Source: Phycisphaerales bacterium
GTDB lineage: Bacteria; Planctomycetota; Phycisphaerae; Phycisphaerales; Phycisphaeraceae
Reading direction: 5' to 3'
Assembly: GCA_041402025.1 (NCBI GenBank)
Contig: JAWKTA010000009.1
Coordinates: 32,574-96,573, forward strand
Length of the DNA stretch: 64,000 nucleotides
In this document: piece by piece, positions 1 through 64,000 of the stretch
How positions within the stretch are numbered: position 1 is the stretch's first letter
Layout: each line of letters starts with the position of its first letter
Made by a program: the position numbers and the translations under genes
The notes under the pieces: model-generated
What the model was told of the DNA's origin: nothing
What the model saw: only the letters and a program-made list of their open reading frames with translations
Database searches by the model: none

Positions 1-1
1 C

Positions 2-1180
2 GGTATCCGAACACCCGTCGGCCGGTATGGCGGTTGCCTGGCGGCCGTCCGCGCGGACGACCTGGCGGCCATCCCGATCCGCGCGCTGATGGACCGTTAC
101 CCGAAGCTGGACTGGTCGGCGCTGGACGACGTCGTGCTGGGCTGCGCGAATCAGGCGGGCGAAGACAACCGCAACGTCGCGCGGATGAGCAGCCTGCTCG
201 CGGGCCTGCCGCCGGAGATCCCGGGCAGCACGGTGAACCGGCTGTGCGCCTCCGGGCTTAACGCCGTCGGCAGCTGCGCCGCGGCGATCCGTGTCGGCGA
301 AGGCGACCTGATGCTCGCCGGCGGCGTCGAGAGCATGTCGCGTGCGCCCTTCGTCATGGGAAAACCCGAAAGCGCCTTCGACCGCCAGCAGATACTCGAA
401 GACACCACCATGGGCTGGCGTTTCAAGAACCCCAAGCTCGATGCACAGTACGGCACGGAGACGATGACCGAGACTGCGGAGAACCTGGCAAAAGAGTTCA
501 ACGTCAGCCGTGAGGACCAGGACCGGTTCGCGTTCTGGAGCCAGTCGAAAGCGGCGGCGGCGCAGGCGGACGACCGGCTGGCCGGGGAGATCTGCCCCGT
601 CACCGTGCCGCAGCGAAAGAAAGACCCGATCATCGTCGACAAGGACGAGCACCCGCGCGAGACGGTGCTTGCCAAGCTCGCGCAGCTTAAGCCGTTGATC
701 GCGGGCGGAACGGTGACGGCGGGCAACGCGTCGGGCATCAACGACGGCGCGGCCGCGCTGCTGATGGCGTCCGAACGGGGCGCGAAAAAGCACGGCCTGG
801 AACCCGAGGCGCGCGTGCTGGGGATGGCGGTCGCCGGTGTACCGCCGAGGATCATGGGTATCGGCCCCGTGCCGGCAACGAAGAAGCTCCTCGCCCGCTT
901 GAAAATGACGCTCAACGACTTCGACATCCTGGAGATGAACGAGGCGTTTGCCGTGCAGTCGCTGACTTGCCTGCGCGAGTTGGGGCTGGCAGACGACGAC
1001 CCGCGTCTGAACACGCGCGGCGGCGCGATCGCGCTGGGCCACCCGCTCGGGATGAGCGGCGCGCGTCTGGCGGTGACGGCGATGGATCAGCTGCGACGGG
1101 GCGAAGGCAAACGCGCGCTGTGCAGCATGTGTATCGGGGTCGGCCAGGGCATCGCCATGGCCATCGAAAGAGTCGGGTAA
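2..1180 (+). CDS. acetyl-CoA C-acyltransferase (thiolase, PcaF/PaaJ-like); 5' end lies outside the window
   Basis: The frame is open from the window edge: GIRTPVGRYGGCLAAVRADDLAAIPIRAL precedes the listed ORF 89..1180. Thiolase signatures are NRLCASGLNAV (nucleophilic Cys), NEAFAVQ, GHPLGMSGARL and CIGVGQG. Confidence 0.9.
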   Translation, partial: GIRTPVGRYGGCLAAVRADDLAAIPIRALMDRYPKLDWSALDDVVLGCANQAGEDNRNVARMSSLLAGLPPEIPGSTVNRLCASGLNAVGSCAAAIRVGEGDLMLAGGVESMSRAPFVMGKPESAFDRQQILEDTTMGWRFKNPKLDAQYGTETMTETAENLAKEFNVSREDQDRFAFWSQSKAAAAQADDRLAGEICPVTVPQRKKDPIIVDKDEHPRETVLAKLAQLKPLIAGGTVTAGNASGINDGAAALLMASERGAKKHGLEPEARVLGMAVAGVPPRIMGIGPVPATKKLLARLKMTLNDFDILEMNEAFAVQSLTCLRELGLADDDPRLNTRGGAIALGHPLGMSGARLAVTAMDQLRRGEGKRALCSMCIGVGQGIAMAIERVG

Positions 1181-1184
1181 TTTT

Positions 1185-2492
1185 ATGCAGGCATTACAAC
1201 AGGCACTCGCCGACGCCCGCCAACGCTACGCAGAAACCAACCCCAGGAGCCGCGACGCCGACAAGCAGGCAGAACGGTACATGCCCGGCGGCAATACGCG
1301 CAACGTGCTCTACTACGAACCCTTCCCCTTGACCATGACGACCGGGGAAGGCGCGGAGCTGGTAGATTTAGACGGCCACCGTTACACCGATTTCGTCGGT
1401 GAGTTCTCCGCCGGCATCTTCGGGCACTCCGACCCCGACATCAAAGCCGCGATCCACAAAGGCCTTGAACACGGCATCGCGATCGGCGGCTCAACCGCCT
1501 ACGAACGTGAGCTGGCGCGCCTGCTCTGTGAACGGTTCAAGTCCGTGGATCAGCTCCGATTCTGTAACTCCGGCACCGAAGCTGGCCTGATGGCGCTCAC
1601 CACCGCACGCATCGTCACCGGGCGGGACAAGGTCCTCGTCTTCAACGGCGCGTACCACGGCGGGGTGGTCAAGTTCCCGACCGGACTGTCGCGGTTCAAT
1701 GCGCCGTATGACTTTGTGCTGGCCGAATACAACGACACCGAGGGGACCGCGGAATTGATCCGGAAGCTCGGCGACCAGCTCGCGGCCGTGATGGTCGAGC
1801 CGATCCTCGGGGCCGGCGGTAACATCCCCGGCACACGCGCGTTTCTTCAGATGCTAAGAGACACCACACGCGAGGTCGGCGCGGTCCTGATCTTCGACGA
1901 GGTCAAAACCGCCCGCCTCGGCTCCGGCGGTGTGCAGGGCCTGCTGGAAATCACCCCCGACCTGACCACGCTCGGCAAGATCATCGCGGGCGGCCTGCCC
2001 ACGGGCGCGTTCGGCGGCAGCGCGGAACTGATGTCTTGCTTCAACCCGAAGAAAGAAGGCACCTGGAAGCACGCCGGCACGTTCAACAACAACGTCTGCT
2101 CGATGGCCGCCGGCGTCGCGGCGATGGGTAAGGTCTACACCCCCGAGCGTGCACAAGAGTTCTTCGACTGGTCGGAGGCGTACCGCCGGTCACTTAACAG
2201 TATGTTTGCCCAGAAATCGGTCCCGATGGTCTGCACCGGGCTGGGGTCGATGTTCACGGTCCACTTCGCCACCGGGACGCATGACCGCATGCTTATCCGG
2301 GGGGCCGACTGCCAGGCCCTCAACGCTCTGCTCCACATGGAGCTGCTGCTTGCGGGCATCCTGATCTGCAGCCGGGGAGACATGTTCCTCTCCCTACCCA
2401 TGACCGATACCCACCTGACCCGTGCCCGGGAGGCACTGACTGGCTTTATCGATCGGCACCACGCGATCATTAAAAGCGTCGTCGGGGCCTGA
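1185..2492 (+). CDS. class-III PLP aminotransferase (glutamate-1-semialdehyde 2,1-aminomutase-like)
   Basis: 435-aa ORF starting 4 nt after the thiolase stop. Motifs: MPGGNTRN, FCNSGTEAG, LIFDEVKT, TLGKIIAGGLPTGAFGG (PLP-Lys context). Confidence 0.8.
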   Translation: MQALQQALADARQRYAETNPRSRDADKQAERYMPGGNTRNVLYYEPFPLTMTTGEGAELVDLDGHRYTDFVGEFSAGIFGHSDPDIKAAIHKGLEHGIAIGGSTAYERELARLLCERFKSVDQLRFCNSGTEAGLMALTTARIVTGRDKVLVFNGAYHGGVVKFPTGLSRFNAPYDFVLAEYNDTEGTAELIRKLGDQLAAVMVEPILGAGGNIPGTRAFLQMLRDTTREVGAVLIFDEVKTARLGSGGVQGLLEITPDLTTLGKIIAGGLPTGAFGGSAELMSCFNPKKEGTWKHAGTFNNNVCSMAAGVAAMGKVYTPERAQEFFDWSEAYRRSLNSMFAQKSVPMVCTGLGSMFTVHFATGTHDRMLIRGADCQALNALLHMELLLAGILICSRGDMFLSLPMTDTHLTRAREALTGFIDRHHAIIKSVVGA

Positions 2493-2558
2493 TTCCTGTC
2501 GGAAACGGGCTTTTCGGTGGTAGAATGTGGTGTGGTGCTTTGTGCCGGGGCGGCGGGT

Positions 2559-2583
2559 GAAACAGGGGGCGGGCGGCTACGTC
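2559..2583 (+). promoter_or_regulatory. putative ECF-type promoter (GAAAC-N16-CGTC) upstream of the sigma-factor gene
   Basis: gtGAAAC (2559-2563), a 16-nt spacer, then CGTC (2580-2583), about 60 nt upstream of the ATG at 2644. This is a motif match only. Confidence 0.3.
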
Positions 2584-2643
2584 TAGTTCCATGACGGGCC
2601 GACCGATCCCGGCCCGGACGAGCCACCCAAGGGGCCGACACCG

Positions 2644-3738
2644 ATGCTTAAGTCCGAAGCCGACCTGGACCTGTTAGACCGATACGCGATCGCGGGCGAC
2701 CCGGAAGCCTTCGGGGAGATCGTCCGGCGTTACACGGCGATGGTCTACCACACCTGCCTGCGGGTGCTGCACGACAAGGCCCTCGCCGAGGACGCCTCGC
2801 AGGATACGTTCTACCGGCTGATGTGCTCGCCGGGCAAGGTCAACCGCTCGGTCGGGGCGTGGCTGCACCGCACGGCGACGCGGCGGTCGCTGGACGTGTT
2901 ACGCAGCGACACCGCCCGCGCCCGCCGGGAGCGGGTCTATTCAAACGACTACTACCACGGCCGGGCCAACCCACCGAGTTGGAGCGTACTGTCACCCAAG
3001 ATCGACGAGGCACTGGCCCTGATCGAGGAGCCGACGCGGTCGCTTCTGATCGAGCACTTCCTCACCGGCAAGAGCCAGCGGCAACTGGCGAAAGAAAACC
3101 GCACCTCCACCGCGACCATCTGCCGGCGGATCAAGCAGGGGCTTGAGGAATTGCGTAAGCACCTTAAGGGCATGGGCCTGGTCGTGGCCGGCGCGGCGAT
3201 GGTGAATATGTTATCGTCACAGACCACGCTGGCCGCCCCGCCGCAGCTCGACGCCGAGTTGGGCAAGATGTCGATGGTCAGCGGCGATCCGGCGGCGTTC
3301 GGCTCACAGGGCATCCATACCGGAGGCATGCTGATGAAAGCGGGAACCATCGTCGTATGTGCCGTGATCCTTGGCGCGGTGTTCTACGGGCTGGCACAGA
3401 TCGGCAACGGCCCGGCTTCCGTCACGCCCCCGCCGCCGCGCGAGAGCATCCAGGCTGCGACACCGCCACCGGTATACGAAGCCAAGCCGCGGTCCAACCG
3501 CCCCGACCCGGCCGACCCCACCGTGTCGTACATTATCCCCCAGAAGGACATGGACTTAGACAGCCGCAAAGTCTCCGTATTCCAGATGCACACACGCATC
3601 CCCGACGAGATGGTCAACGTCGGTTTCGCCGACGGCCACGTCGTCGCCATGCGCGTCGATGAAGCCATCCCGCTGATCGAGGAGCAGACCGGCCAGAAGA
3701 TCGATGTGTTAGTACAGACGCTGCCGTATGCGAAATAA
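2644..3738 (+). CDS. ECF sigma-70 family factor with a long C-terminal extension (hydrophobic segment plus Pro-rich linker plus small domain with an H-X9-DG-like motif)
   Basis: The N-terminal 170 aa look like sigma regions 2 and 4 (FGEIVRRYTAMVYHTCLRVL, DASQDTFYRL, SLLIEHFLTGKSQRQLAKENRTSTATICRRIKQGLEELR). They are followed by AGTIVVCAVILGAVFYGLAQI (predicted TM), a PPPP-rich linker and a C-terminal MVNVGFADGHVVAM. Confidence 0.75.
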   Translation: MLKSEADLDLLDRYAIAGDPEAFGEIVRRYTAMVYHTCLRVLHDKALAEDASQDTFYRLMCSPGKVNRSVGAWLHRTATRRSLDVLRSDTARARRERVYSNDYYHGRANPPSWSVLSPKIDEALALIEEPTRSLLIEHFLTGKSQRQLAKENRTSTATICRRIKQGLEELRKHLKGMGLVVAGAAMVNMLSSQTTLAAPPQLDAELGKMSMVSGDPAAFGSQGIHTGGMLMKAGTIVVCAVILGAVFYGLAQIGNGPASVTPPPPRESIQAATPPPVYEAKPRSNRPDPADPTVSYIIPQKDMDLDSRKVSVFQMHTRIPDEMVNVGFADGHVVAMRVDEAIPLIEEQTGQKIDVLVQTLPYAK

Positions 3739-3785
3739 TCGCCCGGATTTCTAAGCCCACAAACTGCGTATGGGGTGTGCGGTGT

Positions 3786-4811
3786 TCACGACCGCATCGC
3801 TTCCAATTCCTGCCAGCGTGCATAGAGCTGCTCGACGCGGGCTTGCGCTTCACCTAGCTGGTGGCAGACCGCTTCATGCTTGGCGCGATCGGCGATCACG
3901 GCCGGGTCGGCGGCCTGCGCATGGAGCGCTTCGTGCTCGGCTTCGGCCATGAGGATCGCTTCCTCCATCTGGTCCAGCTCACGCTGGAGCTTGTAGGTCA
4001 GCTTCTTGGACTCACCTGTGTTGTTCGATGCGCGGGCGGTGGATTTTTCGGTTTTGTTTTCGGCATCCGCTTGGCGAGGTTCCGGCTTCGCTTGCTGCCG
4101 GGCCTGGTCGTCCTGCCACTGGATGTAAGACATATACCGTTTGGCCGTACCCGAGCCGTCGAGCGCGATCAGTTCGGTCGACAGGCGATCCAGCATGAAC
4201 CGGTCGTGCGTGACCAGCACGATCGCCCCCGGGAATTCGGTTAGCGCCTGCTCCAACACTTCCAATGACGGGATATCCAGGTCGTTGGTCGGCTCGTCGA
4301 GGATCAGCACGTCCGCGGGCTTGAGCATGAGGTTGGCGATCAGGATACGGGCCTGCTCGCCGCCGGAAAGATCGCCCACGGACACGTTGAACTTCGTCGG
4401 CTCAAACAAAAACTTACGCGCCCACCCGGCGATGTGCACGGGCTTGCCCTGGTACTCGACCGTGTCGCCGACCGGGCAAAGCGCCTCGCGCAGGCTCATG
4501 GTGGGGTTGAGGTCTTCGCGGTGCTGGGTGAAGTTGACGATGCGCAGTTGCGGCGCGGGCTTGACCGTGCCGGAGTCGGGCTGGAGGTCGCCGGTGATCA
4601 GGCGCAAAAGCGTGGTCTTGCCCGAGCCGTTGGGCCCGAGCAGGCCGAAGACCTCGCCACGGAAGATTTCCAGCTCGATCTCGTTGACCGCCTTGACGCG
4701 GTTGCGCAGCCAGAAGTCCTTGAAGACCTTGGTCAGGCCTACACACTTGACGACCAGGTCCTGTGCCGGTCGTTCGGCGGTGTCGGCGGGTTGTGTGGTT
4801 GCTTGCGTCAT
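3786..4811 (-). CDS. single-NBD ABC ATPase resembling the C-terminal half of ABC-F protein Uup (NBD2 plus coiled-coil tail)
   Basis: Walker A GPNGSGKTT, signature LSGGEQARILIA, Walker B ILILDEPTNDLD, VTHDRFMLD, and a C-terminal heptad-like tail (KLTYKLQRELDQMEEAI...ARVEQLYARWQELE). It has only one nucleotide-binding domain in 341 aa. Confidence 0.75.
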   Translation of the reverse strand: MTQATTQPADTAERPAQDLVVKCVGLTKVFKDFWLRNRVKAVNEIELEIFRGEVFGLLGPNGSGKTTLLRLITGDLQPDSGTVKPAPQLRIVNFTQHREDLNPTMSLREALCPVGDTVEYQGKPVHIAGWARKFLFEPTKFNVSVGDLSGGEQARILIANLMLKPADVLILDEPTNDLDIPSLEVLEQALTEFPGAIVLVTHDRFMLDRLSTELIALDGSGTAKRYMSYIQWQDDQARQQAKPEPRQADAENKTEKSTARASNNTGESKKLTYKLQRELDQMEEAILMAEAEHEALHAQAADPAVIADRAKHEAVCHQLGEAQARVEQLYARWQELEAMRS

Positions 4812-4860
4812 GGTGTGGGGCCTTGGCCCGGAGTCTATCGTTTCATACCCGATCGCGGGA

Positions 4861-6183
4861 TCACTGGTTCATGGCCTTTTCGCGTGCGATGCGGTCCTCA
4901 TCTTCGAGGCGTTTTTGTTCACGCTGGCGTGCGAGGCTCGGGTCGGTGTTGATCTCCAGGTAGAGCTGGCCGCCGTTGTTGTAGACGGTTTCGACGTCGC
5001 CGGTGAAGATCTCTTCGCGGGCGCGCTGTCGTTCCCGGCTCATGAACAGCGCGGGCGCTTCGCGGTAGTTCGCCAGCAGGGTGCGGAAGCTGTTGGCCTC
5101 GGACTTGACCTTCTCGACGGTCTCGGTGCGGTAGGTGTTGGCCTCGCTGATGAGTCGTGACGCCTCGCCGCCGATCGCCGCGCCGCCGTATTCATCGGGC
5201 AGACGGAGCTGGTCGAAGGCGGTGTCGATCACCTGGGCAAGCTTTTCGGCCTTGTCGGTCTCGCCGGCCGACTGGGCGAGTTCGTACGACTGCACGAGCT
5301 TGAAGAGTTCTTCGTGGGCTTCGCCGGCGGCCTCGTTCAGGAGCGTGGTCTGCTGCTGGCGTGCGGCGCTTAGTTTCTGGCCGCGTTCGCTCTCGGCGTT
5401 GGTGACCAGGTTGTACGCGGGCTTGACCGTGACGGGCGCTTCGCTGCGGGCGAGCACCATGCTCTCGATCTTGATCCCGGCGTTGAGCGTGTCGAGCACG
5501 GTCTGCATCCGCTCGGTCGCGCTGCCCTGGCTGAAGACGCCCTTGATGAAGTCGTCGGCTTCGACCCGCGCGGCGGCGTAGACGATGCCCTGCTCGGCGA
5601 CGTTGCGAACCAGCTCGTCGGCGGCGCTCATGTCGCCGGGGCTGGGCATGCCGACGTTCTCGACGAAGGCGATGACGTCATTGATCGAGTAGTACACCTC
5701 GAACCGGCCGTGCACGATATTGGCGTCGCCGGTCAGCAGCGAGCCGTCGCGTTCGGGGTTTAGGGGCCCGCCACGCGCCTGGCCGGCGGTGTCGGTGTCG
5801 CCGCCCTCGTACCAGAAGGCTTTGTTGACCGAGACGGTGCGCTTGGTGATCGGGACCTTGACCTTTTCCTCGATCGGGTAGGGCCAGCCGACGTACCAGC
5901 CCTGCTCGTAGACCTGGCCGCCGCGGTCGCCGACGATCTTGCCGAACTGGAGTCGGACGACTTTTTCCTGCGGCTCGACGGTGAACACGCCGGTCGCCAG
6001 GTACGCGATCAGCATCAGGACCATGATGACCTTGAGGATGCCGAAGCTGACGCGCATAGCGTCGGCGAGCGACTTCTGCGCGGGGTCGGTCGGCTCGAAC
6101 GGCTCGTGGTCGTGGTGGTGATGGCCGTGGTCGCAGTCGTCGTCGTGCGAGTGGATAAACGGGTTTTTGATCTTCTCGGCCAT
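4861..6183 (-). CDS. SPFH/band-7 protein, HflK-like, with a His/Asp-rich cytoplasmic N-terminus
   Basis: N-terminal HSHDDDCDHGHHHHDHE, one TM (ILKVIMVLMLIAYLATGVF), an SPFH core beginning VEPQEKVVRLQFGK, and a long coiled-coil-like C-terminus. Confidence 0.75.
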   Translation of the reverse strand: MAEKIKNPFIHSHDDDCDHGHHHHDHEPFEPTDPAQKSLADAMRVSFGILKVIMVLMLIAYLATGVFTVEPQEKVVRLQFGKIVGDRGGQVYEQGWYVGWPYPIEEKVKVPITKRTVSVNKAFWYEGGDTDTAGQARGGPLNPERDGSLLTGDANIVHGRFEVYYSINDVIAFVENVGMPSPGDMSAADELVRNVAEQGIVYAAARVEADDFIKGVFSQGSATERMQTVLDTLNAGIKIESMVLARSEAPVTVKPAYNLVTNAESERGQKLSAARQQQTTLLNEAAGEAHEELFKLVQSYELAQSAGETDKAEKLAQVIDTAFDQLRLPDEYGGAAIGGEASRLISEANTYRTETVEKVKSEANSFRTLLANYREAPALFMSRERQRAREEIFTGDVETVYNNGGQLYLEINTDPSLARQREQKRLEDEDRIAREKAMNQ

Positions 6184-6191
6184 GGATTAGC

Positions 6192-6227
6192 GTTCGGGGT
6201 TCAGGGTTCGGGGTTCGGGGTTCAGGT
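6192..6227 (+). repeat. G-tract heptad repeat (GTTCGGG/GTTCAGG)x5; fits a G-quadruplex pattern on the plus strand
   Basis: cgttcGGGGttcaGGGttcGGGGttcGGGGttcagg lies in the 78-nt spacer between two SPFH genes. There are four runs of at least 3 G separated by 3-4 nt (6196-6220). Confidence 0.6.
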
Positions 6228-6261
6228 TATAGATTGCAGATCGAACAATGAAGATCGCGGA

Positions 6262-7203
6262 TTAATTGCTGGGCTTTGGCCCCTGGCCTTCCAGAGCGTT
6301 GAGGAACCAGAGCTTGTTGGCGTCGAGTACGAAGGTCGTGTTGTTTGCGAGCATCTGCTGCAGGGCCTCGATCTGCCTTTGGAAGATGGCGAAGTCCTGG
6401 TCCTCGCGGAAGGCGCTGAAGTATTGCGCGGCTTCGCGGTTACCCTCGTCGCGGATGGCCTGGGCGCGGCGCTCGGCGAAGGCGAGGATGCGGCGCTTGG
6501 CGGCCTCGGCGCGGGCCTGGATGTTGTTCGCCTCGGCGTCGCCCTCGGCACGGGCCTTCTCGGCCAACTGCTCGCGCGTCTTGGCCATGCGCTCGAACAC
6601 CTTCTGCGTCGTGTCCTCGGGGAGGATGATCCGGCGGATGCCGACCTGTTCGAGCTTGATCCCGTAGCCGGGCGTGATCGCGTCGAGCTTGCCGCGCAAC
6701 ATCTCAAGGCCCTTCTGCTCGATCTCGGCGAGTTTGACCTTCTCGGGGTCGGGGTTCACCAACTGGTCGAAGCGGTAGTTGGAAACCACGACCTTCAGCT
6801 CACTGAGCATGGAAAGCAACTGGCTCTCGGCCTCGGCCTCGTCTTTAAGACGCAGAAAGAATGCGTAGGGGTCTTCGATCTTCCACGCGAGGTAGAACTT
6901 GACGATGACGGCTTGGTTGTCCGCGGTCTGGATCTCGCTGGACTGGTCCTCGAGCAGTTGTACGCGCTTGGAGTAGACCTTGACCTTCTGGATCGGGGTC
7001 GGCCACTTGAAGCCGTAGCCCGGCTCGAGGATCAGGCTGCCGGGGTCGGTGATGTTGCCGTCAGCGTCACGGGTCGGCTCAACGGCCTGGTCCCACGTCG
7101 TGCGGACGGCGACCTGGTCGTAGCGGACCTGGAACATGACCATGTAGACCGACAGCACGACGGCGACGGCGATGGCGATCAGGAAGATCAGTTTATTTTT
7201 CAT
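6262..7203 (-). CDS. SPFH/band-7 protein, HflC-like
   Basis: N-terminal TM (LIFLIAIAVAVVLSVYMVMF), then QVRYDQVAVRTTW and an SPFH-like core. The C-terminus is charged and Ala-rich (KTREQLAEKARAEGDAEANNIQARAEAAKRR). Confidence 0.75.
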   Translation of the reverse strand: MKNKLIFLIAIAVAVVLSVYMVMFQVRYDQVAVRTTWDQAVEPTRDADGNITDPGSLILEPGYGFKWPTPIQKVKVYSKRVQLLEDQSSEIQTADNQAVIVKFYLAWKIEDPYAFFLRLKDEAEAESQLLSMLSELKVVVSNYRFDQLVNPDPEKVKLAEIEQKGLEMLRGKLDAITPGYGIKLEQVGIRRIILPEDTTQKVFERMAKTREQLAEKARAEGDAEANNIQARAEAAKRRILAFAERRAQAIRDEGNREAAQYFSAFREDQDFAIFQRQIEALQQMLANNTTFVLDANKLWFLNALEGQGPKPSN

Positions 7204-7258
7204 TTCGTGTGTCTCTTAAAGCGGTCGTTTGTTTATGTTGGGTTGGATTATTCTTGAG

Positions 7259-9391
7259 TTATTCGATGCCCAGCACGTCGAGATTGCTGGCGGTGGTCTG
7301 TGCGTTTAGGCGGATGATCGGGGGCAGCTCCTGCTCGCCCACGATGATGAACTTGCGTCGGTCTTTCAGGCCCTCGGCGAGGGTGTTGAGGTACTCGCGT
7401 GCCATGAAGTATTTGGGTGCCTGGCGGTAGGCGTTCAGCAGCGAGGTGGTGCGCATCGCGCGGGCGCGTTCGTTGAGGGCGAACTCCCAGCGATAGGCGC
7501 GGGCGTCGTAGATGAGCTTTGCGGCGTTGCCGCCGGCCTCATCCAGCAGCAGCTCGATGTCGCGCTGCTTGGTCAGGACCTGGTCGGCGAGCTGGTCGGC
7601 CTTGGCGCTGTCGTAGTTGGCGGCGAGTCGCATGGCTTCCAGCGACTGCTGGAGCAAAACCACTTCCTGGATCGCCGCGTCGATAGTCAGCGCCTTGTCT
7701 TGAGAGCCGGCGATCTGGGCAAGTTCGGCGACCGCCTTGCGCTGCGCCTCCTGGATGCGGGTCTGCTTCTCCTGACGGGCGTCGATCTGCTCGTGGAACT
7801 TCTTGGCGACGTCGCCCTCACGCGGCGGATGTACGGCGTCGAGACCGGCGTAGACGATCTCCACGCCCAGGTTCATCGCGTCGGCGTCGGCCTGGATCTG
7901 TTTGCGGAGGATGTCGCCGGCCTCGATCCGCGCGCTGGTCAGCAGCTCGTCGATGTTGTGCGTGGCGTAGTATTGGTTGAAGCGGCGCTCGGATATGGCG
8001 GTGAGGAGCTTGACCGGTTCGTCGCTGGACTGGGTGTAGTCCAGCAGCCCGCCGTCGGCGATGCGGTACTTGACGATGCCAAGCCCGCCGGCGAGTTCAC
8101 CGGCGACGGCCTTGGATGCGGTGTTCTCATCGGCGCCGGCCGTCTGGCTGGGCGCGGTCACCATGTATTGCTCGCTTTCACCGGTGTGTTGCGTGGTCCA
8201 GAGGACGGCGACGTTGCGGTTGAAGTTCTCTGCGGACGAGCCGACATTGATCTCGTGGACGCGCGAGGCGTCGTACTTGTAGGCCTTGCCCAGCGGCCAG
8301 GGCAGCTTCCAGTGCAGCCCGGGGCCGACGACGCTGTGATCGGTCAACGCGCCCCAGCGAGTGATGACCGCTCGCTGGTGCGGCTGGACGAGCACGGCCG
8401 AGGTCAGCCCGAACAGGACGAAAAGCCCGACGAGGGTCAGCGGTGTGACGGCCTTGGCGAGCAGGCGGTAGAACCAGCTTTCCGATACCTCGAAGCCGAA
8501 CTGGTAGTTGATGGCCTCGCCGATGATCTTGCCCAGCGACTCGTGGTGCGTGAGCCAGCCGAGCAGCCGGCTATCGAACGCAGGGCGCGGGCGGACACCG
8601 GGGCGTCGCGGCTGGTAGAAGCCGAAGATCAGCGACAAGAGCATCTCCGCGCCCAACAGGATCATCATGGCGGGCACGACAACCGCGAGCACGGGGAACA
8701 CTTCGGCCAGATTCAGCGCCTCACAGACGGCGACCGCGATCAGCAGCACCGTGGCGACGGCGTTGCCCATAAGGTAGCTGGCGCCACCGCGGAGATGCCG
8801 CCATTCTTCGACCTTGGTCATGCCGGCGACATACCGGGCAACCAGGAACGCGGGGAAGGCGATCATGAAAGCGACGATGGCGACGGCCCCGGCGCTGCTG
8901 CCGGTGAACCCGCCGCCGGCGCGGACCATGTCGGCGATATCGCTGAAGAAGCTGCCAGCCTCGACACCCCTGGTCGAGCGGTAGGCCGCGACCGCGCCGA
9001 AGAGCATGAACGTGCCGACCGAGAGCAGGTAGATCGAGACGACGAGACTGACCAGGCCCGTGCCGTACTTATAAAGACGGTCCAGGCGTTTCTGCGCGAT
9101 CTGGAGCTGTTGGCCGGCCTCTTCGAAGAGCGCGGCGGTGCGCGCGTCCTCGGCGGCGAGCTGTTCGGTTTCCAGGGCCTCGACACGTTCGAGGCGGTGC
9201 TGGTTATAGATCAGCCAGAGGATGGCCCAGATAGGCAGGCCGCCGATGAAGTACCAGGCGATGGCGTTGACACCGGAGGCCCCGGCGTAGAGGCCGGTGA
9301 GCGAGACGAGGATGGACAGGACGACCTGTGTCGCCAGGCCGATCAGGGCCGCGGTGGACGCTCGTCGGTAGGTTTCTTGATCGTGACTCAT
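7259..9391 (-). CDS. polytopic membrane protein fused to an SPFH/band-7 domain
   Basis: 710 aa. About 330 aa with multiple hydrophobic helices come first. The SPFH-like core starts at VLVQPHQRAVITRWGALTDHSVVGPGLHWKLPWPLGKAY and is followed by a coiled-coil-like tail. It is the first gene of the minus-strand run 9391->3786. Confidence 0.7.
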   Translation of the reverse strand: MSHDQETYRRASTAALIGLATQVVLSILVSLTGLYAGASGVNAIAWYFIGGLPIWAILWLIYNQHRLERVEALETEQLAAEDARTAALFEEAGQQLQIAQKRLDRLYKYGTGLVSLVVSIYLLSVGTFMLFGAVAAYRSTRGVEAGSFFSDIADMVRAGGGFTGSSAGAVAIVAFMIAFPAFLVARYVAGMTKVEEWRHLRGGASYLMGNAVATVLLIAVAVCEALNLAEVFPVLAVVVPAMMILLGAEMLLSLIFGFYQPRRPGVRPRPAFDSRLLGWLTHHESLGKIIGEAINYQFGFEVSESWFYRLLAKAVTPLTLVGLFVLFGLTSAVLVQPHQRAVITRWGALTDHSVVGPGLHWKLPWPLGKAYKYDASRVHEINVGSSAENFNRNVAVLWTTQHTGESEQYMVTAPSQTAGADENTASKAVAGELAGGLGIVKYRIADGGLLDYTQSSDEPVKLLTAISERRFNQYYATHNIDELLTSARIEAGDILRKQIQADADAMNLGVEIVYAGLDAVHPPREGDVAKKFHEQIDARQEKQTRIQEAQRKAVAELAQIAGSQDKALTIDAAIQEVVLLQQSLEAMRLAANYDSAKADQLADQVLTKQRDIELLLDEAGGNAAKLIYDARAYRWEFALNERARAMRTTSLLNAYRQAPKYFMAREYLNTLAEGLKDRRKFIIVGEQELPPIIRLNAQTTASNLDVLGIE

Positions 9392-9577
9392 CGTGTTCCC
9401 TGGTGCCGCGGCCGGGGTGTGTCGGCGTGCGGCGGTTGATTAGCGTACATTAAAGCGTGTGTCGGCTCGGCCCGGGGCAAACCCGGCGGGCCGACCGGCC
9501 GTATGATAGGGGCCAACGCCCCCGACGCCCCCGTTGGTACTCTGACCCGTTTCGTTCACCCGGATACGACGACCCCC

Positions 9578-10645
9578 ATGTTCCAGCAGCTCGTGACCAT
9601 CGCGCACAATACGTTCACCGAATCGATCCGCCAGCCGATCTTCGTGATCCTGGTGCTGCTGGGCGCGCTGCTGATGGTGCTGGCCCCGCAGCTGGCGGCC
9701 TACACGATGGAAGACGACAACAAGATGCTCATCGACATGGGCATGAGCACGATCTTCTTCATGTGCCTGCTGCTGTCGGCGTTCACGGCGACGGGCGTGT
9801 TCTCCAACGAGATCGAGAACAAGACCGTGCTGACGGTCGTGAGCAAGCCGGTCAGCCGGCCGCTGTTCGTGGTCGGCAAGTACCTGGGCGTGTCGGTCGC
9901 GATCTCGCTGGCGTTCTTCCTGCTGAGCACGGTGCTGGTGCTGGCGATCCGCCACCGCGTGATGTCCACCGCCAGCGACCACTTCGACATGCCCGTGATC
10001 CTGTTCGGCGTGGGCGGGGCGTTGTTCGCGATTATCTTCGCGACCGCGGCGAACTACCTCTACAACAAGGTCTTCACCTCGACGCTGGCCGTGGTCCTTC
10101 TGATCACGCAGGCGATTGCGCTTGGGCTGGTGCTGGTGATCAACAAGAAGTGGGGCCTGCAGTCGCCGTTGACCGAGTTCACGGATCACGGAGGCGAGCT
10201 GACGCAGGTCATTGTCGGGCTGGGGCTGGTGTTCCAGGCGGTGCTGGTGCTGACCGGCGTGGCCGTGGCCGCCTCGACGCGGCTGGGGCAGGTGATGACG
10301 CTGATGATCTGCGTCGGCGTGTTCCTGCTGGGGCTTGCCAGCAACTCGCTTAGCCAGATGGTCAACAGCCGGCTGTCGATCCCGATCGGCACCGACTACT
10401 ACCAGAGCCTCTCGGCGATCATGCACGCGGACCTGGCGTTGTACCAGAAGGTCGTCTACGCGGCCGCCAAGTTCCTGTACATGCTGGTGCCCAACCTGCA
10501 GTTCTTCTGGTCCGCCGACGCGATCACGCAGGGCACGCCGATCACCGCCGGGCTGTTCGGCCTGGTCAGCGGGTACGCGGCTTTGCAGGTCATGGCCGTG
10601 CTCGCCGTCGCGGTGGCGCTGTTCCAGAACCGCGAGGTCGGGTAA
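9578..10645 (+). CDS. ABC-2-type transporter permease-like membrane protein
   Basis: The start is placed at the internal ATG (MFQQLVTIAHNTFTESIRQPIFVILVLLGALLM). It has multiple TM segments and FSNEIENKTVLTVVSKPVSRPLFVVGKYLG, which is typical of ABC-2 permeases. It is divergent from the SPFH operon. Confidence 0.65.
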   Translation: MFQQLVTIAHNTFTESIRQPIFVILVLLGALLMVLAPQLAAYTMEDDNKMLIDMGMSTIFFMCLLLSAFTATGVFSNEIENKTVLTVVSKPVSRPLFVVGKYLGVSVAISLAFFLLSTVLVLAIRHRVMSTASDHFDMPVILFGVGGALFAIIFATAANYLYNKVFTSTLAVVLLITQAIALGLVLVINKKWGLQSPLTEFTDHGGELTQVIVGLGLVFQAVLVLTGVAVAASTRLGQVMTLMICVGVFLLGLASNSLSQMVNSRLSIPIGTDYYQSLSAIMHADLALYQKVVYAAAKFLYMLVPNLQFFWSADAITQGTPITAGLFGLVSGYAALQVMAVLAVAVALFQNREVG

Positions 10646-10745
10646 GGCATCCGCCGCGTGACGATGGATCGGATTGTTCCGGTCGGTTCCAGACAACGTT
10701 GATTCAGGCTCCGGGGTATCCGGGGGTTCCGGGATTCAAAACGGT

Positions 10746-12755
10746 TTAAGCGATCACGGGCGAAGCCCCGGCATGCGCGTCGTCGGCTTTCTGCGCCTTG
10801 GCCTGCGAGGCCTGAAGCGCCTGGTGCTCGGCCTGCTCGATGTCCTCGCCGCAGCGCACCAGGCGGGCGGAGTTGAACACCACGATCAATGAGCTGACCA
10901 CGTGCAGGAGCGCCGCGACGACCGGCGGGATGTGGCCCGTGCCGGCGATGACCAGGAACAGGAGGATGAACCCCCCGCCGATGGCCATGTTCTGCTTGAT
11001 CACCGCGCTGGTCTGGCGCGACAGCCGGACCAGGAACGGGATGCGGTTTAGGTTGTTGTTCATCAGCGCGATGCTGGCGGAGTGGATGGCGACGTCGCTG
11101 CCGGCGGCGCCCATGGCGATGGAGATGTCGCCGGCCTTGAGCGCGGGCGCGTCGTTCACGCCGTCGCCGATCACCGCGACGCGGTGGCCCCGGCCCTTGA
11201 GGTCATCCACCATCTCGAGCTTCTGGTGCGGCAGCACCTCGGCGCGGTACTCGGTGTGCATCTGGGCCGCGACACGCTTGGCGACGCTCTCGCGGTCGCC
11301 GGTGACGATGATCAGGCGCTTCAGGCCCATCTCTCGCAGGTCGTCCATCGCGCCGGCGGCCTGCGGGCGGGTGTTGTCTTCCAGGCCCAGCCAGCCCAGG
11401 AACCGGCCGTTACGCACCACGAACAGCGTGGACAGGCCCTCGGCGTCCGGGTCGGCCATGGCCTGATCGACCTGGTGGCGGATATGGTCGTCGTGCAGCT
11501 CCTGGGTGATCCAGTTGCCCCGGCCGACCAGCGTGGTCTGGCCGTCGATGGTGGCGCGGACGCCTTTGCCGGCCTCTTCGTGGAACTCGTTGGGGTCGGT
11601 TAGGTGCAGCTTGGCCTTGCGGGCGACCTCGAACACAGCCCGGGCGACCGGGTGCCGCGACCGCTGCTCGGCCGAGGCGGCGGCCTGGAGCAGTTCGGCA
11701 CCCTCCACGCCCTCGGCGGGGGTCAGTCGGGTCACTTCGAGCTGCCCGGTGGTCAGCGTGCCCGTCTTGTCGAAGACCATCGCGGTGAGGTTTCGTGCCC
11801 CTTCCAGGTCAGTCACAGATTTCACGAGTACGCCCAGCCGGGCCGCCGCGGAGATCGCCGCAACCATCGCGGTGGGGGTGGCGAGGATCAGCGGGCAGGG
11901 GCAGGCGATCACGAGCATGGAGATCGCCGCGACCGCCGCCGCCTCGGGGTTGGTCTGTGAGGTGTAGAACCAGACAATAAAGACGATCATCACGACCGTC
12001 GGGGTGTACCAGCCGGCGTAGCTGTCGATCATCCGCATCAGCGGGATCTTGGTGCGCTCGGCCTCAAGGATCATGTCTTTGACACGGCCTAAAGTTGTGT
12101 CTTCACCAGCTTTAGTGACTTGAATATCCATCGAGCCAGTGAGGTTGATCGTGCCGCCGAAGACCTCGGCACCCTCGGCTTTGTCGGCGGGGATGGATTC
12201 GCCGGTGATGTTGGCCTGGTTGACGGTGGAGGAGCCGGAGACGACCAGGCCGTCGGCGGGGATGTTGTCGCCGGGGCGGACGCGGACGATGTCGCCGGGG
12301 ATCAGGTCCCGGGCCTCGACCTGCGTCTCCACGCCGTTATCGACCTTGCTGGCCTTGGTGGGGGTGATGCGGACCAAGGCCTCGATGTCCCGCTGGGCGC
12401 CCAGGGCGGTGCGGTTCTCGATCAGGACCGAGATAATCATGAAGAAAGCGATGAAGCCGGCCTCGATGTACCAGCCCTTGGCGAAAGCGGCGAGCACGGC
12501 CAGAGCAACCAGCTCGTTCATGTGCATGTGCCCTTGCCATAAGTCTTTAAGCGCGACCCAGACCAACGGCGCACCCAGCAATACCGTCGCGATCCCGGCC
12601 AGGAGGTCCGAGGGGTCGGCGTTGTCGAAGGTCATCCGGGCGATCAGCGCGCAGATCAGCAGCGTCCCGCCTAGGAGCGTTGCGATGATTTCGACGCTGA
12701 CTTTCCCCGTTTTAGATTTTAAAGCCAGGTCTTCCGTCAGATAGTCATGGGCCAT
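10746..12755 (-). CDS. heavy-metal-translocating P1B-type ATPase (CPC motif) with no N-terminal HMA domain
   Basis: TGES, ACPCPLILATPTA, DKTGTLT, HPVARAV, VTGD and GDGVNDAPAL are all present and in order. The N-terminus goes straight into TM helices. Confidence 0.9.
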   Translation of the reverse strand: MAHDYLTEDLALKSKTGKVSVEIIATLLGGTLLICALIARMTFDNADPSDLLAGIATVLLGAPLVWVALKDLWQGHMHMNELVALAVLAAFAKGWYIEAGFIAFFMIISVLIENRTALGAQRDIEALVRITPTKASKVDNGVETQVEARDLIPGDIVRVRPGDNIPADGLVVSGSSTVNQANITGESIPADKAEGAEVFGGTINLTGSMDIQVTKAGEDTTLGRVKDMILEAERTKIPLMRMIDSYAGWYTPTVVMIVFIVWFYTSQTNPEAAAVAAISMLVIACPCPLILATPTAMVAAISAAARLGVLVKSVTDLEGARNLTAMVFDKTGTLTTGQLEVTRLTPAEGVEGAELLQAAASAEQRSRHPVARAVFEVARKAKLHLTDPNEFHEEAGKGVRATIDGQTTLVGRGNWITQELHDDHIRHQVDQAMADPDAEGLSTLFVVRNGRFLGWLGLEDNTRPQAAGAMDDLREMGLKRLIIVTGDRESVAKRVAAQMHTEYRAEVLPHQKLEMVDDLKGRGHRVAVIGDGVNDAPALKAGDISIAMGAAGSDVAIHSASIALMNNNLNRIPFLVRLSRQTSAVIKQNMAIGGGFILLFLVIAGTGHIPPVVAALLHVVSSLIVVFNSARLVRCGEDIEQAEHQALQASQAKAQKADDAHAGASPVIA

Positions 12756-12970
12756 AGCGCGCGGTTCCTGGATGTCCGATAACCCGGCTGGTTTAAGCCG
12801 GGCGAATAACGGGTGTTAACCAATACGTCGGGTATGCTAGAAAGTTCGCGCCAAACCTTCCAATCGGGGTAGATTTGACCCGCAATCCCGATGTGCTGAC
12901 GGGGGTTCGAGGGGTGATCTACGGCGTGCGACAGTAGAGCCTTCAGCGCTGGTGATGGATTCTGACTAGA

Positions 12971-12995
12971 CCCCAGACCCTGGACCCTGGACCCC
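12971..12995 (-). repeat. second G-tract repeat (G-rich on the minus strand) in the leader/promoter region of the P1B ATPase
   Basis: The plus strand reads CCCCagaCCCtggaCCCtggaCCCC. The minus strand reads GGGGtccaGGGtccaGGGtctGGGG, giving four G-runs with 3-4 nt loops. Confidence 0.55.
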
Positions 12996-13080
12996 AAGAT
13001 ACCCGGCCCTTCGCGGCGCCCAGGGCCGGCGTTGGGGCGCGGAGCATCACATCCGACCGATACCCGACCTCCCCGCGCAT

Positions 13081-13129
13081 AAAAAAATCCCGCAGCCAGA
13101 TCCGCTAGAACGCTGGTCTGACTGCGGGA
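13081..13129 (-). terminator. rho-independent terminator (minus strand) after the small membrane-protein gene
   Basis: Stem tcccgcag(13088-13095)/ctgcggga(13122-13129) with additional internal pairing. On the minus strand it is followed by a run of seven U (plus-strand aaaaaaa at 13081-13087). Confidence 0.6.
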
Positions 13130-13194
13130 CCACTTGGAGGACGATGTTAGGCGGCGTCGATCGGGAAGTCCCGGCACACCGCGGAAAAACTATT

Positions 13195-13512
13195 TTAAGC
13201 CCTGACGGGCACCTCGATGGCCACCCCGGGCCGGTACCACGGATTTTTAACAACACGCCGCTGCGTCAGCTCGCGGAGCTTACGATGCAGGGCCACGAGA
13301 CGCAGCCGGCCGAACGCCACGATCAGCATCATGCCGATCCCCTGCAGGGCCAGCGTTGCGTCCAACGCGCTGACCAGCAACTGCCCGCGCTCATCCAGCA
13401 TCGGGCTTAGACCGAACTGAGCCACGCCCATCAAGGCAACCGCGACCAGGCAGCCCTTGGCCGCACGCTTGATCGCTGTGTTTCGGTTGCTGATGTTCAT
13501 CGCGGCACGCAT
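13195..13512 (-). CDS. hypothetical small membrane protein
   Basis: The start is chosen at the internal ATG, preceded by gaAGGAatggaacc. There are two hydrophobic segments (CLVAVALMGVAQFGL, ALQGIGMMLIVAF). I recognised no homology. Confidence 0.4.
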   Translation of the reverse strand: MRAAMNISNRNTAIKRAAKGCLVAVALMGVAQFGLSPMLDERGQLLVSALDATLALQGIGMMLIVAFGRLRLVALHRKLRELTQRRVVKNPWYRPGVAIEVPVRA

Positions 13513-13914
13513 GGTTCCATTCCTTCTCGATCGGAAGCGACGAGGGACAACCCTTCCCGGCAGCACGGCCACCGGTCGCTTAACGACTTTTCCCAACCTG
13601 ACTGAATCTCGGCGATCGGCTGCTACTGCTTTGCCCTGTCACCGGTCGGGTAGTTGGCCCGACGCCCCTATAGTTGCAAAGCCCGTGCCAATTCGTTCAT
13701 TCCCCGTTTTAATCGCCTAAACGTGATTTCCCCGTATTGGCCATGCTTATGTAATCATCAGAGGCTCATTACACGCGCAGTTAGTAGGCGGAAACCGGGC
13801 CGTGTTAAGATCGTGTCAGTCCGAACCGGGCCATGTTCATCGTTAAGATGGATGGTTTTCGCAGCCGCCACAACATTTCGTTAAGCACGTTAACTTACGA
13901 ACCGGAGAATCCCC

Positions 13915-14586
13915 ATGCCACTATCCATTACTTACCTGGGCCACTCGGGTTTCCTGTTTTGTGATGGCCAACACACGCTCGCCGTCGATCCGTTCCTCAC
14001 CGGCAACCCGCTGGCGAAGCACAAACCTCAGGACATCGCCTGCAACTACATCGCGCTGACGCACGGCCACGCCGACCACTTCGGCGACACGCTCCCGATC
14101 GCCAAGCGCAACAACGCCACCGTCATCGCCGCGTTCGAGATATGCGAATACTGCGCCGAGCAGGGCATCGAGAAGTGCGACCCCGGCAACCCCGGCGGCC
14201 GGGTCTACACCGACTTCGGCTACATCGCGTTCACCCCCGCGTTCCACTCATCGAGCTACCAGGGACGGTACATGGGCCAGCCCTGCGGCCTGATCATCTC
14301 GATGGGTGGACACAAGATATACCACGCCGGCGACACCGCGCTCTTTGGGGACATGAAGCTCATCGGCGAGATCGGCAAGCCCGACATCGCCATGCTACCC
14401 GTCGGCGACCGTTTTACCATGGGCCCGAAGCTCGCCACCTACGCCGCCGAATGGGTCAAGCCCAAAACCGTCATCCCCGTGCACTATAAAACCTTCCCGC
14501 TATTGACCGACGACATCAGCGAGTTCCAGCCCAGGGGCGTGGTGGTCAAGGCGATGCAGCCGGGGGAGGTGTGGGAGTGCGATTAA
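13915..14586 (+). CDS. metallo-beta-lactamase-fold hydrolase, UPF0173 family
   Basis: MPLSITYLGHSGFLF, DPFLTGNP, LTHGHADHFGD and YHAGDTALF are characteristic of the UPF0173 metal-dependent hydrolases. Confidence 0.8.
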   Translation: MPLSITYLGHSGFLFCDGQHTLAVDPFLTGNPLAKHKPQDIACNYIALTHGHADHFGDTLPIAKRNNATVIAAFEICEYCAEQGIEKCDPGNPGGRVYTDFGYIAFTPAFHSSSYQGRYMGQPCGLIISMGGHKIYHAGDTALFGDMKLIGEIGKPDIAMLPVGDRFTMGPKLATYAAEWVKPKTVIPVHYKTFPLLTDDISEFQPRGVVVKAMQPGEVWECD

Positions 14587-14769
14587 TCTGACATGACTCG
14601 CGTTCAATATAGAACTGTCCATATTCAGCCCCATGTGGATGACGTGGGACGGTGAACAATCATGCGCCATATATCAATCGTGCGGAAAAGGTTCGATAAA
14701 TTAAACCGCCCCCGGGACTACCGGCACAACCCCGCCTAGAATCACGCCCACACCCACAAGGAGCCGATC

Positions 14770-15267
14770 TTGAACCGTATGTGTGTTACCGTCCGGATTC
14801 TGTGTCTTTGTCTGTTGGTGAATTTCACCGCCGGTTGCGGGGTGGAGCTGGCGATGCTGGGGGCGGCGACGTCGGCGGCCTCGTCCGGGTCGGCGGTCTA
14901 TAAGCGGGGCAAGCTCAACGCGTCGTGGATGGCGTCATTCGACCAGGTCGTCGCCGCGGGCGAGGGCGCGTTTGATGACCTGGGCATGAAGGTCACACAA
15001 TCCAAGGGCGACGAAGCCAAGGGCAACTGGACGATCGTGGCGATCAACGACGACAAAAACAAGGTGAAGCTCAAGGTGGATCGCAAGACGGAGAGCCTGA
15101 CGGAGTTTCAGCTCGACGTCGGCCTGTTCGGCAAGGAGCCCACGGCCCGGCTGATCCTCAAACGCATGGCGGTCGCGCTGCAGGTCGGTGCAACTGAAGT
15201 CGGCACGGACGAGGCGCTGTATATCCCCGCGCCGCCCTCGACGGCTGACGAGCAGTTCTCACATTAG
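14770..15267 (+). CDS. lipoprotein (DUF3568-like)
   Basis: Signal peptide with lipobox LLVNFTAGC. A TTG start sits 6 nt after AAGGAG, with an alternative ATG at 14779. The body resembles the small DUF3568 lipoproteins. Confidence 0.6.
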   Translation: MNRMCVTVRILCLCLLVNFTAGCGVELAMLGAATSAASSGSAVYKRGKLNASWMASFDQVVAAGEGAFDDLGMKVTQSKGDEAKGNWTIVAINDDKNKVKLKVDRKTESLTEFQLDVGLFGKEPTARLILKRMAVALQVGATEVGTDEALYIPAPPSTADEQFSH

Positions 15268-15305
15268 CACATGACGCGCAGGCCGTACGTCTAGGTATTT
15301 CTGTT

Positions 15306-16400
15306 CTACGCAGCCTTCGCGGCCTGCTTGATGTTGTCGGCGAGGATCGGGAAGGTGCTCGTCGCGTGGCACTTGGGGGTGTGGAGCGTGACCTCGATCT
15401 GCCAGTCGGTGCGCGGGTATTCCCAACGGCTAAAGGGCGTGCTGGGGTGGCGCTTCTTGTCGGGCACCTCGAAGCTGAACTCACCGTGGAGTGTCTCGCC
15501 GGCACGCACGGCACGGTCTTCGGCGAGCATCTGTGAGGCGGTGAAGTAGCGCACCGAGCCAAGCCCGTCCTGGCGGGTGCAGGTCAGCACGACGCGCAGC
15601 TCGCGCACGATGGTGTCACGCAGGAACGGCTGCTCAACGCGGATGATGATCGGCTTGTTCAGGTGCGCGATCTTCTGGGTCATGTGCGCCTTGGGCGCAC
15701 CCAGGCGCGACGCGATGCCCATCGCGGACATCGCGTGGTAAACCAGCCAGAGGCCCGCCACGGCGTAGAGCACGGACGAAACCGCGGACTTCAGTTCGTA
15801 GGCCGGCGGCGTCATGGCGTAGTAGTGCGCGATCGCCAGCCCGCCGAGCAGGTACCACAGCAAAGCCGCGGCGCACCAGCCCATCGCGCGGTCGGCGTGC
15901 GAGCCGCCGGGCGTCAGGTCGTACCAGTCGAACGGCCCGCCGGTGATAGCGACCGGTTCGTGCGCGAACACGCCGCCACGGCGCATCGGCAGGATGCCTA
16001 AGCCGAACAGCGTCAGCCCCGCGAGGATCAGGCCGTACGGCCGGAACCGCCCGATCGGCAGCAGGTAGGCTTCGGCCGGATCGTACGGGTTGTAATAAGC
16101 GGTCGAGCCTTCCGCCCGGATGCGGCGCGTCACGGAATCCGCCCAGTCGCGTGAGCCGTGGATCCTGAGCGGCGCGGCGCGATCGCCCTGGTAGGTCTTG
16201 CCCCTGACGTTGTAGGCGAACTCCAGGTCCGGCTCGAATCCGCCGAGCTTGCTGGCGCGCACGTCGTTGGTCACCACCGACGCGGGCGCGGGCTGGAACG
16301 TCGCCAGCATCTGTTGCTGACGCCACGCGCCGTGGATGCCCAGCCCGATCAGCAGGCCGGCGGCCAGGGCAAGCAGGATGAGGTAACCGGCGATCCGCAT
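15306..16400 (-). CDS. membrane protein with an N-terminal DUF3592-like domain
   Basis: N-terminal TM, then a beta-rich segment (EFAYNVRGKTYQGDRAAP...YYNPYDPAEAYLLP), several TM helices and a C-terminal soluble domain. Confidence 0.6.
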   Translation of the reverse strand: MRIAGYLILLALAAGLLIGLGIHGAWRQQQMLATFQPAPASVVTNDVRASKLGGFEPDLEFAYNVRGKTYQGDRAAPLRIHGSRDWADSVTRRIRAEGSTAYYNPYDPAEAYLLPIGRFRPYGLILAGLTLFGLGILPMRRGGVFAHEPVAITGGPFDWYDLTPGGSHADRAMGWCAAALLWYLLGGLAIAHYYAMTPPAYELKSAVSSVLYAVAGLWLVYHAMSAMGIASRLGAPKAHMTQKIAHLNKPIIIRVEQPFLRDTIVRELRVVLTCTRQDGLGSVRYFTASQMLAEDRAVRAGETLHGEFSFEVPDKKRHPSTPFSRWEYPRTDWQIEVTLHTPKCHATSTFPILADNIKQAAKAA

Positions 16401-16580
16401 GTTTATCAGGATCGACCCGACAGGCCCGATACCTCACCACCGACACGACAACTTTCGTGTCTTTACCCCGCCGGCGCCCGGACATCCCGGTGACTTGCCG
16501 CAGGTTCGCCAGACGCCCCGGAATACCACCCCGCAGTAACACCCGCGACGCCGGGCCGATCGGCAGGTATTATCGGCCGC

Positions 16581-17234
16581 ATGATTGTGAAGATCGAAGG
16601 CCTCCTGGAATCCATCGACGCCGACCGCGGCCGGGTCCGCCTGCCCGACGGGCTGACCTACGAGCTGTTGCTCCCGGCCTACACCGCCGCCAGGCTCAGC
16701 GGGTCTGTCGGCAAGACCGTCACGCTCCACACCCTGCACTACCTGGAATCCTCCGCCCAGGGCGCGACGATCTATCCCCGCCTGGCCGGGTTCGCCTCGG
16801 CGGTCGACAAGCAGTTTTTCGAGCTGTTCGTCACCTGCAAAGGCATCGGCCACCGCAAGGCGCTGCGGGCGATGACGCTGGCGACGAACCAGATCGCCGG
16901 CGCGATCGCTGACCGGGATTTGGCGCTACTCCAGAGCCTGCCCGAGGTGGGTAAGCGCACCGCCGAGACCATCGCCGTCACCCTCAAGGGTAAGGTCGAC
17001 CGCTTCCTCGACGCCGTGCCCGCCGGAATGCGCGGCGGTGTCAACGCGACCGATGCCGAATCGGCCCGCATCCCCGGCGGCCTGGCCCGCGATGCGTTGG
17101 GCGTGCTTCTACAACTCGGCGAAAACCGCACCCAGGCCGTGAACTGGATCGACCGCGCACTATCCAAAGACGATGCCCCGACGGACGTTGAGGCGCTGGT
17201 CGGGGAGGTGTACCGGATCAAGGGCGGGGGGTAA
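16581..17234 (+). CDS. ruvA: Holliday junction branch-migration complex subunit RuvA
   Basis: MIVKIEGLLESI..., HhH region FFELFVTCKGIGHRKALRAM and LQSLPEVGKRTAETIAVTLKGKV. There is no ruvB next to it. Confidence 0.85.
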   Translation: MIVKIEGLLESIDADRGRVRLPDGLTYELLLPAYTAARLSGSVGKTVTLHTLHYLESSAQGATIYPRLAGFASAVDKQFFELFVTCKGIGHRKALRAMTLATNQIAGAIADRDLALLQSLPEVGKRTAETIAVTLKGKVDRFLDAVPAGMRGGVNATDAESARIPGGLARDALGVLLQLGENRTQAVNWIDRALSKDDAPTDVEALVGEVYRIKGGG

Positions 17235-17261
17235 TCTGCGGGAAGATCGGACGGGATATGC

Positions 17262-17290
17262 AAAACGCCGCGACAAAATCGCGGCGCTTC
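17262..17290. terminator. bidirectional hairpin terminator between convergent ruvA and the SnoaL-like gene
   Basis: Stem cgccgcga(17266-17273), loop caaaa, stem tcgcggcg(17279-17286). It is flanked by aaaa on the left, which reads as UUUU on the minus strand. Confidence 0.55.
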
Positions 17291-17322
17291 GTAGATGAAT
17301 GTGGTTGAAGTCTTGGCGGTGA

Positions 17323-17730
17323 TTATTCGCCGCCCATGTCGTAGAAGAATTCTTCTTTGGTAACCTTGCCGTTCTTGACGGTATACAGGCCGGCCTCTTC
17401 GATGTGCAAACGCTGGCCCGCCTTTGGGCCGATCTTGGGGGTCACGTCGTAGTTCATGATGAGGATGAACCGGTCGCCGTGGGGGAACGGGCCCGTGACC
17501 TTGCCGGAGTGGACCTCGTGGTTTTCCAGCCACCACTGGTTCTTGCCGAGGATCGCGTCCTTGCCTTTCATGGTCTGGGGCATGTCCTCGCTGCCGCACA
17601 TCGCCTCGACGCTGACGATGTCCTTGTCGTACAGGGCGTTGATCGCGTCGATGTTCTTGCCCTGGTTGCACAGGTCGGCGAGCTTCTTTCCAACGGTCAG
17701 GGTTTCGGTGAGGGTGGCGTCGGCTTGCAT
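17323..17730 (-). CDS. SnoaL-like / NTF2-fold protein
   Basis: The start is placed at the internal ATG (MQADATLTETLTVGKKLADLCNQGK). Size and pattern are typical of SnoaL-like small proteins. Confidence 0.6.
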   Translation of the reverse strand: MQADATLTETLTVGKKLADLCNQGKNIDAINALYDKDIVSVEAMCGSEDMPQTMKGKDAILGKNQWWLENHEVHSGKVTGPFPHGDRFILIMNYDVTPKIGPKAGQRLHIEEAGLYTVKNGKVTKEEFFYDMGGE

Positions 17731-17819
17731 GGGGTGTCTCCGGATTGAATGAGGGCGGGGGGTGTCAGCGACGACCCACAAGTTAGGTTAATGTACGGTA
17801 TTTGTCAAGGGCGTGATTG

Positions 17820-18299
17820 TTATTTTTTCGCGGCTTCCGCCAGGTCGGCGAAGTGTTTGCCGAGGTTTTTGCTGCAGCCCATCCAGCCCCAGGTGTGGTC
17901 GCTGCGTTCCTGCGGGGTGTTCAGGCGTTCGTGGAGGAACAGGAGTTCGGTGGCCGGCTCATCCTTGAAAGTCGTCTCGAACAGCTTGATGGTGATCAGT
18001 GAGTCGCCGCCGAAGCTGGGGTCGTGTTCCCAGGTCCAGGTGAAGACGAGTTTGTTCGGCGGGTCCATCTCGGTGAACTCACCGGTGGCGTTGTGTTCCG
18101 TGCCGTCGGGCCCGATCATGCCGACGCGGAACCGGCCGCCGACTTTTGCATCGATCTCGCAGATGCCGGGCTTCATCTCGGGCGAGGCGCACCACCAGAG
18201 CTTGCGTACTTTCGGATTGACCCAGGCGTCGTAGACTTTTTGGCGCGGGGCGCGGATCACACGGGTGAGGCGGACGTAGTTACCGACGGCTTCGGACAT
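17820..18299 (-). CDS. SRPBCC-fold protein (Aha1/AHSA1-domain family)
   Basis: The start is placed at the internal ATG (MSEAVGNYVRLTRVIRAPRQKVYDAWVNP). FTWTWEHDP and HERL...GWMGCSKNL are typical of ArsR-linked SRPBCC proteins. Confidence 0.75.
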   Translation of the reverse strand: MSEAVGNYVRLTRVIRAPRQKVYDAWVNPKVRKLWWCASPEMKPGICEIDAKVGGRFRVGMIGPDGTEHNATGEFTEMDPPNKLVFTWTWEHDPSFGGDSLITIKLFETTFKDEPATELLFLHERLNTPQERSDHTWGWMGCSKNLGKHFADLAEAAKK

Positions 18300-18366
18300 C
18301 GCGGGGCTCCTTTGATCGAGACGGGTCAGGGGTGTTGGGCCGTTGATGTTGCCGGCCGGGGTGGGG

Positions 18367-18753
18367 TTATTTCTTTTTCTTAAGCGTGGTTTTGGTGCGC
18401 TTCGTTTTGCGTTTGGTGGCGCGTTTAGTTTTGGCGGGCAGGCCAGCGACAAACGTGGCGGCCTGTGCGACCCACGTGTCGAGCTGGCGTTTGGTTTTGC
18501 ACCCATCGGGGCCGACCATCACCCAGCCGCGCATCGGCTTGCCGGTGATGTCCATCGGGTGCACGTCTTTTTTGAATAGCGCTTCGATGGCCCCTTCCTC
18601 GCCGAGCCGCAGGATCAGCCTGTCGTGCCAGATGCCACAGCAGAAGTTCCCGCCGAGGAAGAACGCAACACCGCCGAACATGACACGTTCGTCAAGGCCT
18701 TGATCTTCCGCGACGGGTCGCAGGCGTTCGGTGAGTTTCGGGTCGCTGTGCAT
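18367..18753 (-). CDS. TfoX N-terminal-domain protein with a Lys-rich tail
   Basis: ERVMFGGVAFFLGGNFCCGIWHDRLILRL and MRGWVMV match the TfoX_N pattern. The C-terminus is KTKRATKRKTKRTKTTLKKKK. Confidence 0.7.
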   Translation of the reverse strand: MHSDPKLTERLRPVAEDQGLDERVMFGGVAFFLGGNFCCGIWHDRLILRLGEEGAIEALFKKDVHPMDITGKPMRGWVMVGPDGCKTKRQLDTWVAQAATFVAGLPAKTKRATKRKTKRTKTTLKKKK

Positions 18754-18786
18754 GATGCGTATCCGGTCAGTTTGTCACACAGCGCC

Positions 18787-19284
18787 TTAGATAAACAACT
18801 TATCCTTGCCAAGTGAACAACGGATGTCGGCGAGCTGTCCGCGGTGGTGCCAGGGGTGGATCGAAACGATCAACAGGCAGCTGCCGAACGTGCCCATCAG
18901 GGCTTCCATACCCGGCGGCGGCGAGCCGAGGACGGGCTTGTCGAGATCGCTTTCTTTCATGGTTTGGTAGTCGGCGGTGTATTTTGCCCATTCTTGCTTG
19001 TAGGTCTGGATGAGCTTGTCATACGGCGGGTAAATCGAGGCATCATCGCTCGGCTTGGTGCCGCCGCCGAAGAGGGCACGCCAGTCTTCGTAGGGATTGG
19101 GTTTCCCGTAGATGATGCTGCGGAAGCGCGCCAGGGCCGTCGCCATGTGCCCCACGGTCCAGAGGGCGTGGTTGGCGCCGTCACACACGCGGTGCATCGG
19201 GTGGTCGCGGAGGTCTTCCGCCAAACCCAGGAACATCTGGTGTGACATATCCGTTGATTGCTTGAGCACATCGATCGCGTTCAT
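18787..19284 (-). CDS. DinB-superfamily protein
   Basis: Four-helix DinB-like pattern with conserved His residues (WTVGHMA, HPWHHRGQL). Confidence 0.7.
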   Translation of the reverse strand: MNAIDVLKQSTDMSHQMFLGLAEDLRDHPMHRVCDGANHALWTVGHMATALARFRSIIYGKPNPYEDWRALFGGGTKPSDDASIYPPYDKLIQTYKQEWAKYTADYQTMKESDLDKPVLGSPPPGMEALMGTFGSCLLIVSIHPWHHRGQLADIRCSLGKDKLFI

Positions 19285-19383
19285 CTTTACCGCCTTTGTT
19301 TATTTCGCTGAAAACCGAAAAACCCGACACGTCATCCGCATCACCCAGACAAGCCTGGATTTATTTCACGGTTAATACAAAAC

Positions 19384-19935
19384 TCATTCTGTTTTGCGTT
19401 TGAGGTCTATTACGGCGCACGCGCTCGGTTCACCTTGAACATAGGACGTCCACGTTGCCGTGATGTGGTCGGGATCAATAAACGTGTATTCCAGCTTCCG
19501 CATATGAAACTCGTTCCCGGTCTCGATATTGGTCCCGCCTGTGAAGTCGAAGCTAAGCGTGTCGGGGTCGTTATCCGGCTGCGCCGCCATCGTGGGCTGG
19601 TTGCCGAGCATGCAGTAGTGCGTGAGGGCGAGCTGATCGCCTTGCATGTAGAAGACGGTCACCATCTCGTGTTCCGTGCCCGGGAACTCGGTCTCTACCA
19701 GGGCGCTGCCGCCGGCGGTGACGGCGAAGTTGATCGACGCGGGTTCGGCCTCACCGCCTAGATGCGTGACCGTGCCTTCCCACGCCCCGGCAAGGGACTT
19801 AAGCCGCTCGAAATCGGCGTTGGTCGCGGGCGCAGGCGGGTGATGCATGCCCTCCTCGGCAGAAGCGGATACGCCGGAAGTCAGCTGCAAACAAAACACG
19901 GCCATCATCAAAGCCATCTGAATCCTGGTAGCCAT
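19384..19935 (-). CDS. secreted protein, tentatively DUF1579-like
   Basis: Signal peptide MATRIQMALMMAVFCLQLTSGVSASA. The beta-rich body has a THYCMLGNQPTM motif that I associate, from memory, with DUF1579. Confidence 0.5.
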   Translation of the reverse strand: MATRIQMALMMAVFCLQLTSGVSASAEEGMHHPPAPATNADFERLKSLAGAWEGTVTHLGGEAEPASINFAVTAGGSALVETEFPGTEHEMVTVFYMQGDQLALTHYCMLGNQPTMAAQPDNDPDTLSFDFTGGTNIETGNEFHMRKLEYTFIDPDHITATWTSYVQGEPSACAVIDLKRKTE

Positions 19936-20062
19936 CGTCGTCTCCTGTGTTGTGTGAACTGTTCGGGCCGATGCGGATACAACCGGTCGGCAAGTTTGTT
20001 ATTCGAATAAGTAGGTAAGCGCGGCCATGCGGACAGTTGTGTTGCGGGCGTGTGCGGGCGGA

Positions 20063-20425
20063 TCAATCGTCATGAGGGTTCCCCTCCCGGGATGATTCCA
20101 GGAAGTCGGCGAGCGCATCGAGTTGCTGGTTCCAGAATTTGCGGTGGTGCTCGATCCACTGCGCGGCTTCGCTGATGGGCTTGGGGTCGAGCCGGCACCG
20201 GCGGACCCGGCCGTCGCGTTGCTGGTTGAGCATGCCGGCCCGCTCGAGGACGCGCAGGTGCTTGCTGATCGCCGGCAGCGACATATCGAAAGGCTCGGCC
20301 AACTCCCCAACCGAGACGCCCGCCACGGGGTCCGCCTCACCCAGCCGGGTCAGGATCGCCCGCCGGGTCGGGTCCGCAAGGGCGGAGAAGGTGGCGTCGA
20401 GTGAGGGGCCAATACACTTAACCAT
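20063..20425 (-). CDS. ArsR/SmtB-family transcriptional regulator
   Basis: FSALADPTRRAILTRL and wHTH SVGELAEPFDMSLPAISKHLRVLERAGML. The start is placed at the ATG at 20425, which lies inside the operator palindrome and 7 nt after the -10 box. Confidence 0.85.
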   Translation of the reverse strand: MVKCIGPSLDATFSALADPTRRAILTRLGEADPVAGVSVGELAEPFDMSLPAISKHLRVLERAGMLNQQRDGRVRRCRLDPKPISEAAQWIEHHRKFWNQQLDALADFLESSREGNPHDD

Positions 20426-20461
20426 ATGGTTAAATATAATCCAAGCCGACAGCTCTGTCAA
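20418..20461 (-). promoter_or_regulatory. sigma-70-type promoter TTGACA-17-TATATT overlapping a perfect 16-bp palindrome TTAACCATATGGTTAA (putative ArsR operator)
   Basis: On the minus strand the -35 TTGACA is at 20461-20456, followed by a 17-nt spacer and the -10 TATATT at 20438-20433. The palindrome at 20433-20418 contains the arsR ATG (20425-20423). Confidence 0.7.
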
Positions 20462-20482
20462 GCATTGCAGTGTCTCAAATGA

Positions 20483-23419
20483 TTAATTGGTGACGGGCGG
20501 CAGAGGTATGCCTGCTTGTATGGCCTTATTCATTATGGCTTTAGCCTCTGTGTCATTGCCCGAGATACGGGCCTCCCAGAAGGCGTTGATCGCGAAGTCG
20601 GCGTTGTCGCCATACAGCGACCGGGCGATCAGACGGGACACCCGGTCCAACTCGTTGGACTTCACCGCGCTGGCGACCTCGTCAACAAGATCGGAACCGG
20701 CCGTATCCAGCATCACCCAGTCCATCGGGTCCCATGCGTCGTTGTAGCGTTCACCGGAATCCCGCGTCATCTCGATCACCCGCTGGATATCCGGGTGCCG
20801 CGCGAGTGTGGCGGCGAACGGCTCCCGGGTACCCAGCGCCAGCGCGGCGACCTGCCGGGGGTTGAGTGACCGCCGGGACGAATCGACGAACGCCGACAGG
20901 TTGCTGTCGGAAGCGCCGACCTGCCGCAAAGCACGGTAGCACAGCGCGGACATCAGGCTCCCACGCGTCCCGCTGGACGGGGACAGGTCAAGCGCTTCCT
21001 GCGCCATCGCCACCAACGCGTCGCTGTCTTCGGGGGGCCCGATGTACGCCTTGGCGAGGCTGGTATCGACCAGGGCACACATCGCATAGGCGCGTGTGGT
21101 TGAATCATCGGACCCGCGCAGGCGGTCGACCGCCGCACGCCATTTGTCCACGCGTTCGGAAAACACCCGCAGGTATTTTTCGTCCCGTTCACCCGCGTAA
21201 TACGCAAGGCGTTCGACGCGGGTGTCCGCCATGTCGATGCCCGCATCGTTGACACGCCGCAGCAGCGCGTTGAGCCGGTCGGTATCCCGCGCAAAGTAAC
21301 CGACGCGCAGCGTGATCTCGTAGCTGTCCGGGCGTTTCGGCGCGACAAGCATCATCCGGTCGGCATACCCGAGCGCTTTGGCAGTCGATGGATGGGAAAC
21401 CACCCGCCCCCTGACAAGATCGCGCTGTTCGGCGTCGTCATACAGATAGGCCAGCATCTCCGTATCCGGCATCTCGCCCAACGCCACCAGGTCGATCCTG
21501 TCTTTAACGACATCGAACACCGCCGTACGGAGGTGTACGCTGGCGGTGTTGTGCATCAGGATGCTGTCGCTGGGCATAAGGGTGACGGCCTTGTCCATCA
21601 GCGTGACGGCGTGGTTGAGCGTCTGCGGGTCACTATCGACCCTGAACAGGCTCAGGTATGCCAGCGCCGCGTTGTTCAGGCTGGAGGTGCTTTCGGCCTG
21701 GCTTTCATAGCCCTGGATCGCTTTACGGAAATAGTCCTTCGCCTCTTCGGTCTTGCCCTGGTTGGCGGCGCGCGATCCAAGCGCCGCATTCAACGCCGCC
21801 TGGGTGTGGGATTCGTCCGGGTTGGCCCGGCCGAGCCACTCGATCTCGTCGTCGAGGTCACGCTGCATGAGCGACCGGATGGTGGCGGCGGTGTATTTCT
21901 GCGCCTGGTCCTGCGTGGTGTTGTACGCCTCTTCTATCATCGCCCGGGCATCGGATACCTCGCCGACTTCACGCAACGAGTTGGCCACCGCGCAGAGCAC
22001 CTCGAAAGACCGTTCGTGCGTCGCCAGCAACTGGTCGAACAATTCCCGGCCCTGTTCCGATTTGCCCAGCCAGTAGTAGACCTGGCCCAGGTAGATACGG
22101 TACTCGTCGGTTTCGCCGGCAAGCCCGCGGATCGCCAGAAACGTCTGTTCGGCCGATTCCAGTTCGGCCCGCTTGGCGTCCGGGTCGCTGATAGTCGAGG
22201 CGCGGCCGAGCATCACCATCCCGAGGTCCAGCGCGACGGGCACCACGGCCGACTCCCGCATCATCTTGTCGACCGCTGCGCCGATCCCGCGGTCGTCCTT
22301 GATTTTTTCCTGAACATAAGCGTCCACGATCGCGGGCTGGCTTGCTTCATCCGCGTTCTCGTAGCGAGAATAAAAGCTGTCCGGGGCGGCGCCCTGATTC
22401 AGCAATTCGATCTGCCTGTCCCACGCCGCCTGCAAAGCCGTGGCGTAGGCCTCTTCCGCCTCGCGCAGCCGTTCGAGACGCACGGCGGTGTACGGCTTGA
22501 GCAGTTTGTACGCCGGCTCGATCTCACCCCGCGCTGCGTAGAGTTGGCCGAGCACCCGGGCGCCCTGCGAATCGCCGAGGCGGTCGGCATAAGGCTCGAG
22601 CAGGTCGATGCACTTTTGTTCATCACCCCGCGCTTCGTGGATCATCGCCAGCTCGGACCGGGTTTCCAGGTCGTCCGGGTCTGATGCGACGATCCCGACA
22701 AGGAGAGATTCGCGTAATGCCGTTTCGGCCTCGGTTGGTTCGTGCGCCCCGCGCAGGCTGTCGATCAGGCTCAGCGCGCCGCGCGGGTCGCCCTGGCTGT
22801 GTTTACGGGCCAGTCGTAATACGTGGCTTCTCAGGTCCGGGTAGGCCTGGTCGATCGCTTCGGGGCCGTGCTCCTGCATCAGCACGCCGACCACGCCAGC
22901 GGCTTCATCGGCCGGAACCGAATCGATCCCCGTATCCACGACCTGCTGAAGCCGGTCGCGTGCTTCGCCTGCGTGCTTGGTCAAACCCGAGGCGACATCG
23001 GCGTAGGCGCGCGCCGCGTCGGCGAGTTGGCCGGCGTCGCTTGCACTCTGCGCCTGGGCCATCCGCTGCCCGGCGATGTAACCCGGTGATTTCGTGTGGT
23101 TCGTCCACGCCCCGAAGCCCAGCCCGCCGACCAACGCAATAAGGACAAGGAAGTTCCACGCTTTAACTGTCGCCGACAAAGGCTCACGCCCGAGGATGTA
23201 CCAGCCCACGTCCGCATCGGCGACACGATACGCACGCAGGCCGAGCAGCGGCACGAACAGCAAGGTAAAGCACCAGGTCTTCAGATAGGTCGTTGTTTCC
23301 TCGTCGTAATCGCGCCGCCCGTGCAACGCGAACCCGCAGCCGTTGATCCGCGTCAGCCAGGGCATGGAGGTGATGGGTTGGAAGTCGGGGAAGCGTTCCT
23401 GCAGGTTGTGGGTCGCCAT
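20483..23419 (-). CDS. large TPR-like repeat protein with an N-terminal membrane anchor
   Basis: The start is placed at the internal ATG (MATHNLQERF). There are two hydrophobic segments (CFTLLFVPLLGL, FLVLIALVGGLGFGAW) followed by about 850 aa of helical-repeat-like sequence. Confidence 0.65.
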   Translation of the reverse strand: MATHNLQERFPDFQPITSMPWLTRINGCGFALHGRRDYDEETTTYLKTWCFTLLFVPLLGLRAYRVADADVGWYILGREPLSATVKAWNFLVLIALVGGLGFGAWTNHTKSPGYIAGQRMAQAQSASDAGQLADAARAYADVASGLTKHAGEARDRLQQVVDTGIDSVPADEAAGVVGVLMQEHGPEAIDQAYPDLRSHVLRLARKHSQGDPRGALSLIDSLRGAHEPTEAETALRESLLVGIVASDPDDLETRSELAMIHEARGDEQKCIDLLEPYADRLGDSQGARVLGQLYAARGEIEPAYKLLKPYTAVRLERLREAEEAYATALQAAWDRQIELLNQGAAPDSFYSRYENADEASQPAIVDAYVQEKIKDDRGIGAAVDKMMRESAVVPVALDLGMVMLGRASTISDPDAKRAELESAEQTFLAIRGLAGETDEYRIYLGQVYYWLGKSEQGRELFDQLLATHERSFEVLCAVANSLREVGEVSDARAMIEEAYNTTQDQAQKYTAATIRSLMQRDLDDEIEWLGRANPDESHTQAALNAALGSRAANQGKTEEAKDYFRKAIQGYESQAESTSSLNNAALAYLSLFRVDSDPQTLNHAVTLMDKAVTLMPSDSILMHNTASVHLRTAVFDVVKDRIDLVALGEMPDTEMLAYLYDDAEQRDLVRGRVVSHPSTAKALGYADRMMLVAPKRPDSYEITLRVGYFARDTDRLNALLRRVNDAGIDMADTRVERLAYYAGERDEKYLRVFSERVDKWRAAVDRLRGSDDSTTRAYAMCALVDTSLAKAYIGPPEDSDALVAMAQEALDLSPSSGTRGSLMSALCYRALRQVGASDSNLSAFVDSSRRSLNPRQVAALALGTREPFAATLARHPDIQRVIEMTRDSGERYNDAWDPMDWVMLDTAGSDLVDEVASAVKSNELDRVSRLIARSLYGDNADFAINAFWEARISGNDTEAKAIMNKAIQAGIPLPPVTN

Positions 23420-23661
23420 CAGAGGGTCACTGTTTCCTTTCCGCCCGCGAGGTTCGGCAGAACGCCGACTGCGGACAAGGCCCGAACCGGTGCCGTACCG
23501 TTCAACGGTGCGGCGCATGATGCGGCGGACTCAACCAGACATGGTGCCCGAAAATATGGCCCCCGCACGAGCCCGGATTATGGCACAAAGCCGGTGGCCC
23601 GGCAATGACTTTATAAATAAAGAACGCGGCTTGACGTTGGGTCCGCCGAAAGGCGACCGGG

Positions 23662-25152
23662 TCAACACCTTCGGCTTTGCACGAAGAACGCGCACAACAG
23701 GCCGAGCGCCCCCGCTGAGACCGGTTCGGGTAAAGAAGCCGTACCGGTGGGGGGGCTGCCGGTATTCCAGGCGGAGAGGATGAATGTCAGGTCTTCGATA
23801 CCGACGAACCCGTCGCCGTCCACGTCACCGAGCAGCAGGTCACCCGGGGTGACTGCCAAGTTCCAGTGGCTGAAGATGATGTTCAGGTCGCTGACACCGA
23901 CGAAACCGTCACCATTGAGATCGCCAGGTATCGACACGGCGAGGTTAAATAGATACGCGCTGCCGGCATCGACGCCCTGCGCCGTGTTCTGCCCGTGCGC
24001 GCCGACGGCGACGGTCTGGCCGTAGATCGTCACCGCGCCGCCGAAGTAGTCGATCGCCTGTGAGCCGTCGGCGGTGAGTTTGGCGACTTCCTGGCCGGTG
24101 GCGAGGTTGAACACATAGGCCGCGCCGGCGAGGCTGTCGGAATCCGCGCTGCCGAGTGTCGCACCGACGATCACGGCCCCCTGCCCGATGGCGACGGATG
24201 TGCCGAAACGGTCTCCGACCGTGCCGTCCGACGCGGTTAGTTTGAATAGCTCTTCACCCGTGGTCAGGTCGAACACGTACGCCGCACCGGGGCCGGTCTG
24301 CGCATCACCCGTTGGCGCACCGACGACCGCGAACGTGTCCGTAACCGCGACCGACCAGCCGAAGTGTGCGCCGGCGGCCGCGTCCGACGCGGTGAGCTTG
24401 CGTGTCTGTGTGCCGGTGTATGCGTCGAAGATATAGGCCGCGCCCGCGCCGTCGGCCGATCCGCTATCCCTATAAGCGCCGATCAGGGCGGTATTGTTGT
24501 CGATCGCCACCGATGCCCCGAACGCCGCGCCCGCCGAAGCATCCGAAGCCGTGAGTTTTAACCACTGTTCACCGGTGGTTGGATCGAACACATACGCGGA
24601 CCCGGCATCGACGCCCGCCGCCGTGTTGTCGGCCGGCGCGCCGATGACGGCGACAACCGGGCCGATCGCGACCGATGTGCCGAACCCGTCGAGCGCTTCA
24701 GAATCGTTCGGCGAAAGCTTGAACATCTCGTTGCCGGTGTTTACATCATATAGATAGGCCGCCCCGGCCAGTGTGCTGTGGTCACTGCCGCCGAAGGTTG
24801 CACCGATCAGGGCCGTGTTGTGGCTGACCGCGACCGATGCGCCGAACCCGTCGCCCGCGGTGGTGTCGGATGCGGCGAGCGTGAATAACGGTGCGCCGGA
24901 GAGCGTGTCGTAGAGGTAGGCCGCACCGGGGCCGGGGTTAATGCCCCGCGTCGGCGCACCAACGAGCGCCATCTGGTCACCCAGCGCGACCGACCAGCCG
25001 AAGCCGTCACCCGCCTGCGCATCCCACGCCGTGAGCCGTGCTGTCTGCTGACCGGCTCCAGCGGGCGTGACAGCCACGCCCGACAGAATCAGCGGAACGA
25101 TCCAACATTTTCCCCACCCGGTTAAGCGAGGTAGACGCATCATGGGTCCCAA
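23662..25152 (-). CDS. secreted FG-GAP-like beta-propeller protein with two dockerin-like repeats and a PEP-CTERM tail
   Basis: About eight repeats of the form ASD..AGD.FG.SVA....ALIGA......GAAY.FD..TG. The C-terminus reads GDLNGDGFVGVSDLNIIFSHWN...GDVDGDGFVGIEDLTFILSAWNTG...LPEPVSAGALGLLCAFFVQSRRC. Confidence 0.8.
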   Translation of the reverse strand: MGPMMRLPRLTGWGKCWIVPLILSGVAVTPAGAGQQTARLTAWDAQAGDGFGWSVALGDQMALVGAPTRGINPGPGAAYLYDTLSGAPLFTLAASDTTAGDGFGASVAVSHNTALIGATFGGSDHSTLAGAAYLYDVNTGNEMFKLSPNDSEALDGFGTSVAIGPVVAVIGAPADNTAAGVDAGSAYVFDPTTGEQWLKLTASDASAGAAFGASVAIDNNTALIGAYRDSGSADGAGAAYIFDAYTGTQTRKLTASDAAAGAHFGWSVAVTDTFAVVGAPTGDAQTGPGAAYVFDLTTGEELFKLTASDGTVGDRFGTSVAIGQGAVIVGATLGSADSDSLAGAAYVFNLATGQEVAKLTADGSQAIDYFGGAVTIYGQTVAVGAHGQNTAQGVDAGSAYLFNLAVSIPGDLNGDGFVGVSDLNIIFSHWNLAVTPGDLLLGDVDGDGFVGIEDLTFILSAWNTGSPPTGTASLPEPVSAGALGLLCAFFVQSRRC

Positions 25153-25299
25153 CAGGTACGTTCTTTGTTCAGCCGGGTCCGGCCGGGCGCACGATCAAAC
25201 GGCAACAGGCAAGGTCTGGATAAAGTCGGCCGTCGCCAACTCATCTGTTCGCAAAGTCACGCCGGCCCGTTATGGGACCTCCCCGGATCACGCCGGTGA

Positions 25300-26334
25300 T
25301 TAATGGATGCCTTGCTCGGCGAGCCAGCGTTCGGCGTCGATCGCGGCCTTGCAGCCCATGCCCGCGGCGGTGATCGCCTGGCGGTACACATGGTCCGCAA
25401 CGTCGCCGGCGACGAACACGCCCTCGATGTCGGTCGTCGAGCGGTACGGGTCTTTGAGCTTGATGTAACCGGTCTCGTCCGTGGGGAGCTGGCCATTCAG
25501 AAACGCGGTGATAGGTGTGTGCCCGATCGCCATGAACAGCCCGCCGATCGCAAGCTCGCGCTGCTCGCCGTTCTGCGTATCTTCGAGCTTCACGCCCGTG
25601 ACGACCTTGTCGCCGAGCACGTCCACGACCTTTGTGTTCCAGAGGATCTCGATCTTGGGGTTGTTCATCGCGCGTTCCTGCATCACCTTGCTGGCGCGCA
25701 GCTCGTCGCGACGGACGATCATATAAACCCTGGACGCGAACTTGGTCAGGTAGCTCGCCTCTTCCACAGCGGTGTCGCCCCCGCCGACCACAGCCATCAC
25801 GGCCCCGCGGAACATCGGCAACGCGCCGTCGCACACCGCGCACGCGCTCACGCCGCCGCCGGACTGCGCAAGACGCATCTCGTTCTCAAGCCCGAGCCAG
25901 TTCGCCTTCGCACCGGTAGCAATGATGACGGCGTGGGATTTCACCTCGATCCCGTTATCGCCGACCACGGTGAAAGGCCTTTTGGAAAGATCGACGCTCT
26001 TGACGTTCTGAAAAGGCGTGTAGAGCGGCGCATCCTGGTTGACCTGCCCGCTGTCCTGGATGCCCTCATCCGTGACGACGCGGGTGCCGAAGCGCATCGC
26101 CTGCTTGGCGAACTCCTGCATCATGTCCGGGCCTTCGATGCCCTTAGGGAATCCGGGGTAATTCTCGACATCGGTGGTAAGCATCAGCTGCCCGCCGGGC
26201 AGGAGGTCCTTGCCCGTAGCCCGGCCGGGGAAGACCAGGGGGCTAAGGCTGGCGCGTGCGGCGTAGATCGCGGCGGTCCAGCCCGCGGGCCCGGAGCCGA
26301 TGATCGTGACTTTTTCGATGTTGTTTTCACTCAT
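25300..26334 (-). CDS. trxB: thioredoxin-disulfide reductase
   Basis: The start is placed at the ATG giving MSENNIEKVTIIGSGPAGWTAAIYAAR. Redox motif CAVCDG; NADPH site VVGGGDTAVEEA. Confidence 0.9.
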   Translation of the reverse strand: MSENNIEKVTIIGSGPAGWTAAIYAARASLSPLVFPGRATGKDLLPGGQLMLTTDVENYPGFPKGIEGPDMMQEFAKQAMRFGTRVVTDEGIQDSGQVNQDAPLYTPFQNVKSVDLSKRPFTVVGDNGIEVKSHAVIIATGAKANWLGLENEMRLAQSGGGVSACAVCDGALPMFRGAVMAVVGGGDTAVEEASYLTKFASRVYMIVRRDELRASKVMQERAMNNPKIEILWNTKVVDVLGDKVVTGVKLEDTQNGEQRELAIGGLFMAIGHTPITAFLNGQLPTDETGYIKLKDPYRSTTDIEGVFVAGDVADHVYRQAITAAGMGCKAAIDAERWLAEQGIH

Positions 26335-26360
26335 AGCGGGGGATTGTAGCAGGATCAATT

Positions 26361-26386
26361 CGCTCGTCGACACGGTGTGACGAGCG
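26361..26386 (-). other. 8-bp stem hairpin in the trxB leader
   Basis: cgctcgtc(26361-26368), loop gacacggtgt, gacgagcg(26379-26386). Confidence 0.4.
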
Positions 26387-26390
26387 TATT

Positions 26391-26483
26391 AGCCACCGAT
26401 AAACACAGATAAACACGGATGTATTCCATTTGACGCACACACCCCCATTCCCCACCGGTGTTCATCCGTGTTCATCGGTGGCT
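26391..26483 (-). repeat. 93-nt imperfect inverted repeat (31-nt arms, each with an internal 10-nt duplication) between the alaS fragment and trxB
   Basis: Left arm agccaccgataaacacagataaacacggatg (26391-26421); right arm caccggtgttcatccgtgttcatcggtggct (26453-26483). 26 of 31 positions are Watson-Crick. Three of the five mismatches are A/C on the plus strand and become G-U pairs in a minus-strand RNA. Confidence 0.6.
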
Positions 26484-26488
26484 GATGC

Positions 26489-27553
26489 TTATTTCAGAGC
26501 TTGATCCGCGAACGCCTTCGCCGCCTCGAGCGCGTCGGGGAGTTTGGCCGGGTCTTTGCCGCCGGCCTGGGCGCTGTCGGGTCGGCCGCCGCCGCCGCCG
26601 CCCACGACCGGGGCGACGTGCTTGATCCAGTCGCCGGCCTTGAGGCCCTTGTCGATGTTCGCTTTGGTCGCCGTCGCCATCAGCGCGACTTTGCCGTCCG
26701 CCTCGGCGGCGAGGAAGATCGCGGACTCGGGGTGTTTTTTGCGCACGACGTCCATCGCGGTGCGCAGCGTCTTGCCGTCCGCCCCCGGGACCAGCGACAC
26801 GATGACCGGGCCTGTCATGGCCTCGGCGATCGCGCGGGCGGATTCGACCACGGCCTCCTCGGCCTGGCCGCCCTGCTCCTTCTGGAACTGCTTGACCTTT
26901 TGCGATAACGCCGTCATCAACTCACGCAAACGACCACGCGCGACGACCGGCAACTGCGCCGCGTCCGCCGCCTTGGTGATCGCCTCGATCTGCTCGGCCA
27001 GCGTGTCCGCCGGGGCGCTCAATAGCGACTCGGCACGGTGCACCAGCCGGTCGCCCTCGGCGGTCGCCTTGTGCGCTTCGCTGCCGGTCAACGCGGTGAT
27101 ACGCCGCACGCCCTTGCTCACCGCGTCCTGGCTGACGATGCAGAATCCCTCGGCGTCGCCGGTTTTGGCAAGGTGCGTGCCGCCGCAGAACTCGATGCTG
27201 TACCCGGCCCACTCCTTGTTGTTCGGCTTGGCGATCAGGTCTTTCACGGGCACGCCGATCGACACGACGCGCACGACCGGCGGGTACTTCTCGCCGAACA
27301 CGGCACGCAGGCCGTTGATCTTCAGCGCCTTGTCCTGCGGGACGTGCTCGATATACACCGGCAGATCGCGGGTGATGTCATCGTTGACCTGCTGCTCGAC
27401 CTTGGCGAGTTCCTCCTCGGTCAGCGCCGCCTTGTGCGAGAAGTCGAAGCGTAGCTTCTGGTCATCGACGAGCGAACCCTTCTGCATCGCTTCGGGGTTG
27501 ACCAGGTCGCGTAGCGCACGGTTCATCACGTGCGTGGTCGTGTGGTTGCTCAT
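26489..27553 (-). CDS. alaS: alanyl-tRNA synthetase 3' fragment (editing domain plus C-Ala/DHHA1-like domain); no aminoacylation domain
   Basis: AVDRARRAKIMSNHTTTHVMNRALRDL (HxxxH), QKGSLVDDQKLRFDFSH, AVFGEKYPPVVRVVSIG, SIEFCGGTH, and a C-terminal GGGGGGRPDSAQAGGKD. AlaRS-like residues extend upstream of the ATG to about 27589. The frame stays open into the preceding gene. Confidence 0.8.
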   Translation of the reverse strand: MSNHTTTHVMNRALRDLVNPEAMQKGSLVDDQKLRFDFSHKAALTEEELAKVEQQVNDDITRDLPVYIEHVPQDKALKINGLRAVFGEKYPPVVRVVSIGVPVKDLIAKPNNKEWAGYSIEFCGGTHLAKTGDAEGFCIVSQDAVSKGVRRITALTGSEAHKATAEGDRLVHRAESLLSAPADTLAEQIEAITKAADAAQLPVVARGRLRELMTALSQKVKQFQKEQGGQAEEAVVESARAIAEAMTGPVIVSLVPGADGKTLRTAMDVVRKKHPESAIFLAAEADGKVALMATATKANIDKGLKAGDWIKHVAPVVGGGGGGRPDSAQAGGKDPAKLPDALEAAKAFADQALK

Positions 27554-27592
27554 GATCTTGGCACGACGTGCGCGATCGACTGCGAGCGCCCG

Positions 27593-28612
27593 TGAACAGC
27601 AACGCGCTCGCGGGTTCGGGTGTAGTTGTCCCGACCGGGGCGTACCCGTGTTCCAGTGGCTGAGGTTCAGGTTCAGGTCTTCGATGCCGATGAACCCGTC
27701 GCCGTTGCCGTCACCTTTAAGCAGCGAACCCTCCGGGACGGTCTTGTTCCAGTTGCTCAGCACGATGTTCAGGTCTGCGATGCCGACGAAGCCGTCGAGG
27801 TTGTAGTCTCCGTCGAGCGCGAGCACCTGCAGATAATCGACCTCCGGCGCGAGGAACGAGCCGAAAGGGAAAGCGCCGTCGCTGACCGAACGGAGCCGGA
27901 CGTAGGCGATGGTTTTCAGGAACACAGGATCGCCGTTGCCGTCGATCGCGTCGTCGAGGTTGAACCCGTCGCCGCCTGGCGTGACGTCGAAGTAGCCCGG
28001 CAGATTCGTGTCGTCATCGAACGGCGCCGAGTAATTCAGGCTGAAGTCGGGGTTGCTGGTGATGTTGATCGGGTTGTTCGCGTTGCGCGGGTCGTTGATG
28101 AGATCGAAGTTGCCGGGCTTGATGAGGTAGAAGGTTTCGTCCTGCCAGCCGCCGGGCTTCGCGCCGCCTCCGTCGGATTCGACGGCCACCTCGATGAACC
28201 CGGGTTCATAGAACGTGAACGCGGACGGCGCGTTACCCACCACGAGCAGATCGTCGCCTTCGATGTTGGGTAGCTCCACCTTGAACCCGACGACCAGCCC
28301 TGGCGTCAGCGTGTTCGTGCCCGTCGCCGGGTCATCGGACCAGCCGCCCAGGGAAACGGTTTCGGTCAGCGTGCCCTGTGACAAGGCGACCTGCTCGCCC
28401 GGCCCACCCAACGCGGCCAGTGCGTTGTCGTACAACTCCAGCGGGTCGGAGCCATACACATAATCCACGTTTTGTCCGGGCTCGAAATAGCCCGGCACGT
28501 CCGCGTAACGTGCGCCGAGTGCCGGCGCGCCGAGTACCGACACACTCACGCCCACTGCGCCGAAAACCCCGAACGCCTTCCATGGCCTTCCCAATACACG
28601 TCCTGCAAACAT
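27593..28612 (-). CDS. secreted protein of unknown fold with two dockerin-like repeats; it has no stop codon of its own, and its PEP-CTERM motif is out of frame
   Basis: ATG at 28612, 5 nt after GAGGAG. Signal peptide MFAGRVLGRPWKAFGVFGAVGVSVSVLGAPALG. C-terminal DGDYNLDGFVGIADLNIVLSNWN...GDGNGDGFIGIEDLNLNLSHWNTGTP. A TPEPASALLFTGA motif is readable only in another frame (PEP codons at 27612-27620). Confidence 0.7.
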
Positions 28613-28759
28613 CGTTTCTCCTCGCCCTGTTTCGCGCAGGGCAACCCCTCGACTGACAAAAAGAATGTCCGTCCTCACGATGTCTGCTGGGGCGTATGCG
28701 GGGCCGACGAGGGGGCGACGGCGACGCGGATCCTGCCCGAGCGTCCCGTTCGCGAGGAC

Positions 28760-29015
28760 ACAGTCGGCACCCTTTCAGGCAGGTCTTCCGGCTCAGGGTT
28801 CTCGTTCCGCCGGCCTTCCCAACAGGCCCGTTGCAGGCCCATCAGTGGCGTGTCGGCGGGACGCCGGCCCGACCTATTCTGGTCAGGCCACCCATTACGG
28901 CGGCGCGTCCGCGGGGGAATTTCAGGGCCAGGCCCGATAAAAGCCTCGCCCCAAGCACCCCACTTCCCTTTTCACGCGGCCCCGACGGCTTAGCCCGTCA
29001 GAACCACGCACCCGT
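28760..29015 (-). promoter_or_regulatory. cobalamin (B12) riboswitch aptamer
   Basis: The minus-strand RNA has, in canonical order, GAAAAGGGAAGUGGGGUG...GAAAUUCCCCC...CCGUAAUGGG, GCCACUG (28849-28843), GGGAAGGC (28820-28813) and the B12 box GAGCCGGAAGACCUGCC (box core 28793-28778). It lies 150-400 nt upstream of the ATG at 28612. Confidence 0.85.
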
Positions 29016-29050
29016 GGGTTCACCCCCGACGACTCGCCGAGGGTCTGTCG

Positions 29051-29079
29051 AAGTTACTACTAACCACACCCCATCGCAA
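29051..29079 (-). promoter_or_regulatory. putative promoter for the riboswitch leader (TTGCGA-17-TAACTT)
   Basis: On the minus strand, TTGCGA at 29079-29074, a 17-nt spacer, then TAACTT at 29056-29051. Motif match only. Confidence 0.3.
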
Positions 29080-29230
29080 CACCCCCCATAACAGCCTCAA
29101 AACACGGATTGTCGGTGGATAACCCCCGGATCCCCCCGTTTCCAAGTCCTGAACCGGGTCTCCCCAGCTCCCCCACCCCGCGGACCCGGCCCCCGGACCT
29201 CGATCCCCAAGACAACTTCGAGGCCCGGAC

Positions 29231-29258
29231 TTGAACCCTCCGCCGGGTAAGGTAAACT
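29231..29258 (+). promoter_or_regulatory. putative promoter of tRNA-Gly (TTGAAC-16-TAAACT)
   Basis: TTGAAC at 29231-29236, a 16-nt spacer, then TAAACT at 29253-29258, 20 nt upstream of the tRNA 5' end. Confidence 0.4.
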
Positions 29259-29277
29259 TAACGGCTCGCTATTGCCT

Positions 29278-29349
29278 GCGGGTGTAGCTCAGTGGTAGAG
29301 CGTCACGTTGCCAACGTGAATGTCGTGAGTTCGAATCTCATCACCCGCT
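29278..29349 (+). tRNA. tRNA-Gly (anticodon GCC); CCA not encoded
   Basis: Manual cloverleaf. Acceptor GCGGGTG/CACCCGC (7 bp), D arm GCTC-AGTGGTA-GAGC, anticodon arm TCACG-TTGCCAA-CGTGA, variable ATGTC, T arm GTGAG-TTCGAAT-CTCAT, discriminator T. Confidence 0.95.
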
Positions 29350-29356
29350 TTGATAA

Positions 29357-29396
29357 AGCCCTCCCGGCCACCAGGCTGCGGAGGGCTTGTTCTTTG
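29357..29396 (+). terminator. rho-independent terminator after tRNA-Gly
   Basis: Stem agccctcc(29357-29364)/ggagggct(29380-29387), followed by tgttcttt. Confidence 0.7.
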
Positions 29397-29547
29397 GGGT
29401 ATCACCACAGGCATTCACTTGGCTTGGGTCTAGTCGCCACGAACCACTAACTTGGTGAGTTTTTGATTGCTTTAGTCTTCATGAATTTTTCGACGGGTTT
29501 TTAAGCCGGTGAATAGGTACAGAATGTCTAATAAACAGCGCATGCAT

Positions 29548-29577
29548 AAAGCCAGCCTGTAAGGGCTGGCTTTATGA
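29548..29577. terminator. hairpin downstream of the minus-strand adhesin-like gene
   Basis: ataaagccagcc-tgtaag-ggctggctttat gives a 10-12 bp stem in AT-rich flanks, about 50 nt after the stop at 29626. Confidence 0.5.
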
Positions 29578-29625
29578 CGGGTCGGTAGGAACCTGGCCCG
29601 GTTATTGTTGGGTGTTAGGCTTCAG

Positions 29626-31720
29626 TTATTTGGTATCTCCTTTGAAATGATTCCTGCATTTGCGTTGAGTCAGCACAAGACCGCCGATAGTCAACAATGC
29701 GAGGCTGGCCGGTTCGGGGACAAATACCTGAATATCTGTGGGTGGCGACCCGGTATTCCAATTGCCCAGGACGACGTTCAGGTCATCGATACCGATGAAG
29801 CCATCGCCCGACGGATCGCCTTGGATCCATACACCGGCGTCGGCGTCTTGGTTCCAGTTGCCAAGAACAATATTCAGGTCCGAGATACCGACGAATCCGT
29901 CGCCGTCGAGGTCACCCAAAAGACCAGCTCTGAGCGTGACCGTGTTCGAACCGTAGATCAGTCCTAAGCCGATGTTTGTCAATGTAGGAAACAGCACGCT
30001 GTCAAAGTGGCCGTTCACTGAACTACTGGCATTGAGGAACACAAAGCTGTCACCGATGCTTGGCACAAAGCCGTTTAAAAGAGAGATGTCCAGCACGCCG
30101 CCGAGGTTGGCGACATTAGTACTCAGGTGATCGATCTGGGACGTGTGATCGCCGGCAATGTCAATCTTAAGCCTACCATTCACGCCCTGAGAATAAATGC
30201 TGGACACGCCGCCCACGGTTAGAGTCCCGGTAACTTCCTGTCCCAGCACGAGGGCATTAGGGGAGACCGTTCCGGCGACATTGTTCAAACCGGCAGTAAA
30301 AAGCCCCTGTCCCTTTACAAGGCCACCCGCGGCTACTTGTACATTATCACCTTGGATGGTTGATCCATAGAGAGAAGCACCGTTCAGATTCAACACTCCA
30401 CCATTCCCCAGCACCCAGCTCTGGGCGGATGATAAATCAATATTCAGCGTACCGGCCACGTCCATCTTTCCGTTGAATTGCGCGTCCTGAGTATCAAGGC
30501 TGCCTGTATAGATGGTCAGCTTCTTGCCACCGCCGACCACCACGGTGTTTTTGCTGGCAACGCCGTCGAGGTCCATAACGGTCTGCCGGATGGTCGTGTC
30601 GCCCTGCGCTGAGACCGTTACGCCCGATCCGGCAACCAAGCCGCCCGGGATATTGAGCGAGGCCAGATTTTCAATCGTGCTTAGGCCGCCGAAACGCAGG
30701 GTTGTGCCGTTGGCGACGTTGAGGGTGCCGGCGTTCATCTTGAATTCACAGTCGATGGAGCCGATCCCGGATTCGACGTTGATCGTGCCCGCCGCCATGC
30801 TCATCTTCCCGCCGTTAATGGTTGCGGCACCTGAGGGAGAGCCCATCAGGTGAGCTTGGCCGTCGAAGTCCCATGGCTGGACAAGTGTAACGGTGTCCTG
30901 GGCACCAACGTTCAACGTCCCGCTGAATGCGTCCGACATCAATGTATCGATTGTCAAGTGACCGATGCCACCGCTGCCAAGAATAGTACCACTTACCGCT
31001 TGAATTACACCCTGTTCTGTTGTGACCGTCCAGGTCTGATTTGGCCGGCCAGTTAACGCTGATTGTTAAATCACCTGAACCCAAAACCGGGGTTGAAATC
31101 GTCCCAACATTATCAAACACGGTGGTGTTCAGACTGCTTGATGATCCTATGATTAAGGTGCCTTTGCCCATTATGGTGCCAAGGTTTGCGAACTCAGATA
31201 GCGCGGTTACCTGCCCGCCGGCCAGCTCGAGAGTCCCGTTGTAGGCGGTTGAAATTGCGATCGATCGCACCGCGTCTTGGGGAACACTTCCTCCGCGGGG
31301 CGTGGCAATGAGCTTGGCGTTGCCCTGGATGTGAATTTCGCTATTGATACTGCCATGCACCGTGTCGGCTACGCGCAGCAGGTTGCCATTGGTGTTGAGT
31401 GTTGCGTTGTTGTCCAACCAGACGGTCGTTAAGCCAGGTGTGTTGGCGTTGAGCATAACCGGGTTGTTAGCTGTGCCGAGGATTCTTACATCGTCCTCAT
31501 ACGCCGGTACGGTGCCGCTGAGTGTCGTTGCATTCAGCCAGTTGGTTGCGGTATTCCAGTTATTGCTGGTCGAACCGTTCCAGATCACGGTATCGGCCTG
31601 TGCCAGGCCCGGGGCCAGGCAGGCGGTGAGCAGACACCCGGTACGCCCAAGTTTCGCGGGCAAGCGAAAGGCGACGGGGCTGGAGGTGGTCGGTCTTAGA
31701 CACGATTGGGGGGCGGGCAT
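29626..31720 (-). pseudogene. large secreted adhesin-like repeat protein with dockerin-like repeats and a PEP-CTERM tail, interrupted by one frameshift
   Basis: ATG at 31720, 9 nt after GGAG. Signal peptide ...LLTACLAPGLAQA. The Gly/Thr/Asn-rich beta-solenoid-like body is split between ORFs 30815..31789 and 29626..30957. The second frame is open from about 31065 (QSALTGRPNQTWTVTTEQGVIQAVSGTILGSGGIGHLTIDTL), so the shift lies near 31045-31065. C-terminus: GDLDGDGFVGISDLNIVLGNWN...GDPSGDGFIGIDDLNVVLGNWNTGSPP...VPEPASLALLTIGGLVLTQRKCR. Confidence 0.75.
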
Positions 31721-31842
31721 GTTGTAGTCTCCTAAAGGCGGAATTGCCTGGTAAGAGGACATACGGGAATGGGTCGCCCGCGCGGACATTGGGCTTAAAA
31801 AAACGTAAGCTGGAATACTTTATTGGGTCTTAAAAGCCTGAT

Positions 31843-32422
31843 ATGATTGCACTAATGGTTGGAAATGATTCCGAGGTTACATTGGTGCTTGACGCCATGG
31901 AGCGTGGCGATCCCTCTGCCGGATCTCGCCTATTTCCGCTGATTTATAACGAGCTGCGTCGTAGGGCTGGACAACTGATGGCACAACAAAGACGCGGACA
32001 TACGCCCAGCAACGGCACTGGTCCACGAGGCCTATCTCAAACTGGTCCGTCCGGGTATCAGCTACCAGAGCCGATTGCATTTTTATCACACCGCGGCGAT
32101 GGCGATGCGGCGTATCCTGATCGATCATGCTGAAGCCAGGATGACTCTTAAGCGTGGTGGGCAGCGACGTCGGGAAGGGCTATCAGCCGTGGACGCCGCC
32201 GCGCCGGGGTCCGACACCAGCCCCATCGACACCATTGCATTGAACGAAGCTTTGGAAGAATTGGCTGCCACGTGTCCAAGGCAGGCCGAGGTCGTGAACC
32301 TGAGGTTCTTTGCCGGTTTGAATGATGCCGACATCGCGGAAATGCTAGCTGTATCGGACAAGACCGTTCGGCGTGACTGGGCGTGTGCCCGTCTCTGGTT
32401 GTTTGATCGGATCAAGAACTGA
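31843..32422 (+). pseudogene. planctomycete-type ECF sigma factor (Sigma70_ECF family), frameshifted near 32003-32012
   Basis: ORF 31843..32133 gives DAMERGDPSAGSRLFPLIYNELRRRAGQLMAQQRRGHT. The expected continuation ATALVHEAYLKLVRPGISYQSRLHFYHTAAMAMRRILIDHAEA... is in the next frame (ORF 32075..32422). Region 4: VVNLRFFAGLNDADIAEMLAVSDKTVRRDWACARLWL. Confidence 0.8.
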
Positions 32423-32442
32423 TCGGGCCGGGACACCCTTTC

Positions 32443-35361
32443 ATGCCAAGCCCACCAAACGATCGCGTATTGGACATCCTGGGAGATGTGCTGGATGTAG
32501 GTTCTTCACGAAGGCCGGACCTTATCGCAAAGCTTTGTGGCGAGGATGCGGAGCTACGTCAAGAAGTCGAGCGACTTCTCAGTTTGGAAGGTTCCGCACG
32601 TGCTGCGATCCCGGACAGTCTTAATGCCAGCCAGCTATTAACCAACCTGCCTGACTTTGAGGTTACTTTGGGGTTCGGTGAGTCATCGGATGACAACCTG
32701 ATCGGTAAACGTATTGGCGCGTACACGATTGATGAATTCATAGGTCGTGGCGGAATGGGCGTTGTTTACCGTGGTGTGGATCATAGATTAAGCCGCCCCG
32801 TCGCCGTCAAAGTTTTGCCAGCGTCATTCGCATCCGACACAGTCCGTATGGCGCGGTTTTCCCGTGAGGCTCAGTTGCTGGCTTCTCTCTCTCATCCCAA
32901 TATTGCTTCGGTTTACGGGCTGGAGGAAGATGGGGTAGCTCAATACTTGGTCATGGAACTGATCGAGGGCCAGACATTGGCCGAGCGCCTTGCTCGCGAG
33001 AAGATGCAGATCGCAGATGTACTTCAGGTGGCTATCCAGATCGCCGAGGCGCTAAGTTGTGCACACGATGCCGGCGTCGTCCACCGCGACCTCAAGCCCG
33101 CCAACGTCATGCTGACACCTGACGATCGGGTGAAGGTGCTCGACTTTGGGCTGGCGCGATCAGTCCCAATCTCTACGATAGAAGAACGCACCTCGGCAGC
33201 CAGTCTCGACTCGTTGTTAGCCACCGCTCCCGGGAGTTTCATTGGTACACCGCGTTACATGAGCCCGGAACAAGTGCGTGGTCTGTCTGTTGACAAACGC
33301 ACGGATATTTTTGCTTTCGGCTGTGTTCTGTTTGAGATGCTAAGCGGTGTCCGGGCGTTTGACGGGAGTGACCGGACCGAGGTCGCCGCGGCCATACTTG
33401 AACGAGAGCCCGATTATAATTCGTTACCCATACATACCCCTCCTTTGCTGATCCGATTGATAAAGCGGATGCTGGAAAAAGCACCTTCTGAACGATTGCG
33501 TGACTCCGCAGACGCGATGTTTGATCTCAAGGAGATGCTTGTGGAACGGGCATGGCTTGTGGAGAACAAGGCCGCAGCCCGGGCTAGAGCTGTGAGCCAC
33601 CACTTTACTTCGACCATTGTAGTGGGCTTTGTATTGGGAATAGTTGGGGGTTTTGTCGGTTGGTACTGGGCTTCACAACAGACAGAGCCACCACCGGTCT
33701 TAGGTCATACGGATCATTTCAGTATTGACCTGCCCGGCAACGAACCGCAGAATGATCTTGCTCACCTCCGTGTTTCGATTTCGCGAGATGGGTCGCATAT
33801 AGCATTGTCGGCGAGTGACGGAAACCATCGGATGCTGTGGTGCCGTAGTCCTGAGGACACGGCATTTCAACCGATTGAGGACTCTGTGGGTGGTTGGATC
33901 CCGTCTTTTTCCCCTGACGGGCAGTGGCTTAGTTACCATCATGATGGCCGACTTCTCAAACGCCGGATTGCCGGCGGAAAGCCATCGGTGCTCACGGACT
34001 TAGCCGGCTATTGGGGGCGCTTTACTTGGGGCGATGACGAGAAGATTACATTCGTGCCTGTTTGGGGCAAAGGCGTAGCCAGGCTGCCGATCAACGGCGG
34101 GGAGCCGAAATTTGTTTCGCATTTAGACTTCGACAATAATGAATTCGCCCACCTTGCTCCGAGCGTTACGCCAGACAACCGTACGATCCTCTTTGCTGTA
34201 TGGGACGGCAAACACGGCACGCACATAGACGCAATGGATCTTGATGGGTCAAATCGTCACACGGTAATCGCAAACGGTCACAGCCCTCGCCCGGTAATGA
34301 CCCCGAAAGGTGCTTACGTGCTCTTTGCGCGTTCGGGAACGGTTTACGCGGTCGGGTTTGACCAGATTTCACAGGCGTGTATCGGCTCCGAGAAAGCTAT
34401 TGTCGACGGTGTTTTGTCTGACCGAGTATTTTTTTCGTCATGCTTTGATGTCGCCGATGATGGCACTCTGGTATATATCCCGGGTCCCGAGTTCACAGAA
34501 CAATCGGACTTGGCATGGCTGAATGACGACGGCACGCACTCGGCGATTGAGGCCCCATCCAATTCATACACCGAGCCACGCGTCTCTAAAGACGGAAATA
34601 CCATCTCGTTCTTAATTAAAGCGGAACAGTATTGGCCATGTATCTTTGATACAAACAAAAACACTTTTGACCGGGTCGTCACCGATGGCGACACCAGCAG
34701 CGGAGCTATATCGCCTGATGGGCGTTACTTGGCTTATTCAAACAACCGATCTGGTCCTTATTCGCTCTACATCCACGAGCTAGCCACCGGGGCCGACAAA
34801 CTCTTGGCAAAAGGCAGTAATGATTACCTCTGCCAAATCAGCTGGTCGGCCGATTCGCGTTACATCGCTTTTTCAATGTCACCCGATGATAAGAGCAAGC
34901 GAGATGTATGGGTCGTAGATGCGGAAGACGGTGAAATGAAGAATGTCTGCAACTCGCCGGCCGAAGAACGCACCCCCCGATTCTCGCCGGATGGCCGCTG
35001 GCTTGCTTATATCAGTAATGATACCGGAACACGCGAGGTTCGCGTCCGTAAGTTTCCCGAAGGTTCGCCAGACAGGCAACTCACTTCTGGTGGCGCGGAC
35101 TGGCCCGACTGGAGCTCTGATGGCAACACGCTTTATTATAGACAGGGCGGCAGGCTCTGGGGGATGCCTATGGAAAATGGTTCGGTCGCCGGCCAACCTA
35201 CGGTTGTATACGACCGGGACTTCGGTCAGTCTGACTTTGACATGCCCGATTACACAACCGCACCTGACGGCCGCATACTGATTGTCAGGCCCGCTAACGC
35301 TGGCCCATTAATAGATAGCTTGTGTGTAATCACTAACTGGCCGAACCTCATACAACCGTAG
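32443..35361 (+). CDS. Ser/Thr protein kinase with one TM and a C-terminal TolB-like (WD40-like) beta-propeller region
   Basis: GRGGMGVVYRG, VAVKVL, HRDLKPANVM, DFGLA and GTPRYMSPEQ. TM IVVGFVLGIVGGFVGWYW. Then repeated SPDG/SRDG/SKDG/SADS blade motifs (FSPDGQWLSY, SPDGRYLAYS, SPDGRWLAYIS and others). Confidence 0.9.
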   Translation: MPSPPNDRVLDILGDVLDVGSSRRPDLIAKLCGEDAELRQEVERLLSLEGSARAAIPDSLNASQLLTNLPDFEVTLGFGESSDDNLIGKRIGAYTIDEFIGRGGMGVVYRGVDHRLSRPVAVKVLPASFASDTVRMARFSREAQLLASLSHPNIASVYGLEEDGVAQYLVMELIEGQTLAERLAREKMQIADVLQVAIQIAEALSCAHDAGVVHRDLKPANVMLTPDDRVKVLDFGLARSVPISTIEERTSAASLDSLLATAPGSFIGTPRYMSPEQVRGLSVDKRTDIFAFGCVLFEMLSGVRAFDGSDRTEVAAAILEREPDYNSLPIHTPPLLIRLIKRMLEKAPSERLRDSADAMFDLKEMLVERAWLVENKAAARARAVSHHFTSTIVVGFVLGIVGGFVGWYWASQQTEPPPVLGHTDHFSIDLPGNEPQNDLAHLRVSISRDGSHIALSASDGNHRMLWCRSPEDTAFQPIEDSVGGWIPSFSPDGQWLSYHHDGRLLKRRIAGGKPSVLTDLAGYWGRFTWGDDEKITFVPVWGKGVARLPINGGEPKFVSHLDFDNNEFAHLAPSVTPDNRTILFAVWDGKHGTHIDAMDLDGSNRHTVIANGHSPRPVMTPKGAYVLFARSGTVYAVGFDQISQACIGSEKAIVDGVLSDRVFFSSCFDVADDGTLVYIPGPEFTEQSDLAWLNDDGTHSAIEAPSNSYTEPRVSKDGNTISFLIKAEQYWPCIFDTNKNTFDRVVTDGDTSSGAISPDGRYLAYSNNRSGPYSLYIHELATGADKLLAKGSNDYLCQISWSADSRYIAFSMSPDDKSKRDVWVVDAEDGEMKNVCNSPAEERTPRFSPDGRWLAYISNDTGTREVRVRKFPEGSPDRQLTSGGADWPDWSSDGNTLYYRQGGRLWGMPMENGSVAGQPTVVYDRDFGQSDFDMPDYTTAPDGRILIVRPANAGPLIDSLCVITNWPNLIQP

Positions 35362-35539
35362 ATTCTCAAGCGTTACTTGCCTGAAACGCAGCATCATTCT
35401 GCCCTTCGGGCCCCCTTTATGCTGATTATTTTCTGTGCGGTAAGGGTGTCATTGTTGCATCGGTTGCCGACTTGGCTGACTCATCGGCGTCCTGGGGGTG
35501 AACGACGAGCATCTCGGGAAGCGGCGAACCCGACAAAAT

Positions 35540-36250
35540 TTAAAATTCAATACCCGCCGCAATCCTGGCAAGTTGATCGTAGGATCGATCGCCCATGACG
35601 CAGAGCCAGCGGTCGTCCTGGTTGGCCATCATCATGCGGATGCCGTTGAGTTCGTGGCCGAAGAATTGCTTGCCGTCGATTTCGATGCGCGTGCCCATCT
35701 CCATCGCAAAGCGCGGGGCCTTGGCGACCACCAGTGTGACAGGCAGGCCCGCGTCGTCGAGGACGGCCACCGCGACAAGCTCCCCGTGCACATCCGTGAG
35801 GCAGCAGGATTGCACGCGTGCACCGGCGATATGGTCGGGCAGGTCCGGAGCGCTTGCACGCTGGGTCGCGATCCACCGGTTGGCCTCTTCGGTGGACGTG
35901 ACGGTATTCAGTTCGATCTTGCCGGCAACAAGGTCCTGGTGCAGTTGTGAAAGCTCCAGTACGGCGGCGGAGGCCTGGGGGGTCCCCGTGTTCATAGCCA
36001 GAAACAGCGCAAAGGCCAGGGCGATAGCGGCGGCGGCGGTCATCACGGGCCGCAGCCAGTGGCGGATGGTGTAGACGGGTGCCGCATCCTTGTCAGGTGA
36101 GTCGGTGTGCTTCTCGGCGGGACGACCGGTGAGCGCGGCGTTAAGTTTGGCTTCCAGGCGGGATGTATCGACGCGGCGATGTCCCAGCCGGGCCAGGCGG
36201 CGCGACGTTGGGTCGTCAAGCGGGTTCGGATTGTTGGGTTCGATCTTCAT
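35540..36250 (-). CDS. putative anti-sigma factor (single-pass membrane protein)
   Basis: ATG at 36250, 5 nt after the sigma-gene stop and preceded by GGAGG. One TM (VMTAAAAIALAFALFLAM) and a periplasmic C-terminal domain of unknown type. The assignment rests on position and topology only. Confidence 0.5.
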   Translation of the reverse strand: MKIEPNNPNPLDDPTSRRLARLGHRRVDTSRLEAKLNAALTGRPAEKHTDSPDKDAAPVYTIRHWLRPVMTAAAAIALAFALFLAMNTGTPQASAAVLELSQLHQDLVAGKIELNTVTSTEEANRWIATQRASAPDLPDHIAGARVQSCCLTDVHGELVAVAVLDDAGLPVTLVVAKAPRFAMEMGTRIEIDGKQFFGHELNGIRMMMANQDDRWLCVMGDRSYDQLARIAAGIEF

Positions 36251-36254
36251 AGAC

Positions 36255-36857
36255 TCATCCTCCCGTAGACGTACAAATCCAACCCCTTCGCTGGGCCAGG
36301 GGGAGCAGGCGTTCGCGGAGCAGGGCGCGTGCTCTGCTTGCCCGTGATTTGATGGTCCCGGGCGCGACATCCAGTGTCCTGGCAGCTTCATCGACGGACA
36401 TCTGTTCAACATCTACCAGAAGCAACACCCAACGCATCGCATCGGGCAGCGCCCGCAATGCGTCTTCGATCTCTTGATCGCTGAACCTTCCAAGCAGTTC
36501 GTCCGGCTCGGTCCAGGCGGCGACGTCGTCCGCCTGAGTGTCTAGTGGCGCGGCCGGGTTGTGCGCCATCGCTTCGAGCGACCCGGATTCAACGCTCCGA
36601 GAAGCCTTGCGGTACAGGTCGATATGGACCCGTCGAAGGATGGTCATCAGCCAGGCCTTCATATTCGTGCCCGCATCAAAGGTCTCGATGTGCCTGTACG
36701 CCCGCATCATGGCTTCCTGCACGAGGTCCTCTGCCTGATGTGTGTCGCCCGTCAGGATGATCGCGACACGCAATAGCGCGGGCAGGTTCGGCCAGGCCTC
36801 CTCCCTGAAACGCGCCAGGGCGTCTGCCTGCGGCTCATCGGTTCGCGGGTCATCCAT
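36255..36857 (-). CDS. ECF sigma-70 family factor
   Basis: Region 2 AEDLVQEAMMRAYRHIETFDAGTNMKAWLMTILRRVHIDLYR; region 4 MRWVLLLVDVEQMSVDEAARTLDVAPGTIKSRASRARALLRE. Confidence 0.85.
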   Translation of the reverse strand: MDDPRTDEPQADALARFREEAWPNLPALLRVAIILTGDTHQAEDLVQEAMMRAYRHIETFDAGTNMKAWLMTILRRVHIDLYRKASRSVESGSLEAMAHNPAAPLDTQADDVAAWTEPDELLGRFSDQEIEDALRALPDAMRWVLLLVDVEQMSVDEAARTLDVAPGTIKSRASRARALLRERLLPLAQRRGWICTSTGG

Positions 36858-36875
36858 GCATCCTTCACCTTACTA

Positions 36876-36902
36876 AACGCTCGACGGGGGCGGGCCGGTT
36901 CC
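36876..36902 (-). promoter_or_regulatory. ECF-type promoter GGAACC-N17-CGTTTA upstream of the sigma gene
   Basis: On the minus strand, GGAAC at 36902-36898, an 18-nt gap, then CGTT at 36879-36876 (continuing CGTTTA), about 19 nt before the ATG at 36857. Confidence 0.5.
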
Positions 36903-36946
36903 ATCATCTGCGAATAAGAAGATTATTTCCAAATTGTCGGGTTTGT

Positions 36947-36973
36947 GGAACCCCGGGCACTAATTGCCGCGTT
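36947..36973 (+). promoter_or_regulatory. ECF-type promoter GGAACC-N17-CGTTTA upstream of the metal-efflux operon
   Basis: GGAAC at 36947-36951, an 18-nt gap, then CGTT at 36970-36973 (continuing CGTTTA). AAGGAG is at 36984-36989 and the ATG at 36998. The hexamers and spacing match those of the divergent promoter. Confidence 0.5.
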
Positions 36974-36997
36974 TATGGGGTTGAAAGGAGACATTGA

Positions 36998-37363
36998 ATG
37001 GCATCGAAATGGCATCTATCAGCGTTATGTCTGGCTATGACGGCCGGGCTTATCGGCTGCTCCGGGGAGGCCGAGTCCTCCAAGCCGCAGCCCCAAACTA
37101 CCACTGAATCGACCCCGGCATCGACCGACCCGGGGGCCCAGGCCTACCCGATCGATTACTGCATCGTCTCGGGCGAAAAACTCGGGGAGATGGGCGACCC
37201 GGTCCAGGTCACGGTGGAGGGGCGGACCGTCATGTTGTGCTGCGAGATGTGCAAAGAGGACCTGATGAAAGACCCATCAACCTATCTCGCCAAACTCGAT
37301 GCGGCGGCCGAAGGGGCTTCCAAACCAGAATCCGGCAGCGGCCACGGCGATCACCAGCACTGA
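36998..37363 (+). CDS. small lipoprotein with a YHS/TRASH-like Cys motif and a His-rich tail (putative periplasmic metal-binding protein)
   Basis: Lipobox LIGCSG. YPIDYCIVSGEKL...GRTVMLCCEMCKEDLMKDPSTYL. C-terminus GSGHGDHQH. First gene of the efflux operon. Confidence 0.65.
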   Translation: MASKWHLSALCLAMTAGLIGCSGEAESSKPQPQTTTESTPASTDPGAQAYPIDYCIVSGEKLGEMGDPVQVTVEGRTVMLCCEMCKEDLMKDPSTYLAKLDAAAEGASKPESGSGHGDHQH

Positions 37364-37364
37364 T

Positions 37365-38793
37365 ATGAAATACCCAAGCTCCTATTCTGCTTTGTCCGCT
37401 CTCCTGTTCGTGGGCGCATCGCTTTCCGGCTGTGCGGCACACGACCCATTCGAAGACTGGTCCGACGTGGGGCTTGCTGAGCGCGTCGAGCAGATGAGCC
37501 GGTCGGATAAGCCGACGGATGTCGGTCTTCCTTTGCACACTGATATCGGCGACGGGCTCGCCGGGGTTGGAGCAATCGATACGTACATCGCGGCGGCCCT
37601 GAGTGACAACCCCGACATAAAGGCCGCGCAACAGCGCGTTGAACGGCTGCGCGAACGTATACCCCAGGCGAAGGCACTGCCCGACCCCATGGCCACCTTC
37701 ACGTTCGGCGAGTTGGCGCAGACCGCGGCCGGACAGGTCGATTACATCGTCGGCGTGCAACAGTCCCTGCCTTTCCCGGGCACGCTTGACGCCCGGGGCG
37801 AGCTGGCACGGCAGGAGGTCGTGGCCGCGCTTCATGCGATGCGGGCCGTGGTCGATGAGGTAACCGGCGATGTCCGCCGGGCATATTGGTCTTACGACGG
37901 CGCGATCCGCGAGATCGAAGTGCTCGAAGAAAGCCGTTCTCTGCTGACCCAGATCGATTCGGCGGTAAGCGCTCGTGTGAGGGTCGGTAACGCAAGCCAG
38001 GCGGACCTCTTGCGTATATCGCGTGAGATCGCCGCGTTGGAAAACCAGATCGCGGAAGTACGTAGGCGGCAGCAGACCGCCTCGGCGATGCTCGCCAGGC
38101 TGACCAGCCGACCCGTGCCGGAATCCTGGCCCAGGGGCGAAGACAGCCGGTGGCAAAAGCCCGGCTTCGACGCGGATTCCCTCAAGCGTCTTGCCGAGCA
38201 GGGAAGCCCGAAGGTGGCCGAGGCACAGGCACGTGTGCAGGCGTTCCACCGCCAATACAAGCTTGCACGCCGTGACCGCAAGCCCGACTTCATGGTCGGT
38301 TTTCAGTACGGGGCCGTGCGGGCCGGGGGCCTGGCGCCCAGCGCCAACGGTGATGATCAGATCGCGGGCACGGTGGGTGTGAGTATCCCGTTGTGGACGG
38401 ATCGTTATGACGCGGCGGAACGTGAGGCCTTGCGTGGGATGGGCGAATCACTGGCCCAGGTACGCGCCGCTCAGGACCGTGTTGCTTATCAGATCGATGA
38501 AGCCGCTTGCCCGGATCGAAGCGGCGGACCAGTCGCTTAAGCGTCTTCGTGAACGCATGATGCCGGACGCACGTCAGACGATCGACGTGGCCCTGTCGTC
38601 GTTCCGCACCGGTGACGCCGACTTCATTCAACTATTCGAAGACTGGCGTGTGCTCCTGGACGACCGGATGCAGGAGGCCCGCCTGGTCACCGACCTGCAC
38701 AAAGTCGTCGCTGACTTGGAGCAGGCGGTCGGCGGCACAATTAAAGACACGAACCGAACCGAGCACGGATCAAACATCCCGGGAGATTCCTGA
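37365..38793 (+). pseudogene. TolC-family outer-membrane efflux protein (CusC-like), frameshifted near 38495-38510
   Basis: ATG 1 nt after the previous stop. Lipobox-like LFVGASLSGC. OEP-type repeats. ORF 37299..38540 ends ...YQIDEAACPDRSGGPVA, while the homologous continuation LARIEAADQSLKRLRERMMPDARQTIDVALSSFRTGDADFIQLFE... is in ORF 38407..38793. Confidence 0.75.
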
Positions 38794-40847
38794 TGGCCGG
38801 CGTTTTAGGTGAAAGATTACACGGCGCATCCGATTGGCTGCGAAAACGGTCGTTGGGCAGCGCGGCGGTAGCCCTGGTTATCATCCTCGCTTTCGTGTTG
38901 GGCTTTGCTTTCCGTGGGCCGGGTAGCGGACACGTGCAACAACCAACCGCGCCGGCGCAGGCCGGTACCGCGGCAAAGTGGTACACATGCTCCATGCACC
39001 CGGAAGTCCGGATGCCCAACCCGGACGACAAGTGCCCCATCTGCAATATGGACCTGATCCCCGTCGCCGACTCTTCGGATACGGGCACTTCGGCACTGAA
39101 GCCAAACGAAATCAAGCTCTCGGCCGAAGCCGTCGCTTTGATCGATGTACAGACCACGCCCGTCACCCGCCGCCGGATCGATTACCACGTCGATATGGTG
39201 GGCACGGTCGCGTATGACGAGACCCGGCTTGCATACATCACTGCCTATATGGCCGGCCGGCTCGACCGTATGTACGTCGATTACACCGGGATACCCGTGC
39301 AGTTGGGCGACCATCTGGCAGAAATCTACAGCCCCGAGTTACTGGTTGCCAAACAGGAATTGATAGTCGCCCGGCAATCGGTTGATCAGCTAGACCAAAG
39401 CGCCGGCGCGGCATCGCGCGGCAACGCTTTGAGTATCCTTGAATCCGCGCGCGAGCGTTTGCGGTTGCTTGGTCTTAAAGACGATCAGATCAAAGCGATG
39501 GAATCCGGTAAAGACTCAAGCGACCACATCACGCTCTATGCACCCAATAGCGGTATCGTTATCGAGAAACACGCCAAGCCCGGCAGCTATGTCAAGGAAG
39601 GCGACCGGATCTACACCATCGCCGACCTGTCGCGCGTCTGGGTGATGCTCGAAGCCTACGAGTCCGACCTGCCCTGGCTCCGCTACGGCCAGCAGGTTGC
39701 TTTCACCGTGCAGGGTTTGGGTGACAAGCGCTTTGAAGGCCAGATTGTTTTCATCGACCCCATGCTCGACCCGCGTAAACGTACGGTCCGTGTCCGCGTC
39801 AACGTGGATAACTCGGACGGCATCCTGAAACCCGGCATGTTTGTACGTGCCGATGTGAAATCGACCCTCGCGAAAGCCGGCAGGATCGTCGCGCCTGACC
39901 TGGCGGGCAAGTGGATATCGCCCATGCACCCCGAAGTGATCCGCGACGAACCCGGGCCGTGCCCGATATGCGGCATGGCTCTGGTGCGTGCAGAAGACCT
40001 GGGTTACCTCGTCAGTCCTGATCAATCGCAGGACCCTGTGGTCGTGCCCGATTCCGCGGTCCTGCAGACGGGCCGGCGCGGCGTCGTCTATGTGCAGACA
40101 ATGGTTGATGGCGCTTCCCACTTCGAGGGACGCATCGTCGAACTCGGCCCCGGCGGTGATGGCTTCGTCATCGTCCAATCCGGTCTGGAAGAAGGCGAAC
40201 TCGTCGTCACGCGCGGCAACTTCCAGATCGATAGTGCGCTGCAGATCCAGGCCAAGCAGAGCATGATGAACCCGGGCGATTCGGGTCAGATCGCTGACAG
40301 TTCCAAGCCCATGGCCGAGAAAACTCATTTCCACGGCCCCGCCGCGGACGCGATCAAAGCGGTCTACGCCGCTTACTTCGGGCTATCCGAGGCGCTTGCC
40401 GATGATGACATAACCGCGGCCAAACAGCAGGCAGCAGAAGTTAAAACAGCGGTGACGCGAATCCTTGATGAGCGGTCGCCTAAGATGCTTGCCGATCAAT
40501 GGGGCGAGCAACAGGAAAGCCTCATCGCTGTTATCGACGCCATGACGGACGCTTCGGATATCGAATCCGTGCGTGCGCCTTTCGAAACATTATCAAACGC
40601 TCTGATCGCCCTGTTGGAAACTTCGCACATCGAGGGTCTCGGCGGTATCTACCTCGCCCACTGCCCCATGGCGTTTGAATCCAAAGGCGCATCCTGGCTG
40701 ACTCCGCAGCCCGTGATCAGCAACCCGTATTTCGGCCACCGTATGCTCCGCTGCGGTTCGATCGAGCAAACACTCTCGAAGCCCGCCGATAGCACGGAAC
40801 CCGGCACGGCCCAATCCCCCAACCCCGACGGGCACAACCATGAGTGA
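38793..40847 (+). CDS. RND efflux periplasmic adaptor (CusB-like) with two CxxC metal-binding ribbon motifs and a DUF3347-like C-terminal domain
   Basis: The start overlaps the upstream stop (TGATG). Motifs: KWYTCSMHPEVRMPNPDDKCPICNMDL, the adaptor core (YAPNSGIVIEKHAKPGSYVKEGDRIYTIADLSRVWV), a second KWISPMHPEVIRDEPGPCPICGMAL, and a C-terminal LAHCPMAF...NPYFGHRMLRCG. Confidence 0.85.
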   Translation: MAGVLGERLHGASDWLRKRSLGSAAVALVIILAFVLGFAFRGPGSGHVQQPTAPAQAGTAAKWYTCSMHPEVRMPNPDDKCPICNMDLIPVADSSDTGTSALKPNEIKLSAEAVALIDVQTTPVTRRRIDYHVDMVGTVAYDETRLAYITAYMAGRLDRMYVDYTGIPVQLGDHLAEIYSPELLVAKQELIVARQSVDQLDQSAGAASRGNALSILESARERLRLLGLKDDQIKAMESGKDSSDHITLYAPNSGIVIEKHAKPGSYVKEGDRIYTIADLSRVWVMLEAYESDLPWLRYGQQVAFTVQGLGDKRFEGQIVFIDPMLDPRKRTVRVRVNVDNSDGILKPGMFVRADVKSTLAKAGRIVAPDLAGKWISPMHPEVIRDEPGPCPICGMALVRAEDLGYLVSPDQSQDPVVVPDSAVLQTGRRGVVYVQTMVDGASHFEGRIVELGPGGDGFVIVQSGLEEGELVVTRGNFQIDSALQIQAKQSMMNPGDSGQIADSSKPMAEKTHFHGPAADAIKAVYAAYFGLSEALADDDITAAKQQAAEVKTAVTRILDERSPKMLADQWGEQQESLIAVIDAMTDASDIESVRAPFETLSNALIALLETSHIEGLGGIYLAHCPMAFESKGASWLTPQPVISNPYFGHRMLRCGSIEQTLSKPADSTEPGTAQSPNPDGHNHE

Positions 40848-43800
40848 ATCAGACGGAAGCCAACACGTCGGATTCACCGACCGGCTCATCCGCTTCTGCC
40901 TCGAACAGAAGCTGGTCGTATTCCTCTCAGCCCTATTAATTTTGTCATGGGGCGTGCTGGTAGCGCCGTTCGACTGGCGACTCGAGAGCCTGCCCCGAAA
41001 CCCCGTCCCCGTGGATGCGATCCCTGACCTCGGCGAAAACCAGCAGATCGTCTTCACAGAGTGGATGGGACGGAGCCCCCAAGACATCGAAGACCAGATC
41101 ACTTACCCGCTGACGGTTTCCCTGCAGGGTATACCGGGCGTTAGGAGTCTCCGGAGCTTCTCTTATTTCGGCTTCTCTTCGATCTATGTGATCTTCGAGG
41201 AAGGTATCGATTTTTACTGGTCGCGCAGCCGTATCCTCGAAAAGCTCGCGAGCCTCCCGCCCGGGACGCTGCCTGCGGATGTCCGTCCCGCACTGGGCCC
41301 GGATGCTACGGCGCTTGGGCAGGTTTACTGGTACACCCTCGAAGGACGCGACCCGAACGGCGAACCCATCGGGGGCTGGGACCTCGACGAACTCCGGGCC
41401 GTGCAGGACTTCACCGTCCGGTACGCGCTCGCCGGGACGCGGGGCGTCTCGGAGGTCGCGTCCGTCGGCGGATTTGTCCGTGAGTATCAGATCGATGTTG
41501 ACCCTGACGCGATGCGCGCCACCAGCGTTACACTCGCCCAGGTTTACGACGCCATCCGCCGGTCCAACCTCGACGTCTCCGCGGGCTCGATTGAGAAAAA
41601 CCACGTCGAGTACCTCATCCGCGGGCTCGGTTTTATCGAGAACCTCGACGATATACGCCAGGTTGTCGTCGCCGAACGGGACAACACGCCGATCACGATT
41701 CAGCAGATCGCCAATGTCTCACTGGGCCCCGCCCCGCGTCGTGGCGTGCTCGACAAGGACGGCGCCGAGGCCGTAGGCGGCGTCGTGACCGCCCGCTACG
41801 GTGTCAACCCGCTTGAAGTCATCCTCCGTATCCACGATGCGGTAGACGAATTGTCCGTCGGTCTCCCGCGCAAGGCCGTGATCGACTACACGGCCGTAAC
41901 AAGGATGAGGTTGCCGCTCGCGGAAGAGCAAGGCTTCGACGCATTTACCGGCCCGGCCGGCTTTGACCTCGCCGGGGACGCTTGGCTCTCCTGGCTCGAC
42001 GCTCATGCACCCGCCGACCGGCCCGCCTGGGTCAACATAAGCAAGATCACCGTTGTCCCGTTCTATGACCGCAGCGGGTTGATCTACGAGACACTCGACA
42101 CACTCAACGATGCGGCTCATCCAGCAGGTCCTGATCACCGTCATCGTTGTGATCGTGATGGTGTTGCACCTGCGTAGCAGCCTGGTAATCAGCCATGCTG
42201 CCCATGGCGATCCTTATCGCGTTCGTTGCCATGAAACTGTTCGGGGTCGACGCCAACGTGGTCGCCCTGGCGGGGATCGCGATCGCGATCGGCACGGTCG
42301 TCGATGTCGGCATCGTGCTTGCCGAAAACGTCCTCAAGCACCTGGACCAGGCGGACCCGGACGAGCCCAGGCTCGAAGTGGTCTACCGTGCCTGCCGGGA
42401 GGTCGGCAAGCGCGTAATGACCGCCGTGCTCACGACCGTTGTCGGCTTCCTGCCCGTCTTCACCATGGTCGGCGCCGAGGGCAAGCTGTTCCGGCCGTTA
42501 GCCTTCACCAAGACATTCGCGCTACGATCGCTTCCATCCTCATCGCGCTGACTTTGTTGCCGCCGTTGTGCCATCTGCTGTTGGCGAAGCGCGTAAACAA
42601 AAGCCGTTGGCAACCACCCAAACGTCTCACGGACGCCGGGCGGATCATACTGAGCATCGTCGTCGCCCTGATCGTCGCCGGCATTCTCAGTGAACAATGG
42701 CAACCGCTGGGACGGGACCGCTCGTCCATCGTCAATTACGCGTTTGTCATCGTGCTGGTCGGTGGTTTGCTTCTGCTGTTCCACCTGTTTCAGCTCGCGT
42801 ACGCCTCGATCCTTTGTTGGGCACTTAAGCACAAGGCGTTGTTCCTCTCCATCCCGATCTTCTTGGTCGGACTTGGCCTGTGCATCTGGCTGGGCTTCGG
42901 CACCCTGACCAGTTGGATGCCCGACGCCGTCAAACGCACCGCCCTCTGGCAACGCGCACACGTCGTATTCCCGGGCCTCGGCGCCGAGTTCATGCCCGCG
43001 CTCGACGAAGGGTCTTTCCTCTTTATGCCCTCGACCATGCCCCACGCGTCGATCGGCCAGAGTGCCGACGTACTTAAGCAACTGGATGCGGCGATCCGCT
43101 CCGTGCCCGAGGTGGACCTGGTCGTAGGCAAGGTCGGCCGTGCTGATTCCCCGCTCGACCCGGCGCCGATCTCCATGATCGAAACGGTGGTCCACTACAA
43201 GCCCGAGTACCGTGTCAATGAACAAGGCCAGCGTGTCCGGCAGTGGCGTGACCACATCCGCACGCCCGATGATATCTGGGCCGAGATACAAGCCACCGCA
43301 CAACTGACCGGCGTCACCAGTGCCCCCAAGCTCCAGCCCATCGAGACACGCCTGGTCATGTTGCAGACCGGCATGCGCGCCCCCATGGGCATCAAGGTAC
43401 GCGGGCCGGACCTCGGCACAATCGAGGCTTTCGGCTTTGAGCTGGAACGCATCCTCCGTAACACACCGAGCGTCAATCCCGCCACCGTCAACGCAGACCG
43501 TATCGTCGGCACGCCCTACCTGGAGATCGATATCGACCGCAAAGCGATCGCCCGCTACGGCATCAATATCGCCGACGTGCAACGTGTTATCGAGGTGGCG
43601 ATCGGCGGACGTACCGTCACCACCACCGTGGAGGGACGCGAGCGCTACGCCGTGCGTGTCCGTTATATGCGCGAACTTCGCGACTCGATCGATACATTCA
43701 GCGAGGTCCTCGTAAGTTCGGCGGACGGCACACAGCAGGTCCCCCTGACCGACCTCGCCGAAGTCTCTTACGAACGTGGCCCACGCATGATCAAGAGCGA

Positions 43801-44581
43801 AGACACGTTTCTCGTCGGCTATGTCACCTTCGGCCCGACCGCCGGCAAGACGGAGATGGAGGTTATCGAGAACGTCCGCGCACGCATCAATGCCGCCGTG
43901 GCCGAAGGCACGCTGATAGTCCCACCCGGCGTCAGTTACCGCTTTGCCGGCAGCTTCGAGAACCAGGTCCGTGCCGCCAAGACTCTCATGGTCGTGCTCC
44001 CACTCTCGCTGGCCGTGATCTTCCTTATCCTTTATTTGCAGTTCAGGTCGGTCCCCGTGGCTTTGATCATCTTCTCCGGCGTGGGTGTTGCCTGGGCGGG
44101 CGGGTTCCTGCTGATCTGGGCATACAACCAGCCCGGTTTCCTGGACTTCAACCTCTTCGGCGAAAACATGCGCGAGGTCTTCCGTATCCAGCCGATCAAT
44201 CTCAGTGTCGCCGTGTGGGTCGGCTTCTTGGCATTGTTCGGTATCGCGACCGACGACGGCGTTATCATGGCTACTTACATCAAGCAGCGGCTGACCGAGT
44301 CCAAGCCCGCTTCACGTGACGAGGTCCGCTCCGCCATCCTCGACGCCGGGTTGCGACGCATCCGGCCGTGCCTGATGACCACCGCCACCACCATCCTTGC
44401 TCTCTTACCCGTCCTGACCGCCAGCGGCCGAGGCTCGGGCATCATGCTCCCGATGGCCATCCCCAGCGTCGGGGGCATGCTCATCGCGATGCTGACGATG
44501 TTTGTAGTGCCTGTTCTGCTTAGCGCGGTTGCAGAAATCCGGATCACGAATACGGGTGAGAGAAGTATCTCTCAAGTGTAG
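40840..44581 (+). pseudogene. heavy-metal RND pump (CusA/CzcA family) broken by three frameshifts
   Basis: AIPDLGENQQIVFTEWMGRSPQDIEDQITYPL at the N-terminus. The protein is spread over ORFs 40840..42177, 42110..44581 (short correct stretch LIQQVLITVIVVIVMVLHLRSSLVIS), 42195..42551 (MLPMAILIAFVAMKLFGVDANVVALAGIAIAIGTVVD...) and again 42110..44581 from ATIASILIALTLLPP onward. Shifts are near 42112-42116, 42191-42195 and 42518-42524. Confidence 0.85.
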
Positions 44582-45157
44582 AAAAACAGATAAATCGACG
44601 TGACAGCAGCGTTAGAATGAATCATTGATTCACCGGTGTAAAATGTACTCCGATAGCGACTATTTTCACAATGCCTTCATTGCGGGTGTAAGTAATTGGT
44701 GCGTCAAGTAATTTCACCCCGGCCCGCTCGCCCATCGTGTCATCCAGCATCCGCCGGCCGCTGCCCGGGTGGTCAAGCCCGCCGGTCCAGGCGACGCGCC
44801 GTGCGGTCGTAGGGGGCGCGCAACTTACCTGTGTGCTGGTAGATCAGGCGTTCGGTCGTCTGGCGTGTGCCCGTTTTGAGGTCGCGTGAGTGATAGCGGG
44901 TGGTCAGGAATGGGGAGGGGGAGATTTACGATCCACGACCGGGGACAACAACGACGCGACGGGTAGCGGCGGCACATCACTGTTCCTGGCCCCCGAACCC
45001 ACCGCGTTCATCCCGAGATTAGCAGGGGTGTTGGAAGTTGTCGGTCACAGGCGCAGGGCTGTTTAAGGTCAATGAAGATATCTGCGCATACATGCCGCAA
45101 ACGGTGCAACAAAGCGCGGCATATGCTAATCACAAGCGGTAACAGCGGGGCTTACAT

Positions 45158-46285
45158 TCACACCGCGACGGCGTTCTTGAGCGTGAGGTTTGCGCCGTAG
45201 GTGCCGGGCTCGAAGATGTGGACCTTGTGCATGTCCAGATACATCTTGACGGTGGAGTTGGCTTCGAGCGGCTCGGCCTTGATGCGGGCGACGAGACGCT
45301 GGTCTTCGCTGGTCTGCGTGTAGACGTCCATCGTGCTGCCAAGTGGTTCGACGACGCCGACGGTGACGCTGACGGTCTGTTCCTCGTTGCTTGCGCCGTC
45401 GGTGGGGCGGAGGTACAGGGCCTCGGGGCGGATGCCGATGACGGCGTCCTGGCCGACCTTGCCCTGGCAGAGCTGGGCCTGCTCGGGGGTGAGCTTGATC
45501 TTGACGCCCGAGCCCTCGAAGGACACTTCGCCGCCGCTGCCGGTGAGCTGGCCGTCGAGGAAGTTCATCGGCGGGGTGCCGACGAAGCTGGCGACGAAGC
45601 GGTTGACGGGGTAGTTGTAGACGTTCAGGGGCGTATCGCACTGCTGGATCAGGCCGTCGGACATGACGACGACGCGGTCGCCGAGGGTCATGGCCTCTTC
45701 CTGATCGTGGGTGACGTAGATGGTCGTGGTCTGCAGGCGGTGGTGCAGGCGTTTCAGTTCGGCGCGTGTTTCGACACGGAGCTTGGCGTCGAGGTTGGAT
45801 AGCGGCTCGTCGAAGAGGAAGCACGCGGGGTCGCGGACGATGGCCCGGCCGACGGCGACGCGCTGGCGCTGGCCGCCGGAGAGCGCTTTGGGTTTGCGGT
45901 CAAGCAGTTTGGTGATCCCGAGGATCTCCGCGGCGTGGCGGACCTTCTGGTCGATCTCGGCCTTGGGCACCTTGCGGAGCTTGAGCCCGAAGGCCATGTT
46001 CTTGTAAACGGTCATGTGCGGGTAGAGCGCGTAGTTCTGAAAGACCATCGCGATGTCGCGGTCCTTCGGCGGCACATCGTTGACGACGCGGTTACCGATG
46101 CGGATCGTGCCGTCGGTGATCTCTTCGAGGCCGGCGACCATGCGCAGCGTCGTGCTCTTGCCGCAGCCGGACGGGCCGACGAGGACGATGAATTCCTTGT
46201 CCTTGATATGCAGGGTGATATCGTCCACGGCCCTGACATCGCCGGGGTACACCTTGACAACATTATCGATCAGGACTTCGGCCAT
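45158..46285 (-). CDS. sugar-type ABC transporter ATP-binding protein (MalK/UgpC/MsiK-like), with no adjacent permease genes
   Basis: The start is placed at the internal ATG (MAEVLIDNVVKVYPG). GPSGCGKSTTLRMVAGLE, LSGGQRQRVAVGRAI, FLFDEPLSNLDAKLR, and a C-terminal TOBE-like regulatory domain. Confidence 0.85.
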   Translation of the reverse strand: MAEVLIDNVVKVYPGDVRAVDDITLHIKDKEFIVLVGPSGCGKSTTLRMVAGLEEITDGTIRIGNRVVNDVPPKDRDIAMVFQNYALYPHMTVYKNMAFGLKLRKVPKAEIDQKVRHAAEILGITKLLDRKPKALSGGQRQRVAVGRAIVRDPACFLFDEPLSNLDAKLRVETRAELKRLHHRLQTTTIYVTHDQEEAMTLGDRVVVMSDGLIQQCDTPLNVYNYPVNRFVASFVGTPPMNFLDGQLTGSGGEVSFEGSGVKIKLTPEQAQLCQGKVGQDAVIGIRPEALYLRPTDGASNEEQTVSVTVGVVEPLGSTMDVYTQTSEDQRLVARIKAEPLEANSTVKMYLDMHKVHIFEPGTYGANLTLKNAVAV

Positions 46286-46537
46286 AGAAAGCACCTCGCA
46301 AGCGGCCAGATGAAACCCGTGACGCCGGGCCCGGGTCCGGAGGGGCGGGTCGAGCGACCGTTTCCACGCCGCAGCCGGTCGGACCATTCTAGCGGAAAGT
46401 ATGCCCCTTGTGGTAGTTAGATTTATCGGATTCCCAGGCGATTTACCGGGGCGTCATGGAACATGCGGTGGCGGGAAATGACAAACTACCGTGTTGTGCC
46501 GACGGCTTGAGAGGACCTATCTAAATGGATGAGGTTC

Positions 46538-47347
46538 CTACCGACGCCGCAGCATCCAACAGGCAAGGCCCGTAAGGAACATGCCCGGAACGAACGGCTC
46601 GGGAACGCTGGCCGATGGCGGCGCGGACGAATAACCCGTGTTCCAGTTACCCAAAACGGCGTTGAGGTCCGCGATCCCGATAAAGCCGTCCCAGTCGGCA
46701 TCCGCGCCTAGCATCGGGGTAACGCCGTTCCCGAAGTCACCGAGCACCATGTTCAGGTCCGCGATGCCGACGTAGCCGTCCTTGTCGAGGTCGCCGAAGT
46801 GCGGCAGGTCGGCGTAAGCATCGAGCTTGTAGTTGAACATGTCGCAGCAGCCGGCGTCGTTGGCACCCGCCAGGTGCAGTTGATCCCCGGCGACCGAGAC
46901 GCGGACGGTCATCGGTTGGCCCTGACCATCCACACCCTTGAACAACAGGCCACGGAACCCGGGCCCGTGGACGAACGAGCCTTCCAAACCGGTGAGGTTC
47001 AGCAGCGTGTCCAGGTCCGACCCGCCCAGCCAGCCCGGGCCGCCAAGAAACCCCGGTGGGCCCGTCAACCGGGCATCCACGTCCGCGAACGAGACAAACG
47101 GGACCAGCGAGATCGTCGGCGGATCAAACACCTCGTCGTACCCGATCGCGATGCCAAACGTGCCCTCGATACCGTACAGGTCGTTGATCCCCGCGAACCC
47201 GCCTGTGATACCTAGCTGGCTTTTGTCGCTGTCGAAGGTAAACGCGTGAAAGATGATCGGCGGGATCGCACGGGCGGGCATGCTGAACGCAAACAATAGC
47301 GCCACCACGATACCGACAGTGAACGGTTTGAATCCTGCCCTAGCCAT
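46538..47347 (-). CDS. secreted protein with dockerin-like repeats and a PEP-CTERM tail
   Basis: Signal peptide ...FAFSMPARA. C-terminus GDLDKDGYVGIADLNMVLGDFGNG...DADWDGFIGIADLNAVLGNWNTG...VPEPFVPGMFLTGLACWMLRRR. Confidence 0.75.
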   Translation of the reverse strand: MARAGFKPFTVGIVVALLFAFSMPARAIPPIIFHAFTFDSDKSQLGITGGFAGINDLYGIEGTFGIAIGYDEVFDPPTISLVPFVSFADVDARLTGPPGFLGGPGWLGGSDLDTLLNLTGLEGSFVHGPGFRGLLFKGVDGQGQPMTVRVSVAGDQLHLAGANDAGCCDMFNYKLDAYADLPHFGDLDKDGYVGIADLNMVLGDFGNGVTPMLGADADWDGFIGIADLNAVLGNWNTGYSSAPPSASVPEPFVPGMFLTGLACWMLRRR

Positions 47348-47589
47348 TTGTGTTTCCTCCTCGATGGTGTGTCTTACCGGGGAAGGTCAGGTTCAGGATA
47401 ACCCGTCACACTGGGCAATTTCAAGAAAAATGCCGGTGGATGCGGGAGGAATCCCTAAAAAATCGGGCCTGTGAACGGTGCGGATGGGGGGGCGGGACAG
47501 TGAAGTAAAGAAAAACGGCCGCCCACCGTCAGGTGGGCGGCCGTGTGAGGTTATGTAGCACCCGGCTTGGCCGGATGTTGCGTGGCAGA

Positions 47590-49467
47590 TCAGCGGCGAC
47601 GCTTGAGCATGGCCAAGCCGCCGAGGCCCAGCAGCGCAAGGGTTGCCGGTTCGGGCACAGCGCTGGCGGACGGCGGGGTGCCGTTGTTCCAGTTGCCCAG
47701 GACCTTGTTGAGGTCGTCGATACCAACGAACCCGTCGCCGGACGGATCACCCTGGAGCTTGTCGCCAGCCGTGACGGTGGCGTTCCAGTTGCCCAGGACG
47801 AGGTTCAGGTCGGCGATGCCGACGAACCCGTCACAGTTCAGGTCGCCTTCGATGCAGCCGCCGCCGCCGCCGTAGGTCACGCCGTTGATCGTGAACGTGC
47901 CGTCGGAGTTGGTGACGGCGACGCTGTTGCCGCCGGGGCTGAAGACCTGGGCGAGCTCGGCACCGTTGGAAGTCACATAGATGTTGCCCGCGAGGTCCAT
48001 CGCGATTGGCGAGCGGATACCGCCGCCGGCCGTGTCGATGCCGATGGTACCGAGCATGATGTCCTGCGGGGTGGCGTCACCGTTGACGGCCAGGCCGGCG
48101 TCGGTGAGGTCCAGATCGGGCACGCCGTTGGCGTCCAGCGGGACGATGATCACGTCGCCGGGGCCGAAGAAGTCATTGATGCCGTTGCCGCCCACGCCGA
48201 CCACGCTGCGGTGGATCGCCATGAAGCTGCCGTCAGCCGCGATGGCCGCGTCGGCGCTGCCACGGAAGATGTCCTGGATGCCGTCCCACAGCGGGAACAG
48301 CAGGTCATCTTCGGTGCCGTCCAGGCCGTTGTCGATCGAGAACTGCTTGGAGTTGAACAGGATCGTGCTGAAGTCGCCGTCGAAGATCAGCAGACCGGTC
48401 TCGTTGCCGTCGTTGCGGCGTGAGGTGACAACGAAGTTGTCGTGGACCGAGTCGTAGGTGACGTCGATATCGACGCTCTGAACGTCACCGAACAGCAGGC
48501 GTGAGCCGTCGCTGTTGGTGCCGATCGTGCCCAGGTCGACCGCGAGTTCGGCCGGGCCGGCGTAGCCGGTCGCGCCGGGATCGGAGCCAATATCGTAGCG
48601 CCAGATGTTCTGGTACGGGGCGACCGTGGGGTTGCCGTTCTTGTCAAGGGCCTTGTCTTCGTCGATGGTCCAGATCTGGAAGTCACCGCCGCTGAGCGAA
48701 CCCTTGAAAATCGGGGTGCTGACGACCGAGCCGTGCGTGGACGGATTCAGCGGGTCGTTGACGGTCGCGGTCACGCCGCCGGGGTTCGCCAGGAGCAGGT
48801 TGCCGGTGCTCACGTCGGCGTTGGCGATGTAGACGCCGCCGAAGGCGTCGGACCAGTCGCTGATCAGCAGGTTGTCGTCTTTATCGACTTCCAGGCGGAA
48901 AGGCGAGCTGCTGCCGCCGGTGGTGAAGTAGGTCGTCAGGGCGCCGCCGCCGTCACGGGCTGCGGAGGTGTCGTTGGGGTCGGTGATGCCGCCGAGGTCC
49001 GTGCCGTCGGCGTTGAAGGCGTAGATGCCGTCACCCAGCGAGCGGCCGCTCGCGGTGCTGGTCGCGGCGCGGTGGGAGACGTAGAACTGCCCGAAGCTCG
49101 CGCTGCCGGGGTTCATGTTGACGGCGACGCCGTTGGCGCGCTCGAACGCCATCATCGCGTTGCCCAGGCTGACCGAGCTCTCGGTCCAGCCGGCGGCGGC
49201 GGTGTTCGACACCTCGATCGAGTAGGTGCTGAAGCCGGTCATGTCGAACGACGCGGCGCCGGCGCTGGCGCCATTGATCACGATCTGGTTGCCGCCGTCA
49301 CGGGTGATCGTCACGGTGGTCGCCGCTTCGTTGAGCACGTAGTTGACGGTGTTGCCGGTCTGCGAGACCTGCGCCGCATAAGGCACAGCCATCGCGGTAC
49401 CGGACACCGACACGACGGCCGCCGAAGCGACACATGCGAGCAGGGCCTTGGTCGAGTAGCGAGTCAT
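47590..49467 (-). CDS. large secreted protein (beta-rich) with dockerin-like repeats and a PEP-CTERM tail
   Basis: Signal peptide ...VSVSGTAMA. C-terminus GDLNCDGFVGIADLNLVLGNWN...GDPSGDGFVGIDDLNKVLGNWNNGTPP...VPEPATLALLGLGGLAMLKRRR. Confidence 0.75.
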   Translation of the reverse strand: MTRYSTKALLACVASAAVVSVSGTAMAVPYAAQVSQTGNTVNYVLNEAATTVTITRDGGNQIVINGASAGAASFDMTGFSTYSIEVSNTAAAGWTESSVSLGNAMMAFERANGVAVNMNPGSASFGQFYVSHRAATSTASGRSLGDGIYAFNADGTDLGGITDPNDTSAARDGGGALTTYFTTGGSSSPFRLEVDKDDNLLISDWSDAFGGVYIANADVSTGNLLLANPGGVTATVNDPLNPSTHGSVVSTPIFKGSLSGGDFQIWTIDEDKALDKNGNPTVAPYQNIWRYDIGSDPGATGYAGPAELAVDLGTIGTNSDGSRLLFGDVQSVDIDVTYDSVHDNFVVTSRRNDGNETGLLIFDGDFSTILFNSKQFSIDNGLDGTEDDLLFPLWDGIQDIFRGSADAAIAADGSFMAIHRSVVGVGGNGINDFFGPGDVIIVPLDANGVPDLDLTDAGLAVNGDATPQDIMLGTIGIDTAGGGIRSPIAMDLAGNIYVTSNGAELAQVFSPGGNSVAVTNSDGTFTINGVTYGGGGGCIEGDLNCDGFVGIADLNLVLGNWNATVTAGDKLQGDPSGDGFVGIDDLNKVLGNWNNGTPPSASAVPEPATLALLGLGGLAMLKRRR

Positions 49468-49928
49468 CTTATCCTTCTCCTAAATATGAGGAACAGAAAC
49501 AGGGGTCCGAGTAAACAATCTTCAGCATGAACACGGACAAAAACATACGGCCGACCACACTCGGGCCGGGCGGATGTAACTACCTAGCACAATGGACAGC
49601 CATGACATCAGCACGCAATCTGTCGCCCATCCTGTCATGAAATGACGCATCAAACTCCCACCTGGCACCGCCCGTACAAGCCACCGGGCGCCGCCATACA
49701 CCTCACTATTCTACATCAATAATCCCAAGAATAACAGCCTAATTATGTAAGAAACTGCGTAACCCTTCACTTCCTATCTTTCCCAAGCGGGGCCGATTAC
49801 CCCGCTTAACATTCATGTACCCCGAAAACCACGACTCAGGCGGCTTGAACCGCCGTCAAAACCCGGCCGCACACCCCACACGCTTTATTCACCCACCCCC
49901 ACAATCTATCCTTCGCCGAAATCATGGT

Positions 49929-50897
49929 TTACCGCAGGTCCCACTTGTTGTTCTCGGGATCGGCATCGTAGTCGGTCAGCGCGTCCGGGCCGTAGGGGTT
50001 TTCCGGATCGGCGACGGCGAAGCTGTCGCCGTGACCGTCGGCCCAGGCGACGTTCACCGAGCTGTTGTGCCTCGGGTCGGGGAAGCCCGTGTGATTCGTT
50101 TTAGTCGGGTCAATGAAACCCGGGTAGACATAGCTCATGCCGATCTTGATATCGACCGGCGGGTTCCGGTTGGCGAGCGTTGTTTCCAGCTTGTAGTTGC
50201 GCGAGTCGGTGAGCGTGATGGTTTCCGAGGGCTTGTCGACCTCGCTGGCGTTGGCGGAGGAAGAAAAAACATGGGCCGCGGGGTAGGCCCCGTTGATGGT
50301 CGCGATCAGCGTGCGGTTGCCGTTCATCCGTGCCGCAGCGTCGTTTTTCATCAGCCGGCCGTAGCCCGAGCCGAGGTAGTAGGCGTTCAGGCCGTATTCG
50401 GCGTAGTTCCACCCGGCCCAGGCGGTGTCGCCCGCGGTTTCGCCGGCGGTACACTGCGTGAAGTCGCGTGTCGCGCTGCCGGGGATCGGGATCGAGTCCA
50501 TCGTCGGGCAGTCAAACGCCAGCGGGCCCGGCAGGTACCCGTCCAGGACGAACTTCGCCGTCCACCACGCGCCCGGCGAGCCGTCGGCATTGCTCGGCGC
50601 CGCCAGGCCGCTCTGGGCGTAATTCACCGGGGCCTGCGTCCACCGGTCGCTGAAGATGTAGATCGGGTAAAAATCCTTGTTGTCCGAGCAGTAGGCCACG
50701 ATCGCGACCCCCGTCTGCCTGACATTGCTCAGGCATACCGCCTTCTGTGCGCTGCGCCGCGCCGCGCCCAGCGCCGGCAACAAGATCCCCACCAATAGCG
50801 CGATGATGGAGATGACGACCAGCAGCTCGATGAGCGTGAAGCCCCGCGCAATAACCGCCGCTTTCGCACCATCACGCTGAAGCGGGCGTGTCACCAT
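49929..50897 (-). CDS. DUF1559-type protein (prepilin-like N-terminal methylation motif plus C-terminal H-X9-DG)
   Basis: RGFTLIELLVVISIIALLVGILLPAL at the N-terminus and RHNSSVNVAWADGHGDSF near the C-terminus. This copy is intact. Confidence 0.8.
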   Translation of the reverse strand: MVTRPLQRDGAKAAVIARGFTLIELLVVISIIALLVGILLPALGAARRSAQKAVCLSNVRQTGVAIVAYCSDNKDFYPIYIFSDRWTQAPVNYAQSGLAAPSNADGSPGAWWTAKFVLDGYLPGPLAFDCPTMDSIPIPGSATRDFTQCTAGETAGDTAWAGWNYAEYGLNAYYLGSGYGRLMKNDAAARMNGNRTLIATINGAYPAAHVFSSSANASEVDKPSETITLTDSRNYKLETTLANRNPPVDIKIGMSYVYPGFIDPTKTNHTGFPDPRHNSSVNVAWADGHGDSFAVADPENPYGPDALTDYDADPENNKWDLR

Positions 50898-50999
50898 CTC
50901 GGCCTACCCTCATCTATTGAAAGAAAGACTTGACCCCGCCACACACGGCCCGGACGCCGCAGATCAAATGACTACGATAAGCGCAACTAAATCCCACCA

Positions 51000-51911
51000 T
51001 CAGGGCTTGGTCGCGATGATCGGAGCCTGCGCCGCCGGGTCCCAGATACGGCTGTAACCAAACCCACGGTTTTTCTTTGCACCGACCAACTGATTTTGAT
51101 AGGTGTAAATCTCTTCATCGTTTCGTTTGCGGACCTCGCCGTGTCCATCGGCAAACCCGAACGCAGACCCCTCGTTGTGATACCACTTGGATTTGTCACC
51201 GTCGCCCTGATAGGCACCGGGAAGATCATCATACGCGGGAAGCCCGCGGCTTTTGCCGCCGCAGATACATTAACGTCCAAGTTCTCGAAGTACCCATCGT
51301 GCACACCCAGCCCGAATGTACCCATACCCAAAGCATTGGGGATAAGCGCCGCCTTCATCAACCAGAAAGATCAGATTAGACGGCTCAACAAATCTTATCC
51401 GACTGCGGGATAAACGGTATTGCCTTGTTCTTCCGAATTATTAACCACAACCTCAACGGCGGGGTCGACAGAGGTCCCCGGGAAATTGGGGTTTGGGACC
51501 TGTAAATATGATTACTGACGGTGTAGCTCAGGCCGCTGCTGTTAGCTTCGTACGGATCGCTGGGGCAGTTGAAAACGCCGTAGTCCGGCGTGTAGTCCCA
51601 AGGCGAACCATCCGCCATATCAACCGGATACGGTTTCATGCCATTACTGTTGTACGCAGCCTCCATACCTATCCATGCGTTTTCAAATCCGTTTGCGCCG
51701 CGGTCGCCCAGCCGGGCCACCAGCCGTTATTGTCCGCTCCGTAAGCAACATATGCGGTCGAAAGGTTCTTCATGTTCGTCTGGCAGACCAAGGCCGCGCG
51801 ACCTGCGGACAGCCGAGCGCGCGGGCAGGAGGATGCCGACCAGCAGGGCGATGATCGAGATCACCACCAGCAGTTCGATCAATGTGAAAGCTCGATTCGG
51901 TCGCGTGTCAT
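51000..51911 (-). pseudogene. DUF1559-type paralog, heavily decayed (at least five frame breaks)
   Basis: Recognisable pieces lie in different frames: ATG at 51911, RAFTLIELLVVISIIALLVGILLPA, VCQTNMKNLSTAYVAYGADNNGWWPG, GANGFENAWIGMEAAYNSNGMKPYPVDMADGSPWDY, RFVEPSNLIFLVDEGG, LIPNALGMGTFGLGVHDGYFENLDVN, and WYHNEGSAFGFADGHGEVRKRN...IIATKP followed by the stop at 51000. GC is visibly lower than in its neighbours. Confidence 0.75.
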
Positions 51912-51999
51912 ATTCAATATCCTGTTGCTGAAACCAGTGATCGATTCGGTATGTTGCCCGCGTGTGCCACCCGGCCGGACAACCGTGTGTGTCCGGCGT

Positions 52000-52930
52000 T
52001 TATTGCAGGTCCCACTTGTTATCATTAAGTGTAGGCGCGAGTCGGTCCAGTTCATCCGGGCCGTAAGGTTCGTCGACGTCATCGACGGAGAAGTTGCCGC
52101 CGTGGCCCGTCGGCCCAGTACATGTTGACGGAGTCATTGTGTCGAGCGTCGGCCATGCCGCGCTGGTTGGTTTTGTTGGGCGTGTCGGTGGCGGGGTAGA
52201 GGTAGCTGACTGCCGAAGGTCTGGCTGGCGCCGACGTTGGCGAACAGTGGCTTCGAGCCGGTAGTTGCGGGAATCGCCCAGGGTGATGGTCTCGGAGGTT
52301 TTCAGGACTTCCGAGATGCGTGGGGTGTAGCGGTAATCGCTGGTGTCGGGGTTGGTGGTTGCGATGAACGTCAGGTTCCCCTTGACAGTGGAATTATTTT
52401 TCCAGCGCAGGCCGAGGTAGGAACCGAGGAAGTAGGCGTTGTAGCCGTATTCGGATCGTCCCCAGCCGGCCAGGGCGGTGTCGTTGGGGGTCTGCCCGGC
52501 GGTCATCAGGGCCAGCTGGCGGAAGGTCTGTGTTTCGGGGATGACGTCGAAGGTCGGGCGTCGAAGGCCTCGGGCCCGGGCAGGTAGCCGCTGCCAACGA
52601 GGGAGGGGAGGTCCACCAGTAGCCGGGGTCGCCGTTGGCCTGGGTGGTGAGGTTCGCGCGTGAGTCGGCGGCATAACGGTAAGGGGCGCTGTTGCGGACG
52701 CTGACAAACTGCGGGTGGAACTCGTCGTTGTCGGTGGCGTAGGTGTAGATGGCGACGCCGGCCTGGCGGACGTTGCTCAGGCAGACGGCCTTCTGGGGCG
52801 CTGCGGCGGGCGCCGAGCCGCCGGGCAGGAGGATGCCGACCAGCAGGGCGATGATGGAGATCACCACCAGCAGTTCGATCAGCGTGAAAGCGGATACATG
52901 GCGATTATTGGCATTCAACTTCATCTTCAC
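52000..52930 (-). pseudogene. DUF1559-type paralog of 49929..50897 with several frame breaks
   Basis: SAFTLIELLVVISIIALLVGILLP...QKAVCLSNVRQAGVAIYTY (ORF 52394..52930), then FDVIPETQTF...SETITLGDSRNYRLEATV and GNFSVDDVDEPYGPDELD...NDNKWDLQ (ORF 52000..52707). MADARHNDSVNMYWADG is in a third frame; one extra G in gacGGGccac near 52110 breaks ADG|HGG. Confidence 0.75.
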
Positions 52931-53351
52931 TGAACCTCACGCCCCCGCTTTCAAATAAATGGTCCGCCGTACCAGGCGACCTGAACCCGGATCAACATGT
53001 TGTCGGCCCCGCACCTGTGCTCATGGGCCCGCGAGAATTGGCCGGGCTTCACAGGAAACCCGCCGTGTGACCGACACGGTGACGCGTCCCGACTGGACTT
53101 ACTTGCCACGGGTATAGATGTGCCCGTACGTCTTGTCGTCGCTTCGCCCGATCCGTGACCTAACACCCATGAGCATCTTAGAACAAAACACAGCCAATAA
53201 TACTATAATATCCCGCCGGGATATCAATGCAACCCTTTGCAGGGCTGAAGCGGTAAAAAAACCGGCAGGCCGAGCCCCCGCTGCGTGTTAAATCAACATG
53301 ACACGGGTTCACATCCCTACGGGGTGATTCCTGATAATCACTCGGAGCGCT

Positions 53352-53930
53352 CTAGCCGGGCAGTTCTATGAGGGCCAGGTACTCCAGGTTCCCCCCCTTG
53401 CCGCCGCGGATCGGGGATGGGAGCGTTGCCAGTGTCTTAAAGCCAAGCGGTTCAAGGGATAATAAGACCTCGTCCGTCACGGCCCGGGCCTGATCGTCAT
53501 CGAGCCGGCCCTTGTTCCCGCCGCCCAGGGCCTTGCCGGGGGCTTCATAATGGGGCTTGACCAGCGTGATGATCCGGCCCCCAGGTGCCAGCCAGACGGC
53601 GGCGGCGGGGAGGGCCCGGTGCTGGGGAGTCCAGCCCAGGTCGATTGTTACTAAATCACATTCAGACAGTGGTTTAACGTGTAAAGCGTTGGTGCGTTCC
53701 AGCACCGTGACACGGTCGTCCTGGCGGAGCTTCCAGGCCAGTTCGCCGTAGGCGGTGTCGACGGCATAGACGTGCCTGGCCCCGTGCTTGAGCAGGCAGT
53801 CGGTGAAGCCGCCGGTGGAGCAGCCCAGGTCGGCACAGGTCAGGCCGGCCGGGTCGATCCCGAACGCTTGCAGGGCGGCGTGCAGCTTCAGGCCGGCGCG
53901 GGAGGCGTATTTCGGTTCGTGCTCATTCAT
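53352..53930 (-). CDS. tlyA: TlyA-family rRNA 2'-O-methyltransferase (FtsJ-like), lacking the N-terminal S4 domain
   Basis: YASRAGLKLHAALQAFGIDPAGLTCADLGCSTGGFTDCLLKHGARHVYAVDTAYGELAWKLRQDDRV and LVKPHYE. The protein starts directly at the methyltransferase domain. Confidence 0.8.
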   Translation of the reverse strand: MNEHEPKYASRAGLKLHAALQAFGIDPAGLTCADLGCSTGGFTDCLLKHGARHVYAVDTAYGELAWKLRQDDRVTVLERTNALHVKPLSECDLVTIDLGWTPQHRALPAAAVWLAPGGRIITLVKPHYEAPGKALGGGNKGRLDDDQARAVTDEVLLSLEPLGFKTLATLPSPIRGGKGGNLEYLALIELPG

Positions 53931-54143
53931 GCGGTGTCACGGTCCAGCCGGGCTTATCCAGGTTCACATTCGCGAGATTAATCCGGTCGTAGTCAAAATA
54001 ACGCTTGCAATTCCAAGGCAATTTTGGTTTAATTGTATGCGAGACAGATTATTCTTGGCGGCTCTAACCCCAGCAATGATCGTCTTCTTATAAGCCCGCA
54101 CCGTTTGCTTAGTGTGCGGCTACACGGAGAGGAGTGAGGATCC

Positions 54144-54914
54144 ATGGTTTTACGTTCCGGTTTTATGGCTGCGTTGTCGGGCTGTGCGCTGTTGGTTTGC
54201 TCGCTGCCCGCTCACGCGGTGCCGATCAACTACGGCGACTTCATAGGCTCGACGGTTAATTTTATCGGCGTCACCGAAGACTCGGGTACCCACACCCCGC
54301 CGTTGTACGGCGCGCCTTCCGTGTTCGGCGACACGCTGGACTTCAACCCGATCTCGTTCAACGCCGGCGCTACCGGCGCGGGCGGCGTGGAAATCACCGA
54401 CGGCACGCTCTCGCTGATGATGACCTCCAAAGCCGGCAACTTCATCGACAAGGTCCTGTTCGATGAGGCCGGCGACGTCACGCTGGCCGGGATCGGCGGT
54501 ATCGGGACGTTCGCCTCGGTCACCGCCAACTTCAACGTCGAGATCCAGGAAGTTGACGGCGTCGGTATCGGATCGATCCTGATCGCGGTCCCGATGGTCT
54601 TTACCCCGTCCGGCGGAACCTACGACCTGGCGACCGACGCCGGCGGCGGGCCGTTCTACAACTCGGCGTGGTCCGGATCGCTGATGGTCGACCTGACCCA
54701 GGCGCTGATCGACAACAACATCCCTTACGTCAACGGCGTGACGAAGATCTCGGTGGTCTTCGATAACACGCTGACGGCAATAAGTGAAAACGGAACCAGC
54801 GCGTTCATCGCCAAGAAGGACGTCGGCGGCGTCGGGATCACCGTATTCCCCGAACCGGCGTCGCTCGGCCTGCTGATGCTTGGCGGCGCATGCCTGCTGG
54901 GCCGGCGGAACTGA
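54144..54914 (+). CDS. secreted PEP-CTERM protein (no dockerin-like repeats)
   Basis: Signal peptide ...LLVCSLPAHA. C-terminus VFPEPASLGLLMLGGACLLGRRN. Confidence 0.75.
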   Translation: MVLRSGFMAALSGCALLVCSLPAHAVPINYGDFIGSTVNFIGVTEDSGTHTPPLYGAPSVFGDTLDFNPISFNAGATGAGGVEITDGTLSLMMTSKAGNFIDKVLFDEAGDVTLAGIGGIGTFASVTANFNVEIQEVDGVGIGSILIAVPMVFTPSGGTYDLATDAGGGPFYNSAWSGSLMVDLTQALIDNNIPYVNGVTKISVVFDNTLTAISENGTSAFIAKKDVGGVGITVFPEPASLGLLMLGGACLLGRRN

Positions 54915-54971
54915 ACCGAACTACATTGTTGTTTCCAAGACATCCTACGGAGGGATGCTTGAACGCTGAAG

Positions 54972-55004
54972 CGGCCCGCCTGAAAAGGCGGGTCGTCTTT
55001 TTTT
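54972..55004 (+). terminator. rho-independent terminator
   Basis: gcccgcc(54974-54980), loop tgaaaa, ggcgggt(54987-54993), then a T7 run at 54998-55004. Confidence 0.75.
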
Positions 55005-55112
55005 GCGCGTGCAGGACCGGACGACGGATGCTCGCAACTCACAATCAATACGCCTCCCGCTTCGATCCCACTTAAGTGTCACCCCTCTCTGGTTCCCTCA
55101 GCACCGTAATCC

Positions 55113-55145
55113 AAAAAGATCACATATAAGTTATATGTGATCTTT
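55113..55145 (-). terminator. AT-rich perfect palindrome; likely the terminator of amtB-glnK on the minus strand
   Basis: aaagatcacatataa-g-ttatatgtgatcttt (55115-55145) has 15-nt arms. As RNA it gives a 13-bp stem with a 5-nt loop, and on the minus strand it is followed by UUUUU. Confidence 0.6.
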
Positions 55146-55312
55146 CAAGCCGCCCGCGAAGGTGCTTACGGGGGTGGGAGCGAAGCGTGAAGTTGGTTGG
55201 AATGTGTAAAATCGCCACCGCGCGTGATGATTCACAGCGTGGCCTGTGAACCGGTTGGACCGGTGTGATACATGGGCACTCCGTCCACCTCGACGCCGCG
55301 CTGTGTTGCGTG

Positions 55313-55654
55313 TCAGATCGCCGAGCCGCCGCGTTCGCCGGTGCGGATTCGGATGCATTCTTCCAGGGGCAGGATGAATATCTTCCCGTCGCCGATCGCG
55401 CCGCCGCCGTGCTTGGCGGCGCTTAGGATGGCATCGACCGTGGGCTTGACGAACGAGTCATTCACGGCGATCTCGATGCGGACCTTCGGCAGGAGGCTGG
55501 GCTTGACCTCCTGACCGCGGTAGAGGTCCGGGTCCTCGGCCTGCCCGTGGCCGGTGCATCGGCTGACGGTGATGCGGAATATCTCCGCGCCGACCAGGGC
55601 GTGGTGGACCTCTTCGAGCTTGTCGGGCTGGATGATGGCGATAATGAGTTTCAT
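55313..55654 (-). CDS. glnK: P-II nitrogen regulatory protein (GlnK-type by linkage to amtB) with a divergent T-loop
   Basis: MKLIIAIIQPDKLEEV..., LPKVRIEIAV and IGDGKIFILPLEECIRIRTGE. The T-loop reads TGHGQAEDPDLYRGQEV, where the canonical form is [18 protein letters not shown]. Confidence 0.85.
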   Translation of the reverse strand: MKLIIAIIQPDKLEEVHHALVGAEIFRITVSRCTGHGQAEDPDLYRGQEVKPSLLPKVRIEIAVNDSFVKPTVDAILSAAKHGGGAIGDGKIFILPLEECIRIRTGERGGSAI

Positions 55655-55719
55655 CGGTGTGTATCCTTCCGCGCGGTCCGCAGAGACGGAGCGGCATGCG
55701 GTGTGTGTTTGTTTGTGGT

Positions 55720-57036
55720 TTAGTTCAGGTTCAGCAGGCCGAAGCCGTGTTCGCCGTGCAGCGCGTGGTCCATGCCGGCCATCTCGTCCTTGTCGCCGAG
55801 CTTCAGGCCGATGGTCTTATCGACCAGAACCACAAGGATCAACGTGACAACGCCGGCGTATACGATGCTCACGCCCACGCCCTTGACCTGATACCAGAGC
55901 TGGGTGGCAAAGCCGTGTTCAGGGATGCTCCGCAGGACAAACGCCAGGCCGATCGCGCCGACGATGCCCGCGACGCCGTGGATCCCGAAGACGTCCAGCG
56001 TGTCGTCGTAGCCAAGCCTGCCCTTGGCGACAACCGCGCCGTAGCAGAACAACGACGCGGCTACGCCAAGCACGATCGCGCCGTAGGGCGGCACATCGCC
56101 CGCCGCCGGGGTGATGGCGACCAGGCCCGCGAGGATACCGGACATCAGGCCCAGGCTCGTTGCCTTCTTGTGATGGACCGCCTCGATCAATACCCACATC
56201 AGCGCGCCGGTCGCGGCGGCGATCTGCGTGACCGTCAGCGCCTGGGCCGTCTTGATCCCGCTGGCGACGGAGCTGCCGGCGTTGAACCCGAACCAGCCAA
56301 CCCACAACAGGCCCGCGCCCATCATGGTCATCACGAGGTTGTTCGGGTGCATCGCGGTTTTCGGGTAGCCCTTGCGTGCGCCGAGGTAGAGCGCACAGAC
56401 AAGGCCCGCCACGCCCGCGGAGATGTGGATGACCGTTCCACCGGCGAAGTCGATCGCCTCGCCGGTCAGGAAGCCGCCGCCCCAGACCCAGTGGCAAAGC
56501 GGGTTGTAGATCAACAGGCTCCACAGCGCGATGAACACGCAGTAGCCGCGGAACCGGACGCGCTCGGCGAACGCGCCTGCGATGAGCGCCGGCGTGATGA
56601 TCGCGAACTTGCCCTGGAACATCGCGAACACCAGGTGCGGGATCACGAGGTCGCCGGCGTGGTAATACGCGCCGGGGCCGTGATCTATCCCGCTGAGCAG
56701 GAAGTAGCCGCTGTCCCAGCCGCACCACCCACCCAATGTTGAACTACCAAAACACATCGCGTAGCCGCAGACGACCCAGATCACACCGATGATCGCCATC
56801 GCCGCGAAACTGTGCATCATCGTGCCCAGCACGTTCTTGGTCCGCACCAGCCCGCCGTAAAACATCGCCAGGCCCGGGACCATCAGCAGCACCAGCGTGG
56901 TCGAGACGAGCATCCACGCCGTCGTGCCCGTGTCGATCACGGGTTCAGTAACACCGTCCTGCGCCAGCACCGACGCCGAAAAGCAAAGCAGGCACGCCGG
57001 CCCAACCACCGCCGCAAAATGTTTTCGTAGATTCAT
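55720..57036 (-). CDS. amtB: ammonium transporter
   Basis: The start is placed at the internal ATG (MNLRKHFAAVVGPACLLCFSASVLAQ). DTGTTAWMLVSTTLVLLMVPGLAMFYGG, AIDFAGGTVIHISAG and VFGIHGVAGIVG. Confidence 0.9.
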   Translation of the reverse strand: MNLRKHFAAVVGPACLLCFSASVLAQDGVTEPVIDTGTTAWMLVSTTLVLLMVPGLAMFYGGLVRTKNVLGTMMHSFAAMAIIGVIWVVCGYAMCFGSSTLGGWCGWDSGYFLLSGIDHGPGAYYHAGDLVIPHLVFAMFQGKFAIITPALIAGAFAERVRFRGYCVFIALWSLLIYNPLCHWVWGGGFLTGEAIDFAGGTVIHISAGVAGLVCALYLGARKGYPKTAMHPNNLVMTMMGAGLLWVGWFGFNAGSSVASGIKTAQALTVTQIAAATGALMWVLIEAVHHKKATSLGLMSGILAGLVAITPAAGDVPPYGAIVLGVAASLFCYGAVVAKGRLGYDDTLDVFGIHGVAGIVGAIGLAFVLRSIPEHGFATQLWYQVKGVGVSIVYAGVVTLILVVLVDKTIGLKLGDKDEMAGMDHALHGEHGFGLLNLN

Positions 57037-57177
57037 CGGCCACAAGCCTCCAAGCGATGTGAGTGGATACAGAGTCGATACACGGACAGGCCACGGGTTA
57101 CAAACAACCCACACGCCCAAGCAAACACACACAAAAGATCACAACGCGGACCACGCCGCGCCGAACAGAAAAGCAAA

Positions 57178-58548
57178 TCAGTGCGCCAACGCACCCATCG
57201 GGTCCCACGGCGGCAGCACGATCGGCTCGGTGTCCACCGCTTCGCGCAGGTCCGCCGGCAGCATGTCCCGGTGGATCGCCACCTCGAACATGTATTCATC
57301 GAACCATGAGTCGTTCATCACGTAAAAACCCTTCTTGCCGCCCTCGTCACCCCAGCTGTTCTCGACGCGCCAGCGACGCGGTGTGTCGTCGTCCGCCACG
57401 TCCACGCCGGTGAACAGCATCGCGTGCGTCATCAGTGTCTGGTGGTGGATCAGGCGGTCGGCCTTGCCGTGCGTGAACTTCGTCTGGTACACGCCCTCGT
57501 AGTCGAACAGCTTCGCATCCCACAGGCCCAGGTCGCGGCGCATCATCTTTCCAACGTCGCAGCCCATCCACACCGGCTCGCCGCCGACCAGCGTCTTCAT
57601 GGTCAGCGTTTTCATCGTGTCGATGTCGACGTTCAGGTATTTCACCGGGTCGCCGCCGATCACGTTGCCCAGGTGCGCCACGGTGAACGTCCTGCCCGTC
57701 GGGCTGTTCGGGCGCGGGTCGTGCACGAGGCAGACGTACTCCTCCAACGGCAGCGTGCAGTAGTGTTTCGCGAATTCCAACGGCGTCAGCTCGCCGTCGC
57801 GGTGGAAACGCTTGTCCTCGTCCTTCCACTGCCAGTCGAACTTCTTCGGCGGCGTGCCAAGGTGGATGCACAAAATCCGGTACACAGTGGCGACGATCTC
57901 GTTCTTGGCTTTAACAACCGCGTCACTATTGCTGTCGGAAGCGAGCCTGCGCAGCTTCGCAGCGCCCTCGCGCAGGACCGTAAGCAGGATGCTGTTCATC
58001 CGCCTCGTGTTGGATGAGCTTTCCGTCTCGGGCATCGCGGCCTTGGGCACCAGCCCGTGTTTGTGGACGATGCTTACGAACATGTTCCACTGCCCGCCGT
58101 CATCCAGCGGCCGGTCCAGCAGGTAAGCCACCACCCGGTCGTCCACGTCCCTGTCCGCCGTCGCGATGATCTGTTCCAAAAAGTAGTTCGCTCGCTCGAG
58201 CTTGTCCCAGAACAGCGTGAAGTTCTGGCTGAACTCGAAGTTCTTAAGCTTCATCTTCTTCATCGCGCCGACACGGATCAGGTTCAAACCGGCGAAGCAC
58301 CAGCACCGGCCGGAGCTTTTCTGGTTGGTGACTTCCCACTCGTCCAGGTGGTGGCTGAACGTGTGGTCGACCGACGTGACGATCGCACGGTTCAGCGCGA
58401 CATCATCCACCGCCGTCTGCGTGACCGCGTTCTGCATGAGCGTGTTGCGCGGGTCGGCCGCGAACGCTTCACGCAGCCCGGCAAGCGTCTTTTCATCCAG
58501 CCCGCCTCGGGTGGCGGCATCGGTCACGTCGGGGGATAGGGTGGACAC
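57178..58548 (-). CDS. pepC: aminopeptidase C / bleomycin hydrolase family cysteine peptidase
   Basis: NQKSSGRCWCFAGLN (catalytic Cys context), THAMLFTGVD and WRVENSWG. Length 456 aa. Confidence 0.8.
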   Translation of the reverse strand: MSTLSPDVTDAATRGGLDEKTLAGLREAFAADPRNTLMQNAVTQTAVDDVALNRAIVTSVDHTFSHHLDEWEVTNQKSSGRCWCFAGLNLIRVGAMKKMKLKNFEFSQNFTLFWDKLERANYFLEQIIATADRDVDDRVVAYLLDRPLDDGGQWNMFVSIVHKHGLVPKAAMPETESSSNTRRMNSILLTVLREGAAKLRRLASDSNSDAVVKAKNEIVATVYRILCIHLGTPPKKFDWQWKDEDKRFHRDGELTPLEFAKHYCTLPLEEYVCLVHDPRPNSPTGRTFTVAHLGNVIGGDPVKYLNVDIDTMKTLTMKTLVGGEPVWMGCDVGKMMRRDLGLWDAKLFDYEGVYQTKFTHGKADRLIHHQTLMTHAMLFTGVDVADDDTPRRWRVENSWGDEGGKKGFYVMNDSWFDEYMFEVAIHRDMLPADLREAVDTEPIVLPPWDPMGALAH

Positions 58549-58676
58549 GGTAAAACTCCCTGCAACTTAGGATCCGGTACGCCATTAATATAACCCGCAT
58601 CGCCGCAATTAACACCAAAGCCCACGTTTTGAAAACGTGGGCTTTGGGTGGTTTGTATGTAATGCGGTCTTGGGTC

Positions 58677-60125
<1,449 letters not shown>

Positions 60126-60343
60126 TTATCCTATTGTTTTTAGACACTTAGCGTGATTGCGCCCCACGCGCAGCCCCGCCGGGCCAAGTAGGTTAGCGGC
60201 CGGGAAACACTTTGCCAAGTCGGCCCCCCGCCGGGCCGTTTCGGCGAAACCACGCCGAATGCCGGATTCACGGTTCTATTTAAACGCTAACGTGTTATAC
60301 TCACCCCGCCCACCGAAGTTATCAGACGCACGGAGGCGTCCGC

Positions 60344-61465
60344 TTGACCGCGACCAATACCTCAAACTTTACACCCGAACACGCCACGCACGCCGATCCT
60401 TCAGACCCTCGGGATGCGCCGGACGTTGTGCAGGAACAGGCCGAACAAGCGGAGCAGGTCGAGCCACAGAACATCGAACGGGTCGAACAAGCGCCACCGG
60501 CCGCGCCAAAACCCGTCATCACCCCGGGCATCCAGCCGACGCAGATCAAGCGCCCCGAGACTCCGCGCCCGCAAGCGAACCACGATCAGCCCGACAACGA
60601 CCCGCCGCGCATCATCGCGCTGATGAACCAGAAGGGCGGCGTCGGCAAAACCACCACCTGCACCAACCTCGGCGCGGCGCTCGCCCGCATGGGTAAGCGC
60701 GTCCTGATGATCGACCTGGACCCGCAGGCGCACCTGTCGCTTTCGCTGGGTGTCGATCCGGACGAGATCGAGCTGAGCATGTACGACCTGCTCACCGACC
60801 AGAACACCAGCGCACTGGAAGTCCTGCAACAGGTCGGCGACGACGGACGACTCACCATCCTCCCGGCCGAGGTCAACCTCGCCGGCGTCGAGGCTGAGTT
60901 GGCCGACCGTGTCGTGACCGGCATGGCGCAGACGGTGCTCAAGCAGAAAGTCGCGGGACTGATAAAGGGCTTATCCGGCAACCCGGGCTCAAACGGATCG
61001 CCCACCACGGCCCCTGATTTCGTCCTCATCGACTGCCCGCCGAGCCTGGGGTTGTTGACCGTCAACGCGCTGACGCTCGCAACCGAGGTCATCGTCCCGA
61101 TGCAGGCGCACTTCCTGGCGCTGCAAGGCCTGGGCAAGCTGTTCGAAACCATCTCGATGATGAAGCAGGGGATCAACCCGAACCTGAAGGTGGCGGGCGT
61201 CGTGTTGTGCATGCACGAGGGCAACACGATCCTGGCCAACGAGGTCATCAACGATGTGAACGGCTTCCTGGAAAGCGCCCGCGATACCGACGCCCCCTGG
61301 GCCGACGCGGTCGTCTACCACCCGCCGATCCGCCGAAACATCAAGCTCGCCGAGGCCCCCAGCTTCGGCCAGAGCATCTTCGACTACGCCGCCGACTGCC
61401 ACGGCGCCCAGGACTACGCCAAGCTCGCCGAGAGCGTGATCGGGCAGCGCGTAGCCACCAACTGA
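60344..61465 (+). CDS. ParA/Soj-family ATPase with a roughly 95-aa low-complexity N-terminal extension (start codon uncertain)
   Basis: Deviant Walker A NQKGGVGKTTTCTNLGAALA, MIDLDPQAHLS and LIDCPPSLG. The ORF as listed begins with TTG at 60344, and no ATG is available upstream of the Walker A motif. Confidence 0.8.
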   Translation: MTATNTSNFTPEHATHADPSDPRDAPDVVQEQAEQAEQVEPQNIERVEQAPPAAPKPVITPGIQPTQIKRPETPRPQANHDQPDNDPPRIIALMNQKGGVGKTTTCTNLGAALARMGKRVLMIDLDPQAHLSLSLGVDPDEIELSMYDLLTDQNTSALEVLQQVGDDGRLTILPAEVNLAGVEAELADRVVTGMAQTVLKQKVAGLIKGLSGNPGSNGSPTTAPDFVLIDCPPSLGLLTVNALTLATEVIVPMQAHFLALQGLGKLFETISMMKQGINPNLKVAGVVLCMHEGNTILANEVINDVNGFLESARDTDAPWADAVVYHPPIRRNIKLAEAPSFGQSIFDYAADCHGAQDYAKLAESVIGQRVATN

Positions 61466-61480
61466 CTCTAATTTCAGGTT

Positions 61481-62929
61481 TCACACCTGCGTCTTGAGCC
61501 AGCCACCCTGGAAGAAACGTGCGGCGAACATCAGGCCGCGCATCACCATCTCCGTACACAGCCCGTACCACACACCGACCAGGCCCATGTCCAGGTAGAC
61601 CCCGAACAGGTACACCAGCGGCAGGCGGAACAGGAACAGGCTCAGGTACCCGATGATCATGGTCGAGCGGGTGTCGCCCGCGCCCTTGATCGCCGAGCTG
61701 AGCACGATATACAGCGCAAACATCGGCTGGACCCAGCCGCAGACGAACAGGAGCTGCGGCACCAGTTCGCGGTGGATCGGTACGGGTGAAAACAGCGCGA
61801 TCAGCTTGTCGCCCAGCGTCAGGAACACCAGGCCGCTTAACGACATCGTCGCGACCGCAACACCGCAACAGAACAAGGCCGACCGCCTCGCCATGCGTGG
61901 ATCGTTCGCGCCCAGGTACTGCCCGACGAGGATCGAAGCAGCGCCCGCCAGCGCCAGCCCGGGCAGGAAGCTGGCGGACTCGATGCGCACCGCCCACATG
62001 TGTGAGCCGAGCATCCCGTTCGTCGCCAGGCGTCCGATGATGATGATGACCAGGAAGTTGCCACCCCAGATAACCAGGCCCTCGGCGAGCTGGGGGATGG
62101 CGACGCGGATGATCCGCTTGGCCGTGTGCCAGTGGGGCTTGAGCCGTGCCGGGCGCAGCCGGATCAGCCGGTTGCCCCGGAACAGCACGAACAAGGTCAG
62201 GATGGCGCCAACGACCCAGGCCACCGCCGTGCCCGCCGCGATCCCCGCCACCCCGTGCCCACCGACAGGCTCCGGCCCATACACGAACAGCAGGCTAAAG
62301 ACGACGTTGACGATGTTCACCATCACGACGACGAAGAAGGGCGTGCGCGTGTCCCCGGCGGCGCGCAGGCAAGCGCCGCCTACAAACAGCAGCGAACTCA
62401 TCGGCGCGGCGATCGAGATGATCCGCAGGTACATCACGCACAGCCCGTGCGCCCGGCCGTCCACACCGACGATCTGGGCGATCGGCCCGGCCGCAGTATA
62501 GAGGAACACCCCGAAAACCAGGCCGACGCCCAGCGCCAGCAGGATCGCCTGCCCAAGCGCCGCGTTGGCAAGACGTTTGTGCCGCCCACCGATCGCACGC
62601 GAGACCAGCGCCGATGCGCCCACGCCGACCGACCCCATCATCAGGCCCATCAGCCAGTTCACGTAGCCCGCCACACCCAGCGCATCGTTCGCCGCAACCG
62701 CCAGGTCCTCGGGCTTGAGCCACGCCGCCAGCCACAGGTCCACCGTCCCGACCAGGAACGCCATCACCTGTTCAAGCAGCGGCCAGATCGCCAGCACCCA
62801 GACCTGCTTGCGCAGCGACATCCCGCCCAGCCGGCCGCCGAGCGTCTTAGGCAACGCCGGGGCCGGCGCAGACGCCGCCACGGCTACCGCATCGTTTTGT
62901 TCCTCGGGGGTCCGGCGCATGGGCGGCAT
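61481..62929 (-). CDS. MATE-family efflux transporter
   Basis: About 12 predicted TM segments with two-fold internal symmetry and GAGDTRTPFFV / GAGDTRSTMII motifs. Confidence 0.8.
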   Translation of the reverse strand: MPPMRRTPEEQNDAVAVAASAPAPALPKTLGGRLGGMSLRKQVWVLAIWPLLEQVMAFLVGTVDLWLAAWLKPEDLAVAANDALGVAGYVNWLMGLMMGSVGVGASALVSRAIGGRHKRLANAALGQAILLALGVGLVFGVFLYTAAGPIAQIVGVDGRAHGLCVMYLRIISIAAPMSSLLFVGGACLRAAGDTRTPFFVVVMVNIVNVVFSLLFVYGPEPVGGHGVAGIAAGTAVAWVVGAILTLFVLFRGNRLIRLRPARLKPHWHTAKRIIRVAIPQLAEGLVIWGGNFLVIIIIGRLATNGMLGSHMWAVRIESASFLPGLALAGAASILVGQYLGANDPRMARRSALFCCGVAVATMSLSGLVFLTLGDKLIALFSPVPIHRELVPQLLFVCGWVQPMFALYIVLSSAIKGAGDTRSTMIIGYLSLFLFRLPLVYLFGVYLDMGLVGVWYGLCTEMVMRGLMFAARFFQGGWLKTQV

Positions 62930-63044
62930 TGTAGGCGCATCAATCCCGACTCGTAACGCCCTGACGCAATATCAATGATGCGTGCCGGGGCCGGATCCCA
63001 ACAACCGATAGCCCGACCGACCCACGCAGGATAAACTCAGGTCC

Positions 63045-63558
63045 ATGCGATTGGCCGATTGCGATGAAACCTATAGCGACGCGATCCTCACCATCCTCAA
63101 CCGCGCGATCACCACCTCCACCGCCGTGTACGACTACCAGCCCCGGACGGCCGAGATAATGGCGGCGTGGTTCGAGAGCAAACGGCAGGGGGGATACCCC
63201 GTGATCGGCGCGCTGACCGAATCCGGCGACCTGATGGGTTTCGCCAGCTACGGCAAGTTCCGGCCGTGGCCCGCGTACAAGTACACGGTCGAGCATTCGC
63301 TGTATGTCGCCGAGCACTACCGGGGGCTGGGGGTGGGCAAACAGCTGCTGGCGGAAACCATCACCACGCTAAGCTCAGGACTACCGCACTTCGTCGGAGC
63401 GATCGACTCAAAGCACGGCCAGCATCCGGCTACACGAGTCACAAGACTTTAAGCTCGTGGGCACGATGCCGCAGGTCGGGTTCAAGTTTGACCGGTGGCT
63501 GGACCTGTGCCTGTATCAACGCGTGCTCGATACGCCCGCCACACCGGCGGACGGCTGA
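63045..63558 (+). pseudogene. GNAT N-acetyltransferase (phosphinothricin-acetyltransferase-like) with one frameshift at an A-run near 63409-63412
   Basis: ORF 63045..63452 gives ...VEHSLYVAEHYRGLGVGKQLL...FVGAIDS and then a non-homologous tail. The next frame reads STASIRLHESQDFKLVGTMPQVGFKFDRWLDLCLYQRVLDTPATPADG, with the stop at 63556-63558. Confidence 0.75.
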
Positions 63559-63689
63559 GACAAAACACGCCCATACCGCCTGTTTAGCCCTAAAAACGCC
63601 ACAACTTTGCCCGCGGCCCGGACCGGCCCTAGACTGCACGGCAGGCAACGATTTTTCAATCAACCTCGCGACCAGGCGGCCCCCACCCT

Positions 63690-64000
63690 ATGAGCACGAC
63701 CATGACGCCCACGACCCACAAGCCGGCCGGCACCGACCAAATCCCGGCCGACCGCTTCGCCCACCGACACGTCGGCCCGACCGGCGCGGACATCAAGGCC
63801 ATGCTCGAACTGATCGGCTGCGCGTCGCTCGACGAACTGATCGACCAGACCGTGCCCGCCGACATCCGCCTCAAGCGGCCGCTGAACCTCGACAAGCCGC
63901 AAAGCGAATACGACACGCTCGCCCGCCTGCGCGAACTCGCCGACCAGAACACCGTCGCACGGTCCATGATCGGCATGGGGTACCACGGCACGATCACCCC
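63690..64000 (+). CDS. gcvP: glycine dehydrogenase (decarboxylating) N-terminus; 3' end outside the window
   Basis: My own translation from the ATG at 63690: ...DRFAHRHVGPTGADIKAMLELIGCASLDELIDQTVPADIRLKRPLNL...SEYDTLARLRELADQNTVARSMIGMGYHGTIT. It is absent from the ORF track because no stop falls within the window. Confidence 0.85.
   Translation, partial: MSTTMTPTTHKPAGTDQIPADRFAHRHVGPTGADIKAMLELIGCASLDELIDQTVPADIRLKRPLNLDKPQSEYDTLARLRELADQNTVARSMIGMGYHGTIT

What the first reader, a model, noticed from the sequence alone, without database searches (positions are those of the whole stretch)
27593..29079. Cobalamin riboswitch controlling a secreted dockerin-repeat protein of unknown function (candidate corrinoid-capture surface protein)
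**What the sequence shows.** The minus strand of 28760-29015 contains the diagnostic cobalamin-riboswitch elements in canonical order. They are AAGGGAA..GGUG...GAAAUUCC, CCGUAA, GCCACUG (28849-28843), GGGAAGGC (28820-28813) and the B12 box GAGCCGGAAGACCUGCC (core 28793-28778).

**Downstream gene.** The first start codon downstream is the ATG at 28612, preceded by GAGGAG. It opens a protein with a clear signal peptide, about 250 aa of sequence I cannot assign to any family, and two dockerin-like Ca-binding repeats.

**Possible switch mechanism.** Just 3' of the aptamer, UCCUCGC (28758-28752) is complementary to the Shine-Dalgarno region GCGAGGA (28625-28619). The same segment can alternatively pair with UCGUGAGGAC (28680-28671), upstream of a U-run (28662-28658). 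Both an SD-sequestering and a terminator-type switch are therefore conceivable.

**Why it matters.** Known B12 riboswitch regulons are B12 transport (BtuB and accessory surface binders), cobalamin synthesis and B12-independent isozymes. None resembles this protein. A riboswitch-gated, cell-surface-anchored protein of unknown fold is therefore a candidate new corrinoid-binding or acquisition factor.
Basis: partly seen in the sequence, partly recalled or inferred. Interest (0 to 1): 0.8.

Follow-up and report, generated by a model that had tools for sequence, protein, structure and literature searches.

The report
Riboswitch-controlled BtuH-like vitamin B12 binder
A genuine vitamin B12 riboswitch controls a secreted protein that proves to be a distant relative of BtuH, the B12-capturing surface protein of gut Bacteroides, here in a planctomycete-type genome with a different cell-surface anchor and, in this copy, a damaged 3' end.

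Summary
A cobalamin riboswitch (RF00174, 50.3 bits, E 1.4e-9) lies at 28776-29014 (-), directly upstream of a secreted protein with two dockerin-like repeats.

The candidate corrinoid-binder reading is strongly supported. In 27 of 28 evaluable homolog loci from Planctomycetota and Desulfobacterota, the same riboswitch class precedes the gene. These operons also hold DUF4465 (BtuJ-type) proteins and, in some loci, BtuB, BtuF or CobO.

The claim that the protein resembles nothing known is wrong. Its ~230-aa domain is a remote homolog of the BtuH B12-binding domain of Bacteroides. The evidence is a PDB profile search (E 1e-13 and 2e-6) and Foldseek, where BtuH chains are the only significant hits (TM 0.55-0.58). 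The BtuH metal/phosphate-site residues are also kept (N127, E136, D209 invariant in 61 sequences).

New relative to BtuH are the phyla, the PEP-CTERM anchor instead of a lipid anchor, and a prepilin-type (DUF1559-like) partner gene in 26 of 27 planctomycete loci.

The window's copy is atypical. It has a frameshift and a truncated PEP-CTERM. The partner gene is replaced by the 3' half of alaS, read in frame. Whether that is a real rearrangement or an assembly error is unresolved.

The parts
28776..29014 (-). Cobalamin riboswitch aptamer (RF00174)
   Evidence: 50.3 bits (gathering score 31.5), E 1.4e-9. Orthologous hits lie upstream of homologs in 27 genome loci.
28613..28775 (-). Expression platform (leader between aptamer and start codon). 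It contains segment A GUCCUCGCG (28759-28751), its local partner GGGACGC (28747-28741), segment B CGUGAGGAC (28679-28671), hairpin GCCCUG/CAGGGC (28642-28637 / 28629-28624) and SD GAGGAG (28623-28618).
   Evidence: 77% mean column identity over 9 relatives, with all of these segments invariant or nearly so. RNAalifold consensus with compensatory changes in the local hairpin and the SD-proximal hairpin.
28605..28687 (-). Long-range helix that pairs the start codon: GCAGACAUCGU (28687-28677) with ACGAUGUUUGC (28615-28605, includes AUG 28612-28610).
   Evidence: pairs at alignment columns 115-126/188-199, with compensatory changes at 117/197, 118/196 and 125/189. It is also present in the window's minimum-free-energy fold.
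28511..28612 (-). Start codon and predicted Sec-type signal peptide (aa 1-34, ...GAPALGA|RYADV). It contains no cysteine, so it is not a lipoprotein signal.
   Evidence: Sequence. pLDDT is about 50 for residues 1-33 and high from residue 34 onward. Homologs vary here and become conserved from RYAD onward.
27824..28510 (-). BtuH-like domain (aa 35-263), the conserved core of the family and the predicted corrinoid-binding domain.
   Evidence: No Pfam or NCBIfam hit. PDB profile hits 8blw_B E 1.1e-13 and 7biz_A E 2e-6. hhalign 94%. AF2 pLDDT 95.5, pTM 0.92. Foldseek TMq 0.55-0.58 with only BtuH chains significant. N127, E136 and D209 are invariant in 61 sequences.
27638..27814 (-). Two dockerin-like / EF-hand-like Ca-binding repeats (aa 267-325). 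They are optional in the family.
   Evidence: dockerin_GC E 0.009, below cut-off. (PDB dockerins, E 7e-4 to 4e-3). (Dockerin_1 in 12 and EF-hand_6 in 13 of 50 members). Distant members lack them.
27637..27640 (-). C4 run where a 1-nt shift separates the dockerin frame from the PEP-CTERM frame. One more C would restore NTGTPPVGTTTPEPA...
   Evidence: Three-frame translation compared with homolog C-termini.
27585..27620 (-). Truncated PEP-CTERM remnant (PEPASALLFTGA, frame +2). The breakpoint lies at about 27585-27593.
   Evidence: Homologs carry a full PEP-CTERM (PF07589 in 33 of 50 members). Similarity to relatives ends here.
26489..27589 (-). 3' half of an alanyl-tRNA synthetase gene (editing domain with HxxxH and CxxxH, plus C-Ala/DHHA1). 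It has no catalytic domain, is read in frame with the upstream ORF, and occupies the slot of the prepilin-like gene of relatives.
   Evidence: TIGR00344 positions 544-847, 241 bits against a 457 cut-off. (tRNA_SAD, DHHA1). (P0263, 97% identical). (93.5% DNA identity to L034 over window 27583-26458). (relatives have a prepilin-type gene here, Pfam N_methyl in L001 and L032/L033, then trxB).
26397..26477 (.). Palindromic element (GGATGAACAC-type arms) at the left junction, between the alaS stop and trxB.
   Evidence: Similar elements lie before trxB in L032 and after alaS in L034.
25300..26373 (-). Thioredoxin-disulfide reductase gene (context; synteny with relatives resumes here).
   Evidence: 80-84% DNA identity to relatives. 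(Pyr_redox_2 in L032).
29278..29349 (+). tRNA-Gly(GCC), divergent from the riboswitch (context; conserved synteny in close relatives).
   Evidence: A tRNA lies at the same relative position in L001-L003 and L005-L008.

Best explanation
The locus is a cobalamin-riboswitch-controlled gene for a secreted corrinoid-capture protein. Its core domain is a distant homolog of the BtuH B12-binding domain of Bacteroides.

PROPOSED WORKING.
- When cobalamin is plentiful, it binds the aptamer. The conserved leader then adopts a fold that blocks translation initiation, with the AUG and/or the SD paired.
- When cobalamin is scarce, the protein is made and exported through Sec.
- In intact family members, the PEP-CTERM/exosortase route fixes it at the cell surface.
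- There it binds corrinoids mainly through the nucleotide-loop phosphate, via a metal site (N127, E136, D209, E257), and through the corrin side chains.
- It then passes them to an uptake system. In Desulfobacterota the same operon encodes a BtuB-type TonB-dependent receptor. In Planctomycetota it encodes a prepilin-type (DUF1559-like) protein.

SHOWN: the riboswitch, its recurrent linkage to the family, homology in sequence and predicted fold to BtuH, conservation of the metal-site residues, and the operon content.

INFERRED: actual corrinoid binding, OFF-type logic, surface location, and hand-over to a transporter.

THE WINDOW'S COPY has lost its anchor and its partner gene to an alaS-fragment replacement. 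It may be released rather than anchored, or non-functional.
For: - RF00174 hit.
- 27 of 28 evaluable genome loci of homologs have RF00174 upstream on the same strand. These include distant members (35-45% identity) in other orders and in Desulfobacterota, with differing operon layouts.
- Operon neighbours: DUF4465+PEP-CTERM proteins, TonB-dependent receptors with Plug domain, Peripla_BP_2, and CobA_CobO_BtuR. DUF4465 is the BtuJ fold, shown to bind B12 (PMC13398666).
- PDB profile search: 8blw_B (BtuG1 with a fused BtuH domain) E 1.1e-13; 7biz_A (BtuH2-B12) E 2e-6. Chain identities come from PMC10404256 and PMC8941943.
- hhalign against Bacteroidota BtuH fragments: 94.3%, E 9.5e-8.
- AF2 models: pLDDT 90.5 and 95.5.
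- Foldseek against PDB: only the BtuH chains are significant (E 1.6e-7 to 6e-6, TMq 0.55-0.58, rmsd 4.0 A over 252 columns for 7BIZ). The next hit has E 0.18.
- Counterparts of BtuH2 Asn399, Glu406 and Asp522 are invariant in 61 sequences. Glu584 is E or D, and Ser582 is S, A or T.
- The leader is conserved, and a helix with compensatory changes pairs the AUG.
Against: - No binding data exist for any member.
- Identity to BtuH is only about 15%.
- Counterparts of the corrin-contacting residues Tyr510, Trp511, His476 and Gln333 could not be assigned. Only Trp577 has an aromatic counterpart, and only in about three quarters of members.
- The Asp522 equivalence rests on transitivity through the BtuG1 H-domain alignment, because HMMER and hhalign place BtuH2 differently there.
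- Two-state energy modelling of the leader did not identify a clear ON state.
- In the window the gene is frameshifted, lacks a complete PEP-CTERM and has lost the partner gene. Function in this genome is therefore doubtful.
Confidence: 0.8

Rival explanations
1. The protein has the BtuH fold but does not capture cobalamin itself. It might bind another ligand (a corrinoid precursor or degradation product, or something unrelated), or act as a structural or adhesive surface protein that happens to be co-regulated with B12 uptake.
For: Most corrin-contact residues of BtuH2 cannot be matched. Identity is about 15%. BtuH's own role in the relay is listed as unknown in the 2026 review.
Against: The metal/phosphate-site residues that hold the nucleotide loop are invariant. 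Riboswitch linkage is near-universal. The gene shares operons with BtuJ-type binders, BtuB, BtuF and CobO.
Confidence: 0.1
2. In this genome the gene is a recent pseudogene. A real rearrangement replaced the end of the PEP-CTERM signal and the whole prepilin-like partner gene with a copy of the 3' half of alaS, and a 1-nt deletion shifted the frame. The riboswitch now drives a useless fusion.
For: - The replacement has two junctions (about 27590 and about 26485), with syntenic flanks on both sides. One chimeric join cannot produce that.
- The left junction lies at a palindromic element that is also found after alaS in L034 and before trxB in L032.
- The window holds no alaS N-terminal motif.
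- The window is the only planctomycete locus examined in which another gene occupies the prepilin slot; of the 27 evaluable loci, only L017, whose contig ends within about 4 kb, shows none.
Against: - The riboswitch, leader and BtuH-like domain are fully intact and keep every family-invariant residue. The alaS fragment has no stops over about 366 codons and keeps HxxxH and CxxxH. Any decay is therefore very recent.
- Neither the junction nor the fused ORF was found in any other assembly.
Confidence: 0.45
3. The 3' anomaly is an artefact: a mis-join at the palindromic repeat, a second error at about 27590, and a homopolymer error in the C-run. The real genome would then carry an intact PEP-CTERM protein followed by the prepilin-like gene, as in its relatives.
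For: - The frameshift sits in a C4 homopolymer.
- The left junction is at a repeat shared with the native alaS context.
- The near-identical metagenome contig L034 starts within 14 nt of the window's right junction, which hints at an assembly-graph break there.
- L034 shows alaS followed by an SDR gene, not trxB.
Against: Two independent mis-joins 1.1 kb apart would be needed, and one of them is not at a detectable repeat. GC content and coding signal are continuous across the region.
Confidence: 0.3
4. The riboswitch acts by premature transcription termination, with the GUCCUCGCG:CGUGAGGAC helix followed by the U-run, rather than by blocking translation.
For: The 9-10 bp complementarity exists and is conserved, with a G-U to G-C change in L009. 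A U5 run follows. The A:B helix is the minimum-free-energy state in five of nine relatives.
Against: - The helix encloses about 70 nt, and the U-run starts 8 nt after it.
- The consensus scan finds no terminator on this strand.
- The U-run is absent in L009 and interrupted in L006 and L007.
- In the consensus fold the U-run forms the loop of a small hairpin.
- The AUG-pairing helix shows compensatory changes.
Confidence: 0.15

Closest known systems
BtuH (BtuH1 BT1488, BtuH2 BT1956, and the H-domain of BtuG1/BtuGH BT1490) of Bacteroides thetaiotaomicron; PDB 7BIZ and 8BLW chain B
   Same: - Homologous globular domain by profile, hhalign and predicted fold.
- Conserved counterparts of the Na/Ca-phosphate site residues.
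- Secreted and probably surface-located.
- Encoded in B12-riboswitch-controlled loci alongside other B12-uptake genes.
- Modular: the domain occurs alone or joined to other modules.
   Different: - About 15% identity, and not detected by Pfam or NCBIfam.
- Found in Planctomycetota and Desulfobacterota, whereas the literature places BtuH predominantly in Bacteroidota plus three Firmicutes.
- No lipoprotein signal. The anchor is a C-terminal PEP-CTERM instead.
- The domain is N-terminal here, not C-terminal after PKD domains or a beta-propeller.
- An optional dockerin-like pair is present.
- The planctomycete operon partner is a prepilin-type protein rather than BtuB/BtuG.
- Most corrin-contact residues are not recognisably conserved.
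BtuJ / DUF4465 (PF14717) B12-binding beta-jellyroll proteins
   Same: Co-encoded in the same riboswitch-controlled operons, also with PEP-CTERM tails. Same presumed role of extracellular corrinoid capture. Already known to occur in Planctomycetota.
   Different: Not homologous. hhalign matches only the PEP-CTERM tail, and there is no PF14717 hit.
Cobalamin riboswitch (Rfam RF00174), translational OFF switches
   Same: Aptamer above the gathering score, with a B12 box. It lies upstream of B12-acquisition genes. Conserved SD- and AUG-pairing elements lie downstream.
   Different: The expression platform is long (about 165 nt) with several competing helices, and the switching logic is unresolved. 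The window's hit covers model positions 17-174 only.
PEP-CTERM / exosortase-sorted surface proteins
   Same: Family members end in PEP, a hydrophobic helix and a basic cluster (PF07589 in 33 of 50 members). Other PEP-CTERM proteins are encoded nearby in the window.
   Different: In the window the signal is out of frame and cut after 9 hydrophobic residues.
DUF1559 (PF07596) prepilin-type proteins of Planctomycetota
   Same: The conserved downstream partner carries the N-terminal methylation motif. In L013 it has a strong DUF1559 match, E 2.7e-53.
   Different: No function is known for DUF1559, and I found no published functional link to B12: only one paper in the library holds both terms, once each, and I did not read it. 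This partner gene is missing from the window.

Membership tests
Cobalamin riboswitch (RF00174) | Covariance-model score above Rfam's gathering threshold | tested here: met
   50.3 bits against 31.5, E 1.4e-9. Orthologs score 43-103 bits.
Cobalamin riboswitch (RF00174) | B12 box and conserved core motifs in canonical order | tested here: met
   alignment and sequence: GCCACUG, GGGAAGGC and AGCCGGAAGACCUGCC at the stated positions.
Cobalamin riboswitch (RF00174) | Ligand-dependent control of the downstream gene | not testable with these tools
   There is only indirect support: conserved leader helices that pair the AUG and SD. Energy modelling was ambiguous.
BtuH-type B12-binding domain | Sequence homology to the BtuH globular domain | tested here: met
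   Family profile against PDB: 8blw_B E 1.1e-13 (two stretches) and 7biz_A E 2e-6. hhalign against Bacteroidota BtuH fragments: 94.3%, E 9.5e-8.
BtuH-type B12-binding domain | Same fold (described as having no other structural homologs) | tested here: met
   AF2 pLDDT 95.5, pTM 0.92. Foldseek: 7biz_A/B TMq 0.55, rmsd 4.0-4.1 A; 8blw_B TMq 0.58. These are the only hits with E <= 1e-3, and the next has E 0.18. This compares a predicted structure, not a solved one.
BtuH-type B12-binding domain | Conserved metal/phosphate site (BtuH2 Asn399, Glu406, Asp522, Ser582, Glu584) | tested here: met
   N127 61/61, E136 61/61, D209 61/61; position 257 is E in 43 and D in 18; position 255 is S in 29, A in 23 and T in 8. 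The Asp522 equivalence is by transitivity through the BtuG1 H-domain alignment.
BtuH-type B12-binding domain | Corrin-contact residues (Tyr510, Trp511, His476, Trp577, Gln333) | tested here: inconclusive
   Only Trp577 has an aromatic counterpart (F 36, Y 6, W 4 of 61). The others fall in regions that do not align reliably.
BtuH-type B12-binding domain | Direct high-affinity binding of B12 | not testable with these tools
   This needs recombinant protein and SPR, ITC or spectroscopy.
BtuH-type B12-binding domain | Encoded in a B12-riboswitch-regulated locus with B12 transport genes | tested here: met
   27 of 28 evaluable loci. Neighbours include DUF4465, a TonB-dependent receptor, Peripla_BP_2 and CobO.
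BtuH-type B12-binding domain | Surface lipoprotein (lipobox signal), as in all described BtuH proteins | tested here: not met
   The signal region has no cysteine. The family ends in PEP-CTERM instead.
DUF4465 / BtuJ | Match to PF14717 or profile similarity to DUF4465 proteins | tested here: not met
   No PF14717 hit. hhalign aligns only the PEP-CTERM tail.
PEP-CTERM sorted protein | C-terminal PEP motif, transmembrane helix and basic cluster, in frame | tested here: not met
   In the window, the PEP motif plus 9 hydrophobic residues lie in frame +2 and are then interrupted by alaS sequence. The feature is met in homologs.
Dockerin type I | Pair of Ca-binding repeats matching PF00404 above threshold | tested here: inconclusive
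   The window protein has no PF00404 hit at E <= 0.01 and scores 16.4 bits on NCBIfam dockerin_GC against a cut-off of 29. 12 of 50 members hit Dockerin_1. The profile hits PDB dockerins at E 7e-4.
Alanyl-tRNA synthetase / AlaX | Full-length AlaRS with catalytic domain, or an AlaX equivalog score | tested here: not met
   Only TIGR00344 positions 544-847 are present (241 bits against 457). AlaXM scores 57 bits against 300. The window has no FTNAGM-type N-terminal motif.

The most novel reading that the evidence does not exclude
Planctomycetota may acquire vitamin B12 through a riboswitch-controlled module that has not been described. PEP-CTERM-anchored BtuH-like and BtuJ-like binders would capture corrinoids at the surface and hand them to a prepilin-type DUF1559 protein (a pseudopilus-like device). 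That protein occupies the operon position held by the TonB-dependent receptor BtuB in Desulfobacterota. If true, this would give the first functional assignment to a member of the very large and enigmatic DUF1559 family, and it would be a new route for vitamin import across a Gram-negative-type envelope.
Probability: 0.25. Interest if true: 0.8.

Novelty: new variant of a known kind. Interest (0 to 1): 0.55.

Why it matters
BtuH has been treated as a speciality of gut Bacteroidota: a lipoprotein with a fold that has no other structural homologs.

This locus shows that the same B12-binding domain, under the same riboswitch control, exists in environmental Planctomycetota and Desulfobacterota. 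There it has a different anchoring system (PEP-CTERM/exosortase) and sits next to BtuJ-type binders. That suggests a multi-protein extracellular B12 relay is an old and widespread strategy rather than a gut adaptation.

Three practical gains follow:
- A name and a testable function for a family that databases list only as hypothetical or as a PEP-CTERM protein.
- An invariant residue set (N127, E136, D209, E/D257) for mutagenesis.
- A tight genomic link between B12 limitation and a DUF1559 prepilin-type protein, a family with no known function. This link is directly testable.

For this particular window the interest is lower, because the copy is damaged or mis-assembled at its 3' end.

Tried and rejected
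- DUF4465 relationship: rejected. hhalign matched only the PEP-CTERM tail.
- Retrieving full-length BtuH with an 86-aa BtuH2 fragment: this returned only fragments of 150 aa or less. They served for hhalign over the C-terminal half only.
- Exhaustive profile search: my error. The profile still held the dockerin and PEP-CTERM columns, so most of the top 150 hits are unrelated dockerin/PEP-CTERM proteins. The totals (14,652 / 1,591 / 27) do not measure this family. Only about 20 representatives match the N-terminal domain.
- Looking for the fused ORF in public assemblies under two start codons: not on record. A third look-up was not sent because the service was busy.
- Exact 30-mer across the right junction in metagenome contigs: no match, which is uninformative.
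- Longer family members P0122 and P0125, and the other unassigned PEP-CTERM operon proteins: no Pfam family beyond the PEP-CTERM motif (plus one sub-threshold beta-propeller-repeat hit in L015) and, for the two searched against the PDB (L015, L030), no sequence match.
- Two-state energy modelling of the leader: either state can be the minimum-free-energy fold, depending on the relative, and the SD or AUG is paired in both. No ON state was identified.
- Carbohydrate-binding or cellulosome reading based on the dockerin repeats: rejected. The dockerin pair is optional in the family, jellyroll, CBM and lyase folds score only E >= 0.06, and the riboswitch linkage is B12-specific.
- AlaX trans-editing protein reading of the downstream fragment: rejected. 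The fragment is far closer to bona fide alaS, and it is 93.5% identical in DNA to a native alaS 3' end that sits in another genomic context.
Full report
OBSERVATION. A scan of the whole 64-kb window against Rfam gives two hits above threshold. One is a tRNA at 29278-29349 (+). The other is a cobalamin riboswitch aptamer at 28776-29014 (-), scoring 50.3 bits against a gathering score of 31.5, with E 1.4e-9. These include the B12 box, GCCACUG, GGGAAGGC, the UCCUCGC / UCGUGAGGAC / GCGAGGA segments and the U-run. The ATG at 28612 follows GAGGAG. The product starts with a hydrophobic signal-like segment that contains no cysteine. About 230 residues follow with no match in Pfam or NCBIfam, then two dockerin-like repeats. 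The ORF does not end near 27593. It runs on in frame for another 366 codons to 26489, and that part is the C-terminal half of an alanyl-tRNA synthetase (TIGR00344 positions 544-847, with tRNA_SAD and DHHA1 domains).

THE PROTEIN BELONGS TO A RECURRENT FAMILY. A search with residues 1-268 found 52 cluster representatives (90% identity clusters). Most are about 350 aa, none has a Pfam domain in the conserved part, and the few that are named are called hypothetical or PEP-CTERM proteins. The alignment shows a signal peptide, a conserved domain of about 230 aa, an optional dockerin-like pair and a C-terminal PEP-CTERM sorting signal. The distant members have only the domain and PEP-CTERM. No Pfam model hits the domain in any of 50 members.

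THE DECISIVE TEST: RIBOSWITCH LINKAGE. A scan of one genome per species returned 31 loci encoding relatives. They come from Phycisphaeraceae and other Phycisphaerae (Sedimentisphaerales, Tepidisphaerales), from Planctomycetia (Thermoguttaceae, Pirellulales, Planctomycetaceae), and from Desulfobacterota, including the cultured Desulfosarcina variabilis. Rfam scans found RF00174 upstream on the same strand in 27 of them. Three of the four negatives have the gene at a contig edge with too little upstream DNA (L004, L017, L022). The fourth, L016, has a c-di-GMP-I riboswitch instead. In 17 loci the family gene is the first gene after the riboswitch. In 10 loci one or more other PEP-CTERM genes come first. 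From general knowledge, a genome holds a handful of cobalamin riboswitches. I estimate the chance of finding one within 2 kb upstream of an arbitrary gene at well below 1%; I did not compute this. Eleven loci are close, syntenic relatives and so are not independent. The remaining loci, at 35-45% identity and with different operon layouts, show that the linkage is maintained by selection.

OPERON CONTENT. The intervening or following genes include:
- DUF4465+PEP-CTERM proteins in many loci;
- TonB-dependent receptors with Plug domains in L021 and L023;
- a BtuF-type Peripla_BP_2 protein in L012;
- a CobA/CobO/BtuR adenosyltransferase in L013;
- several further PEP-CTERM proteins with no family assignment.
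DUF4465 is the beta-jellyroll fold of BtuJ1/BtuJ2, shown to bind B12 in divergent members (PMC13398666; bioRxiv 10.1101/2025.07.01.662609). The family studied here is not DUF4465. hhalign between the two aligns only the PEP-CTERM tail.

WHAT THE DOMAIN IS. A profile of the family searched against all PDB sequences hit two entries outside the dockerin region. They are 8blw_B (E 1.1e-13; query 79-152 and 201-261 against chain 438-509 and 598-661) and 7biz_A (E 2e-6). 7BIZ is BtuH2 of Bacteroides thetaiotaomicron bound to B12. Its C-terminal globular domain binds the vitamin and was reported to have no known structural homologs (PMC8941943). 8BLW chain B is BtuG1, whose extra ~250 residues are a fused BtuH domain (PMC10404256). 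hhalign of the trimmed family domain against Bacteroidota BtuH C-terminal fragments gave 94.3% probability, E 9.5e-8. AlphaFold2 models are confident: pLDDT 90.5 and pTM 0.85 with the signal peptide, 95.5 and 0.92 for the domain alone. Foldseek against the PDB returns only the BtuH chains as significant. 8blw_B has E 1.6e-7 and TMq 0.58. 7biz_A/B have E about 5e-6, TMq 0.55 and rmsd 4.0-4.1 A over 252 columns. The next hit has E 0.18. The domain is therefore a remote homolog of the BtuH B12-binding domain, at about 15% identity.

BINDING-SITE CONSERVATION. In BtuH2 the nucleotide-loop phosphate is held through a Na/Ca site formed by Asn399, Glu406, Asp522, Ser582 and Glu584. Corrin amides contact Tyr510, Trp511, His476 and Trp577. 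The PDB chain index equals the residue number minus 100, as shown by the motifs. The mapping onto window numbering is:
- GNAF (Asn399) aligns with the family's G126-N127.
- SEPG (Glu406) aligns with E136-P137.
- GYADN of the BtuG1 H-domain aligns with G206-Y207-x-D209. It corresponds to GYVDN with Asp522 in BtuH2.
- STEV (Ser582, Glu584) aligns with A/S255-x-E257.
In 61 family sequences N127, E136 and D209 are invariant. Position 257 is always E or D, and position 255 is S, A or T. The Trp577 counterpart is aromatic in 46 of 61. The other corrin contacts could not be placed. The phosphate/metal site is thus conserved, and the rest of the pocket is undetermined.

EXPRESSION PLATFORM. RNAalifold predicts three elements:
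- a local hairpin, 28761-28755 with 28747-28741, showing a G-C to A-U exchange;
- a hairpin just upstream of the SD, 28642-28637 with 28629-28624;
- a long-range helix pairing 28687-28677 with 28615-28605, which includes the AUG, with compensatory changes at three positions.
The same helix appears in the window's own minimum-free-energy fold. Segment A (28759-28751) can pair with segment B (28679-28671), which overlaps the 5' strand of the AUG helix, so the two pairings exclude each other. No terminator-like site is found on this strand. The U-run begins 8 nt after the A:B helix and is missing in L009. Forcing the A:B helix and comparing energies gave no clear ON state. The A:B state is the minimum in five relatives and 2.7-11.7 kcal/mol above it in four, and the SD or AUG tends to be paired in both states. 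I conclude that control is at translation initiation (inferred, moderately supported) and that the exact logic is unresolved.

THE 3' ANOMALY. In close relatives the order is tRNA (divergent), riboswitch, family gene, a prepilin-type gene of about 285 aa (Pfam N_methyl where scanned, in L001 and L032/L033), and thioredoxin reductase. The window matches these relatives from 29023 to about 27585 and again from 26355 (trxB). The 1.1 kb in between is the alaS fragment.
- In frame +2 the window reads PVGTTTPEPASALLFTGA, a PEP-CTERM signal cut after nine hydrophobic residues. One extra C in the C4 run at 27637-27640 would join it in frame to the dockerin repeats.
- The alaS fragment is 97% identical in protein and 93.5% in DNA to the 3' end of alaS on a 1.7-kb metagenome contig, L034. 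There it is followed by a short-chain dehydrogenase gene, not trxB. That contig starts 14 nt upstream of the point where similarity to the window begins.
- A palindromic element follows the alaS stop in L034. A similar element precedes trxB in the window (26397-26477) and in L032. The left junction therefore lies at a shared repeat.
- Because there are two junctions with syntenic flanks, a single chimeric join cannot explain the arrangement.
I favour a real replacement (0.45) over a double assembly error plus a homopolymer error (0.3), but I could not decide between them. Neither the fused ORF nor the junction was found elsewhere.

A PATTERN BEYOND THE WINDOW. A prepilin-type gene follows the family gene on the same strand in 26 of 27 evaluable Planctomycetota loci, usually directly adjacent. 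It follows in none of the four Desulfobacterota loci, two of which have a TonB-dependent receptor there. In L013 the partner is a clear DUF1559 protein (E 2.7e-53). A full-text search found no functional link between DUF1559 and B12: one paper holds both terms, once each, and I did not read it. I found no paper describing BtuH homologs in Planctomycetota. The 2026 review places BtuH predominantly in Bacteroidota plus three Firmicutes.

VERDICT. The element is a real cobalamin riboswitch that controls a secreted BtuH-like protein. The family is very probably a corrinoid-capture component (0.8). It is a new variant of a known kind: same domain and same regulation, but new phyla, a new anchor, new partners, and no recognition by current family libraries. 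The window's own copy is damaged or mis-assembled at its 3' end. Interest is moderate.

Noticed in passing
L020:5282-5850 and L020:7812-8239; L016:4881-4960: A Desulfatiglandales MAG has tandem riboswitches of two different classes, twice in one locus. Cobalamin followed by c-di-GMP-I precedes the BtuH-like and DUF4465 genes, and the same pair precedes an unassigned 363-aa ORF. A Desulfobacterium MAG has only c-di-GMP-I upstream of its homolog. This suggests two-input control of these surface proteins.
   Followed up: no
L001-L032, gene immediately downstream of the family gene (e.g. L013:6774-7634, L001:2462-3328): A prepilin-type (N_methyl, DUF1559-like) gene follows the BtuH-like gene in 26 of 27 evaluable Planctomycetota loci and in 0 of 4 Desulfobacterota loci, where a TonB-dependent receptor can take that position. 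The window lacks this gene.
   Followed up: partly
window 29350-35500: GC content falls from about 0.65 to about 0.53 directly after tRNA-Gly(GCC) at 29278-29349. The low-GC stretch holds PEP-CTERM/dockerin-like proteins (29626-30957, 30815-31789), a sigma-factor-like ORF (32075-32422) and a 972-aa kinase-like protein (32443-35361). It may be a tRNA-associated genomic island.
   Followed up: no
L024:4809-5861, L030:994-2031, L025:4573-5739, L027:600-1490, L027:1581-2267, L015:6751-7839, L026:7873-9213: The same cobalamin-riboswitch operons hold further PEP-CTERM proteins with no family assignment. L026:7873-9213 has a riboswitch of its own at 7709-8004. Pfam finds only the PEP-CTERM motif, plus one sub-threshold beta-propeller-repeat hit in L015; the two searched against the PDB (L015, L030) have no sequence match. 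They are candidate additional corrinoid-relay components.
   Followed up: partly
window 26397-26477; L032 about 2540-2660; L034 about 1120-1215: A palindromic element with GGATGAACAC-type arms occurs once in the window, before trxB. Similar elements lie before trxB in L032 and after alaS in L034. It may be a dispersed repeat that mediates recombination or mis-assembly.
   Followed up: partly
window 23662-25152 (-): A 496-aa protein with seven FG-GAP repeats (E 1e-90), a dockerin type I domain and, by eye, a PEP-CTERM-like tail (Pfam reports no PEP-CTERM hit for it) lies two genes downstream. Dockerin plus a PEP-CTERM-type tail appears to be a common surface-protein design in this genome.
   Followed up: no
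P0122 (656 aa), P0125 (558 aa): Two family members carry the BtuH-like domain at the N-terminus of much longer proteins, and the remainder of each has no Pfam match.
   Followed up: partly
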